Below are positions 1 to 64,000 of a DNA stretch of 64,000 bases, piece by piece. Below the pieces are notes generated by a model. It did not search any database. It was not told the origin of the DNA and saw nothing but the letters and a program-made list of their open reading frames with translations. This stretch comes from Yuukianura sp. NJ FZ-2021 (Eukaryota): positions 3,100,001-3,164,000 of the forward strand of contig CM102289.1 in the NCBI GenBank assembly GCA_046563655.1, in the 5' to 3' direction. Within the stretch, counting starts at the first letter, position 1; each line of letters begins with the position of its first letter. The position numbers were made by a program, and so were the translations under genes.

Positions 1-3000
1 TATTTATGTTAACAATGTGCTTAGAAGCTTTCACTTTCTCCGGATAAAGAAAAAATTTGAATGTTATCTTCAACAGAAAATTTTCAGACGGATTCAGCCG
101 AAAAACCTGACAAGCAAGTTTGATAAACAACAAATTTCGTTGGTAACGCTTCAGACAGGACTTGAACACCCGAAATTAAAATTTTTCTGTATTTATGTTA
201 ACAACGTGCTTAGAAGCTTTCACTTTCTCCCGATAAAGAAAAAATTTGAACGTTATCTTCAACAGAAAATTTTCACACGGATTCAGCCGAAAAACCTGAC
301 AAGCAAGTTTGATAAACAACAAATTTCGTTGGTAACGCTTCAGACAGGACTTGAACACCCGAAATTAAAATTGTTCTGTATTTGTGTTAACAACGTGCTT
401 AGAAGCTTTCACTTTCTCCCGATAAAGAAAAAATTTGAATGTTATCTTCAACAGAAAATTTTCACACGGATTCAGCCGAAAAACCTGACAAGCAAGTTTG
501 ATAAACAACAAATTTCGTTGGTAACGCTTCAGACAGGACTTGAACACCCGAAATTAAAATTTTTCTGTATTTATGTTAACAATGTGCTTAGAAGCTTTCA
601 CTTTCTCCGGATAAAGAAAAAATTTGAATGTTATCTTCAACAGAAAATTTTCAGACGGATTCAGCCGAAAAACCTGACAAGCAAGTTTGATAAACAACAA
701 ATTTCGTTGGTAACGCTTCAGACAGGACTTGAACACCCGAAATTAAAATTTTTCTGTATTTGTGTTAACAACGTGCTTAGAAGCTTTCACTTTCTCCCGA
801 TAAAGAAAAAATTTGAATGTTATCTTCAACAGAAAATTTTCACACGGATTCAGCCGAAAAACCTGACAAGCAAGTTTGATAAACAACAAATTTCGTTGGT
901 AACGCTTCAGACAGGACTTGAACACCCGAAATTAAAATTTTTCTGTATTTATGTTAACAACGTGCTTAGAAGCTTTCACTTTCTCCCGATAAAGAAAAAA
1001 TTTGAATGTTATCTTCAACAGAAAATTTTCACACGGATTCAGCCGAAAAACCTGACAAGCAAGTTTGATAAACAACAAATTTCGTTGGTAACGCTTCAGA
1101 CAGGACTTGAACACCCGAAATTAAAATTTTTCTGTATTTATGTTAACAACGTGCTTAGAAGCTTTCACTTTCTCCCGATAAAGAAAAAATTTGAACGTTA
1201 TCTTCAACAGAAAATTTTCACACGGATTCAGCCGAAAAACCTGACAAGCAAGTTTGATAAACAACAAATTTCGTTGGTAACGCTTCAGAAAGGACTTGAA
1301 CACCCGAAATTAAAATTTTTCTGAATTTGTGTTAACAACGTGCTTAGAAGCTTTCACTTTCTCCCGATAAAGAAAAAATTTGAATGTTATCTTCAACAGA
1401 AAATTTTCAGACGGATTCAGCCGAAAAACCTGACAAGCAAGTTTGATAAACAACAAATTTCGTTGGTAACGCTTCAGACAGGACTTGAACACCCGAAATT
1501 AAAATTGTTCTGTATTTGTGTTAACAACGTGCTTAGAAGCTTTCACTTTCTCCCGATAAAGAAAAAATTTGAATGTTATCTTCAACAGAAAATTTTCACA
1601 CGGATTCAGCCGAGAAACCTGACAAGCAAGTTTGATAAACAACAAATTTCGTTGGTAACGCTTCAGACAGGACTTGAACACCCGAAATTAAAATTTTTCT
1701 GTATTTATGTTAACAATGTGCTTAGAAGCTTTCACTTTCTCCGGATAAAGAAAAAATTTGAATGTTATCTTCAACAGAAAATTTTCAGACGGATTCAGCC
1801 GAAAAACCTGACAAGCAAGTTTGATAAACAACAAATTTCGTTGGTAACGCTTCAGACAGGACTTGAACACCCGAAATTAAAATTTTTCTGTATTTATGTT
1901 AACAACGTGCTTAGAAGCTTTCACTTTCTCCCGATAAAGAAAAAATTTGAACGTTATCTTCAACAGAAAATTTTCACACGGATTCAGCCGAAAAACCTGA
2001 CAAGCAAGTTTGATAAACAACAAATTTCGTTGGTAACGCTTCAGACAGGACTTGAACACCCGAAATTAAAATTGTTCTGTATTTGTGTTAACAACGTGCT
2101 TAGAAGCTTTCACTTTCTCCCGATAAAGAAAAAATTTGAATGTTATCTTCAACAGAAAATTTTCACACGGATTCAGCCGAAAAACCTGACAAGCAAGTTT
2201 GATAAACAACAAATTTCGTTGGTAACGCTTCAGACAGGACTTGAACACCCGAAATTAAAATTTTTCTGTATTTATGTTAACAATGTGCTTAGAAGCTTTC
2301 ACTTTCTCCGGATAAAGAAAAAATTTGAATGTTATCTTCAACAGAAAATTTTCAGACGGATTCAGCCGAAAAACCTGACAAGCAAGTTTGATAAACAACA
2401 AATTTCGTTGGTAACGCTTCAGACAGGACTTGAACACCCGAAATTAAAATTTTTCTGTATTTATGTTAACAATGTGCTTAGAAGCTTTCACTTTCTCCGG
2501 ATAAAGAAAAAATTTGAATGTTATCTTCAACAGAAAATTTTCAGACGGATTCAGCCGAAAAACCTGACAAGCAAGTTTGATAAACAACAAATTTCGTTGG
2601 TAACGCTTCAGACAGGACTTGAACACCCGAAATTAAAATTTTTCTGTATTTATGTTAACAACGTGCTTAGAAGCTTTCACTTTCTCCCGATAAAGAAAAA
2701 ATTTGAACGTTATCTTCAACAGAAAATTTTCACACGGATTCAGCCGAAAAACCTGACAAGCAAGTTTGATAAACAACAAATTTCGTTGGTAACGCTTCAG
2801 AAAGGACTTGAACACCCGAAATTAAATTTTTCTGTATTTGCGTTAACAACGTGCTTAGAAGCTTTCACTTTCTCCCGATAAAGAAAAAATTTGAATGTTA
2901 TCTTCAACAGAAAATTTTCACACGGATTCAGCCGAAAAACCTGACAAGCAAGTTTGATAAACAACAAATTTCGTTGGTAACGCTTCAGACAGGACTTGAA

Positions 3001-5098
3001 CACCCGAAATTAAAATTTTTCTGTATTTATGTTAACAACGTGCTTAGAAGCTTTCACTTTCTCCCGATAAAGAAAAAATTTGAACGTTATCTTCAACAGA
3101 AAATTTTCACACGGATTCAGCCGAAAAACCTGACAAGCAAGTTTGATAAACAACAAATTTCGTTGGTAACGCTTCAGAAAGGACTTGAACACCCGAAATT
3201 AAATTTTTCTGTATTTGCGTTAACAACGTGCTTAGAAGCTTTCACTTTCTCCCGATAAAGAAAAAATTTGAATGTTATCTTCAACAGAAAATTTTCAGAC
3301 GGATTCAGCCGAAAAACCTGACAAGCAAGTTTGATAAACAACAAATTTCGTTGGTAACGCTTCAGACAGGACTTGAACACCCGAAATTAAAATTGTTCTG
3401 TATTTGTGTTAACAACGTGCTTAGAAGCTTTCACTTTCTCCCGATAAAGAAAAAATTTGAATGTTATCTTCAACAGAAAATTTTCACACGGATTCAGCCG
3501 AAAAACCTGACAAGCAAGTTTGATAAACAACAAATTTCGTTGGTAACGCTTCAGACAGGACTTGAACACCCGAAATTAAAATTTTTCTGTATTTATGTTA
3601 ACAATGTGCTTAGAAGCTTTCACTTTCTCCGGATAAAGAAAAAATTTGAATGTTATCTTCAACAGAAAATTTTCAGACGGATTCAGCCGAAAAACCTGAC
3701 AAGCAAGTTTGATAAACAACAAATTTCGTTGGTAACGCTTCAGACAGGACTTGAACACCCGAAATTAAAATTTTTCTGTATTTGTGTTAACAACGTGCTT
3801 AGAAGCTTTCACTTTCTCCCGATAAAGAAAAAATTTGAATGTTATCTTCAACAGAAAATTTTCACACGGATTCAGCCGAAAAACCTGACAAGCAAGTTTG
3901 ATAAACAACAAATTTCGTTGGTAACGCTTCAGACAGGACTTGAACACCCGAAATTAAAATTTTTCTGTATTTATGTTAACAATGTGCTTAGAAGCTTTCA
4001 CTTTCTCCGGATAAAGAAAAAATTTGAATGTTATCTTCAACAGAAAATTTTCAGACGGATTCAGCCGAAAAACCTGACAAGCGAGTTTGATAAACAACAA
4101 ATTTCGTTGGTAACGCTTCAGACAGGACTTGAACACCCGAAATTAAAATTTTTCTGTATTTATGTTAACAACGTGCTTAGAAGCTTTCACTTTCTCCTGA
4201 TAAAGAAAAAATTTGAATGTTATCTTCAACAGAAAATTTTCAGACGGATTCAGCCGAAAAACCTGACAAGCAAGTTTGATAAACAACAAATTTCGTTGGT
4301 AACGCTTCAGACAGGACTTGAACACCCGAAATTAAAATTTTTCTGTATTTATGTTAACAACGTGCTTAGAAGCTTTCACTTTCTCCCGATAAAGAAAAAA
4401 TTTGAACGTTATCTTCAACAGAAAATTTTCACACGGATTCAGCCGAAAAACCTGACAAGCAAGTTTGATAAACAACAAATTTCGTTGGTAACGCTTCAGA
4501 AAGGACTTGAACACCCGAAATTAAATTTTTCTGTATTTGCGTTAACAACGTGCTTAGAAGCTTTCACTTTCTCCCGATAAAGAAAAAATTTGAATGTTAT
4601 CTTCAACAGAAAATTTTCACACGGATTCAGCCGAAAAACCTGACAAGCAAGTTTGATAAACAACAAATTTCGTTGGTAACGCTTCAGAAAGGACTTGAAC
4701 ACCCGAAATTAAATTTTTCTGTATTTGCGTTAACAACGTGCTTAGAAGCTTTCACTTTCTCCCGATAAAGAAAAAATTTGAATGTTATCTTCAACAGAAA
4801 ATTTTCACACGGATTCAGCCGAAAAACCTGACAAGCAAGTTTGATAAACAACAAATTTCGTTGGTAACGCTTCAGATAGGACTTGAACACCCGAAATTTT
4901 TCTGAATTTGTGTTAACAACGTGCTTAGAAGCTTTCACTTTCTCCCGATAAAGAAAAAATTTGAATGTTATCTTCAACAGAAAATTTTCACACGGATTCA
5001 GCCGAAAAACCTGACAAGCAAGTTTGATAAACAACAAATTTCGTTGGTAACGCTTCGGAAAGGACTTGAACACCCGAAATTAAAATTGTTCTGTATTT
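1..5098. repeat. 189-bp tandem satellite array, left part (~27 monomers, runs off the window edge)
   Basis: The monomer (…gttaacaacgtgcttagaagctttcac…gacttgaacacccgaaattaaaa…) recurs every 189 bp, with occasional 188- and 183-bp variants. The ORF-track periodicity (176, 365, 554, 743…) confirms the period. Each monomer has one HindIII and one HpaI site. Confidence 0.98.
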
Positions 5099-5369
5099 TT
5101 TTTTTTTTTTTTTTGATTCGTTTATTTATATTCTTTGATCCCCTTTGCGTTACATGTTATTAAGACCCCCACTAATGGTTTTACATCTTAATAACCTATT
5201 CCTTAATTTTATCTAATATTAAAGTTAAAATTACTTATAGTTATAAATTTAAAATTACACACGAAAATTCAGTTTGTTGACTATTCCTATTTAATTCCTA
5301 ATTATGATTAATTTTAGGCACTTCACTTACTTAACTTAAACTAGTACTTAACTTAACTTATAGCCTAAC

Positions 5370-8204
5370 TTAACGTAAACTTAATTCATGTGACTGCTTC
5401 TCTAGTAGTGCTTTCTTCAATTTTATTTTAAAACTTGAGTAGGTCCCAGCTTTCTTAATGGTATCATCTAAATTATTCCATAACATAAGTGACTTAGAGT
5501 GAAACGTAGAGATGCCATACTTTCCCTGACTCGTAACAACAAATTTACTCTTTGCTGATGATGTTGGGTATCTATGCATTTCTGTAATTGGTATGTAATA
5601 CGATTCCAAAGCTTGAATTTGCTTACCAGTTACCAACTTATACGTAAGACAGAGGACTTTGAACTCATACAAAAATTTCGGAAAAAGCCATTTTAGAGAG
5701 TCCGTTATCTCCTCTGAAATGGTTTCAAACTTTCTTTTACCAGTTACCAACCTTCCCATCCCTCTAATTACTCTCTCCACTTTCTTTTTATTTTTGATTG
5801 TTGTCTCTCCCCACAGAACTATCATGTATTGTAAAACAGAATATACAGCAGCTTCGACTATTACTTTCTTTGATTTCAAAGAGAAATATTCTTTCACACT
5901 AAAAATTTTGCTTAAAACTGCGAAACAGTTTTTTACCACATTGTCCACTTGTATGTTCCACTTAAAATCAGGCTCTAGGATTAATCCTAAGCACTTTATA
6001 GTTTCACTCACAGCAATTTCAATTTCACCAACTTTGATTACGAAACTTCCAAATCTTTCTCGTTGGATTTTTGACCCAAATACTAAGATTTTGGTCTTCT
6101 CTTTATTTAAAATCAAAACATTTGTTTGCAACCATTCAGAAATTCTTTCCATTTCGAAATTAATATTTTCGATAAGATTTTCCTTTTGCTCCCAATCTCC
6201 TACAAAGAGTAAATTGGTATCGTCTACAAAAATCTGAGGTTCAGCATGTTTTAATATTTTGACAAGGTCGTTAATATAAAAAGTGAAAAATATTGGTCCA
6301 AGAACACTTCCTTGTATAAGTCCAGTCAGGTTCTCATTAATCTTTGATCTCCTATTATTGATCTCAACAAATTGATTCCTTTCATTGAAATAATTTCGTA
6401 TCCAAAAATCAGATATCTGAAAGAATTTTTGTATTTTTTCCAAGAACTTTTCCCGATGAACTGTTGGGAATGCGTTTTTTAGATCAATACTGACCAAAAC
6501 GCATGCCTTTCCTTTGTCCATATATTTTTTAATTTTGTCTACTGTCATGATTAGAGCATGTTCAGTAGAGTGGTGTTTACGGCACCCAAATTGATTCTCT
6601 GTAAGTACTTTTTGCTTGTTAACGTGCTCCAGGACTTTATTAGCATATATTTTTTCCAATAAAATCAGAAGAAAGTGAGAAATTCCAATTGGTCGAAAAT
6701 CTTTAAAAGCTTTGGCGTCTTTAACTTTTGGTATAGGACAAATCCTTGTAGTTTTCAGTAATTTAGGAACTACGCCTGTTTCAAAGCTTGTATTGCAGAA
6801 ACTTGTTAGTGCATCCAAAAAACTAGGACAGTTGATCAGCACATTAATCATTCTTTTACTTATTTGCAATTCTTCCACTTGCGACTTTCTATTTCGCATT
6901 CTTTTCCACGCAAATTTAACTTCCTTCGTTGTCACCTCCTTGACAAAAAACAATTGACTGTCCTCTGGTGGTCTAACCGCTACTTTCGTAGACACAGTTA
7001 AATATGGATTTACGTTTTCAGGGAAAGCATTTTTTATGTAAAAGTCGTTAAGTTGATCCACATCGAAGTTGACTTCCTTGTTTAAGGCATGTCTTTGTTT
7101 TAATTGAAAATTGAATTCATTCTTTAGAACATTCCATATGTTGCTTTTTTCGATTTTGAGTTTTACTCTTTCGCAAACTTGGCTTTTTATCTTCATTTTA
7201 ACAAAGTTTTTATGTTCTCTTAACTGATTCTTCAGTGAAAGTACTTTAGTTGATCTGTAGTTTTTATACAATTCTCTGCCTTTGCATATTAATTCAAGAA
7301 TCTCATTGGTTGGTTTTGCAGCTTTAGAGCTTCTTCCCAATTTAATTCTCCTTTTTAATGGAGTCACTTGATCGAAAATGTTTGTCGTGTCTTTAATTAA
7401 AGCATTCAATACTTCATCAACATTGGTTAATTCAGTACCAAAGGTAGTTTGAGCAACAATTTCATTTAACTTCATCAAGTCTAAGTCTTTAAAATCTCTG
7501 TAGAGTTCGTACTCTTTACTTTTTTTTTCTGATCCAACTGTAAAAGAAACCTTCGAAAGGTTGTGATCAGAAATGCCATAATCACTAACCTTGACTTTAT
7601 AATCAGTAACAGAATTTGTGATAATTACGTCAAGAATTGCACTTTCTCTTGTTGGATGACTAACCAACTGTTTCAATTCCATTCGGTTAACCAGGTTAAC
7701 CAATTGTTTTGTTTGTGAGCAATCTTGCAATAAGTCACGATTCAAGTCACCAATAACCCAAAAAGTTTTGTTTGTCATTTTAAGTTGAAATAGAATTTCT
7801 TCTAAATTGTGCATGTCATTTTTGTTGTTCTTGTTCGGAATGTACACAGCACATACCAAAAAACTGTTCGTGAAGTTGATTTGAAAATTCATACATAAAA
7901 ACTCTATTGCAGACGGCTGCATGAAATTATTTTTGCTTAGTTCAAAGTCCCATGTTTTAAAACTATTTTTAAAAAGAATCCCTACTCCTCCTCCGGCACT
8001 ATCCCTATCTTTTCTTGAAAGTAAGTAACCCCTGGGAACTAGACATTGCGATTTCTTCCTTAACCATGTTTCTGTTGTGACAAGTATATCTATCTCTTCA
8101 GCATGTAAAATAGCCTCTACATGTTTCATTTTGTTATACATAGCCCTTACGTTCTTGTTTCCTATGTTAATATTCTTGATTCTGCTGTCTTTGCTATCAT
8201 GTAG
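5370..8204 (-). CDS. LINE ORF2: APE endonuclease + reverse transcriptase (first ATG at 8141, frame open to 8204)
   Basis: APE motifs NVRAM, TETWL, GDLN, LDVI and SDH. RT motifs FRPI, DLKNAF, QGSVLGP and FVDD. CR1/L2-like C-terminus LWNNL…FKIKLK. No stops or frameshifts. Confidence 0.95.
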   Translation of the reverse strand, partial: LHDSKDSRIKNINIGNKNVRAMYNKMKHVEAILHAEEIDILVTTETWLRKKSQCLVPRGYLLSRKDRDSAGGGVGILFKNSFKTWDFELSKNNFMQPSAIEFLCMNFQINFTNSFLVCAVYIPNKNNKNDMHNLEEILFQLKMTNKTFWVIGDLNRDLLQDCSQTKQLVNLVNRMELKQLVSHPTRESAILDVIITNSVTDYKVKVSDYGISDHNLSKVSFTVGSEKKSKEYELYRDFKDLDLMKLNEIVAQTTFGTELTNVDEVLNALIKDTTNIFDQVTPLKRRIKLGRSSKAAKPTNEILELICKGRELYKNYRSTKVLSLKNQLREHKNFVKMKIKSQVCERVKLKIEKSNIWNVLKNEFNFQLKQRHALNKEVNFDVDQLNDFYIKNAFPENVNPYLTVSTKVAVRPPEDSQLFFVKEVTTKEVKFAWKRMRNRKSQVEELQISKRMINVLINCPSFLDALTSFCNTSFETGVVPKLLKTTRICPIPKVKDAKAFKDFRPIGISHFLLILLEKIYANKVLEHVNKQKVLTENQFGCRKHHSTEHALIMTVDKIKKYMDKGKACVLVSIDLKNAFPTVHREKFLEKIQKFFQISDFWIRNYFNERNQFVEINNRRSKINENLTGLIQGSVLGPIFFTFYINDLVKILKHAEPQIFVDDTNLLFVGDWEQKENLIENINFEMERISEWLQTNVLILNKEKTKILVFGSKIQRERFGSFVIKVGEIEIAVSETIKCLGLILEPDFKWNIQVDNVVKNCFAVLSKIFSVKEYFSLKSKKVIVEAAVYSVLQYMIVLWGETTIKNKKKVERVIRGMGRLVTGKRKFETISEEITDSLKWLFPKFLYEFKVLCLTYKLVTGKQIQALESYYIPITEMHRYPTSSAKSKFVVTSQGKYGISTFHSKSLMLWNNLDDTIKKAGTYSSFKIKLKKALLEKQSHELSLR

Positions 8205-9086
8205 TCAGATTTCCATGACCTCGGATGACCTCCTAGCCCGTGCTACTGCCCCTGCTTGGAGATTTGATGCTGTCGCTGCTGCATAACCTCTCCTTTCCGT
8301 TGTAGACTCCGTTATTTCCCGTTCCAATTGAATCAATGCTCCATCAGTTGACATAGTAAAAGGAACTCCATTGATGATGACCTTATCTCCTGCTAATCTT
8401 GCATTTTTCCCGCTTGCTCTAGCCTTTGCTGCCTCTGCACGTAGAAATTTTCGTCTAGCCAAAGTGTTCGGTGGCAAATCTTCATTCAAGTAGATACTGC
8501 ATTTTTTTTGCTGTAGAATTGTTCTCTTCTGAAGTATTTTGACACGATCAGTTTCGGTGAAGAGTTTGAACTTAATTGGGCGATTTTTATCTCTCAATTT
8601 TTTTCCCAAACGAAAACACTGATCAATGTTTACCTCCTCCTCAATTTCAATGACTTCCCGGAAGAACTTTTGTAGAACAAGGTTCAATTCCAGTTCTGAT
8701 TCTTCATTTTCTTCTTTTAGCCCAATCACAATCAAATTAAGCTTTCTGGCTTGAATGTCAATCAGTTCCACACTTCTTTGTAATGCTGACACATTTTTCT
8801 CAGTAACTGATTCTTTAACTTCAATTGCTTTCACACGATCCTTCGTTTCACTTAGATCTTTGCTAAGTTTGTCCACAGTTTGTGTTAAGGTGGTGACCTG
8901 CTGCGTAATTCGATCAACTCCATCTTGAACTATTTGCGCGATACTGTTAAGTGTGAGATTTTGCACTGGATTGAAGTCCGGTACTTGTTGAGTATTTGCT
9001 CTTTTCAATTGAGCCGGTTGATCTTCGTCTTCATCTTCAGTGTCTCTTCCTCTCTTTGCCTTAGAACCTTTCTTATGAGCCGGCAT
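8205..9086 (-). CDS. LINE ORF1, coiled-coil + RRM-type nucleic-acid-binding protein (293 aa)
   Basis: A heptad-rich segment is followed by NLIVIGL…RLGK…RPI…IYLNEDL, as in CR1/L2/L1-type ORF1 proteins. It lies directly upstream of ORF2. Confidence 0.9.
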   Translation of the reverse strand: MPAHKKGSKAKRGRDTEDEDEDQPAQLKRANTQQVPDFNPVQNLTLNSIAQIVQDGVDRITQQVTTLTQTVDKLSKDLSETKDRVKAIEVKESVTEKNVSALQRSVELIDIQARKLNLIVIGLKEENEESELELNLVLQKFFREVIEIEEEVNIDQCFRLGKKLRDKNRPIKFKLFTETDRVKILQKRTILQQKKCSIYLNEDLPPNTLARRKFLRAEAAKARASGKNARLAGDKVIINGVPFTMSTDGALIQLEREITESTTERRGYAAATASNLQAGAVARARRSSEVMEI

Positions 9087-9112
9087 CTTAGTCTATATGA
9101 GTGACTGACAGT

Positions 9113-9147
9113 ACGTGTGCACGACTTGAAGGCTAATAGGAGACTGA
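9113..9147 (-). promoter_or_regulatory. LINE internal Pol II promoter: Inr (TCAGTC) + DPE (ACACGT at +28..+33)
   Basis: The minus strand reads T-CAGTCT at the element 5' end (A+1 = 9145). ACACGT at 9118-9113 is exactly +28 to +33 and fits the DPE range DSWYVY. Confidence 0.65.
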
Positions 9148-10690
9148 TTTGCGTTAACAACGTGCTTAGAAGCTTTCACTTTCTCCCGATAAAGAAAAAA
9201 TTTGAATGTTATCTTCAACAGAAAATTTTCACACGGATTCAGCCGAAAAACCTGACAAGCAAGTTTGATAAACAACAAATTTCGTTGGTAACGCTTCAGA
9301 CAGGACTTGTACACCCGAAATTAAAATTTTTCTGTATTTATGTTAACAATGTGCTTAGAAGCTTTCACTTTCTCCGGATAAAAAAAATTTGAATGTTATC
9401 TTCAACAGAAAATTTTCAGACGGATTCAGCCGAAAAACCTGACAAGCAAGTTTGATAAACAACAAATTTCGTTGGTAACGCTTCAGACAGGACTTGAACA
9501 CCCGAAATTAAAATTTTTCTGTATTTATGTTAACAACGTGCTTAGAAGCTTTCACTTTCTCCCGATAAAGAAAAAATTTGAATGTTATCTTCAACAGAAA
9601 ATTTTCACACGGATTCAGCCGAAAAACCTGACAAGCAAGTTTGATAAACAACAAATTTCGTTGGTAACGCTTCAGAAAGGACTTGAACACCCGAAATTAA
9701 ATTTTTCTGTATTTGCGTTAACAACGTGCTTAGAAGCTTTCACTTTCTCCCGATAAAGAAAAAATTTGAATGTTATCTTCAACAGAAAATTTTCACACGG
9801 ATTCAGCCGAAAAACCTGACAAGCAAGTTTGATAAACAACAAATTTCGTTGGTAACGCTTCAGAAAGGACTTGAACACCCGAAATTAAATTTTTCTGTAT
9901 TTGCGTTAACAACGTGCTTAGAAGCTTTCACTTTCTCCCGATAAAGAAAAAATTTGAATGTTATCTTCAACAGAAAATTTTCACACGGATTCAGCCGAAA
10001 AACCTGACAAGCAAGTTTGATAAACAACAAATTTCGTTGGTAACGCTTCAGATAGGACTTAAACACCCGAAATTTTTCTGAATTTGTGTTAACAACGTGC
10101 TTAGAAGCTTTCACTTTCTCCCGATAAAGAAAAAATTTGAATGTTATCTTCAACAGAAAATTTTCACACGGATTCAGCCGAAAAACCTGACAAGCAAGTT
10201 TGATAAACAACAAATTTCGTTGGTAACGCTTCAGAAAGGACTTGAACACCCGAAATTAAAATTGTTCTGTATTTGCGTTAACAACGTGCTTAGAAGCTTT
10301 CACTTTCTCCCGATAAAGAAAAAATTTGAATGTTATCTTCAACAGAAAATTTTCACACGGATTCAGCCGAAAAACCTGACAAGCAAGTTTGATAAACAAC
10401 AAATTTCGTTGGTAACGCTTCAGACAGGACTTGTACACCCGAAATTAAAATTTTTCTGTATTTATGTTAACAATGTGCTTAGAAGCTTTCACTTTCTCCG
10501 GATAAAAAAAAAATTTGAATGTTATCTTCAACAGAAAATTTTCAGACGGATTCAGCCGAAAAACCTGACAAGCAAGTTCGATAAAAAAAAAACAAATTTC
10601 GTTGGTAGCGCTTAAGAGAGGACTTGGACACCCGAATTTTTGTTGATAACGCTTCAGGCAGAACGTGAACACTCGAAATTCTAAATTATT
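9147..10690. repeat. 189-bp satellite array, right part (~8 monomers, last one degenerate)
   Basis: Same monomer as the left part. It decays from ~10580 into unique sequence by ~10690. Confidence 0.95.
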
Positions 10691-10916
10691 TGAAAGTATT
10701 ACGTACACATCGTAGAAGCCTCAATCATTGGTCAAGTCATTTCCGCCAATTCAGCTTGCGCTGCGGATTAGTAAGCCCTGTATGAGAGAAATTGAATTAC
10801 GGCGTAGGATGATAATGTGTACCCCTCAAGAAAATATTCAAAGCAATGTGCAAATTTTGGTTGCTCCATAACTCTTTAGTTAGTCACATTTCCTGTAATT
10901 TGGCGGATTAGGAAGA

Positions 10917-12555
10917 ATGTCGGCTTTAACTTTCAAAATTGTAGCCGAATGTTCAGTTACCAAAGCCCGTGCTAGTCTAATGACGTTACCGCACAGTATA
11001 GTAGAAACTCCATGCTTTATGCCGGTCGGAACTCAGGTAAATTATCTTATTAAACTTTTGCCTGGGTTATATACGTTAAATTAACGATTACTTATAGGGC
11101 ACGATGAAGGGGATTCTTCCAGACCAATTGGAGTCACTGAACTGTAACATAATGCTCGGCAATACATATCATCTTGGGAACCGTCCTGTAAGGAACTGTG
11201 TAATCCTAAAACCTAAAATACGAGTTAGAGAGTATTTTTTTCTTTGCTAATGTGGTAGGGTCCAAAATTGCTGACTGCCGCTGGAGGATTACACAACTTT
11301 ATGAATTGGAAACGCAGTTTGTTGACAGATTCAGGTGGCTTTCAAATGGTCTCTCTACTAAAGTTGGCCGAAATAACAGAAGAAGGAGTCAAGTTCAAAA
11401 GTCCTTACGATGGTTCAGAGTGTATGTTAACACCAGAAGAATCTATTCAAATCCAAAATAAAATCGGAGCAGACATAATAATGCAGCTTGACGATGTTGT
11501 ATCGTCAACGACTACTGGAGAACGGGTTGTTGAAGCGATGCACAGGTTAGCTACCGGCATTATTCATTCATTTTAAGATCGGGTATTATTAACTCTCAGT
11601 GAATCAGATATATGTTTCTTAATGTAGAACAATTCGTTGGCTGGATAGGTGTATCGCTGCCCACCAACATCCTGATCGTCAGAACCTTTTTCCAATCGTT
11701 CAAGGTGGCCTGGACCCAAAATTACGGAAAGAATGCGCACTGGAACTTATAAAACGAAACACCCCGGGTTTTGCTATTGGGGGTTTAAGGTACTTTTCTT
11801 GGCACATTTACAATGTTCTTCCTGTGAAGTACTTGTCCTTGCATTAATTGTTTTTTACGGTTATATTACAATTCACAGTGGAGGAGAAGCGAAAGAAGAC
11901 TTTTGGAAAATGGTATCGATTTCGACGGATATCTTACCAAAAGACAAACCACGGTATCTAATGGGAGTCGGATTTAGCGAAGATCTAGTTGTTTGTTCTG
12001 CTCTTGGATGTGATATGTACGACTGTGTTTATCCTACCAGAACCGCAGTAAACTTAAATTATGATTATCAATTTAACTTAACCATGAACTTCTCTAAACA
12101 ATTTCTTTAACTTAGTATTTTTTTCCCTTTAGAGATTCGGAACAGCGCTTTTGTTCACCGGGCAAATCTCATTGAAACAGAAACAATTTGCTCAAGACTA
12201 TTCACCACTAGACGAAACCTGCGATTGCTCTACGTGTCGTACCTATACAAGGGCCTACATCCATGCAATTGCTACGCATGAAACAGTGGCTTGTCACTTG
12301 ATAAGCATTCACAACTTGGCATTTCAGGTGAGCGTGCCCCGCGTACAACTTCACTGAAAAGTTAGTCCGAATGTTCAAATCTATATACCGTGTTTTCATT
12401 TTTAGATGCGCTTGATGACTAGAATTCGCGACAGTATTAAAGAAAATCGGTTTCCTGATTTTGTTCGCGAATTTATGCTTGGACTTTATCCAGAAAGAAA
12501 TTATCCAGAGTGGTCGACGGCTGCTCTAAACTCAGTGGGAATTCAATTAGCGTAA
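10917..12555 (+). CDS. QTRT1: Queuine tRNA-ribosyltransferase catalytic subunit (multi-exon)
   Basis: Spliced exons give [19 protein letters not shown]…[15 protein letters not shown]…GNTYHLG…[12 protein letters not shown]…IVQGG…PRYLMGVG…[12 protein letters not shown]…CDCSTC…HNL. GT-AG introns. TAA at 12553-12555. Confidence 0.95.
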
Positions 12556-12695
12556 AAAATTTATTTAAGGCTATTCAATATTTTTGTACTGGGATGGGAT
12601 ACACTGTTGAATCCTTTTTTATAAATGTACTAATACAAGGAACGTCTGCGTGTAAGCAAGTAGTTCGTTTTTAGGCTTTAAAATTTTTTCTATTT

Positions 12696-13927
12696 TCAGT
12701 TCCAATTTTCATAAGGTTCAGTGGAGTTCGACTCTCTGAAAAATCCAAGTTTGTTGGGGCATTCCCTTATTGTTACAGTTCGAAAGTTAACTGTGACATC
12801 GGTGATTACGACATGGTCTGCAACGGGTTTTCTCTCCAGCCAAAATTCAGCAGGAATTGGATTTTCTTCTGGCGTAAAGGCATTGGTGTCTAATCGAACT
12901 GCCTCTTCACACAGAATCGCTTCTGAGTCTACTGGTCTCATGTTGTCTTCTTTTGAACTCGACGCCTTACGTTTCCGTTTCAGTTTTTTCTGTTTTGGAA
13001 CCTTCATGTTTTCTTGTGACTCGTGCCCATCTACGACCATTTCAGACTTGTCGCTGCTTGGAAACAAAGAGGATGTCACATTACTCTTTGAAATCAAATT
13101 ACTCTATTTCTATAGAGAGTTGAAGTCATGTGACTCCATAAGGTAATTCGATTTGGTCTTATTTTTTGTTCAAAAAAATATTGCAATTCCTTACGTAAGT
13201 TCCGAATTGGCTCTTGAATATTCGTTTTTATTAGAAGCAGGAAGTTCTGTTTGACCACTACCGTCATCATCTTCATCAGGGCATTCTTGTGGTTTTTCTT
13301 TTTTCACACTCGGCTGCTACAGTTAAATTAAAAAAAAACATAAGATTTTTTAACCTTAGGTTAAAGTTAATCTAACATAGTCTATAGTTTAGCGCTAATT
13401 CCCGTTACCTTTTTGTTTTTGGGTTTCGGCCCTCTTTTTGCTCCAGCAGGTTTCGGAATACTCGGTTTCAATTCCTGCTCGAAAGCTTGAATCAATCGTT
13501 CATCTAAAATGTTTTCTTGTGGTTCCCAAGTATTATACCTGATCATACAAAAATTCAAATTTTCAACGTCAATTTGAATCATTTGCTATTTTTCTTCTGA
13601 ATTTCAGTTTCCTAACTCACGCTGACGTCCATCCCTTCCATTTCACAAAGTACTCGATTTTGCCCTAGAGCGAAAAATTCTATTTAAAGAAGTTTCTACT
13701 AATTGCATTTTGTTTATTAAATTATGCATATCTTAGTTAATTAGATCAAGCCATGCAAATCTTTCCACCTTTTTTGTTTTCTTTTTATCCAAGATTCGTT
13801 CTGCTGCGAAAACGCTTTTTCCCAGTTGCGTCAGTTCCATCCGATCTTCTGGATTCGGCTAAAAAATGGTAATACACATAACGTTTAAGAAATTTGTGAA
13901 AAACTGATTTCTTTTTAAACTCACCAT
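12696..13927 (-). CDS. Pc: Polycomb-type chromobox protein (Pc/CBX family, multi-exon)
   Basis: The chromodomain VFAAERIL…[12 protein letters not shown]…[16 protein letters not shown] is split over exons, followed by KRGPKPK and a C-terminal Pc-box ([18 protein letters not shown]…GFF). The start is either ATG 13840 or an ATG-only first coding exon at 13927 followed by GTGAGT that splices in frame ([10 protein letters not shown]). Confidence 0.88.
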
Positions 13928-16900
13928 TTTGCCGTTGTTATTTTTATTTCTGTGTAGAAAGCGCTGAATAATCACAAATATTCGTTTGCTGGATGCTGCG
14001 GATCTGTTTCTTCGCCTGTTCAATGCCAATTTCGAACTGCAGTGTGGGGGCTAGAATCCGTTGAGTCCGCTGAACTTATACTGGAGGTTTAAAAGGACGT
14101 GTACAGAGAAAAACAAATTTTGCTGTGACATAATTCATCAAAGTACCCTTGGACGGATTGAGGGATGATTTTTTGTAGGGGATGGGGGATGATGGAAAGT
14201 AGGATTTTGGTTCCATTGTTCTGTGTACTTAGGTTTCCAGGTGCCTCTTTTCATACAGCTCTCTATGGAAACAGAAACAGGAAGGATACAGGGTTCCCGG
14301 GTACTTATGAACGGACTTACATGGGCAGGTATGGACGCTAAGTTTATTGCAGACCAGAATTTCCCATTGCAATCGTATAGAACCTTGCCATGCATGAGTG
14401 AAAGTCTATAATTCGCATCGACATTTGAGTGAAACGTGGTCCTTAAACATACGGCAGTACACAAGTGACCGGGCATTAGTGTCGGGTTATAGGCCTGATG
14501 CTGGTTCTGTAGGCTAAACAACACCGTAAAACGAGAAATAAGGGTTTTGAATACTGTTATTCGAAAATCGGAACAATTCTTTTATAACTCATACTCTTTC
14601 GGATATCATAAAATTCTGAAGATGTAGAATCCAATTGGCGATGATCACTTTGCAGATGCGTTTCTCTCAAAAAAAAAATTAATCCAGAAATTTCCATATA
14701 TTACTTATATAAATATATTTCCATATACAAATTTCAACACTCAAAACGAAAAATGTACGAAATATGATCTTGCAGACACACTCGAGTATTTGAAGATATT
14801 GAATTATAAGGCGCGTGCATTCGATAGGTGGAGAAAGTTGGCATTGATATTCGGAGTTCGAAGCACGTGGAAAGGAAATACACAATACATTTCAAATTAT
14901 TTTCATGTAATAAATCTCTTGAAATTCAATCGCTTTCGTTATTGCCTAACAGCGTACTATAACGTCTAGTGTTTCCATATCGAGTTGAACCTAAAAACTT
15001 TTCACCTCTAAAAACGAGTGTTTAAAAAAAAGAACAACTGGCGTTTTTTAATCCCACAAAATCTCTGTATTTGTGACATACCCACTGTAGTTAAAAACAA
15101 AGTTAAGTCTAAAGGCTTCTAAAGTAGCTCTAATTTCCAATTTATTTTTAGTTATAAAAAGCTTGACCAAATTGAACAAATTGGGTGTTGAAAAATTAAC
15201 CCGTGCAATAGCATCTATAAGTTTAGTTGTAAAATTGAACTCTAGAAACCAATTGCCTCTTGTTGGTTTTTCACTCGAGGTTAGAAATACTTTCAACTTT
15301 TAGCTACTCAAACACACATCAGTTTTGCTTATTTCATATTTCTTTTTTGGAACCAAGTTTAAGCTCCACATGTAAGTGTTTGTTTGATGAATAAGAGGAT
15401 TCCAGAGAATTGAGATAGGAATTTGCATCAGAAGGTTATTGATTACGCTGGAATTACCAATAATGTATGCACCCTCAGTTTTATCAACACTAAAAACTCA
15501 TAAGGTTTGAACTCCAAAACATTTGAATTTAAAACTTGTAGTGAATGTGGTTTCTACTAAATTCGCTTTTAGTTTCGTGCAATTTCGGTTCCTCTCTCTA
15601 AGCTTAAAATTGATCCGGAGTGAAACAAAATTCAAATTTAAGTGGAGGAGCGGATCCAAATCGCTTTTTTTTCAATTGTGACGTTATTGAAAACTTTAAT
15701 AAAACATTTTTTCAGTAAAAGCGGTTTCTGGAAAGTGACATGAGTACGATGCAACCCGGATGCTTTTGAATTTTGGAAACAAAAGTACAAAAGTAACATA
15801 AATTTTTGTTTGCTGTGCTTTTGTGTCAGTGAAGGTGAAATTTCGTCAAGGCGGATCTAAAAATTCAAAGTAAAATTCGTAGAAATTATTTAGATTGACT
15901 CAGCATACATCTCTACGGTATCTGTTTGACTTCAAAGCGCTTGTGAAAGTTCCCGTTCTTGAATGAGACTCTGAAGTTACCCGAATTCGGGTTTCGAAAT
16001 CTTCCCAGCGACAGAATCCGAAGTTCTAGGCTACATCCTTCCCACTTCCCGCTTCTCCTCACTGCTGCAAGGAGTCTGTTTAGACAAGGAAAAGTGTATA
16101 TGGTGATAAAGTTACAAGGCCACACAATCTAGCACCCAATCATAAAACAATATTAGGTTCACCAAACAGAACAGTGTTACACTTACTCCCTAGAAGTTAC
16201 CCTGAAAATATCCTATCGAGATGGATTTGGACAAGTGACAATTTGGAAAACCGATGTGAAATGACCTTTGACATTGAAGTTTGTCAAGGCCAAATCTACT
16301 TCAGTCCATAGTCAGTGATTTTTTCTTGAAGAATTAACTCCTGGTCTAATCTTCGCTTTTCCACCCCAGCCACTACCAAACAGAGTAAGTCAAATTTCAA
16401 AATTTAAAACTAACGGTTCTATATTCTTACTTTATTCTAAATTGCAAAATAACTTTGTCTCAAAGTGTGGAAAAATTGTGAACGTCAAAGTCAATAGAAG
16501 AACTTTGGTAATGTTCCAACACCTTGACTAGTATACACCATTCACACAATTTCATTGACATATTAACTGCATTGCCAAAAAAAAAATATCGACAAGCGAA
16601 TTCGAAAATTTTACCGATCCATGCTCGGATTGTAAAGTTCCCACGCTCAATACGCGTATTTGAAAATTCTTGCGCAGACAATTTACGCAATGAAGCATTA
16701 GAATTCAATTTCCTCCTTTCTATATGTGGACGACTAAATAAATTTTGGAAAAAAAACTTGTTGCCAGAAAAACAACTTAAATTAGTGTTAAACAGTTATT
16801 AATTTAGTTCAATCTATAGATTTTTAGTTCTAACCAGAGCAATTCAGAAATCAGGGATCTTTGTTGAGCTTAAACCCATTGTGATAATTTCATTCAAGGA

Positions 16901-17659
16901 AATTTGCTACGTACAAGAAGTTTTGCGGTTAGTTTTTAAATATTTTTTCCCGAATAGTTTTTTATAGATTCAAGTTATCAGATAATGCAACAGCGGCTTT
17001 AAATACTGTACCATGGCGTGATATTTTGAGAACTTAAATTACTACAGCATAAGCGCAAATAGAAGCAAGCAGTGTCACCGTGAAATTTTTTATCGACCGT
17101 GAAATAGATCGATTTCTTATTATTCCCTTATTGTTTACTTTCACTTTCCCGGCTTGTCTCTTTCTCCCTTATTTCCACCAAATTTATCAAACACCGCTCG
17201 TTGAAATAACCGGACTACAAATATTTATTTAGACTTTCCTTTCATTACTTAATTTGAAATTGTATGGTGACGTAATGATTTGGCTTGCTTAAAAAATCAA
17301 TTAAGATGAATTTTAGTAAATTAATAAACTTTTAACTTTGTCGAAATAGAAGGTGAACCTCTACTAAATATAAAAGCCACAGAAGTTGAGTGCACGTGAA
17401 ATTTTGTTTCCTGCGTTTTTGGTTTTATGAAATGGTTACGAACGGAAATGAAACGGCAGGTTTTGAAATTGAAAGTCTATTCGTAGAAATGTTCCAGCAA
17501 AAATTCAATTAAATTTTTCCCTGTTGAGGCTTTTACTGCGCTGAAAGGACACAGTGACTGGAGTGAATTGGGTTAGGCAGGCATTTGGACTAACTACGAC
17601 AATACTGTACTAAACCTAATTGAATTTCTTGTGACTCGTTGCTTTTAGATTCTTAGACA

Positions 17660-20600
17660 ATGGCTAAGTACAAGAGAGCTGATTTGGCAGAAGAAGAAGA
17701 CTCTGTCCATGTCAACGATGGAGACAACAACCACCTCAAAACACACGTCCTACCTATCCAGCCACTCGGAATATGGAAGGCTAGAACTAGTCTAGAGAAA
17801 GTCCTATTCACTTTCTCCTTCGTCGCATTCCTAGCCTTGTCAGTCTCTTTCGTCTGCATGCTGAAAGGATACAGAGGCTGGCATAATCTTCTACACAGTG
17901 CGCATGACGGTGAGGTTTACTTGATACTGGGACACTTTTGGACGGTTACTTGTTAACGGCATACCGATGGACAACTGTAACGAACACGAAACTCGAAACG
18001 ACACGACAAAAACTGCAGAAAAGCAGAGTTCGGTTCGTCAGTAACGGTCCATACAATTGCCGGTTCATGATTTACCGTCCACTTGTGTCCCGTTACGGTG
18101 TTGCTAAGATGAGGAATTACTATTTACGTCTATTTCTTAAACTTTTTTGCAGGTCAAGTTTGTTTGACTCCAACATGTGTAAAAATTGCGTCAACCATGT
18201 TGACATCGATGGATCTGACTGCAGATCCTTGCGAAGACTTTTACCAAGTAAAACTAACAAAAACAAAACAAGAATTGTATTATAATTATATAGTTTTATA
18301 TTGATATAAAAAATGAACTATAACGTAGCCTTGGCTATCGCCAATTGTACATTCATGTGAAATTTTGCGAATTTAAATTTATACAATACGCCTTACATTT
18401 TCATAATTGTAATACCTAAATATTATGTTAGAAATGTTTTTGTATTTTAGCCAAATTGTCTACTTTTCAGTACGCCTGCGGCGGTTGGGTTCGTTCTAAT
18501 CCAATTCCAGAGGGAAAATCCAATTGGGGCACGTTCCAGAAACTGTGGCAGGAGAACCAACTTGTTATTAAGCAAGCCCTGGGTAAGGACAAACAAAACT
18601 AAATAACTTTCATCATGAACGAGACAAAAGGCGCCTTCATTTAATTACATCTTCATTCCAAGTCTTAACCATCTCCTATTGTTTCCCTCTTCCGCTCCAA
18701 ATAATCTCAATGGAAAGCCCCAGGAATTAAATTAGTCTTTCTTTCTAAAGAAAATTTTCTACGTCAAAGATGCTTGCTTCTTTTTTTTTGCTTAAAAAGA
18801 CACATTTTTTCTAACAGGATTTTTGCTTTAACTACAACCTAACGCAATCCAAAAAATTAATTTGACATAGAGTTACAATTAACGTTTTAAAAAAAATGGT
18901 GTCTTTTTTATAGAAAAAGAAGGCAATCACAGCACGGGGGAGCAGAAGGCAAAGTGGTACTACCACTCCTGCCTTGACAAAAACGAAATTCAAGAAAAAC
19001 TTGGGAGTGAACCTATGATTCAGTTCCTAGCAAAAATAGGAGGTTGGTCAATTACCCCTGGAACTGGCTATTCCCTGGACAAATTTGATTTACAGGATAA
19101 GCTAAATTTACTACACAACGAATACAACATGGGGAGTCTTTTTTCTTGGGCGGTTGGAGAAGATGACCGGAATTCAACAAAACATGTCATTCAAGTAAAG
19201 AAAATTGGCAAATTTTTAGAATTTGGAGACAATTTTTAAAATTTTGGAATTTGATTTTTTTTAACGCTTTGTTTATTTCCAGATTGACCAAGGTGGACTG
19301 ACGTTGCCTACACGAGATTACTACCTCAACTCAACTCATGCGCATGTGATGGAGGCTTATCTAAAATACATGACACGCGTTGCTATGCTACTAGGAGCCA
19401 ACAACGACACTGCCACAATTGAAGCAATCAGAAATGTGATTGAATTTGAAAAAGAGCTTGCCAATATTACTGTGCCGTCGGAGGAAAGACGAGACGACGA
19501 AAAATTGTACCACGCCAAGAATATTTCGGAGCTCCAACTACTGGCACCAGTGGTAAAAACTAAAACTATGTACTGTAACTGACATCGTCAAAAAATGTCT
19601 TTAGAGCAATCCTCGGCAATATAAATTGAGGTTCATATTTTTTTTTATTTTTGAAAATTTTTGAGAATTTTTTGACGGCTCCGCTAGAATGCCATACTAA
19701 AACAAGCTTTACTCATGAAAATAATGAACCAATTTAAAATCCAATTCACACTTGTCACAATTTGTTCTCCTTAGATCTCCTGGAAGCAGTATTTTACAAA
19801 CGCCTTTAGCAAAGTGGCTCACGAGATCAAAGATGAGCATGTTGTTGTTATTTACGCGCCTGAGTACCTTGAGAAGATGTCACACTTGATTGAGACCAAG
19901 CTGAACACAACAGAAGGGAAAACTGTAGTGAACGACTACCTCGTTTGGCACATGGTGAAAACACTTACTAGTTGTCTCTCCAAAGCATTTCGTGAAGCGG
20001 AGAAAATTCTACGAAAAGCAATTTTGGGATCTGACGGTAGCTCATAAAAACTCTAAAATTTGAGTCATTTTTGAAATAGAGTATCATCAAAATTATACAT
20101 CGTTTGAAAAACATGATCTGTACAGGAACTGAAGAGACCTGGAGGACATGCGTCACGGATGTCAATAACAATCTTGGTTTTGCTGTCGGCGCCATGTTTA
20201 TTCGAGAAACTTTTCACAGTGACTCGAAGCCTTTGGCACAAGAAATGATCGAAGAAATTCGAACGGCGTTTCAACGGAACTTATGGAACTTAAAATGGAT
20301 GGACGACGAAACGCGAAATCTCGCAAGGGAAAAAGCAGGAGCAATTACCGGTATATAAAAAAATTGAAATTTATAAAAACAATTATTGCTGAGAAATGTT
20401 TGTTTACAGATATGATCGGATACCCGGATTTCATATTAATTCCGGATCAACTTGACAAAAAATATACCAAACTTGTTATTAATGAAACCGACTACTTTGG
20501 AAACAACATTCGGGTCAGCCAGTTCAGTTTACTTCAGAACTTGGAAAAATTATCTCAGCCGGTGAACCGTACGAAGTGGGGCATGACTCCACCTACTGTA

Positions 20601-21383
20601 AATGCTTATTACACACCCACCAGTAATCAAATGGTCATTCCAGCTGGTATCCTTCAATGGCCATTCTTTGATCCGCAATTTCCGAAGAGTGTGAACTTTG
20701 GGGCCATGGGTGTGGTCATGGGCCATGAACTGACGCATGCCTTCGACGACCAAGGTTAGCGAAATTCTAACGAAACGTTACACAAATAGTTACGCCATTA
20801 CATACGTTTACCATAATTGCATAATGTGTGCGTAGGGCGGGAATATGATAAGGACGGAAATTTGAATCAATGGTGGCAGAATGATACCGTGGAGCGGTTC
20901 AAGGCACAAACGGAATGTGTAGTTAAGCAGTATTCTTCCTACAAGATCGACGGTGAAAACGTAAATGGGAATACAACGATTGGTGAAAATATTGCCGACA
21001 ATGGTGGACTGAAAGCGTCTTTCCATGCATACAAGCAGTACAGCAGTGAGTGGGACCTACCGCTTCCAGGTCTCAATTTAACTCAGGATCAAATTTTCTT
21101 TCTCTCATTTGCACAAGTAAGCTTCAAATTTCGACAATACAATACACCACGTATTACACATTAATTTGTAGCAACAATGGACATATTTGTTATCTTTTGT
21201 ACTTAGGTCTGGTGCTCGTCTAGTCTAAAAGAGACGTTAATTTTGCAGCTACAAAATGATCCCCATGTTCCCGCTCCACTTCGTGTCCGTGGTCCAGTGT
21301 CCAACTTGCCCGAATTCGCAACGACTTATCGATGTAGCGTAGGTTCCCAAATGAATCCAGTCAAAAAGTGTACTGTTTGGTGA
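17660..21383 (+). CDS. Nep3: M13 metallopeptidase, neprilysin-3/endothelin-converting-enzyme-like (multi-exon)
   Basis: N-terminal TM anchor, CLTPTC…DPCEDFYQYACGGW, VNAYY, zinc motif HELTH, ENIADNGG, and C-terminal KCTVW with TGA at 21381-21383. Family assignment is secure; the exact orthologue is less so. Confidence 0.9.
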
Positions 21384-22557
21384 TTTTTGGCAGCTAGCTG
21401 CCTTTTGCTTTCAATTCAATGTTTGTAAAAGTTCAATGTGATCATTTTGCTACAATTTGCAACCAAAACTGTTTACTATCTTATTACTTTATAAAAGCAA
21501 ACGCGAATATAAAACTTGTTTTGGTTTTAGATGTTTTTAATATCGATGTGCATCTAGACATTGAAATTCGTAAAATTGCAACAAATAACAAACACATAGA
21601 ATTGGTTATCATACTCATAAGTTTAGAAATTTTAAGTTTTCAGAAGCTTTTGTGTTTCGTGTTAAGCAGACTTTCTGCATTATTTCCAACTTAAAATTAT
21701 TACGAAAAGTATATACGATAATGATAAGTACCTGAGCGGACGTATTAGAAATGTTAAGCTATGTGTACTCGCCATTCTTTTTTTTTTAAGTTTTGAAAAT
21801 GTCGTGTTGCTAAGATTCCCAAATAAAGTCGATATTCGAATGGTTCAGCTCTCGTGTAGTAAACACTTTGAGTTTCTTTAGCAGGTTGGGTAATACCTCC
21901 TGTTTTTCCGACTTTACAAGAAAAGTGTCTTTTCATTTCAGAGCATCGCAGTCATAACAATACAGCCGAATCTTTTAAGTTTTGCATACGAATTGGTACT
22001 TAGTTTTTTTGGAGTAATACCAATTGGTACTAACTTTTTTTTTCTTTTTTTTTTGTCAACAACCGAAGTAGTACTCAACCTGTTAAAGAAAATCAACCTT
22101 TTGTTGTCAAGGAAAAAGCTTTATTTCCGGCTATGAAAAGTACCGGTTGTCGTTTTTGCCGATTCGTTTATGTAATGGCATGGACCTTTTGAGTTACCGT
22201 AAAAAAATAGTTTACGAAACGGTTCGTGGTCACTAAAAGTTTTCGAAAGTATCATGACAAAATAGTTTACGATACAGTTCACTGTAAGTTTTCAAACTGG
22301 AAATAAATTTCATATACTTTTGACCTTCAAGTTTTTTTTCCTTTTTATTTTTTCAAAATGTTTAATTTTTTAAACCTTTTAGTATTGATTGCTATTTCTG
22401 TATCAGACATGGCAACTTAATTCAATAATCCTCAACCCAACGTTGCAATCGATTTAAAAAGCTGTCCAGAAAGTTCAGCGAATCGAAGATTAGAATTTGC
22501 TCATTCAGTTTTATATGCTAACTGCTAAACGTGGCACGGTTTTATTGCTGTTCTAAA

Positions 22558-23756
22558 ATGCCTTCTCTTGCTATTGATTTTGTACAACGTTCTCTTCATA
22601 ACGCTCATCAAACATATCAAAATCCACTAAAATGGAGTTGCAAGCTCAACCAGTATATGCTAGACGATTCAAAAACGTATCGCAAGCTATCAGGTTGCGT
22701 TTTGATCACCGATATCAATGCCGTTATGTACTGCATTGGCTTAGCGCTCGTCAACAACTCGAAGAACTTAAGTCCGTTATTAACTTCACTCTTGTTGGCT
22801 TACGGGTGCATGCTAACGCATTCAACTACACTGGATTTGCATGCGATTTGGAATGCAAAACTTTGGCAACAAGCGATGAACACTCTTCTACTCACGTCCG
22901 ATGAACGTAATGCACAAATCTCAACTCACAAATTTTTACTTACTTTTTCAAAGTTTGTTTTTCAATTTTAGATTATTGTATTTTTTGCCCTGCCTCAGAA
23001 CTGAGAAGTCTTGGTCTTTTGAAGTTTGGATATTTTGGGGCTCCAGTGTTAGCAACGATTTTCTTCTTTACGTCGGCAACTGTATTTTATGAGGACATTT
23101 CGTTGTTGATTGAGAAAATACTTTCGAGTATGTTTGAATTTCCGGCAAGTGGTAAAATTACGTTTTGGCTTACTGTATGCATCTGTATATTCACTTTCCT
23201 TTATCTTGGTGTCGTTACGTTCCTAATCACAATCAAATATGTTCAGCATTTCGTTATGGCACTCACGCTAAATGACTACGGTGTATTCTGGGTGTCACTT
23301 ATCCATCCAAAGTCTGAGAAGTCAAATCTACTACTAGGAATCTAGCGTTATCGCGTCATTTTCATTTTTTCGTCAATGATGTCTGAGCTTTTGATGTTAG
23401 AGTTTGGAGTATTTATAGCCATGGCGACAGCATTTAGCTCCATTTCGTTTGCACTTTCCATTCGGGTAGGAGTTTCACTTTTTGGTTTAGCAGTGCTAGC
23501 TACAGGGGCATCAGTGTTGGTTGCAATGAACCTCTTTCTGGAAACTTCTGCAAAAGCTCACTATTTGTCACAACGATATCTTTCTCAGTTGAAAACTTTG
23601 GTGGGAACAAGGAAACTGGAAGCCTTGGCAGCAAGGTCACTGCGACCTGCCTACGTGAAATGCGGAACACTGAACTACGTTGATCGTCATATGATTATGA
23701 CTGTAAATGCAAATGTTGTTGACTACATGGTAAATTTACTTCTCGTTCTTATGTAA
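22558..23756 (+). pseudogene. Multi-TM chemoreceptor-like (GR-like) gene copy 1 with one in-frame TAG
   Basis: Two exons (intron 22907-22971) join in frame. It is paralogous to 25164-26368 along its length. AAG of copy 2 is TAG here (23343-23345), with no other disablement seen. Confidence 0.7.
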
Positions 23757-25163
23757 ATCACCGTGAACGAAAATGTAATGGAGTAAAGCCAGTTTATTTA
23801 TTATTTTTAATTTTTAGTGCTGATAAGGCTAGCTAGTGGTTACTTATCTTTTCTCAGTCGGAATTGAAGAATGTCATTAGATCGATTTTTGTTGACCAAA
23901 ATTAACTGTTAATTATTAGAGCATATATAGTTTAAAATTAGTGGAAAACACATTACGATAGTAAGGATGTGGACTGCTGGATTATTTTTTTGTCTTGTAC
24001 TAGGTATAAATTCTTATTAATTTTAGCATAAAGCAGTGTCTACAAAATTTTAATTTTTTCTCCTAGAAAATTGGTAAGAAATTAATGTTGTTTTTGCCTG
24101 GAAAGCTTAACCTTTAAGGACAGAGTTTGGTGTGTTGTACAAGTATTATTGAATTTTGTTGAAGCGGACTTGTTAAAAACTGCCAATAATTTAAACGAGT
24201 CAAATATAGTGCAAAGACAAAGAGTTATACTTACAGAAAGAAAAAAAATCAATATATAAATGGTGTGCCATAAGTAAAGAGCTTTTTTTTTACCACACCT
24301 TTCTTTTTATGTAAAAGGTTTTATGTTTACTACATACAGAAAAAATACATTTACATACATATACAAGAATGTGTTTCAGAGGTAATTTTGTAAATTGCGG
24401 CTCTCAGAGAAGTGTTAAATTTCAACTCTACAACGTTCTTGATATGCTAATGAATAAACTAAACGTATCTCTTAAAACAGCGTCTCGGAATGCAATTTAT
24501 TTTGCTGGACTATTGAAACGTAGAAAGATAGAACAGTTCAAACGCTGAGGTTGTACAATTAGGTGCAAGGGAAATATGTATAGAAAAACCACTTTTCGAT
24601 TTCAATGTTTTCAACGTAAGTTCAGCTGAACATATTTGTTTCCTTGTACAAAAGTAATTTCGGATTTGGTCAATTAGCTTACTTCAAATTTCTTCAGAGT
24701 ATTTGCTATCCAAATAATGTCACACATTTTCGCTGTTTGGTTCAAACCAAATTTAACTGGAGAAAATCGCACGTTTAAATTTAACCGTAGTTTAACCGGC
24801 GTAGAATACAAGAATTTTGATACCTTGCATGCCAAAATTAGATGACGCATAATTAAGTTGATTGAGTTTAAAGGTGGAACTAGTTTTCATTAAACTTCGT
24901 TTAATTTTAAGCTGGAATGGCCGAACCGGGCATAAAAGTTTAAAAGTTTTTCTTTTTCTTGAATTTTTCATGTGTTTACTATTTAAAACCTTTTATTGCT
25001 ATAGTAGACAAGGCAACTTTAATTCGATAATCCACAACACACCTTTTTAATCGATTGAATAAGTTTTCCAGCACATTCTACGAACAGAAGCATATTAGAA
25101 TCCCTTCAGTTTTAGTATATGGTAGCTACACCAACGCTTACTCGCTTCTATTGCCGTTACAAC

Positions 25164-26368
25164 ATGAAGCCCTCTCTTGCTATAGACCTAATACAACGTT
25201 CTATTCACAACGCTCACGGAACATATCAAAATCCACTAAAATGGAGTGGCAAGCTCAAGCAGTACATGCTAGACGATTCAAAAACGTATCGAAAAACATC
25301 AGGTTGCATTTCGGTCGTCTATATCAATGCTGTTCTGTGGTGTATTGGCTTGGCAATTGTCAACAACTGGATGAACCTAAGTCCACTATTAACGTTACTC
25401 GCCGTGGCTGGCGGATGCTTGATAACTCATGCAACTACGCTTGATTTGTGTGATCGTTGGTATGCGAAACTTTGGCAACAATCGATCAACGCTCTTCTTC
25501 ACGTCTCCGATGAACGTATAACGAAAACATATACAACTTACGAATTGCGACTTTTTTTTTCTAAGCTTGTTTTTCAATTTCAGATTGCCTGTTGTTTTGC
25601 CCCGCATCGGAACTGAGAAGTCTTGGTCTGTTGAAGATGGGATATTTTGGTATTCCAGTGTTAGCAACAATTTTCTTCTTTACCTCGATAATTGTATTTT
25701 ACGATGACATTTCGTTGTTAATAGAGGTAATACTTTCGAGTATGTTTGAATTTCTGGTCAGTGGTAAAATTAAGTTTTGGATTACCATATGTATCTACGT
25801 AATCTTTTTCCTTTATCTTGCTGTCATGACTATCCTGATCACAACCAACTATGTTCTGCATTTCCTTATCGCACTCACTATAACTGACTGCGGTGTATTC
25901 TGGCTGTCACTTGTACATCTAAAGTCACAGACTTCAAATCTACTACTAGAAATCAAGCGTTATCGCGCCATTTTCCTTATTTGGTCAATGATATCTGACC
26001 TTTTCATGTATCAGTTTGGAGTATTTGTAGCCATGGGAACTGGGTTCTGCTCCATTTCGTTTGCACTTTCCATTCGGGTTGGGGTTTCACTTTTTGGTTT
26101 AGCAGTGCTAGGAGCAGGGGCAGCAATATTGCTTGTATTGAACCTTTGCCTGGAAACTGCTTCAAAGATCCACTATTTGTCGCTGGAGTATCTTTTTCAG
26201 CTGACAAAATTGGTGAAAACAAGAAAACTGGAAGCCATGGTAGCAAGGTCGCTGCGACCTTCCTATTTCAAATGCGGAACACTCAATTACGTTGATCGTG
26301 AAATGATTATGACTGTCAATGCTAATGTTGTCGACCACATGGTAAATTTGCTTCTCACTCTTATGTAG
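25164..26368 (+). CDS. Multi-TM chemoreceptor-like (gustatory-receptor-like) protein copy 2, intact, 2 exons
   Basis: Intron 25516-25583 joins the two track ORFs in frame (…SDEH|CLLFCPASELR…), giving ~380 aa with several hydrophobic helices. The C-terminus RSLRP…G…VDR…VVDHMVNLLL resembles the terminal helix of the insect chemoreceptor superfamily. Function is inferred. Confidence 0.7.
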
Positions 26369-26373
26369 AAAAC

Positions 26374-26742
26374 GAGTGTTGCTCGATATCCACTTTTTCG
26401 GCATTTCGTCCACGGCTGGATATCCAGTGGAAGAAATGGACGAAATGGGTGACTCCAAAGGGCCGGAGCTTTGCCCCGCGGGGTATGAATTATTTAAATA
26501 TAAAAAGCGTAAATAATTCGAAATACCGCAAAAACGAAGGAAGTACCGTTTTTGTGTGAGTTTTAAGCAAATAATGAAATTTTAACGATGAAAACGCTTC
26601 GTTTGATATTATTTTCTTCTTTTTTTTGAATTTTGCGCTATATTCTGAATTTCTTCCATCCATTTCGGGTGCATCTCCTCCAGTGGATATCCAGTGGAAG
26701 TGGCAATTAAGCCACTGGACGTTTTAGCGTCCAGCAACACTG
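26374..26742. mobile_element. hAT-like MITE (369 bp)
   Basis: Imperfect TIRs gagtgttgctcga / tccagcaacactg and an 8-bp TSD TAGAAAAC (26366-26373, 26743-26750). It is absent from the paralogous position behind copy 1. Confidence 0.85.
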
Positions 26743-27588
26743 TAGAAAACCCTGATCAAAAAATAGTTGGATAATTGCGGAAAGCCAGTTAAGAGTCAGT
26801 TTATTTATTTTTTGTTCAGAACATGGTTAGGCAATCTAGTGGTTAATTAATTGTATCACTCGGGGTTGAACAAGGTCATAACATCGATTTTTGTACAATT
26901 TACCAAAACTGAATTTTACGTTTAAGAGCGTAGTTTAAAACAGTAGAAAAGCATAATATATTTAGTAGTAAGGACAAAGAGAGCTAGATTTTGTGTTTGC
27001 TATACTATAAATTCTTGAAAGCTTCTCCTCCTAATTGTAGTATAGGTAAGTGTGTGTAAAAATTTAATTTTTTTTTTGCAAAATTGGTAGGAAGCTTAAT
27101 TTTTTGATTTGACAGGAAAGCTTTACGTTTAAGGATGTTAAATATACAAGGAGTATTGAATTCTGTTGAGGTAGACACGTTAAAACCAGCAAGTAATTTA
27201 AGCGACAAAAATATGTTGAAAAGAAAAGATACCTAAAAGATAAACTCAAAAACTATATAGAAAATGTGTGGATTAATTACGTTTTTGAAGTCATGCAATC
27301 TCTAATAGCCTACTACATTTCAAAACATATACATTCACGAAATGTAAATCTGTTGCCTTGCTCGAACCTCCTCAATTTCAATTGAATATCTACTTCTTTT
27401 ATTGTTATAGTAACTTTATTCGTTGCTTCAAAATAAAATGCTTAAGCCAAAAATTAAAAATAGAGCAAGTGCGCGTTGTTTCCGGTTTCTATTGATTAAC
27501 GAATGATCAAACAACGGCGCCGTGTCTTGTTTGTTCAAATAAATTTCCAATATTTCCAACTCTTAACATGTAAGAAATCTTTAACGAA

Positions 27589-30500
27589 ATGGCGAATAAT
27601 AGTAATGAAAACAACTTGGAATTGGATAATTTCACAGTCGATTCTATTGTCAGTAGCAGTGAAAGTACAGATGAGGAAAGCGTCTCAGAGTCAACTTCAC
27701 AACAATCAGACGAATTGTCTCCCAGAGATAACCCTGATGCTGCCGCTTTGCAATTCAACACGGAAACTACTGATGTCCCTGGAAAGTTATTGCAAGCACA
27801 ATCGTCTGATGCAAAATCTTCCTCGACGTCTGCCAATGGTGACAGTTGGCAAAACAGAATAGCTTCTCCTGACCTCCCTGCTGAATACTGGCAAGTTCAG
27901 AGACTCATCAAGTACATTAAGGTAAACTCACCATTGCAAATCATTTAAATTCGGATCCTTTTAGTTTTAAGTGACAAATATTCCTGAAATTATCATAGGC
28001 GGGCAACCCTACTGCTACGATAATTTCACTTTCTACACTCAAGGATTTTAATTTAAAAGATATCTTTACGCAAATGGCTATAAGAGACTCTGGTGGACTT
28101 GAAGTGCTGCTTAACATTTTGGAAACAGACGAAAGTAAAAGTCAAAGCAAATTCAATTTTTGGCGGGAAGATCCGCTTCAAGTGTTTTTTTTATATCAGG
28201 TCGATGTAAGAGGGCTTCACTAACTATTATCCGCATCATTGCCACGAATCCGGATATCAACAAAACTATTTACAATATGAGGGTAACTCTTAAATTTACC
28301 GAAATAAATTCTGCCTTATCCGGTGGAATTACTTAATTACAACTATTTGATATTTATAATAATATATGAATATATACCTACGTAAATAAATTTTAGGGTT
28401 TGGATACGCTTGTAAACTGCCTCGCAGATTCATGTCGAGAAGTAAAAATTTTGGCTGCTGAAACTATTGCCAATATTTGTACCATTCGAAAAGCCCGGAG
28501 AGCCATGAGAAACAACAACGGAATAAGTCGATTGGTGTTGTTTTGTTGAATATTTTTATTAAAAAATATGTTTGACCTAATTGTTAATTGTCATCAAACA
28601 GGTAGACATGATAAGCTTCCAGTCCTCGGCTTCCTATTGTGAAAGTACGAGAAAACAGTTAGAAGTGGCTCGGGTCGGAGCTGTGGCACTTTGGGCAGTG
28701 GCAAAATCTACTAAAAATCGTGAGGAGATCCGAAAGGCTGGAGCTATTCCACTATTGGCAAAATTAATTATGACACATGCAGTAGATGTAATTATTCCGA
28801 CAGTAGGCATTCTACAAGAATGTGCTTCTGAGGTAAATTTGCAAATTTTTTCGCATAGAAGTGTTAAAGTTTCAGGGCTGAAACATTCTAGTATGCTAAT
28901 CAATAAATTAAACATTTTTCTTAATTTTAGCCAGCCTTTCGATCCGCGCTTTACTCTGCAGGACTTATAAAACACTTTGTAGAAAGATTGAAGAGTTCAA
29001 ACACTGAAGTTGTGCAATACTGTGCAATGGCAATATGTATGGTAAAAAAAAACTCTCGGCTTGCAATGTTTTTTTCATTCGCAAAAGTAATTTTACATTT
29101 TGTAAACAATTAATCTAAAATCTTCCAACGAAAATAGTTTTACAAATTTTCGACGTTTAAATCAACAAGATTTTTTTTTTTAATTCGGTATTTGTTGTTC
29201 AAATTTTCAAATTTACAATTCCTACAATAAATGTTCCGAACATTTTACATTTGACAGTGTGCTGAAGATGAAGATGCAAGGAAGCAAATCTGTGACTTGA
29301 AGGGCATTGAACCTATCATTGAAATACTTCTAAACTCCGATTTACGACAAAACAAGGCATTACATCTTATCACGTTCAAATATTATATTACAAATATATT
29401 GAAAATAAATAACTTTTTTTTTAACCAAATGCATGAGAAATTTAACATTTTCGATTGGTTTTATGATTTTTAGACTCTACTTGCGGCAACAGTTGGAACC
29501 ATATCAAAATGTGCCGGAACAATATTTAAAACAAAAAAGTATTTAGAAAAAGGAATTATTGAAATTCTTATTTCCATGATGGATTCTGAAGCAGAAGAAA
29601 TTCTAATCAGCATTTCTACAGCAATAGAACAACTCATAAAAATTGATCTCTCTCATGCCGCCATTGTTAGGAAGTGTTCCGGAATCATATTTCTGATTAA
29701 AGCCCTCACGATTGAAAACGAGGTTGTGAAAATTTGTTTAAGAAGTATAGTCAACTTTAAAGTTTGAAATTTTCGAATTTTGTATTTTTGAACAGACTTT
29801 GCTTGTCAATGTAACTAAAGCAGTAGGTGTACTAGCTGAGGATTCGGAATCGAGACAAGAAATGGAACAACACGATGGATTCAGATTAATTTGGTCTCTC
29901 CTTAAACATCCCTCCGTTTTGGTCCAAGCAAATGCTGCCTGGGCTATTTGTCCTTATGTCAAGAGTTCAAAGGTTCTACATATGCAAAATAAATATAATA
30001 TATTAAAATATTTGAAACTTTGTCATGCTAAACCAAAACCCTTTTGTGCCAGGCGTCGAGCGATATAGTGCGAAATTATGTAGGTGGATTGGAGGCACTT
30101 GTTCAGTTGCTAACCTCAGAAGTAGTAGAAGTCCAAGCTGCAACTTGTGAAGCCATTGCAGCCATTGCTTCCAGTCAAGAAAATTTAGCAATCATGACTG
30201 ATCAAAGTGTGGTCCAACGTTTGACTCGAATAGCCTTAAACCAACGGCATGTAAGTTTTCCGGTTTTTAAAAGAATGCTACTCTTTTAAGTTTTGATGGC
30301 ACACACAAACATTATTTTTTTTAATCCAAAAACACACACTATTACATTTAACCCAATTATTTACATAGAGCATTTAAATTAAATGATTTTAAGAAGAATA
30401 AAATTACGTATTACTAAATTTTAGGTTCAAGGGAACGAAGTATTGAAGCGATGTCTTTCCAAGGCCATTGCAGGATGTTGCTCGTGGGGCCAAAATAGCA

Positions 30501-30866
30501 AGGAGTTTGGGGAACGTCAAGCCGTTAGACCAATTTGCCGCTACTTAAATTCAAAAGATGCCGCCCTTGTTCGAGAAGCTACGAAGGCTCTCTGGGCATT
30601 GTCACGAGATCCTAGAAACTGTGTCGCCATTCACCAATGCGGAATTGTCCGAGTTAGTAAAAACTAAAAACTATAAAATACGCTAACATTTGTGATTATA
30701 TTCTTAAGTTACCGTCTAACATTATTTTTTATTTTCGCAGCGTCTGATTTATCATACTGGTTCGAGAGATGAAGAACTTCGAGAAGCTGCTGCTGGCGTG
30801 ATGTGTAATATCAGAACATTGGCGCTCACCACAGAACGAATCCGATTGTACCGAATCCAAAAATGA
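27589..30866 (+). CDS. ARMC4: Armadillo-repeat protein gudu / outer dynein arm docking subunit (multi-exon)
   Basis: [51 protein letters not shown]…[19 protein letters not shown] and other ARM repeats. TGA at 30864-30866. Confidence 0.88.
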
Positions 30867-31423
30867 GAAAACAAAAGTCATTCTGCCCTATTGCTGTAAC
30901 GAATCTCATTCATTCGTAAATAAGTAGTCTCTTGTCGTTAAGTTTACTTAGACAGATACTGGTTCAAGTTGTGTTTTCATGTGAAAAAAGTAAAAAACTG
31001 AGGTATCAAATTGAACTCGGACTTTATGAATGGTTTATTGATTGACTTGGCTATGATGGTGTACTATACTGTTCTCCATGCAGAAAGCCTCATTGCCTTG
31101 TCATCTTTGCGTTGAATGCCAAATGCCGACCTTAGTCTTAGCATTTAGGCGGAGCTCATAGATGATATTCTTAAAACGAGACCAGAAACCATCCAAGTTC
31201 TAAGTCCAACAGATTCTATTTACTTTAAAAGTAAAGAGCTACTATGAAAGCAAAGGAAGAAAGCGCTTATCTGAAAATTTTGTGAAACCTATAGACAAAT
31301 CTAAGTCAGAGAGGATTAAAAGTTCAAAACTTTTGTGTGAAGAGAAAGTAGTACAGCCGGTGTATTCCCTCACTTTAAGTTTCAAATAGAAAATCAAAAT
31401 TTCAACAAATTTTTGAAGTCGCC

Positions 31424-32842
<1,419 letters not shown>

Positions 32843-33846
32843 CGAGTATTTGGCCTTAGCACACATTTGTTACGCTTGTATAAAATTTACCAATTCTCAG
32901 TCCATTTCAGAATTCAGATCATTAATTGTATAATAAACCGGTTGTAAACTGGAGTGCACCAAGACCAAAGTAGCGTAAATAAGTGTAACTTGTGAATTGC
33001 ACATAAAAAAGGACCTCAAACGCGATGAGGCGGGTTTTAAGGTAAATCAATGAAACACCTAACGTAAATATCCGTTAAGGTCTGGTTGAAATTGATCATT
33101 GTGGACTGATAGCCTGTGTCATTGTTCGCTATACCTAAGATCATGGTGCCATTTTGTTCATAACCCTCGTCATGTCGCCATTTTGTTTTCTACAATGGTC
33201 GCTCCTGCGCGTCAACCATTTTGGTCAAGGTAATGGTTACGAATATTCATCGTGTTCCTCAGAACAAAAAGAAAGAAAGGTTATTTCATTTGTTCACCAA
33301 GGTCGCCAATCCGCGTTGCCCAACAACCACAATTATGATGACGAACTCCTACTCCCCGTTAACGTGTCGTCGATCGGATGACGTGATAGAACGACCGTCG
33401 ATTTGTCTCCTACTATTGAACATTGTCTCGAAGTCCCCCTATCTTACTGGCTTTTTCTTGGTATCACTGCGGGCATTTTATTAAAATAGTTTACACAAGG
33501 GAGAGAGCAAAACGAAGACCGAAAGCCCATACTTTGCAACAAAAAAAAAGGCAAAGGAGGAAGGGACAAGGGACGAAGGGAGTCAAACTGGCACAGATAA
33601 AGTACAACGAAAGAAAGTGATACTTCCTTACATTTAATCCGAATTCAATTTCATGTCGTTACTTTTGGAGTAGCCAGTGCCTTTAAGACGTTGACTCCAC
33701 GCTTCTAATTTCTTGGGTTATCAGCGTCTGTAAAACTTAAACATCAAATTGTCTATTTTTCACTTATTGGTACTTTTGGAGTTCGACCTCAAGGTGTCTA
33801 CTTTTATTGGGCTTAACAGTGCTTTTGTTTCTTCTACTACTGACTC

Positions 33847-34101
33847 GGGAGCACGCCATTGTTTCAAATGAATTGTTTCAAATATGAATTGTTTCAAAAA
33901 AAAATTGTTTCAAAACACCAGCTGTTTAAGGTTTAAGGCTTAGATTAGGTTAATTTGGATTAGGATAATTAAGTTTAGGTTAGTTATATAATTTTAGGTC
34001 AGGTTAGGTTAGGTTTCGGTATGAAAATTAGGTTTTTGAAACAATTTTTTTTTAAACAATTCGCATTTGAAACAATTCATTTGAAACAATGGCATGGAAC
34101 C
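33847..34101. mobile_element. Small foldback/MULE-like MITE with TTGTTTCAAA-repeat arms and TTAGG-rich core
   Basis: Termini gggagcacgccatt…aatggcatggaacc with inverted repetitive arms. 8-bp TSD ACTGACTC (33839-33846, 34102-34109). Confidence 0.8.
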
Positions 34102-34999
34102 ACTGACTCTGCAGTAGTTGAAGGCCTTGTATTGTACAAGGATACAATCTCTGCAACCATTTTTCACTTCAGAATTCCAGTAAGCGATGTTTTTTTTAAA
34201 TCAATAAAATTTGAGTTTTTTTGTTCGATGCTGCAATAACAATGTATGTAAACATTACTAATAGGGCGTTGAAATAACTAAGTCGCTATCCATCGGGAAT
34301 CGGGATGAGAGGAGGGGGTCCTCGAGATAAATTCTCAAGTAAGTTCCTAGCCTAACCCACTCTAATCTAGATTGGCGTTAGTGACTACTGCTATTCAAAC
34401 GTATACCGCGTTGTTCAGCGAAAAGCAGACACCTCAAAATGGTTTCCGTGGCATTTTTTTTAAATTGGCGATTTCTGGGAGAGATTGAGATACAAAAAAC
34501 GAAATGCGTTAAAACATTTGTGGTGATAATTTTTAGCATTCCAAGATTATTGACTATTTCGTAATCGTAGTTCATTTTTGACTATTAGTTCGCAAGGCAG
34601 GTACAAAGAAACGACATTCCTTTGTTCAACAAAAATCGTGCGTGATGCATTAATCCGCTGATCAGCGGATTTCCCATCTGTTAACATTATACGCATTCGC
34701 ATTATATGCAGTGCTCCCCAACCGTGTTTGAGGTTAGCGCAGTAAACAAGCAAACTCGGTTGGCATCCTAACAGGTAAAGCTGAAACCGATCCGTCAATC
34801 CGGTGGATGCTAAAAAGCATATACCGTGCCGAAAAACAACCCCTGATGACTGAAAATAAATATAATACCTTCTGGTTATAAATGGAAGTAATCGGTGTTT
34901 CCATTTTAAAGCACTACTGTAAACTGATGAAAACTTTTTATTGTGAACTGCTTAAAATATTAATCTGTATTTATTTGAATTTCAGACGAGCGACATGAA

Positions 35000-35446
35000 A
35001 TGAAATGCTCCAAATGTGACGAATGGTTTCCACGGGGTTCCGCCAACTACTATTTTCACCTTCGAACAAAACACTCGAACCGGAGCGGGCCACGACGATC
35101 ACCGCCACAAAAGCAGGTTAGTGACATTACTGTTTAATACAGACACTGTACTCAATCATAACATGATGTTTTTTTATTCTTTTTTGATATTTCATACTTT
35201 CGTACATTCCAGCCAAAAATCGAATGCAAACATATACCATGCACACACTTGTCGAAAAACCCATGCGAGTACAGACGTCATTGTCAGAGAAACCATGATG
35301 GGATTGAATGCCCGCTCTTTTTTAAGGAGGAGCTTCCAATCAACGGTGCGGATCCTCACACGGACGTACATCAGACGCCAAACCCGGCCTCGGACATACG
35401 GTTCATCAAGGTAGAGCTGCCCCTCGATGAGCAACCATTATCGTAA
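35000..35446 (+). CDS. Small two-finger C2H2 zinc-finger protein (~116 aa, 2 exons)
   Basis: Exon 35000-35116 plus intron 35117-35212 (GT-AG) plus exon to TAA 35446 gives MKCSKCDEWF…HLRTKH…CKHIPC…HCQRNH…. The 5' end may extend through the acceptor at 34985. Confidence 0.65.
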
Positions 35447-35899
35447 ACAAAATAGCTCCACGACCTTGGGTTTGGTATTGGAAACAATGACGCAGGCTAG
35501 AAGTCCAGAATGATTAATGTCAACAAGACCCTTGCTTATATAGTCCTGGCAGTTAGAAACGAGAATTGCAATTCAATGCAATTAGGAGTGGAGAAATCAA
35601 CAGAGTTCATATCGTTTCGTTCAAATTTAGTCTATTTTTCTTTTGAGTTGATGTTAAATTTCAAGCATTTTTATTTAAAATTTTTATTATTTAAAAATAA
35701 ACATGCAGGAGTGAATTGTAAAATTTCCTAGAATCCGCCTTTGCTAATTTACGTTTTGCACTGTTACGAATTTGTACAACAGCTTTTGTGTATGCTACAG
35801 CTTTGTCGGCGATTCCAAAAATTTGTTGCTGCGACTGCGTTTCTAGATTATGCCCGGCACTGACTGTTCTCATTTATAATACCTATTCGGTAATCCGTA

Positions 35900-36305
35900 C
35901 TGTTCAGATCAAAAAAGAAACCGCAAAAACACCTGCAATCTGTCATGTGCTTTTTTCCCATAAGGAAAAAGAAGCTACTCACTCCTGCCTTCCTTCCCTG
36001 AGAAAAGAGGGAAGATTCTTTTTTGACAGCGAAAAGGAAGAGAATTTCAAGTTGCGCGGCTTGCAGGTGTTACCGTCAACAAATGATTTTTTTCTAAAGG
36101 AAGAACTCACAAAAAAAAATAGTTTCTAGAGATAACACCTGCATGCCGCGCAATTTCTAATTCTCTTCCTTTACGCTGTCAAAAAAGAATCTTCCCTCTT
36201 TTCTCAGGGAAGGAAGGCAGGAGTGAGTAGCTTCTTTTTTCTTATGGGAAAAAAGCACATGACAGATTGCAGGTGTTTTTGCGGTTTCTTTTTTGATCTG
36301 AACAG
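35900..36305. mobile_element. Tc1/mariner-type MITE with long (~170 bp) TIRs
   Basis: ctgttcagatcaaaaaagaaacc… / …ggtttcttttttgatctgaacag, flanked by TA on both sides (35898-35899, 36306-36307). Confidence 0.85.
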
Positions 36306-37287
36306 TAAGTAACCGGTTTCGGAGTCCAAATAACAATTCAAGTGCTTGGTAACCACTGTAATACTATGCTCTTCGGAAGTGTAAAAAGGCAAATGTGGAT
36401 TGTATAATGTGAATTTCGAGTTAAGATCGCAGCTCTCCTCGTCTCGATTAAATTCATTCTGATAACTGCATTTCGAGATTTAATCCGTTTGCGGTCTTGT
36501 TTGATCCATCCAGTGGGGACAAAGGGTGGGTACAATGGAAGCAGTTCGAAAATTTGAACGGGAGGGGAAGAGGGGATGGTGACGAAGCAAAGTTTACTGC
36601 AACCAACATCGCATTATGCGATTCGCATATCGCAAATCGCCTACTGAATTTGGGAATTGCTTTGTAACTGTGAGTGGGCCCATTTACGCTTCCGCACTAA
36701 GAGGAGCGGAGCAGTTGAGCATGACGGCTTCATAATTCACATTCACACGTTCTTTTCACTCGCCTCTGTCTGTATTTAGGCTTTAGCGAATAAATTAAGT
36801 TATCTTGTTATCTTTAACCGCAAATTTACAACGTTTATTCGTTCCATCCAATGATTTTCCGCATAGAATAGCGACCGCTGGAATAGTAGACTTCAAATGG
36901 ACTTATGGCCAATTGAATAATCTCAGCTGGAGCTGCTGCTGCAAGTACTACCGATACCGAAAGTGTACGACTTGCCGGGAGTAACTGCAAAGCGTAAGTT
37001 CTAAATGTCTGTGAATTGTTGGCTGGCATTTCTTTCTCAGTTTTGTACCTAGTCGTACACACAGTCACAGTCATAGCCAAACGAAACTTTGACTTCATTT
37101 TTACTGAAACGTGATTTTTATTCATATTCCAGGTATTACCTAGCGCTCCCTTTCCAGAACGAAAACGGAAATAACGGATAGGATAGTTGACGTTCAGCAA
37201 ACGCAACGACATTGGAAGACACCGTGACACCGACCATAGTAATTCACTAACAACGCTTTTGTTTTCATCTCAAGAACTCCGCAGAAA

Positions 37288-41427
<4,140 letters not shown>

Positions 41428-43298
41428 GTGATCTTTGGTTGTTATAAACTGCAACAGTAGAATAATGTAGTTACAAAACACAACAATTTTACTTTAAGTG
41501 TAGTTAGTGGGTATGTCTGTTAAGTTGTTTTGGTTGAAAGCTAATTTGACATGACAGGTTTAGGTTTCCTTCAAAAAGAAATCGTAGGGCCAACTTTATT
41601 TAAAACTTATTTTTTCATGCGGGGAAATTCAAAATGTGATTTTAATTTAGCTTTATTATGTTTAGTGTTAAATTTTTAGTTTACAATATGAATGTACTAG
41701 TGGTGGAACGTGCAAAATATTAACTTTTTCTGTATCCCATGTCATATATTATATTATATTACTTCAAAGGTTACCGCTTACCACAAGTTCTTAATGTTGT
41801 AGCTGATTTATGTACAAAGGTCTCTACTTTACGAAACTGCTTTAGCTACATGATCTCTGTCAGTACTTAACTGTTGAAAATATCATTTCATGTAAAGTAT
41901 GTATCTGTATTGTGTGTATCTCTGTATTGATAAAAAGGGAAGCATTGTATTTGTCTGTAGAGTTGGTATAGGTGAAAATTTTTGAATCACATTGCAAATT
42001 ACGAATTTCTGTGCAAAAAAAAATTGCTCTCATCTCAACGTATATACTATTATTTAAAATTAATTTCATGACGTGTCATAGTGAGTTAGCGTATGGGCAA
42101 AAACGTACTTAACGTGAAGGGAAACTGGGGAATGTAACTTTAATGTTGATGTTCGGTTATGTGTATGACTTAATGGATCTTAAGTGCAACAAAACATTAA
42201 ATAACTCTAGTCCACCTACAGCCTGAGGTCGAATTTTTTTAAACTAAAAGACAGGTATTATAACCTTGAACCCATACGATTATTGACATATTTCAGTCTT
42301 TCTTATGTGGATCTTTGTTAGGGAAAATCTTCTTAACTTTCTAAATATTGTGCTATAGCTTGTGAGTTGAATAATTTTATTTCTTTACTACGCGCTGGTC
42401 CTAGTTTTAGCACTATCTAGTTACCGTTATTAATAAGCTCTTCAAAAAACGTCTCGTTTTGATGGATAACATTAAACGAACTTTTGAAACTTTCGCATTT
42501 TTGCACTAAAACGCCTTTGAAAGTTCAGTATATGTAGTTATGTTTGTTAAACAGAGCTCTTCTTGCTGCAATCATTAGTATGAACTTAACGTTAGCAATT
42601 TCATACAACTTTTTTTTTCGATTTTGCTTGTTTGTCGTCTCTGTTCCATACAACAGAAATTATTTTTAATCTCATCCACTTCTTTATCATCTCTTACTTT
42701 ACGACGGTGTAACTACAGTAACGGTATATTTGGAGTAAGGCGAAAGACTGCAAGTTACGCATGAGAAATAACAGGACAAATAATGTTATTCAGATAAACT
42801 GTAGGTCAATTTTTCCTTGATTATGTTGTTGGTATCTTCGTATGATTTTTTGTAGCTTGTACGTTATCTCCCTTTTATGTTGCTTACATTTCTTGTACAT
42901 CTACTTCTGGGTTACGCACTTATTTCAGCTTATGCAATGGCGTCCAACTAGAAATACATTTAAAAAGAAAGCAGGGAAAGTGGCGTAACGAATTCTATAT
43001 TGCTTTCAACATTACAGAGGCAACGAACTATTTATAAGCAAGGCAACTAAATAAATTCTCTCAGTAAACTCATTTATTAAGGTTTCATAAAGAAAACATT
43101 CACTGCTTTCTTTTTCATTTTACTTTTTTCTTCACTTGATGTAATCTCCATTACCTGTAAAGTATTCTCTCAAAACGTTACTCAATTGATATTAATTAAG
43201 TTAGTAATTTTTGGTGTCAATTCATAATGTTAGTACAAGTGGTAGGAATATGTTTTTGTTAGGAAACGTCTACGTTGTATACTGAATGGCTCTTCTCT

Positions 43299-46200
43299 TC
43301 AGATGAATATGTAGACAGTGAAAGTGACAAGGAAACTCAATTGCTGTCGAATTGGAAGTACGCGTTCTCCTGATGAGATATCTTCCTGTGAGAGCACTAT
43401 AAAAAAAATATAAATTTATTATATTTTAAATATGTTAATTAAATTAAATTTATTGTAATTCATTAAATTAGTTGTACCTCCTCCGTTACTACCCGAATTG
43501 GCTGACTGAATAACGTTTTCTCCAAAGTCTCTTCTGGAATTCAATCTCACGGTATTGTTTCTGGCCTTGTTGGAACTGATGCTGCCAGTGCCGAGTTGAA
43601 GCCTTCGACTACCGCCTGAGGAAACAACAACCAAAGTGACTTGTGTACATAGTATGTTAAGTTTCAAATACATATTAGAACCACACTAATTGAGTTTTCA
43701 TGCTAAATTAGATTGGTTAGTGAATACTGTATAAAGTGAATTAAAAGAACAGAGTGGCAATCTGTCCTAATTTAGACAATGAAGATGGACATTTTAGTTG
43801 AAAAATGTAGTCACCTCTGTCCAAGTAGCTTTGATTGCTAGCGGATGAAGGCAGCATGGTTGTTTTAGTGGCCTGGACTGAGGGCGTAATTGTAATTGCT
43901 AGAAGACAAACAGTACATTTTACAGTTGATGCATTGAGTGAAGGCGGTTTCAAAATTAAGCTAACAAGCCTAACCTATGTGAAAGTGGTTGACTTTCACT
44001 CTCAGCTTAATGGAAGTGGACCCACTTGATTTGTGGGACAGAACAGAACGCAAATATTTGCGTTGGAAAGCATAATGTCTTTCCAATGAAATTAAATGAA
44101 CGGGAAAAAAAACAAGAGATAAATTTTATCCAAAAAGTTCGATAGAAAGCAAATTAGAGGAACTGACTTTTAGTTACAATGTTTGATTTTTTTTAAAAAT
44201 TAACGTGGTTGATTTGTAATATGGTTTAACACGTACGGTAGAGTTTGATGAGGCCATCCGTTTCTCCCAAACTGTTTTTGGATAAACAGATATAAGATCC
44301 ATAGTCTTCTGGAGTTACACCACGAATCGTCAACCTCATGGTGACGCGATACACGTTGTCCAGGAGAATCGGTTCATACTTCTCCCCTGTTCAGTGTTTT
44401 GAAAAGTAAGAAAATTTGTGATTCCATTTCACTCTCGCTCATACGCCCAAATATCTTTTCAAAATAGGTTTAGAAATTGAGAATTTTGATAAAAAAAAAA
44501 AGTTTTGTGGTAATATTTTAATCACATGTACCGCACTAACATTTTCAATTCTTGGAAAAATACTCAATTTTATATAAAAAAATTGTTATTTAAACATCTT
44601 GGTCTCTATAACTGTCACTTTGATTTTATGTTTGAAATTTTGATTGACTGACGTTTTGTGAACTCGAGTTTTTGAAAATATAATTCTATTTTATTTTTTT
44701 TAAATTCTATCACGCAAGAAAAGTTTGTACCTACCTTCTACGGCCAAATCCTTCGAACCTATAAAAAAATGAAACAAAAGAGAGGAAATTGGGTTAGACA
44801 GGTTTAAGAAGAGCTTAGTTTAGAACAGAGAGATTTGTTTTGTCTGAGAGTGATCCAATTCATTTGCACTGGTACTCAATGGTACACTTTCACTTTTTTC
44901 GTTTTCACAAAGTACAGGATATCGCTTCTTCTATTATTGATAGAAATATACACCTATTGCTCACTCATGTACCGCCACTCAATTCGACTCAACTTCAATT
45001 CCGTTTATGAGTGCCAACTGATTTTCAAATTCATAGTTTCAAACGTCAAATAACTTCTATTCCGACTTGAAATTTAAATTTTAAAAATTGACTACCTGGA
45101 AACACTTTTCTGAAATTACAAAACAGAACACATTGCTCTTTCAAGATTACGTATCTGTACTTGGCTTTATGTACTTTGGCTTTGTGTTGAACGTAGCGGT
45201 AAAAACTTTAGGTGAATTCCGTGCAAACGAAAATTGAAAATAAAAGACAATAGTTTTCGTAAAAATGTGCCTTCGGATATTCCTTTTCCAAAAATGATGC
45301 ATTGACTTTCTCTTTCTTGTCTTTCCAAGCTCTTCATAACCTCTTTTACCTTAACATATTTCTTTTGGCTCTTCATTCACTTTCTCCTCCTTTTTCTTAC
45401 CATTGCAGCCCTCAAACTTTTGATTTAAACTGGTGATAACCTTAACCTATTCAATCCTCTTCCTGTTTTTATCCTTCTTTTGTGCCTACAAAGCCCAAGT
45501 ACGCAGTTTTTCAACGTCCTCGTTTTTCTAACTTTCTTAGCCTATAGTAAAGCAGTTTCCTATGAGCTTGACATTTGGCACATGGATGATTTTTATGAGA
45601 CGACTTGTTCGGAGAGAAGGTGGAAAGAGATTTTTCTTATAATAATACTGGTAGAGCAGTTCATGGGAAATACTCACCGTGTACAATAGTTTCTCCATTG
45701 TCTCTTCTCCAGTAATTAATGGATTTTGGGAATGCTTCAGAATGACATTCTAGAACAACATCTTGACCCAATGCTGCTCCTACGAGTTGGTGAGCAATCG
45801 TTATCATTGGTGCAACTAGGAAAATACAAGCAATGAGAAAACTGTAAAAAAAACTTTTTTGAAGTTATGAGTAGTGAAATGTGTTTGATATGTTGAAAAA
45901 AATTAAAAATTTTTAAAATATCAAAAAATCATCATTTGAAAAGTTACAGTGGACGATGAGGCTAATTCGTCTTGATACAGTGGGTGGAACAAAGTTTGAC
46001 GCAATGCATAAGTAGACACCTATGTTAAATAAATTAAAGTTATTGGTTTTAATTAATATAGTAGAATATTTTAAGAATCTAAAATCCATTAGGTTTAGGT
46101 TATGTTTGTCTCACCCATGTGAAGCCGATTGACTTTAGTGAAATTGAGATATGGACCTTCTTTGAAATCGACTTGAAATGAAGAAATGGAAAAGAAAAAG

Positions 46201-48752
46201 TTAATTAGATTTGGATGAAGCTAATTTTTTTGAGAGTTTGTTATGATATTGAGCCATACCCAACTGATCATCAATTGAGATTTTGCCCTTGTCCTCCCTA
46301 CGCCAAGTGATTTTTGGCGGGGGGAATCCGGTGGCTGCACATTGAAGCGTCACATTGGCTCCCTCCCTCACAACCATGTCAGGACTCGTGGGATGGTCAG
46401 CTATATCGGGTGGCACTGAAGTGAAAGTAACACAAAAATCAAATTCAATTTCCCGCTTCCACAACGATTTCCCGGAGAGCTGGACTGTCTCTCTGCATTT
46501 CAGTTTTGATGGCTCCCTGCCACTGACTTTGACTCCACCGGCCAACTCTGGGACATTCTCGAACGCTTATGGTCGGCCAATTGCGGACGAAAATACATCT
46601 ATTGCAAGTACTAAATAGTTCTGGAGGGCAAGGAAAATCACAAGCTAATCAAACATAGTATGGAGATAGTTCTATTGCAACTGTTCAAGGGTTAGCGTGC
46701 ATAAAGCACTTGTCCATTGACGACTGTTCGTCATTGGGCGTGCAAAAGCGTCCAGTTACCGCGAAGACGACGGACAAGATCATTTTCTTTTCTCAAATGT
46801 AATAACAGCCTCATTCAAATTCAGATTTAAACTAAAAAAAAATTTCAATTGTGGAATAGACAACCTTATTGTAAACTCAATACAGAAATCAAATTCTTTC
46901 TATTGTGAACTTTTTTGAAAGAGACTGAAAACATCCCCAAAATTTTGATGGATAAAATGATACTGTAGACTTTACCTACAACTTGGAGGTATCCATTCTG
47001 GCTCATCATTGGCTAGAATCCAAAAAGTAAGAAAAGTTATTCGAAGGTGTTCAAAATTTTTCCAAAATTTTCATTCCGAAATCATGTCTTACGTCTGTAT
47101 TTATTTGACACATGTACCACCCACTAATAATCAAAAGTTTATGTTTGATTAGTACTTTTCTGGCAACAAAAGAACTTTGGAATTTGAGTGATAAACTTTT
47201 GTAGTTATTTTTGTTACCGATCTGATTCTCGTACGGTCTTGATTAGTAAGTTCCAAGTCCAAGAGTCCGTATGGGATAAACTTATTCTGTGACTTCGTGT
47301 AATAACATGGTTGTGGATAGTGAGAATAGTTTGAGTATCTACTCGTACCCACGCGACCTATAAAATTTAAATTACACCGCTAAGTTTTCACCCTACGTAT
47401 TTTAACTACCTTAGTTGTTTGATTTCCCAATCGGATTGGAATTTTACGGTGTTGCTAAAACTTAAATCTATTCAGGATCTTCTGCGCTCCTAAAAACTTT
47501 GGTGAAAAGTGCGATGTTAGATTAGTACTTTTCTTCGTTTTCCCGGAAGTATTTAAACATGCAGATTAGTTCAGCAGTACCAAAAAAGTGGTAGGTAAAT
47601 CCAGTTTGGAATGCCATAAATTTCAATTTGCACAAAATTCTAGACAAGATTAGTTCTAATTTAGCAGCTTCGTTAATTTCCCACTTTTAAAAAAAGTTTT
47701 CCAAAAACTTACAAAGTTTTGTCTTCAGGGAATTAAAACAAGATTTCATGCATCATAAACCAAAGCGGGAAGAACAAAAAGTGGAGAAGGTTGAACTTTT
47801 TTTGTGTGATGTAAATTTTGGTGCAACAACTACAAAATACAAGTTTTCATTAATGCGGGAGAAAAATGGATTTAAAAAGTTTGATCGAAGTAACTTTTTT
47901 GGTGAAAGTATTTTGACTGTTTCTAATTGTGAAATTGCATTTCTAGATTTCTCTGGAGTCCTGACTCTGGCAGAAATCCTTTTCGAGGAGTAAAATATGT
48001 TCTAAATTCATTTGACTTTGAAGGGACGAGTAATGGCTGTCATAGAAATCCGCTGACACGGACATACTTTTTCCTCCCATGTAACCTTAACATGTTACTC
48101 CTGACGCAGTTAATAGCATTATAATTCACTACTGAATCCAACAGTCTACGTTTGAAAGTAGTTCATTTATTCATTTTCTCCCGCACTCACCCTTCACTTT
48201 CACCTTCAGTCGATACGATTTAATCCGGATTTTCTACTTTCCAACAACCCCTTCCATCCTACATCTAAACTCACCCTCCCCTTTTCTATATCCTAGCGTT
48301 ACAATGGATTGTGACTCTAACTGATATAAGCTCGTTTAAACGTGGTACTTAAGCTAAGCCATTCTATTCTGCTAAGCTTAAATTTTACTTGTAATTCACT
48401 ATACAAAGTGACATTGTCACAGGACTGACACAATACATGCTTATTTCGCGCCAATGCTCGCAAATTTTTCATCATCCGTTCAAAGCACCTTCCACGTTAT
48501 TATTTGTTTAATCAAAAATTTCTTTTGTTGTGGAGAATTCATAGAATTATAGTTGTTAGAATTGGATTTAGCTATTCTTTTGTAGTTAAAATGTAGTTTC
48601 ACTACAGTAACCGTATCCCACCCTGTTTAAAAGATAAATTTTTGCGCGAATTACCTTGTAGGAACCAAGATTATCGACAGTACATGTAATGGCAGCCTCA
48701 CGACCGAGAGGAACAGTTACATTGTTGACAGGACCCACAAACCGGGGTGAAG
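43299..48752 (-). CDS. Dpr-interacting protein (DIP) / IgLON-lachesin-type three-Ig adhesion protein; 5' exons not located
   Basis: In-phase exons: PRFVGPVNNVTVPLGREAAITC…YK|VAWVRVDTQTILTI…DR|GWYMCQINTD|PMMSQ…|VPPDI…VVREGANVTLQC…|YLCIASN…|LECHSEAFPKSINYW…|YICLSKNSLGETDG. It ends in a short hydrophobic GPI-like tail with TGA at 43301-43299. Confidence 0.9.
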
Positions 48753-51603
48753 CTGCAAAAAAATACAATACATACGACGTAAGATGACGTTAAGAAACTA
48801 ATTCTTGGCTAAAACAATACAGAGGTTCCGTTTTTTTAAACACTTTGGTTTAAAAACTAGACTTCAAAAAAAGACATCCTAACGAACTAAAATACGAAAT
48901 ATTGCGGGATAGTTATGATCTTGACGACAAACCCTCACTTTTTTTCAAACGCAGCAGATTACATAAAAGTGTTGTTCAAAAATACAATGGGCGATTAATA
49001 AATTTGAAATGGTTAACTCACAAAACGGCGGGAGTTGTAACGCAAATTACGAAATCAATATCAAAACTGGAGTACTAATTACAGTAATTCCAAAAACAAA
49101 ATTCGATTACAGGCAAAAATACGAAGATTTTATAGATAAATTGTTTGGCTAAACGTAAGTCGCTGATGTTTAACTACTAATTTGTTCAGGTACTAATACT
49201 GAACTTTTGTTTTCCAAAATGCTGAGGCGTTACTGAGTAGTTACGTTTTTCTTATTCGAGAAAAAAAATGTTCTCCCAAATGATTTCCGGCAGTGCTGGG
49301 AGTATATTTTCTTAAGAACTGTAGCGTGAGACTCGGCCGTTCTCATTTTGGATTCATCCTGAACAGAGTAGTAAAAGATGGGATTAAAATTTGTAGGAAT
49401 TCGCCGTTTTACATGTATTTCCCATTATTCCAGAAGGAAAAAACTAAACATTTAGCGGAACATTTGGGGCATCATCCATGATATCCTGTGTAACTCATAC
49501 AATTTTCTAAACATGCCCTTCTGACTACTAGTTACTGTGTGGCCCCATGTTCCAGAATTGTTGATGTTGATGTGCATGTGTAAGTCAATCTTGTAGAGTT
49601 TTCCTTCAAAATCCTAAACGGACTTTTGACATGTGAAGAAAATGAGGGAAAACCTCAAAAACAGAATCTGAAAGGATCTTAACATGGAGAAAGTTAATCT
49701 GGAAAATGACTCTGAATCACGGCATGTAATTCCAATGGGACTTTACATTTCTAAACGTTTTCAACATTAACTTTACCAAAATTTCTGTCTGACAAACCAA
49801 AAAGAAATTCAAACAAAATCAAAAAATTTCGAAAGTAGAGTTTCTGATGATCCATTTTGGTTCATATTTTGTCATTTTAGTGATGACTGAAAGTTTTCTT
49901 TCAACTGGATCAAACCATGCCAAATGGATTACTTTCCCCCAGCCCAGATTCTCTCTCCATTTTTATCCCTACACGTTTATGACGGCTCAACTTCCAAGCT
50001 TATGTTCATAATTCCGAGAAAGACTGACAGTGTAACATATGCTGGCCAATGGACTCACAGTTGCTTCTCCTTTTCGTGTACAGTTACATATCAATTTCTC
50101 TAATGTGTCATGAGAGTGTCTTTGGGGAAAGGAGGACTTGATTTAATTAATTTCCTATTAAATCTCTTCTTTGACTCACTCCTTCGCCCTTGATTTCTCT
50201 TTAATTAACTTTAAGCATATCGGCATTTCCATTAAGTTTTGCTCTGTTTTAACTCTCGTGAGAATAATTCTCATCAGTAACAAACGGAAATTCGTACAGT
50301 AAAAAATTTATAACAAAAATTTGTACCAATCGCCAGTATTCAACTGTTTGGTTTGTATTTTGCCGAAGGAGAAATCCAACAAATTAAAACAAAAATTTTA
50401 ACAACGAACTGAAACTTATAGAAAATATTTTCACAATAACTCGCCAAACTTCATTTCTCTAACTACTTTTTCTTAAATACCGATTCGTTTACAATAGAAA
50501 AACACCCGAAACTGTATAATGCCAGGATGAAGAAACTTCATCATGTTTGCTATTCTTTTTGCATAGGGTGCTGGTACTGTTGTGCTTACTTTATTGCGTG
50601 CAGTAGTTGCAGCAGATGCACGCAAAAAGTTAAAACTAGAGCTTGTAGTAAAGAGAAAGTTGGAGGGAGAAAAGTGATTTAGTGTGTAAATAATAGATGA
50701 ACTGGTGCGAGGTAATAAAAATGGTTATGGAAACATTTGGGAATGTAAATCCATTTGAGATGAAAGCGAACTGTGGTCAAGCCTTGTCCATCTCCTACAT
50801 TTCCCATTCATTATGTACGAGAGAAGCTTTCTCTTCACCCAATTCATTGTAAAAGCAAATGCTTCTGGAACCTCTACTGCTCTACAACCCTAGTTAAAAC
50901 TTTGTCAATTTAACTTAAACCAAAACAATGCTAAATTTTTCTCTTTTGATTATGGCCTGTTGTTTTTAACTAAAAACAAAGAACTTGTGAAATACTAGTT
51001 CTGGAAGATTGAGATTCAACTAGCGTCGGAGTCAAAAGGTGACAGTCACATTTGAATTAGAGACACAGCAGAACAATTATCTAGCTCCAGACTAATCGAA
51101 AGTATAGAAAGGTGGATAGAAAGGGAGAATAAAGACAAGGGAAGCTTGTCAACAGTGACTGATTCGTGGCAAACACGCATCAGGGAGAAAGTCTTCAATG
51201 CTAGTCACACTACAGTGTGAAACGGAACGGGGAACAATTCGTCACTTTGAGTCCATTTTACATTTTGTGTTTCCTTTCAAACGAGATTGGACTGCTAGTG
51301 TGTCTCCCCGTGTGATCCGAAAGTCTTTTGTGTAAAAGACAATTAATGGCAGTAGGTGCGTCAGGGAGGGAGATTTCAAAATAGAAATTTTGAAAATACT
51401 TAAGGGTGCAAGCAAAGTAATGGAGTGAGAGGGTGAAAGTTGTTTTGACTGCCCCTAATGAGTCACGGGAACCTTTCAACTTCTAAGTATTTCTTATGAC
51501 CTTCATAAAAGACTGAAACCGGAAGTGATTGCATCTAAAGTGTTATAAGCCTTCTTAACCATTCTTGATGCACACGTAGCCTAAGACCGCTTTTGGTTAG
51601 GTT

Positions 51604-52705
51604 TGTGAGACTGCAAAATAGCGTCACGTTGTTAAGAAAGAGAAATGCGCGCCCTCTATTGGTACTTTAGGGACGACTCTTCCACTTTTCATCTTTTCAC
51701 TACCAAGTCAAAAGCTAGGAAAAAACACAAACTCAACCACAACTAATTAATCGAATTTTAACCAAAGTTAGGGACTTCAGATCATCTCAAACTTAGTACT
51801 AATCAACTCCCGGAAGAAAGTTGATTAGTACTAAGCACATTCATCTCAGCTGCTGCTCATCTTCATTGTTTTAAATTAGGAAAGGAGTGTATGGATGAGG
51901 CTGCCTTTTACATGGAAAAGGGTAGCAGGAGCTCATCTTCCATACACTCGGGACCCAGTCACGGGACGGATGGATGCTGCCCGACGTTACAGGTATTGCA
52001 GAGGTGGCTGGCTTCCAGCCTGCTGCAGGGTGTTTGGTTGCTCGGGGTGATCCGGAGAGCCACTTAAAGTTTCACGTTAAAGTCTTTTTCGTCGTTAAAG
52101 TTCGTTTCGTTCACCGTAGAGTACCGTTTCGTTTATCGTTTCATTTTCGTTTCAATTTACCGTTCAATTAACTGGTTTCATTTAGAGGTTTTCTCATTTG
52201 GTTTTCTCATTGGTTTTTCACATTAACTTAACGATCTGAGCGCGGTAAAGCGGCGCGGCGCGGTTTTCTCTTTTTGTTGTTTGGAATTGAACTCACAACA
52301 TCTCAGTCTCATGTCACGGGGTTGGTGACCCCTAAAATTGCTGTGTACCGCGGCATTTGAGTTATTGGTAGTTAGTACTGGTTGGTTCGTGTGGAGTTGG
52401 TTTGGTGCGGCACTGGGGTGCGGGATTCTGGATTTTCGGGCTGGAGTACTCGAGATCAACAACAGGCTGGAGTAGCTGATCAACTGAGGCCAAATTTCTT
52501 TCTACTACTACCAGAGGTAAAAAGGGGGTCAAGTCGTGACCTTGAGTGACCGGTCGGCCCTTGGAAGGGAAGAAACCCCCTTTCAAGGTGAAACTGCTAA
52601 GGGCCCGGGAAAAACGTAAGGATAGGAACGGAAAGGTTGGGTTTACAAATTAGAGCGGAAGAGAAGTCCCTTAATTTAACCACTACGTAAATCCCTTATC
52701 TTACA
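51604..52705 (+). repeat. 5' LTR (1102 bp)
   Basis: Direct repeat of 54864-55967 with TG…CA termini. Confidence 0.93.
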
Positions 52706-52708
52706 ACA

Positions 52709-52724
52709 TGGGGGCTCAGCGGGA
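52709..52724 (+). promoter_or_regulatory. Primer-binding site, tRNA-Pro-like
   Basis: TGGGGGCTCAGCGGGA begins 3 nt after the 5' LTR. Its first 9 nt match the canonical tRNA-Pro PBS TGGGGGCTC. Confidence 0.75.
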
Positions 52725-52848
52725 AACCCTTAAGCGGTAGATCGGTCAGCAACAAGAGATGTCAGAGTTCAAATCCAAACGATGATTTGTCCACTACGCG
52801 CGTAAATTCAAATTAAAGTCAAAGTTAAGGTCAAAGTAAATACAAAAG

Positions 52849-54588
52849 ATGGAAAAGAGCGGGCGCAGGCGTAAAGTGCAGGGAAATGGTTGTGCTGAGG
52901 CAGTGACCCGGACAAAAATGGCTGACAAAGTACCGCAAGTGGATCGGAAGATTTTGAATCGGAGAGATTGCCCTCTACCGATGTTTGATGGAAGCTACTA
53001 CGTTCAGCCGTACGAGTATTTGCTGGAACTGGAACGCTACATGCAGGTTTGGGGAATCTGTGAAGAGGACATGATGGAGCAAGTCTTGCCAGTAGTATTC
53101 TCAGGAATGGCTGCCATTTGGTATCAATTCATCTACAAGATCCTGGACAGTTGGAGTACGTTTCGGACGGAGTTCCGGCGGAAGTTTGAACCTCCAAATT
53201 ACCAACGTGAGCTGAAGAGAGCACTGATGGATCGCTACCAAGGCAGGGAAGAAAAGTTGACCGATTATGTGCTGACAATGTGCTCACTATTCGACAAACT
53301 GGAAGTTGCACCTAGTGAAGAACAGAAGGTCATGCAGGTCATTGAACTGATGAACCCAGAATCGAGAGACAGACTCAGATGGATTGGCCAAAGCTTTGCA
53401 GACGCACGGGAGCTGTACAAAGCAGCCGAAGAAGTCGAAAGAAGAATCGCTCTGGACAACATGTACCACGAGCCAACAACAGACAATGTCATTGATCCCG
53501 GACTCTCCTACCATGGGAGTAACCAATCCACAGACGCTGATTCTGGATGGACTGGCAGGCATGGACGGAAGTCTCGAGGTCAGAGGGAGAGGTCAAGTTT
53601 TGGCGGGGCTTCTCAAAGGTTTTCAAGGCAGTGGGGGAATGGTATTGACCCAAGGGAGCTGGCAGTTCCTGTGGACTCGTACGTCGACGATTCGTCTTCG
53701 GTATCGTTTGCTCCTATGTCTTCGGAAAATCAGAGTGGGATCTACAAGGGAATCACGAGTGAGCGCCCTACTGTAGGAAATGATTGGAAGGGCGGTGATG
53801 AGCCTCGTACTCATGCGCAGACCCAGGAGTCTGGCACGACGGTGGTTCTCGCTTCACACTCTTCGACGCTTGAAACTGGAATGGACATGGAGCAAGAATC
53901 TTTGGAAGATTTTGGGTTTGAATACTGTGGACTAATTGATGCCTTTGAGAATTGCACTAGCCTCTCATCGAACCAAGACGAAGTTGCTTCGGAAACTCTG
54001 ATTCGAGAGACGGAAGTTTCATGTTCGTTGGATCCTCCAGAAGAAAGCCATTGTCAGTTTGGAACGGCGGCATTGGGCGACAACACTTCTGAAGTTTGGG
54101 AAGAGATTACTGGGACTTTTGGCTGCAATTCCGAAGAATGCATCGCCACAGAAATTGACCATTGGGAAGACTGGGCAGAAGTGACTGTCGGCAGTACCGA
54201 GGCTATCACAGATTCCGAAGTAGTTGTCATGTCACTGTCCAGCGATGAACCGTGTCGCGAGAAAGTAGTGGACAAAAGCACGCAACAACAGCAGCGCTCA
54301 AATTTAAAACAATTAAATGACAAACCCGATTATGACTCTAATGCTCGTCTTTTCTCTGAGTTCCAGAAAACTCAGTTGGACATGGACAGGAGGAAGCGAG
54401 TAAAGCTGGATTTGACTACGACACAGGCCCGTTTCCCCAATGATGGATTCGTGCAATCTAAAAGAGATGGGACTTGGTCTTTTCGAGGAAAGCCGGACTG
54501 GAGATGGAAAGATGGCCGACAGAAGCGAAAAATGTTGTCTGGGCGAGCGATGGCGGATGGAGAAGACCCTGGAGGCTTCTGTCTGTAA
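52849..54588 (+). CDS. Retrotransposon Gag (Ty3/gypsy, Arc-like capsid) with long acidic C-terminal extension
   Basis: Capsid pattern LPMFDG…YL…LE…FSGMAAIWY…SWSTFRTEFRRKF…QGREEKLTDY. No CCHC knuckle, protease, RT or integrase motif was seen. Confidence 0.85.
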   Translation: MEKSGRRRKVQGNGCAEAVTRTKMADKVPQVDRKILNRRDCPLPMFDGSYYVQPYEYLLELERYMQVWGICEEDMMEQVLPVVFSGMAAIWYQFIYKILDSWSTFRTEFRRKFEPPNYQRELKRALMDRYQGREEKLTDYVLTMCSLFDKLEVAPSEEQKVMQVIELMNPESRDRLRWIGQSFADARELYKAAEEVERRIALDNMYHEPTTDNVIDPGLSYHGSNQSTDADSGWTGRHGRKSRGQRERSSFGGASQRFSRQWGNGIDPRELAVPVDSYVDDSSSVSFAPMSSENQSGIYKGITSERPTVGNDWKGGDEPRTHAQTQESGTTVVLASHSSTLETGMDMEQESLEDFGFEYCGLIDAFENCTSLSSNQDEVASETLIRETEVSCSLDPPEESHCQFGTAALGDNTSEVWEEITGTFGCNSEECIATEIDHWEDWAEVTVGSTEAITDSEVVVMSLSSDEPCREKVVDKSTQQQQRSNLKQLNDKPDYDSNARLFSEFQKTQLDMDRRKRVKLDLTTTQARFPNDGFVQSKRDGTWSFRGKPDWRWKDGRQKRKMLSGRAMADGEDPGGFCL

Positions 54589-54863
54589 TTTTTAATTGGA
54601 TTGGACTTTGGATTGCCTACTACTGGAATCCCTCCCTCGTAAATTTTTCGAATTTCGTCCTAAAAATGAATTTTTATCCCCTTAGTTAATGTAAAAATTA
54701 ATTTTTCTTTTGATTTTTGAAAATGTTAAACTTCAAGTTAATTCTAGAACCTAAGAATTCTTGTAAATATTTTGAAATGGAAATGGGAAGTCGGGTCAGA
54801 GAGAAAATTGAAAACTGAATAAGAAGTGTACTGACCGCTTCGTGGCTTTGTGAGGGGGGATGT

Positions 54864-55967
54864 TGTGAGACTGCAAAATAGCGTCACGTTGTTAAGAAAG
54901 AGAAATGCGCGCCCTCTATTGGTACTTTAGGGACGACTCTTCCACTTTTCATCTTTTCACTACCAAGTCAAAAGCTAGGAAAAAACACAAACTCAACCAC
55001 AACTAATTAATCGAATTTTAACCAAAGTTAGGGACTTCAGATCATCTCAAACTTAGTACTAATCAACTCCCGGAAGAAAGTTGATTAGTACTAAGCACAT
55101 TCATCTCAGCTGCTGCTCATCTTCATTGTTTTAAATTAGGAAAGGAGTGTATGGTTGAGAGTGCCTTTACATGGAAAAAGGTAGCAGAGGCTCCTCTTCC
55201 ATACACTCGGGACCCAGCCACGGGACGGATGGATGCTGCCCGACGTTACAGGTATTGGCAGGGCGTTGCTGGCTTCCAGCATACTGCCGGGTGTTTGGTT
55301 GCTCGGGGTGATCCGGAGAGCCACTTAAAGTTTTCGCGTTAAAGTCTTTTTCGTCGTTAAAGTTCGTTTCGTTTACCGTAAAGTACCGTTTCGTTTACCG
55401 TTTGATTTTCGTTTCATTTTACCGTTCAATTAACTGGTTTCATTTAGAGGTTTTCTCATTTGGTTTTCTCATTGGTTTTTCACATTAACTTAACGATCTG
55501 AGCGCGGTAAAGCGGCGCGGCGCGGTTTTCTCTTTTTGTTGTTTGGAATTGAACTCACAACATCTCAGTCTCATGTCACGGGGTTGGTGACCCCTAAAAT
55601 TGCTGTGTACCGCGGCATTTGAGTTATTGGTAGTTAGTACTGGTTGGTTCGTGTGGAGTTGGTTTGGTGCGGCACTGGGGTGCGGGATTCTGGATTTTCG
55701 GGCTGGAGTACTCGAGATCAACAACAGGCTGGAGTAGCTGATCAACTGAGGCCAAATTTCTTTCTACTACTACCAGAGGTAAAAAGGGGGTCAAGTCGTG
55801 ACCTTGAGTGACCGGTCGGCCCTTGGAAGGGAAGAAACCCCCTTTCAAGGTGAAACTGCTAAGGGCCCGGGAAAAACGTAAGGATAGGAACGGAAAGGTT
55901 GGGTTTACAAATTAGAGCGGAAGAGAAGTCCCTTAATTTAACCACTACGTAAATCCCTTATCTTACA
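54864..55967 (+). repeat. 3' LTR (1104 bp)
   Basis: Direct repeat of 51604-52705, preceded by the polypurine tract. Confidence 0.93.
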
Positions 55968-56952
55968 GGTTAAACGAGGACGCCTAGCCTAATACGTTAG
56001 GTTTTCTAGCCAACGGAGTCAGTTTTCTTCAAAGTTTTTTTTACGCTTAGGTTTTCAGCTACTCGAGTTTCCCGCAGCGCAATGGAATGAAACGATCGAC
56101 TTTCTCCCCGCTTTCCAAGGGAGCCCAATTTATTTTATAGTTCTCACCCCCTCAAATTCCACGACTTGTGCATTGGATTTGTCCATAAAATGGATTCGTT
56201 CTTTTATTGCCCCAGTGCAGGCCGCTACAAATTGTTTCCGGCTTCTACTGTAACATTCAAACAAAACTCTAACTTCACCTGACTTCCCGCTCTGTCATGG
56301 ACTGTTGTGCGTGAAGGTACCAGGACACCATAACCTCTCTGACATTTGAAATCCAATGTTTAAACAACATGAAAAACATACGTTTCAAAAGTTGCACAAG
56401 GGAATCCTACTTTTTAGTATCCGTATTATTGGAAACTAGGCGGTAAAATATGAATTTCAAGAGTCCCATTACTGTCTTTTTGTTTTTTGGCTTGGTTTTA
56501 GTCTGAGAATGTTTTTGGCACAAAAGTTGAAGTTGAGCGGCAGATTCAAAAGGCACAAGACAAAAAGTCAAGAGAAAGCAAGGGGGAGAAAGTTGTCTCT
56601 TGTTTCAAGATTTATTTATTTATGGAAATCACTCGGATGTCACTTTATAACATGCGGAGGAGAGATTTTATGGGATTCATGTGTCACAAAATATTGTCAC
56701 ATAAAAGTTTTAGTAAAGGCTCGGCGTCACTCCAAACCCATCCCGAACATGAAATACGCTTTTCAAAATACTCCATAATAAAAAAGAGGTTGAGAGGCAC
56801 AAAATTTTCAAAGTTGAGCATTTAAGTTTTAACTTATCGCTATTCATTTTAACACGATGAATTTAAATTAAAAGAAGAGGAAGTTGTGAGCATAGGGTAA
56901 GTGCACATGATGGTGTAGACGTAGGGAGACGTCTGTTAACCTAGTTAAATAG

Positions 56953-57644
56953 CGTAGCAGGTAATTTGGTCGAAATAATTTGGTCGCAAGTAATAAGGTC
57001 GCAGGTAATAAGGTCGCAAGTAATAAGGTCGCAAAGTAAAAAGATCGCAAGTGAAATGATCGCAATGTAAAAAGATCGCAATATGAAAAGGTCGAAAAGT
57101 AAATTGGTCGGAAGTAAAATGGTCGCAACAACAAATGGTCGAAACGTAAAAAGGTCGAAAAAAAGAGATGATATTTTTTAGTAATGATTTTTTATATTAA
57201 TCTTTTGTCGTAGATTCCGACTCTGAAACCCGTTTTTGACGGCATTACCTACTTTTATATAAGATCGATTAATTAATTTTGGCATTAGCAATGTGAATTT
57301 GACATATGGCATCAGAATTTCTATTGTGTAATGATTGGGTAACATAAATTGTGCCCTATGTCACCGCGCCGAAGGCGCACGTTAGGTTATTTGAATATAA
57401 CAACGATAATAATAGGTTTTCAGAAATTATCAAGTTTTTCGATCTTTTTATTTTTCGACCATTTGCTGTTGCGACCATTTTACTTCCGACCAATTTACTT
57501 TTCGACCTTTTCATATTGCGATCTTTTTACATTGCGATCATTTCACTTGCGATCTTTTTACTTTGCGACCTTATTACTTGCGACCTTATTACCTGCGACC
57601 TTGTTACTTGCGACCAAATTATTTCGACCATATTACATGGAATC
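56953..57644. mobile_element. Foldback/MULE-like element with GGTCGCAA-repeat arms
   Basis: ~200-bp inverted arms of ~15-bp repeats and a 9-bp TSD GTTAAATAG (56944-56952, 57645-57653). Internal palindrome GCGCCGAAGGCGC at 57366-57378. Confidence 0.85.
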
Positions 57645-58039
57645 GTTAAATAGATGAGGAAGTGGCAGAAGTAGTCACGTACTGAACATGGTATTTCTCT
57701 ATTTGCGGGAAAGTCGGAGTCCATCAAACCCTAATTGGATTCCACGTCCAAACTCAATTACATCTCAATTAGCTCCAATATTCCCACTACACTTTCCTTC
57801 AACCCTATCCCCTACCCTACGTTTTCTCCAACTTTCTATTCCTGACTTGTCTCGGTATATTGGGTTTTGGGAATAGGTTGACAGGTTCCTTTCTTTTGGC
57901 TTCCCATAGCACTTTTTACTTTTTTTGTAGTTCGCGGTTCTAAGTCGAAACTCACGCTCCTCCTAGTCAAGCTTTCTAATTTCCTCTTTGGGAAAAATAA
58001 TTTACATGTTTAATTCCTTGATTCTTCTGCCGCTTCTTC

Positions 58040-58886
58040 GGTTCCATGCCATTGCTCCGAATGAATTGCTCCGAAGCGCAATGCTACGAATGAATTGCTA
58101 CGAATCCATTTGCTCCGAAAGGCACTTTGCTCCGAATGATACTTTGCTCCGAAACAGCAATGCCCCGAAACCAATTGCTCCGAAGGATTATTTACTCCGA
58201 AAGATTATTTTCTCCGAAAAATTATTTTCTCCGAAAGATTATTTTCTCCGAAAAATTATTTTCTCGGAAACAAGAGTAATTTCTAAATTTAAGTGTTTTA
58301 AATTACATTAAGTTAAATGCAAGCAACTATAATAGAATTACGTGTTAAATTAATTAATGCTTAAAATTGTTTTTCTGAAGGTACAGTGAACACTCTCAAA
58401 TTGCAACATCTCTTTTCGGAATGAAATACGGTAAAATCTAAGCTTTCTACAGAATACTTAACTTTGTGAACTGTGATTCCATTAATCAGAAAGTTTACGA
58501 CAGTCAAACTAACCAATCACAGTGAATTGCAATTTGGGAGAGTCTCATTGTGTTTGTTTAATCCGAAATTCCTTGAGCTTTAGTTAAGACAATGTGCGTT
58601 CCCTTTTTCGAGAACTAAACTTATTACCAACTTGACAATTGCTTGAATTTACACTTCATTTGGTCCACTAATTGTGAGAACAATTCATGTATCCGAGCAA
58701 ATAATCTTTCGGAGAAAATAAGCTTTCGGAGTAAATAATCCTTCGGAGCAGTTGGTTTCGGGGCATTGCTGTTTCGGAGCAAAGTATCATTCGGAGCAAA
58801 CTGCCTTTCGGAGCAAATGGATTCGTAGCAATTCATTCGTAGCATTATGCTTCGGAGCAATTCATTCGGAGCAATGGCGTGCTACC
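58040..58886. mobile_element. Foldback/MULE-like element with TTGCTCCGAA-repeat arms
   Basis: Termini ggttccatgccatt…aatggcgtgctacc with ~200-bp repetitive inverted arms. TSD GCTTCTTC (58032-58039, 58887-58894; 9 bp if the last C is counted). Confidence 0.85.
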
Positions 58887-61800
58887 GCTTCTTCCACTCT
58901 GACAAAATCCTGACACAGTCTAAAAAAATTTCTCAGTTAGAAAGCGTCCCCCCTCGGTTTCACGGGCTGCCTGATTTTTAAAATTCACTGTACTCCTGCA
59001 AATAACTCGACACTTTTGGACGGGTAGTAGAATACGGAAACTTTAAAACCATATGACATGTATATTAAGATATGTTTAACAAACTAAGGCGACCATAGTC
59101 TTAACCATGAAAGACTTGGCCAAGGCCAAGTTGTACTTCATATTAAGTATCCGTCCTGAACAGTCCAGGAATTTATAAACATTTTTAGATTTCCTAAAAT
59201 AAAGATTTCCTAGATGGATGGTAAATATTTGCCTAAGGTTTCCACTTCTACGCTTTTGTTGAAGGCTCTATTCAAGGGATTTCTTTGCAAAAGATACGAA
59301 CATCTTCAAACTATCATTTATTCATAACACTTTCTTCTAGAACTCAATTGTCTCAACTCGTTTCTCCAGTTTCTCACCTTACCCCAACACGAGTAAACTC
59401 AAAATCGTTAAATTTTCGGATTTATGCAAATCGGTTTTTTAAAAATCCAATTTTTGTAGAGTTGTTTTATAGCTATCTTATTATCTGATCTATCTCAAAC
59501 AAGCTGTAGGCGGTTCTTCACCAGGTTTTGTTTGACTTTTATCAAAAAACACCTCCGAGTTGAATCGCGTTTCGTGTCACTATTTGCATTTTTGCGTTGA
59601 TTGTTCAATATTTGCTTCTAAAACCGTGTCTACAGATTTTCACTCTTTAAAAAATTTAACACAAACTATATATACTGCTGCCCTTCTACTTGAATACCTT
59701 TTGCCGCTGTTTTCAGCAAATATTTGAATATTAAGCGCAAATTAAGGAAATGTTAAAAAATAGATGACGAAAACAACCCTATACTAGTAAGTATCACTTT
59801 GTATGCTGAAATTCAAATCGAAACGTCAATTTGGTTTGTACTCACCAAATCGCGAATCCTTGAAGCTCAAAACACAATCGCTGTTTTAAATATTTGGCAG
59901 AATACAGTAGGAAAGCTTTAGATCGAATAATAGCTGCATATAATAAAGCGTCTATCCTCCGGCGATTATTAATGACCGTCGGAAACATACGCTTTGAGTT
60001 CCAAATTGTTGAAAACTTAAAAGAACAAAACATTCCTACACAAACAATTTTGTACGTGCTTGTTTACAAGCATAATTTTGATACAATTAACGAAAAAGAA
60101 ATATAGTGCCAATAAACTTAATTTTTTTTTTGAAAAATGCTTTTAATACTTAATAGTTAGTTTTCATAGTTTGAAAAATGCAGTTAAATGGATTTACACC
60201 GTAGTGCAGTGTAGATAGAAGTTGGTGAACTTTAACGTTATCCAGAGGATTAGTTTACCCCAGCACACTTTCCCTGTTTAAGTATTTTTCTTTGAGATCA
60301 TTTGCGAAACTTTTCTATAATCCTCTCGCACCCAAAGTCGGAGACTTTGTGTTTAAAGCCATTTGCTTTCCTCATTTAGTGGAGCTTCCCTTTCTACTAA
60401 TAGCTCAGCAGCACATATAAGGCTTATTGCCTCGGAGACACGGAGAGTTCGTAGCTACATGTTTATCTCCTCACGCAAAATTAGCACGAAAAGTTACAGA
60501 AAGCTTAAAACTCCATTTACTTTCTCCAACAAACGCCAGCCAAAAATCCACCAAAATTGTCACACTGCGGTGCAAAATTTGTTTACAGAATGACAATCAT
60601 TTTGTTTTTATACAAACTATAAATGAACCCTCAAATATTTATTTGGACGAAACGTTTTAACAAATAATTTCAGTTTACATTTTAAACTATAAAATGAAAT
60701 GACAAACGCGAGAACAATTGCATACTTCACGTTTTAATCCTTTCAACTTTTTGATGAAGTCATAAGAAACTTGCTTTCACTTTTCTCTTTGAATTAGTCA
60801 CTTCTACACCCGGTGTTTGCTAAATCCTTCACTTCCTGTCTATGTGCATTGTTTCAGAAAAGAGCACAGTGAGAGTAAGATTTCCCAAAGTACTCCATAA
60901 ACTTTTTTGAAAAAGGGGGAAACACTTGTAAAAAGTCAATTCTGCTAGAAGAAATCTGAACCCATTTCCGTGTGAAACAGAATTTAATTATCTCTCAAGT
61001 GTGTTTAGTCAAGTAGCAAAGAAAGTTTTACTAGACAAAAGAACTTTCTGGCCTTGGACAACAGCGAACTGGTTGACGCTACAGAACTGTGTTTTGAAAA
61101 GATGCTCCACCTTGTAAAGCCTAAGTCTGTTCCATTTGTATCGCGGTACCGGAATTTCTACCTGTACTAGAATTAGCACCGCGGTACCAAGCTTATACGC
61201 AAATTAATACGCAGGTAATACAAAATTAACAAAACGCAAAAACCAAAATTTAGAACACGAGGCCTTGGACAATTCGGAATTTTATGTATAAACATTCAAC
61301 CTCCTTAAGTTTCAGTTTTTTTTTGTGTATGCATTGTCGCATAAGAGTGCTTTTAGAACGCACATCGCGATATATTTTGTTCGATACTTGGAAGTGGATT
61401 GTCCAAGTTGTTGTTGGAGTGCAATACATTTCCATGAGGAATCAACCCCAAAACCATAAACAAAAGGAAAGCCAAGGCTCTCCGTCTGGGAGTTAAACTT
61501 TCTTCGCAACTTTCAATTGAAATTGATAAGTATAGGACTTTGCGTTTCCAGTATTCCAGATCTCTCCCCATTAGACGTCCACATTCTTTACAAATTCTGA
61601 GTCTTCTACCCCTCTGTACGATGCGTTAGCGTTAAGGGAAGTCGTATGTCCGTCTGTCACAGACTAAGAACAGCATAATCCAGTTTGATTCTAATCTCTA
61701 AGATGCCTCTTCATTCTCCAAAAGACTTTTCTCCCCTTTCTCCTAATGGCAAATGGTGATGTCAGATACTTTTTCCAAGAGTCATTCCACTGTGACCCAG

Positions 61801-64000
61801 CACTAGGAACGCAAAAAAAAGCGTCCCCCTTGGTATTTTTGGTTCCAAGATACTCAAGCACGGATATTTGTCTACCGAAGTATTATCGTCGGTCACTTTA
61901 AGGCATTTCTTTGTTAGGTTTGTGTATTACCGTACATCAGAGACCGTCCTTAATAATATTAGAGGATATCCGAGCTTCTAGAAATTCGCTGGTGCGCAAG
62001 TTTCCGTTCACGATCGTTCGAGTACCAATCTACCCTGACTGAAATTGCAAAAATGCAGAGCCCATTCATTCATTAGGGATTCGAGTCCCGTCAGTTGCCG
62101 CCAACTTTTGTACAAAACTTTCTCCCCTCCGTCACTTTGTCACTTTTCTCTCGTCAACCCTCAGCCCCGCCCTTCACTTAAGGGATGACAAAAGGACAGG
62201 GAAAGGCCCTTAGCCACCACAGAAACCACTCCAGACACTTTGCATGTTCAAGAACACAAAAGCATCCAAATGGGAATGGATGTGACCCAGTGGATTTGGC
62301 CTCAGAGAGTGATAAGTCATTTGGCCCTAACTTAACAATTGGCAATGGATGAGGATATGGCTTCATCTTGTTCTGATCGCCTCATTTATAAGTTGCATAT
62401 TTTCTACATAGAACACATACACAATTTAATGTTATTATCCAGAGTTTCTTTTTAAGACTCCCGGCACTAACTTCTGCTTTCCCTTCTCTCCCTGGCACCC
62501 AAGGGATCTCATTTGGAAGAAAACTTTTTCTGGAAAGAGAGAGAGTGAATCACTATTATTATTATGGGATATTGATACAGTCAGAAAAGAAAAAACTATT
62601 TTTGAAACTTTGGTTATAAGGATAAAAGGTTCCTACTTCGTCTTTAGAAAAAAAAAATATCCGTAGGGGAATCAGTCCAATTGACCGTAAAAATGTTTGG
62701 TTGTCAGTTCGCTTCCGACTCAACTCCTTTCTCTCTCTGATTCCCAACAGACTTGGAAGTTGACTTGACTAAATGAAATTTTTACAGATTTTAATTCTTG
62801 CGTAGTGCACAGATTCCTTCTTCTTCTTCTTCTTTACGTCAAGTTTCCTTCATTTTTTATCTTGAAAGTTAGGTTATGTTAGGGTTGGCGGGAAGAGAGG
62901 TAATAGGATGGGTTTGGAAATTGGAATTGAGGGAATGGCAGAATTGAGTGTTCTTTTCGGAATGTGGATGGAAAAGGTGGGAGAAATAATATTGGAATGC
63001 CTCTGAGGAGATGGATGGACTCTAACGTTAGGTTAGGCGGACCTTTGTCTCTCTCCCTTGGTCACTTTCTCTTGGTGGCAGATGATGCAGAGGGGAATGG
63101 AGATGTGACATACCTTGGCTTTTCCTAACTGCATCTCCCTGGGTCTATTGACTGCCCAGAGTCCTTTGCCAGGACAAAGGAACCTGGATTTTTATTGTTA
63201 TTATGTGGTCGAAGGTCTCCTCTTGCTTCAAGACTACTGTCAGACTTGATTAGAAGTCCAAACAGTAGGGTGGCAAGTCCACCGACTTTTACTTTCTACC
63301 GGGTGAAAGCCTAACCACTATCTAACGCCATAAAACCGCGTGTATTGAAAAGGACTCAGCGGGCATTCGCGCAAAAATTTGTTTGTTAGTTTTTTTGCTT
63401 TTGAAAAGAAAGTTTTTGAGGCAACCAGCATTTTATTGTGCGTTATTTTTTCTTATTGTTTTACTAAAATTAATTTTTTAAAGCAATAAATTTTTTTCAA
63501 AGACTTTCTTTTTGGGGCAACTGTGAAGAATGAATTTTGCGTTAGTAATCGATAAATTTCAAACGTTAAAGACAGATATTGAATTCGAAAAAAGAAAATG
63601 GAGAGATCAAGTCAACCTGAAAGATTTCTGGAAATGGAAATTGAGAGAGAAAAATTACCTATAACTGCCTGTGCCATACGCTTTTTTTCTGCGAATAGAA
63701 AGTGTCGGCGGATGGCGTAAGCGTAACTATACGTGCATAAAATTTTCACAGTTCAATTTTTTCAATGAATTGTTAAGGTTATGGTAGCTACGTTAATGAC
63801 AAAATACTCAAAAATGTCTCTGCGCTTTTAGTTAATTTTTATGGACTCACAAAATAAAAGCCGAATTATTGAAAGTTGAAATTGGGATGTAAAATTCTGA
63901 TGACTTGATAGTGTTTTTTTTTCTTTTGCTTTGTAAATCTGTGGATGAAAATACCCTCAATTCCCAAATCTCAAAAGTCTCATTGCAGTCGAAATTTTCT

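Follow-up and report, generated by a model that had tools for sequence, protein, structure and literature searches.

An intact LINE interrupts a satellite array

Within the 64,000-nucleotide window (the whole stretch of DNA analysed here), a 4 kb LINE with a poly(A) tail lies on the minus strand at about 9146-5096, inside a 189-bp satellite that it interrupts cleanly (Table 1). The last bases of the tail may belong to the satellite, whose first array ends at 5098, or to a short target-site duplication (AAAT), which measures at most about 4 bp and is indistinguishable from the tail. This poly(A) element, which belongs to an animal genome, is intact in structure and has amplified recently, and its ORF2 lacks a separate start codon.

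ORF1, whose C-terminal end reads ...SSEVMEI, stops at TGA 8207-8205 in the context C-UGA-CUA, and ORF2 follows in the same frame across this single TGA with a spacer of zero. Past the stop the ORF2 frame begins LHDSKDSRIKNINIGNKNVRA-M, namely 21 sense codons and then the first in-frame ATG at 8141-8139 (Met22). This layout, described in a first-pass annotation of the same DNA, was confirmed on the minus strand and in the stop-to-stop ORFs, and its estimate of ~1240 residues for a continuous product agrees with the 1238 residues obtained from the ORF1 ATG at 9086 when the TGA is read through.

Table 1 The LINE, its ORF1-ORF2 junction and the flanking satellite in the window
Feature	Position	Strand	Basis and remarks
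189-bp satellite array, 27 copies	1..5098	.	Flank; insertion target
Poly(A) tail, 19 A on the element strand	5096..5114	-	Read from sequence
3' UTR	5115..5369	-	Read from sequence
ORF2, 944 codons from the stop on, TAA end (5372-5370)	5370..8204	-	Stop-to-stop ORF list
Reverse transcriptase domain, ORF2 residues 495-742	5979..6722	-	Pfam RVT_1, E=6.6e-27
APE-type endonuclease domain, ORF2 residues 10-223	7536..8177	-	AlphaFold and Foldseek
21 sense codons from stop to first in-frame ATG	8142..8204	-	Contain endonuclease strand beta-1 and invariant Asn18 (codon 8153-8151)
Out-of-frame ATG 4 bases past the stop, 12-codon mini-ORF to TAG 8164-8162	8162..8200	-	Sequence reading
CUA Leu codon adjoining the stop (UGA-CUA context)	8202..8204	-	Minus-strand reading; CTC in L002, CTG in L001; Leu after W in P0076
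ORF1 stop UGA, proposed readthrough site	8205..8207	-	Minus-strand reading; same place in L002 (473-475) and L001 (10-12)
ORF1, 293 codons and TGA stop	8205..9086	-	Stop-to-stop ORF list; frame 9092..8205
5' UTR, short	9087..9146	-	LINE starts where the satellite array ends; second array from 9147; first ORF1-frame ATG 9086
189-bp satellite, other flank of the LINE, 7.9 copies	9147..10636	.	Repeat analysis

ORF1 and ORF2 encode L1-like proteins

ORF1 encodes a coiled coil, a core that resembles an RRM, a C-terminal domain like that of L1 ORF1p, and a variable tail. Pfam returned no family over its cut-off for ORF1, only coiled-coil noise below it, and HMMER retrieved 28 homologues. A 19-sequence profile found human LINE-1 ORF1p as its top PDB match (2ykp/2yko, E=1.5e-6) and matched the RRM-only chain 2w7a at E=0.0037, whereas the single sequence reached L1 ORF1p at E=0.4 only. 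By this profile similarity ORF1p belongs to the L1 type (type II: coiled coil, RRM and C-terminal domain).

The AlphaFold model of the ORF2 endonuclease (pLDDT 88.8, pTM 0.86) gave LINE-1 endonuclease 8sp7 as its top Foldseek match (E=5.8e-11, TM 0.70), with 1vyb also matching. In the stop-to-stop ORF2 the Pfam Exo_endo_phos match (E=1e-5) begins at residue 11, ahead of Met22, and relatives carry Exo_endo_phos_2. The first beta strand spans residues 10-18 of the model, and in a 12-sequence profile alignment Asn18 and Glu45 correspond to Asn14 and Glu43 of human L1 ORF2p, Asn18 being invariant in 12/12 sequences. These results bore out the earlier claim that an ATG-started ORF2 would lack a conserved endonuclease element, since strand beta-1 and Asn18 both precede Met22. 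An ORF2 profile matched human L1 ORF2p (E=1.5e-36) and R2 proteins, and the ORF2 C-terminus presumably resembles L2-like proteins such as P0120. With a predicted EEP-fold endonuclease N-terminal in ORF2 and a reverse transcriptase downstream, the element is probably an APE-type LINE. Residues 1-6 past the stop have pLDDT <50 and are predicted to be disordered; together with ORF1 tails that are variable and of low complexity, this fits a flexible linker.

The stop, its context and the shared frame recur in relatives

An in-frame TGA-CTN occupies the junction in 3/3 elements of the subfamily seen as DNA, namely the window and 2/2 relatives fetched as DNA (L001 and L002), even though ORF2 identity among the three is only 36-46% (36-38% between the window and these two relatives, which come from metagenomes). 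In L002 a 5'-truncated ORF1 tail, which shares 77% identity with the ORF1 homologue P0106, is followed by TGA-CTC and ORF2, all in one frame. L001 shows TGA-CTG in frame with ORF2, and the three codons visible upstream of its TGA (9 bases) are open. No ATG precedes the Asn codon in any of the three, and the recurrence of this layout in both relatives goes beyond coincidence. The ORF2 stop is TAA in 2/2 visible ends, and a change from TGA to TAA is one transition that preserves a stop.

A fourth, more distant lineage is represented at the protein level: ORF1 proteins P0215, P0216 and P0217 terminate exactly at the point at which P0076 has W-L and carries on into the endonuclease, its W aligning with the window TGA. 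This W may reflect a copy with TGA changed to TGG, or a gene prediction that translated TGA as W. The first-pass annotation had named a private nonsense mutation among the findings that would overturn its proposal, and this is excluded by the common in-frame TGA-CTN layout of L001 and L002 and by the same stop position and frame in the fourth lineage. It had also proposed to test whether the frame and the hexamer TGACTA are conserved; across the three DNA junctions and the protein-level fourth lineage that make up this small sample, the frame and, in the DNA, TGA followed by CT are kept, but the third base of the Leu codon varies (A, C and G in the window, L002 and L001). Beyond the subfamily, the nearest ORF2 proteins (P0051, P0054, P0058 and P0059) begin with an M 3-12 residues before the Asn, and neighbouring subfamilies may therefore use an ORF2 start of their own.

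The family is multi-copy, with 134 pieces of contigs, drawn from 4 runs in 2 studies, aligned over 7600-8800. The table of these 134 pieces has no indel entry at 7913-8433, so no aligned piece alters the frame relation at the junction. Of 178 variant rows, the 40 listed include none at 8202-8207, and the codon at 8205-8207 in other copies of this genome may still differ. Many pieces are at least 99% alike (14/47 in X1 and 17/48 in X2), which points to recent amplification.

A candidate readthrough site and the alternatives to it

How ORF2 is translated from a bicistronic LINE RNA is a long-standing question with few tested answers: unconventional reinitiation (L1), UAAUG coupling (SART1) and 2A skipping in some elements. 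In the animal LINE described here, a complete endonuclease can, as far as the sequence shows, be reached only by readthrough of the conserved UGA-CU. The sequence combines an in-frame ORF2 that appears to lack a usable start, UGA-CU at the junction, and a stop, context and frame conserved in relatives, and we put at roughly 0.6 the probability that programmed UGA readthrough makes a minor ORF1p-ORF2p fusion.

The stop context is of a known leaky kind, as the first-pass annotation had stated. A core readthrough motif of fungi and animals consists of UGA with CU directly after it, and A in the third position (UGA CUA) raises readthrough further (PMC4207609, in excerpt). UGACUA is the type II motif with high basal readthrough, alphaviruses also using UGACUG and UGACUU; C is the sole third base given as unseen after UGACU in alphaviruses (PMC13517186, in excerpt), and it is the one that L002 carries (UGA-CUC). 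No downstream stimulatory RNA structure was found at the junction (fold z-scores -0.84, +0.81 and +1.13).

In the proposed mechanism, ribosomes would initiate at the ORF1 AUG (9086) and make ORF1p, an L1-ORF1p-like coiled-coil/RRM protein, and most would terminate at the ORF1 stop. Using a near-cognate tRNA, a small share would decode the UGA, in its weak context C-UGA-CUA, and go on translating without a change of frame, yielding the ORF1p-endonuclease-reverse transcriptase fusion of 1238 residues. Such a fusion would set a low ratio of ORF2 to ORF1, comparable to gag-pol readthrough in some retroviruses, and, more speculatively, may keep the enzyme bound to its own coding RNA, coated with ORF1p. 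The earlier interpretation is supported in part: the recurrent in-frame TGA-CTN, the fourth lineage, the leaky context and the lack of a conserved near-cognate start speak for it, while readthrough, the fusion and its gag-pol-like ratio are what we infer from them.

All ribosomes might instead stop at the UGA and release ORF1p, some 40S subunits then restarting at a non-AUG codon shortly downstream to produce free ORF2p, as in the unconventional termination-reinitiation proposed for human L1. Studied LINEs are known with free ORF2p, and termination-reinitiation is described for L1 and SART1 (PMC5972666, in excerpt). L1 ORF2 is still translated when other sense codons stand in for its ATG (PMC1965478, in excerpt), so the absence of any ATG upstream of the Asn codon from all three elements does not force readthrough and suits such a restart. 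L001 moreover has a CTG directly after the stop and, 10 codons further on, a GTG in frame. However, restart needs neither the shared frame nor the zero-length spacer, yet both are preserved, and it leaves unexplained why UGA is kept over TAA and why CU follows. The first-pass annotation had counted evidence of a non-AUG start against its own proposal. Across the window, L001 and L002, the interval from the stop to the Asn holds no near-cognate codon that keeps its position, L002 having only ATC and the window ATC, ATT, ATA, AAG and AGG. A restart AUG overlapping or near the stop in the ORF2 frame, of the SART1/calicivirus type, is absent in 3/3 elements, the nearby ATGs being out of frame. One of these, four bases past the stop in 2/3 elements (window and L001; ATC in L002), would by its position divert scanning or restarting subunits into a wrong frame. 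Taking both sides together, we consider AUG-independent restart the main rival, though clearly less likely than readthrough.

Decay fares much worse. On this account the copies are dead, the stop marks the breakdown of what was once a single ORF, or ORF2 no longer has the ATG it started from. In its favour, P0076 reads continuously with W at the site, certain related proteins form one long ORF with additional domains at the N-terminus (P0018, P0019, PHD domains), and the window copy has minority letters at several sites. Against this, the stop sits at the same position in every DNA junction despite the low protein identity and in 3/4 fourth-lineage proteins, both window ORFs are intact across 1237 sense codons, the near-identical contig pieces indicate recent amplification, and no fused form of at least 680 residues spanning ORF1 and the endonuclease occurs among 14 matches. 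A non-functional state is thus improbable and already largely refuted. It is more improbable still that the UGA is routinely decoded as an amino acid, whether selenocysteine, whose codon is UGA, or Trp or Cys under a host nuclear code with sense TGA, as in some variant codes. The 3147 other codons of the three elements contain no in-frame TGA, as against 33/33 Trp codons written TGG, and the host DNA carries ordinary animal gene fragments (TGT, Peptidase_M13 and a CBX C-terminal motif). An Rfam scan of 5000-9250 on both strands (E<=1) found no SECIS or other relevant family, its sole match being weak, snoRNA-like and on the other strand.

If the readthrough fusion is the active form, ORF1p and ORF2p would be able to work as one chain, which suggests a direct physical basis for cis-preference. 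We know of no experiment in which any LINE works as an ORF1p-ORF2p fusion. A bolder proposal, to which we give somewhat under even odds, is that a whole animal LINE lineage has dispensed with separate ORF2 initiation and would make its endonuclease-reverse transcriptase only as a fusion, through structure-independent UGA-CU readthrough, the enzyme being built into the ORF1p coat through the coiled coil. If true, cis-preference and the ORF1:ORF2 dosage would be hard-wired, unlike in every LINE studied at the bench. The junction offers a simple case for a reporter assay.

Comparison with known recoding systems

In ciliates UGA is the only stop, so the choice of UGA is uninformative there. Readthrough of an in-frame ORF1 stop was nevertheless proposed for 'Group 3' of the Paramecium LINEs (Guerin et al. 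2017, PMC5405496, in excerpt), and the idea is accordingly less novel than the first-pass annotation had supposed. In both cases readthrough was proposed from sequence; the Paramecium elements differ in belonging to a ciliate clade, in an ORF1 that ends in a zinc finger and in 3' tri- to penta-nucleotide repeats instead of poly(A).

The same UGA-C-U signal, with A as the best third base, operates in MDH1/LDHB and fungal enzymes (PMC4207609) and at the type II UGACUA of alphavirus nsP3/nsP4 (PMC13517186). In the excerpted accounts these systems can work without long-range structure and yield a minor extended product, but they are host genes or RNA viruses in which the added part either serves as a targeting signal or is a polymerase subsequently released by cleavage. 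In the window LINE the extension is the whole endonuclease-reverse transcriptase, and no protease is encoded. Gammaretroviruses (UAG-GGA; PMC13517186) and Candida Tca2 (gag-UGA-pol; PMC3956500) place a structural protein and an enzyme in one frame across a single stop and obtain a low enzyme ratio, as proposed here; both are LTR elements with a protease, and gammaretroviruses need a downstream pseudoknot, whereas no structure was found in the window LINE.

Human L1 and Bombyx SART1 (PMC5972666 and PMC1965478, both in excerpt) share with the window element a bicistronic LINE RNA, and the window element's ORF1p is L1-ORF1p-like and its endonuclease and reverse transcriptase are homologous to L1 ORF2p. 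In L1, however, a 63-nt spacer separates the ORFs and ORF2 starts at an AUG of its own, and the window LINE has neither; SART1 relies on an overlapping UAAUG and a downstream structure (PMC5972666) instead of a shared frame and a leaky stop context. Some APE-type LINEs carry 2A peptides ('ribosome skipping') at the N-terminus (Odon et al. 2013, PMC3708506, in excerpt), where recoding likewise allows ribosomes that arrive from in-frame sequence upstream to produce the endonuclease-reverse transcriptase, although by skipping a peptide bond at NPGP, not by decoding a stop codon. NPG is absent throughout the 1238-residue reading, and with it the 2A motif D(V/I)ExNPGP; a 2A-like motif precedes the endonuclease in 6/150 related proteins. 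In plants, Noma et al. are said to have described in 2000 Arabidopsis ATLN/Ta11 LINEs, some with a single stop between two ORFs that share a frame, for which suppression was reportedly suggested; these are L1-clade elements, reportedly with amber (UAG) rather than UGA.

The layout also bears on annotation, as pipelines that require an ATG-started ORF2 will truncate or mis-start such genes; the public gene call for L001, for example, starts at an internal GTG.

The LINE and its two reading frames

The LINE lies on the minus strand and splits a 189-bp satellite, whose stop-free frames also account for long spurious ORFs on both strands. As a target-site duplication nothing longer than ~4 bp was visible, and almost none inside the satellite; self-BLAST found no second copy of the LINE within the window. 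The first-pass annotation had placed ORF1 and ORF2 in one frame across a single TGA, and this was confirmed in every detail: CTA follows the TGA directly, and reading through the stop yields 1238 residues, in line with the proposed fusion of ~1240 aa. Pfam recognized Exo_endo_phos and RVT_1 in ORF2.

Features located in the window, with coordinates, strand and supporting detail
Feature	Position	Strand	Detail
189-bp satellite	1-5098		27 copies, 95-97% matches
LINE 3' end	5114-5096	-	19-A run
ORF2 frame	opens at CTA 8204-8202, TAA 5372-5370	-	944 codons, ORF1's frame
ORF1	ATG 9086 to TGA 8207-8205	-	293 codons
LINE leader	starts ~9146	-	60 nt
189-bp satellite	9147-10636		7.9 copies, 95-97% matches
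Queuine tRNA-ribosyltransferase (TGT) exon-like fragment	11676-12110	+	E=9.6e-22
CBX-family C-terminal motif, exon-like fragment	12696-13103	-	E=2.2e-12
M13 peptidase (Peptidase_M13) exon-like fragment	20223-20759	+	E=5.9e-22
Two tandem paralogous sets of open frames, hydrophobic proteins	22522-23756, 25116-26368	+	
gag, 582-codon open frame	52840-54588	+	Pfam Retrotrans_gag E=7.8e-8

ORF2 has no in-frame ATG before codon 22 (8141), and the Pfam endonuclease match already begins at residue 11. A profile alignment, of the kind that the first-pass annotation had proposed for the pre-ATG codons, paired Asn18, which is invariant in a 12-sequence ORF2 alignment, with human L1 ORF2p Asn14, and Glu45 with Glu43; in the L1 endonuclease, Asn14 and Glu43 are the catalytic residues that bind metal. 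In an AlphaFold model of ORF2 residues 1-240 (pLDDT 88.8, pTM 0.86), residues 10-18 form the first core strand and residues 1-6 are disordered. The best structural matches of this model were LINE-1 endonucleases, 8sp7 (E=5.8e-11, TM 0.70) and then 1vyb, while a single-sequence PDB search with the endonuclease gave no significant match, so that a profile was needed. An ORF2 protein started at the ATG would thus be predicted to be without strand beta-1 and Asn18, and on the loss of a conserved endonuclease element the Pfam match, the alignment, the L1 profile and the model all agree with the earlier claim.

ORF1 gave only coiled-coil matches in Pfam, all below threshold. In an alignment of 19 ORF1 sequences we distinguished four parts: a coiled coil, a part with a conserved RKLNLI-VGL core, a YINEDLPP...RR..LR.E..KA...G....L.GD.L block and a variable low-complexity tail. 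The ORF1 profile retrieved human LINE-1 ORF1p (2ykp/2yko) as its top PDB match (E=1.5e-6), which places the protein in the L1 type; a single-sequence search had no significant match, and here too the profile was needed.

The in-frame stop is retained in relatives

In a search of 5.8 billion proteins, the nearest ORF2 protein was only 38% identical and the others among the matches listed 20-29%. At the DNA level, a single scan of metagenome contigs retrieved only two relatives, L001 and L002; no further ones were found in viral contigs, with ORF2 and ORF1 alignments as queries, or in two scans of genome contigs. Pairwise ORF2 identities among the window LINE, L001 and L002 were 37.8%, 36.0% and 46.3%.

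In L002, the ORF1 frame closes at TGA 473-475, followed by CTC CAT; ORF2 carries on in frame, without an ATG ahead of HHNVRSY. Its upstream frame is 77% identical, from residue 28 on, to the C-terminal part of the ORF1 homologue P0106. Over its initial ~110 bases (1-112) the contig has no match to the ORF1 family, and judging from these alignments the copy is probably 5'-truncated within ORF1. The L001 contig starts 9 bases upstream of an in-frame TGA (10-12), followed by CTG TAT, and again no ATG precedes the corresponding HQNIRSY; its public gene call, P0001, begins at an internal GTG. All three elements therefore share the junction pattern nnC-TGA-CTN-YAT. The Leu codon after the TGA ends in A, C or G, which indicates that silent sites had time to change, while TGA and CT were kept; CTN makes up only 41-57% of Leu codons in the genes of these elements. 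Both visible ORF2 ends carry TAA. Of the expectation that relatives would keep the frame and TGACTA, the TGA-CT in the ORF2 frame held in 3/3 elements and the final A did not. The presence of TGA in L001 and L002 also indicates that the ORF1 stop of the window LINE is not a private nonsense mutation.

A fourth lineage emerged from an exhaustive HMMER search with a query spanning the junction. BLAST sorted the 150 proteins among the matches listed into 28 that match the ORF1 half only, 117 the ORF2 half only and five both (P0076, P0114, P0117, P0138 and P0143). P0076 was aligned in full, whereas P0117, P0138 and P0143 were judged from the 45-residue stretch that precedes the Asn motif; the sequence of P0114 has no ORF1-like part. 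P0076 is 29% identical over its aligned part and runs from an ORF1 tail directly into the endonuclease, reading ...SDELIDVD-W-L-SASTVRIGHLNVNAL, with its W aligned exactly with the window TGA. Its three ORF1 relatives P0215, P0216 and P0217 (from contigs of 1297, 1239 and 32693 bases) end in ...FIDVD, ...SIDID and ...STHID, right before the position of this W, which places a stop at the junction in three of the four proteins. The stop of this lineage would so lie in frame with the endonuclease and be followed by Leu, and P0076 would either come from a copy in which TGA had changed to TGG or have been called as a gene with TGA=W in the code table. A word-based search for fused ORF1-ORF2 proteins of at least 680 residues, a weak negative by nature, gave 14 matches, all to the endonuclease half only.

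Proposed readthrough and its rivals

We consider programmed UGA readthrough the best-supported reading, with a probability of about 0.6 from sequence comparison. Most ribosomes would release ORF1p at the UGA, and a few percent would go on into ORF2, yielding an ORF1p-linker-endonuclease-RT fusion. Five features are accounted for at once: a frame common to both ORFs, no spacer between them, retention of UGA, retention of CU and the missing ATG; under this reading, the retention of CU accounts for a conserved Leu in an otherwise variable, disordered stretch. The UGA-CUA had been described as a leaky context, and the literature supports this: according to Stiebler et al. 2014 (PMC4207609), UGA with CU behind it is a core element of stop codons that are read through efficiently, both in fungi and in human cells, and an A in third place after the stop (UGA CUA) boosts it further. 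A 2026 review classes UGACUA as a type II motif with high basal activity and conditional dependence on downstream structure, and gives UGACUG and UGACUU, and not UGACUC, as variants present in alphaviruses (PMC13517186). Downstream RNA structure in the three elements was no better than shuffled (z = -0.84, +0.81 and +1.13; 126-nt windows from 8-10 nt upstream of the stop to ~115 nt beyond). The DNA sample comprises three junctions, and outside the subfamily the closest ORF2 proteins have their initial M 3-12 residues ahead of the Asn; both points caution against over-reading.

The main rival, termination followed by AUG-independent restart, strikes us as less likely. It has precedent in L1 (PMC1965478; PMC5972666), and would explain the missing ATG, but none of the other four features that readthrough covers. 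Out-of-frame ATGs four bases past the stop in two of the three elements also count against it, and the three elements conserve no near-cognate codon, leaving the non-AUG start just past the stop that had been raised as an alternative without a conserved candidate. That the junction belongs to a non-functional element is improbable, given that the stop is not private and is kept in relatives. Selenocysteine insertion or a code change at the UGA is the most remote of these readings: Rfam found no relevant SECIS or other recoding element, in-frame TGA occurs elsewhere in none of 3147 codons, and Trp is TGG in 33/33 cases. Splicing across the stop had also been raised as a possible objection; it was rejected, since the sole GT...AG pair visible by eye near the stop encloses 26 nt, a very short distance and not a multiple of three.

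Copies in the host species

Four sequencing runs carry the LINE; two studies and two coded organisms are represented among them, and none of the five sequencing-data holders is on record as RNA. Contig pieces aligned on 7600-8800 numbered 47, 48, 15 and 24 in the four runs, with 80-100% likeness, and 14, 17, 2 and 3 of them, respectively, were at least 99% alike; 134 pieces, many of them this similar, point to a multi-copy, recently active family. Most host contigs differ from the window at 8156 (A>C on the element strand, Lys17 to Gln) and at 8189 (G>A, Asp6 to Asn), suggesting that the window copy is a slightly diverged member rather than the master sequence.

The stop is bridged by at least seven pieces (32 of the 134 being listed), which extend 31 bases or more to either side of it and carry 6 to 40 differences. 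No variant at 8202-8207 was among 40 of the 178 variant rows. Indel entries occur only at 7765, 7879, 7881, 7910, 7912, 8434 and 8722, and none of those listed would alter the frame between the stop and ORF2. The entry at 8434, a 4-base insertion within ORF1 in one contig of run X4, marks a frameshifted dead copy, and an 8-base deletion near 7910-7912, within the endonuclease, comes in two variants.

Relation to known systems

In the full-text literature outside subscription papers and Repbase reports, no animal LINE was found to be described as conserving an in-frame UGA-CU junction. A similar suggestion has reportedly been made for the Arabidopsis ATLN/Ta11 elements. Readthrough of an in-frame stop is proposed for Paramecium LINE Group 3 (PMC5405496), the only such proposal that turned up, and gag-stop-pol readthrough is classical for retroviruses (PMC13517186) and Tca2 (PMC3956500). 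The junction of the window LINE is not categorically new in kind, and it is of real interest for the study of LINE translation. 2A skipping is used by related LINEs, and a 2A-like D(V/I)ExNPGP motif, located 27-104 residues from the N-terminus, occurs in six of the 150 listed related proteins (P0104, P0120, P0167, P0173, P0178 and P0180). These LINEs thus have a skipping motif upstream of the endonuclease where the window LINE has a stop codon, which suggests ribosome skipping in neighbouring families. Three distant ORF2 relatives (P0018, P0019 and P0015; 1166-1338 residues) carry PHD (and C1) domains fused ahead of endonuclease-RT in one predicted protein and, by their domain order, are putative single-ORF forms in which an accessory domain occupies the N-terminus.

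Other features of the window

Ordinary animal gene fragments elsewhere in the window indicate that the host sequence is an animal nuclear genome. The paired hydrophobic frames, of which the one tested had no Pfam match, may stem from duplication of a membrane-protein gene, or else be a repeat. From its Pfam match, the 582-codon frame is a candidate LTR-retrotransposon gag or gag-derived gene.

What the first reader, a model, noticed from the sequence alone, without database searches (positions are those of the whole stretch)
51604..55967. Complete LTR element encoding only an intact Arc-like Gag
Seen: all cis signals are present (LTR termini, TSD, tRNA-Pro-like PBS, PPT). The 2.16-kb interior holds one uninterrupted 579-aa ORF with a gypsy capsid and ~350 aa of Ser/Glu/Asp-rich tail, with no zinc knuckle and no recognisable pol remnant. 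The TSD and largely identical LTRs suggest it retrotransposed in this form, borrowing Pol in trans. Established: gag-only TR-GAG elements are described from plants, and Arc genes are domesticated gypsy gags. Inference: this may be an animal gag-only family that supplies its own capsid. It lies upstream of the last located DIP exon, probably in a 5' intron of a neuronal adhesion gene and antisense to it.
Basis: partly seen in the sequence, partly recalled or inferred. Interest (0 to 1): 0.7.

Follow-up and report, generated by a model that had tools for sequence, protein, structure and literature searches.

The report
Gag-only retrotransposon and its helper
A small jumping gene in an animal genome keeps only an Arc-like capsid gene under selection and appears to borrow its copying enzymes from a distantly related full-length element, with which it shares a few RNA signals and even one joint insertion.

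Summary
Confirmed. The 4,364-bp element (LTRs 1,102/1,104 bp, TSD GGTT, tRNA-Pro PBS, PPT, one 579-aa ORF) is one of five intact-ORF gag-only interiors in this genome, at four insertion sites with TSDs. Its site is empty in 4 of 4 DNA runs. The capsid is Arc-like and under purifying selection (omega 0.09-0.24); 4 of 4 coding indels keep frame. A likely helper (gag-pol-ORF3, three copies, capsid only 43% identical) shares LTR ends, primer, ANNT targets, an LTR hairpin module and a 131-nt block of its pol linker. That block sits in frame in the gag tail, so 'no pol remnant' is partly wrong. Its synonymous sites and helices are conserved, also in two metagenomic relatives, which points to an RNA signal. 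One 15.6-kb insertion joins gag-only and helper interiors under a single TSD. Best reading: a capsid-supplying satellite co-packaged with its helper. It works like plant TR-GAG and mammalian MaLR elements; it is not an Arc gene. The scan noted other gag-only elements before, on other DNA. Expression and packaging are not shown.

The parts
51600..51603 (+). 5' target-site duplication GGTT
   Evidence: empty-site joint in 4 of 4 runs
51604..52705 (+). 5' LTR, 1,102 bp, TGTGAG...CTTACA (same ends as the helper)
51895..52155 (+). LTR positions 292-552: holds all differences between the two LTRs
51988..52107 (+). Swappable LTR module (positions 385-504) with a stem-bulge-stem hairpin at 51997-52027; helper-type in this copy (allele of helper copies on C10 and C5); probably the start of R (inferred)
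52554..52705 (+). U5 end, 77-81% identical to the helper LTR end
52709..52726 (+). PBS for tRNA-Pro. This copy fits tRNA-Pro(TGG) at 17 of 18; sister and helper copies fit the intron-containing tRNA-Pro genes at 17-18 of 18
52849..54588 (+). Single ORF, 579 aa: short basic N-terminus, capsid, disordered tail; no zinc knuckle
52969..53514 (+). Capsid (residues 41-222), two helical lobes, Arc/dArc-like; omega 0.09-0.24
53732..53862 (+). 131-nt block shared in frame with the helper's protease-RT linker; candidate structured RNA signal (helices P1-P4)
53866..54585 (+). Acidic then basic disordered tail (net -31 over residues 331-480, +8 over 481-579); no homologue found
54852..54860 (+). Polypurine tract GAGGGGGGA
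54864..55967 (+). 3' LTR, 1,104 bp; carries the second helper-type allele of the hairpin module (as in the helper LTR inside the C7 array and the LTR at C5:574599)
55968..55971 (+). 3' target-site duplication GGTT

Best explanation
A currently mobile, non-autonomous Ty3/gypsy family that keeps one functional protein, an Arc-like capsid, and rides on a co-resident autonomous gypsy element. Shown: family structure, independent insertions, selection on the capsid, shared cis sequences, and one mixed insertion. Inferred: the LTR makes one RNA that starts near LTR position 385. Its Gag builds or joins particles that also take in the helper's Gag-Pol (helper pol follows a -1 slippery site). The 131-nt structured block, kept from the pol linker, lets helper proteins (zinc-knuckle Gag or Pol) recognise the RNA. 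tRNA-Pro primes, helper RT copies, and helper integrase inserts at ANNT sites. Co-packaging explains the swapped LTR modules and the mixed insertion. Step odds: mobile family using this helper ~0.9; Gag works as a capsid for its own RNA ~0.7; block is a packaging or Pol-recruitment signal ~0.55.
For: Family: 6 of 6 loci with this capsid lack pol; 5 have open 579-584-aa ORFs, 1 is broken. TSDs GGTT, ATAT, AAGT, AAGT, solo LTRs ATGT, CCGT. Empty site in 4 of 4 runs, 2 samples. Selection: capsid omega 0.09-0.24 in 10 of 10 pairs (p 2.5e-3 to 4e-13; pairs not independent). Coding indels are 3, 3, 3 and 12 nt, against 9 of 58 multiples of three outside the ORF (a fifth, 1-nt gap sits at the stop codon). 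Fold: pLDDT 95-98 over residues ~41-200; best matches dArc1/dArc2/Arc. Helper: three copies with Gag+CCHC, PR, RT, RNase H, IN and ORF3; same LTR ends, PBS and TSD pattern (read TSDs end in T in 9 of 9, start with A in 7 of 9). Block: its core pattern occurs at exactly 8 places, 5 gag-only and 3 helper. Four-fold sites identical 16 of 18 gag-only vs helper (capsid 7 of 21), and 12 of 15 and 13 of 13 helper vs two metagenomic relatives (RT 16 of 49, 7 of 47). Helices pair in 74/81, 81/81, 60/60 and 50/50 cells, with two-sided changes in P1-P3, and the block ends at the outer helix. LTR module: this copy carries helper alleles; other gag-only copies carry the module of a helper-like solo LTR at C1:292566. 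C7:4777005-4792628 is LTR-gag-only-LTR-helper interior-helper LTR-gag-only-LTR under one TSD, switching at the U5 end/PBS; PMC1950507 section 4 takes flanking TSDs as the mark of such reverse-transcription heterodimers.
Against: No expression, particle or binding data. Folding energy of the block and of the LTR module is not better than shuffles (z -0.66 to +0.73). Helices were picked by eye on 10 related sequences, with no formal covariation test; P4 never varies; the minimum-energy fold of 4 of 5 gag-only copies is a different structure. Capsids are only 43-44% identical, which makes mosaic lattices uncertain, and the protein has no zinc knuckle. Capsid dS (~0.27) is about twice tail dS (~0.12), which a donor outside this assembly could also give. 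The C7 array rests on one assembly, and its outer LTRs differ by 22 substitutions. The strict hairpin search missed the C7-type and C1 LTRs (module-position hits in 12 of 16).
Confidence: 0.68

Rival explanations
1. The RNA is packaged wholly by the helper's own Gag. The parasite's capsid is kept as an interfering or decoy Gag (like Ty1 p22 or DRT2) that binds helper lattices and biases or limits packaging, rather than as a shell.
For: No zinc knuckle and a 150-aa acidic stretch. The RNA block is the helper's own, so helper Gag could read it. Capsid-derived restriction factors exist (abstracts of PMC4599808 and PMC10951436 in the listing; Ty1 p22 and Drt2 among fold matches).
Against: Both capsid lobes are whole and about equally conserved against the helper (31/75 and 38/90), whereas p22 is a C-terminal half. 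Selection is seen between dispersed mobile copies, so it acts through the element's own spread (inference).
Confidence: 0.14
2. An ordinary deletion derivative of an autonomous element with this same gag that is missing from the assembly; the low omega was earned in the parent and passed on by recombination.
For: The tail holds pol-linker sequence, and residues 232-275 weakly resemble the protease end of a metagenomic relative (5 of 1,000 shuffles, best of 11 tests). Capsid dS exceeds tail dS. RT-deleted gypsy copies with near-identical LTRs exist in this genome.
Against: All 6 capsid loci are pol-less. The same tail is shared by copies 85-92% identical, is itself constrained (omega 0.42-0.61) and keeps frame. 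The only relative with pol is 43% identical in capsid. Residues 430-579 match neither pol nor ORF3 of three autonomous elements.
Confidence: 0.1
3. The family is as described, but the 131-nt block serves another role (RNA export, splicing or translation control, or a peptide), and the shared LTR pieces and mixed array come from gene conversion or DNA-circle recombination after insertion, not from co-packaging.
For: The block is read in the same frame in both elements, 67-76% identical as peptide. A helper one-LTR circle recombining at U5/PBS would keep the TSD. LTR pairs often differ in tracts.
Against: Synonymous sites are as conserved as the peptide or more. Module swaps begin at one fixed point in all LTR types. 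The array switches exactly where strand transfer anneals, and a helper-type LTR at C5:574599 is followed by ~41 nt of tRNA-Pro copy with CCA, so aberrant cDNA ends do integrate here.
Confidence: 0.07
4. A domesticated Arc-like host gene linked to the neuronal DIP gene.
For: Arc-like fold; sits beside DIP exons.
Against: Full LTRs, several mobile copies, and the site is empty in 4 of 4 runs.
Confidence: 0.01

Closest known systems
TR-GAG elements of plants (PMC4350172; abstract and Discussion read)
   Same: LTRs, PBS, PPT, TSD, a single gag ORF, no pol, several copies with different TSDs
   Different: Animal host; 4,364 bp against <4 kb; 4-bp TSD against 5; here a helper is identified (none was found for TR-GAG1), selection on gag is measured, and shared RNA modules are mapped
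ERVL-MaLR elements of mammals (PMC11359688; passages read)
   Same: Animal, pol- and env-less LTR elements with a gag-related ORF, spread inside the cell
   Different: MaLRs relate to ERV-L retroviral gag and their ORF function is given as unknown; this family is Ty3/gypsy, insertion-polymorphic, with an intact selected capsid
Arc / dArc1 / dArc2 capsids (PDB 6s7x, 6s7y, 6tap, 6taq, 7r23, 6gse)
   Same: Closest solved structures by sequence profile (E 5e-19 to 1e-10) and by Foldseek (E 8e-7 to 2e-4); 20-25% identity
   Different: Arc genes are fixed host genes (own knowledge); this is a mobile element, and its long acidic-basic tail has no match
Template-switch complex insertions of Triticeae (PMC1950507; abstract and section 4 read)
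   Same: Interiors sharing inner LTRs under one TSD
   Different: Here three interiors of two families with 43% capsid identity, switching at U5/PBS rather than in R; outer LTRs differ by 2%
Ty1 p22 and DRT2 restriction factors (PMC4599808, PMC10951436; search listing only)
   Same: Capsid-derived protein made without Pol beside an active element
   Different: p22 is a C-terminal half of the same Gag; here both lobes are present and the gene is mobile

Membership tests
Ty3/gypsy LTR retrotransposons | LTRs with TG...CA ends, PBS, PPT, TSD | tested here: met
Ty3/gypsy LTR retrotransposons | Gypsy-type Gag capsid | tested here: met
   PF03732 E 7.7e-8; Arc/Ty3 fold
Ty3/gypsy LTR retrotransposons | pol in the order PR-RT-RH-IN | tested here: not met
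   Absent from the element; present in that order in the helper, so it is filed as a non-autonomous derivative
TR-GAG | Single gag ORF and no polyprotein domains | tested here: met
   only a non-catalytic linker piece of pol remains
TR-GAG | Several conserved copies with different TSDs | tested here: met
TR-GAG | Length under 4 kb, 5-bp TSD, plant host | tested here: not met
   4,364 bp, 4-bp TSD; animal host by DIP-like exons. Works like TR-GAG; not filed as a member
TR-GAG | Transcribed | not testable with these tools
   see Tried and rejected
Domesticated Arc genes | Arc-type two-lobed capsid | tested here: met
Domesticated Arc genes | Fixed, LTR-less host locus | tested here: not met
   LTRs, TSD, multiple copies, empty allele
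ERVL-MaLR | ORF homologous to ERV-L gag | not tested
   No direct comparison; best matches are Metaviridae-type capsids
Gag-derived restriction factors (p22, DRT2) | Inhibits the cognate element in trans | not testable with these tools
   needs an experiment

The most novel reading that the evidence does not exclude
A satellite-virus-like partnership among retrotransposons. An old lineage builds its own Arc-like, knuckle-less capsid and draws a distantly related helper's enzymes into it through a structured RNA signal kept from the pol linker. It tracks helper subfamilies by repeatedly taking over their R hairpin. This would map a Pol- or packaging-recruitment RNA inside a gypsy pol gene and give a living intermediate on the road from gag-pol elements to pol-less capsid genes such as Arc.
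Probability: 0.3. Interest if true: 0.8.

Novelty: new variant of a known kind. Interest (0 to 1): 0.6.

Why it matters
Gag-only elements are known, but why they keep gag, and what they must share with a helper, is open; the TR-GAG paper found no partner for its main family. Here parasite and helper sit in one genome and are so diverged (capsid 43%) that the shared pieces stand out: LTR ends, primer site, an LTR hairpin module and a 131-nt pol-linker block with conserved synonymous sites. That gives a natural map of the cis signals of an animal gypsy lineage whose capsid is closest to Arc. It also makes a direct test possible of whether a pol-less Gag works as a shell, a co-assembler or an inhibitor.

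Tried and rejected
Expression: no RNA holder listed; no evidence either way. Homologues of the whole protein and of the tail: none in the word-based searches (318-1,014-aa candidates only), none among the 150 capsid relatives, no usable Atlas hit for residues 340-579. These blanks do not show novelty. Pol domains in the other two forward frames: none. A degenerate protease active site in the tail (resemblance by eye) was not supported; tail 340-579 against pol and ORF3 of three autonomous elements was no better than shuffles in 9 of 9 tests, and the pre-block segment scored in 1 of 2. Rfam: two sub-threshold hits to a U3 inverted repeat, taken as chance. Folding z-scores not significant. Capsid tree (52 rows, quick method because the careful search did not finish) left the gag-only/helper relation unresolved. 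LTR divergence as an age: rejected, since the differences are one tract. Fourteen of the 20 more distant gag hits were opened: none has this design (9 show RT, RNase H and IN nearby; the rest are partial or not resolved). A metagenome pattern scan gave two autonomous relatives and no gag-only one. No canonical TATA or AATAAA in the LTRs. DIP signal-peptide exon not found up to 94 kb. Placing the lineage among named clades by literature search failed. No complex prediction was sent: a capsid pair would tend to pass by likeness to solved Arc lattices.
Full report
Observation. The element spans 51604-55967. It has a 1,102-bp 5' LTR and a 1,104-bp 3' LTR (TGTGAG...CTTACA), a 4-bp TSD GGTT, an ACA spacer and PBS at 52709, a PPT at 54852-54860 and a 2,158-bp interior with one ORF of 579 aa. 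Pfam finds Retrotrans_gag (E 7.7e-8) and a weak Arc capsid hit, with no zinc knuckle and no pol domain in the three forward frames. The two LTRs differ at 19 sites and 4 gap columns, all within positions 292-552.

The protein. AlphaFold on a 114-row alignment gives a two-lobed helical capsid at pLDDT 95-98 (residues ~41-200) and a low-confidence tail with one helix at 501-515; the alignment has little depth in the tail. A six-sequence profile and Foldseek both rank Arc, dArc1 and dArc2 first; VIA-align ties PEG10, dArc and Arc at Z 11-13. The tail is acidic (net -31 over 331-480), then basic (+8), and has no homologue.

A mobile family. The own-genome search gives six loci with this capsid at 89-100% identity; five have open frames and one (C1) is broken. 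All lack pol. TSDs are GGTT, ATAT (C5), AAGT (C4) and AAGT (C7 array, two gag-only interiors), with ATGT and CCGT at two solo LTRs. Contigs of 4 of 4 DNA runs (two samples, two studies) join 51598 to 55967; in X3 and X4 this empty allele has flank depth. So this insertion is recent and unfixed, and it entered in gag-only form.

Selection. Among the five intact ORFs, capsid omega is 0.09-0.24 in all ten pairs and tail omega 0.42-0.61 (Nei-Gojobori, pairs not independent). The four indels inside the coding sequence are 3, 3, 3 and 12 nt; outside the ORF 9 of 58 are multiples of three.

The helper. Three ~9.4-kb or array-embedded elements (C10:791252-800650, C5:1592443-1601813, and inside C7:4780268-4788254) encode Gag with CCHC, an open pol (PR, RT, RNase H, IN) behind a GGGAAAC slippery site, and a 466-aa ORF3 without Pfam match. 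Their capsid is 43% identical to the gag-only one; the best of 147 aligned library hits reaches 34% over the whole domain. They share the LTR termini, a U5 end at 77-81%, the PBS, and the TSD pattern: nine read TSDs all end in T and seven start with A. Host intron-containing tRNA-Pro genes complement the PBS of sister and helper copies over 17-18 of 18 nt; the window's PBS lacks one base and fits tRNA-Pro(TGG) at 17 of 18. A helper-type LTR at C5:574599 is followed by ~41 nt of tRNA-Pro copy including CCA, a trace of this primer in use.

The pol-linker block. Window 53730-53868 matches the helper's protease-RT linker in frame at 88-91%, with sharp ends. Its core pattern occurs at exactly eight places: five gag-only, three helper. 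Two autonomous relatives from a metagenome (L127, L128) keep it at ~82% while their pol averages 67-68%. Four-fold sites are identical in 16 of 18 (gag-only vs helper; capsid 7 of 21), 12 of 15 and 13 of 13 (helper vs relatives; RT 16 of 49 and 7 of 47); among gag-only copies 1 of 24 varies against 19 of 56 in the capsid. Four nested helices pair in 74/81, 81/81, 60/60 and 50/50 cells, with two-sided changes in three of them, and the outer helix marks the block's ends. Against this: helices were chosen by eye, sequences are related, energy z-scores are not significant, and four of five gag-only copies have a different minimum-energy fold. I read it as a conserved RNA signal; packaging or Pol recruitment is inference (foamy viruses carry such signals in pol; recalled, not checked).

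The LTR module. Positions 385-504 come in at least four unrelated sequence types among gag-only LTRs. A stem-bulge-stem hairpin of one shape is found at this place in 12 of 16 LTRs (3-5 of 200 shuffles). The window's two LTRs carry the two alleles seen in helper LTRs. The C5, C7-solo and C10 gag-only LTRs carry the type found in a helper-like solo LTR at C1:292566. The swaps start at one point, which I infer to be the U3/R border. The direction of transfer is not shown.

The mixed insertion. C7:4777005-4792628 (15.6 kb) reads gag-only LTR, gag-only interior, gag-only LTR, helper interior, helper LTR, gag-only interior, gag-only LTR, flanked once by AAGT, with both switches within ~35 nt at the U5 end and PBS. 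Each inner LTR belongs to the interior before it, as expected if plus-strand strong-stop ends annealed to another cDNA's PBS in one particle (inference; strand transfer as described in PMC6894440, passages read). PMC1950507 (section 4) argues that flanking TSDs mark such products. Recombination of a DNA circle, or an assembly error, is not excluded.

Context. DIP-like exons lie on the minus strand from ~48740 down to 44229. The element is antisense and upstream of the first Ig exon; whether it is intronic is open. With an unfixed insertion and copies elsewhere, no link to the gene is implied. An earlier scan note calls the host springtail-like; I did not test that.

Comparison and novelty. It works like plant TR-GAG elements (PMC4350172, abstract and Discussion; PMC13570524, passages) and, in animals, like pol-less MaLRs (PMC11359688, passages; PMC5753468, passages, uninformative; PMC7215508, passages on tandem arrays). 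It fails TR-GAG's size, TSD and host marks and is not an Arc gene. The listings showed no arthropod gag-only family with an identified helper, and no gypsy RNA signal in the PR-RT linker. The library is partial; Repbase and supplementary files were not seen and may hold such families. Verdict: a new variant of a known kind, unusually well resolved; interest 0.6.

Noticed in passing
G000:C5:574599-575954 (L084, L125): Helper-type LTR followed directly by ~41 nt complementary to the 3' half of mature tRNA-Pro including CCA; upstream only a truncated helper 3' end, next to an inverted gag fragment. A similar tRNA copy lies at C3:5595497 beside another LTR-like end.
   Followed up: partly
G000:C5:1598779-1600176 (L024:779-2176); L127, L128: Helper ORF3 (466 aa, Pro/Lys-rich, no Pfam hit) overlaps the last ~380 codons of an open pol frame; the two metagenomic relatives have an ORF of the same layout (391 and 409 aa).
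   Followed up: partly
window 56958-57639: MITE-like element: 205-nt arms, 97% complementary, built of 15-16-nt repeats; high copy depth.
   Followed up: no
window 5370-9092 (-): LINE-like element with endonuclease and RT (944-aa frame) and a coiled-coil ORF1, inside a tandem-repeat region (1325-10615).
   Followed up: no
G000:C4:2001014-2001546 (L017): ~530-bp insertion with terminal inverted repeats in the 3' UTR of one gag-only copy.
   Followed up: no
G000:C4:6093227-6099096 and C1:6945033-6950889 (L107, L111): Two copies of another gypsy family with 99.7-100% identical LTRs, intact gag and no RT match; ordinary-looking mobile deletion forms.
   Followed up: partly
L104, L106, L109, L110, L112, L114: Several other gypsy elements have a 600-710-aa third ORF with a CCHC-like motif right behind pol.
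   Followed up: no
window 51792-51835 and 55052-55095: 44-nt inverted repeat in U3 of the gag-only LTRs (weak, sub-threshold Rfam miRNA hit).
   Followed up: no
window 12699-13103 (-), 38091-38474 (+): Exons with a CBX C-terminal motif and a FERM central domain.
   Followed up: no
G000:C1:292566-293995 (L118): Solo LTR of a helper subfamily (87% at its ends) carrying the hairpin module found in several gag-only LTRs.
   Followed up: yes
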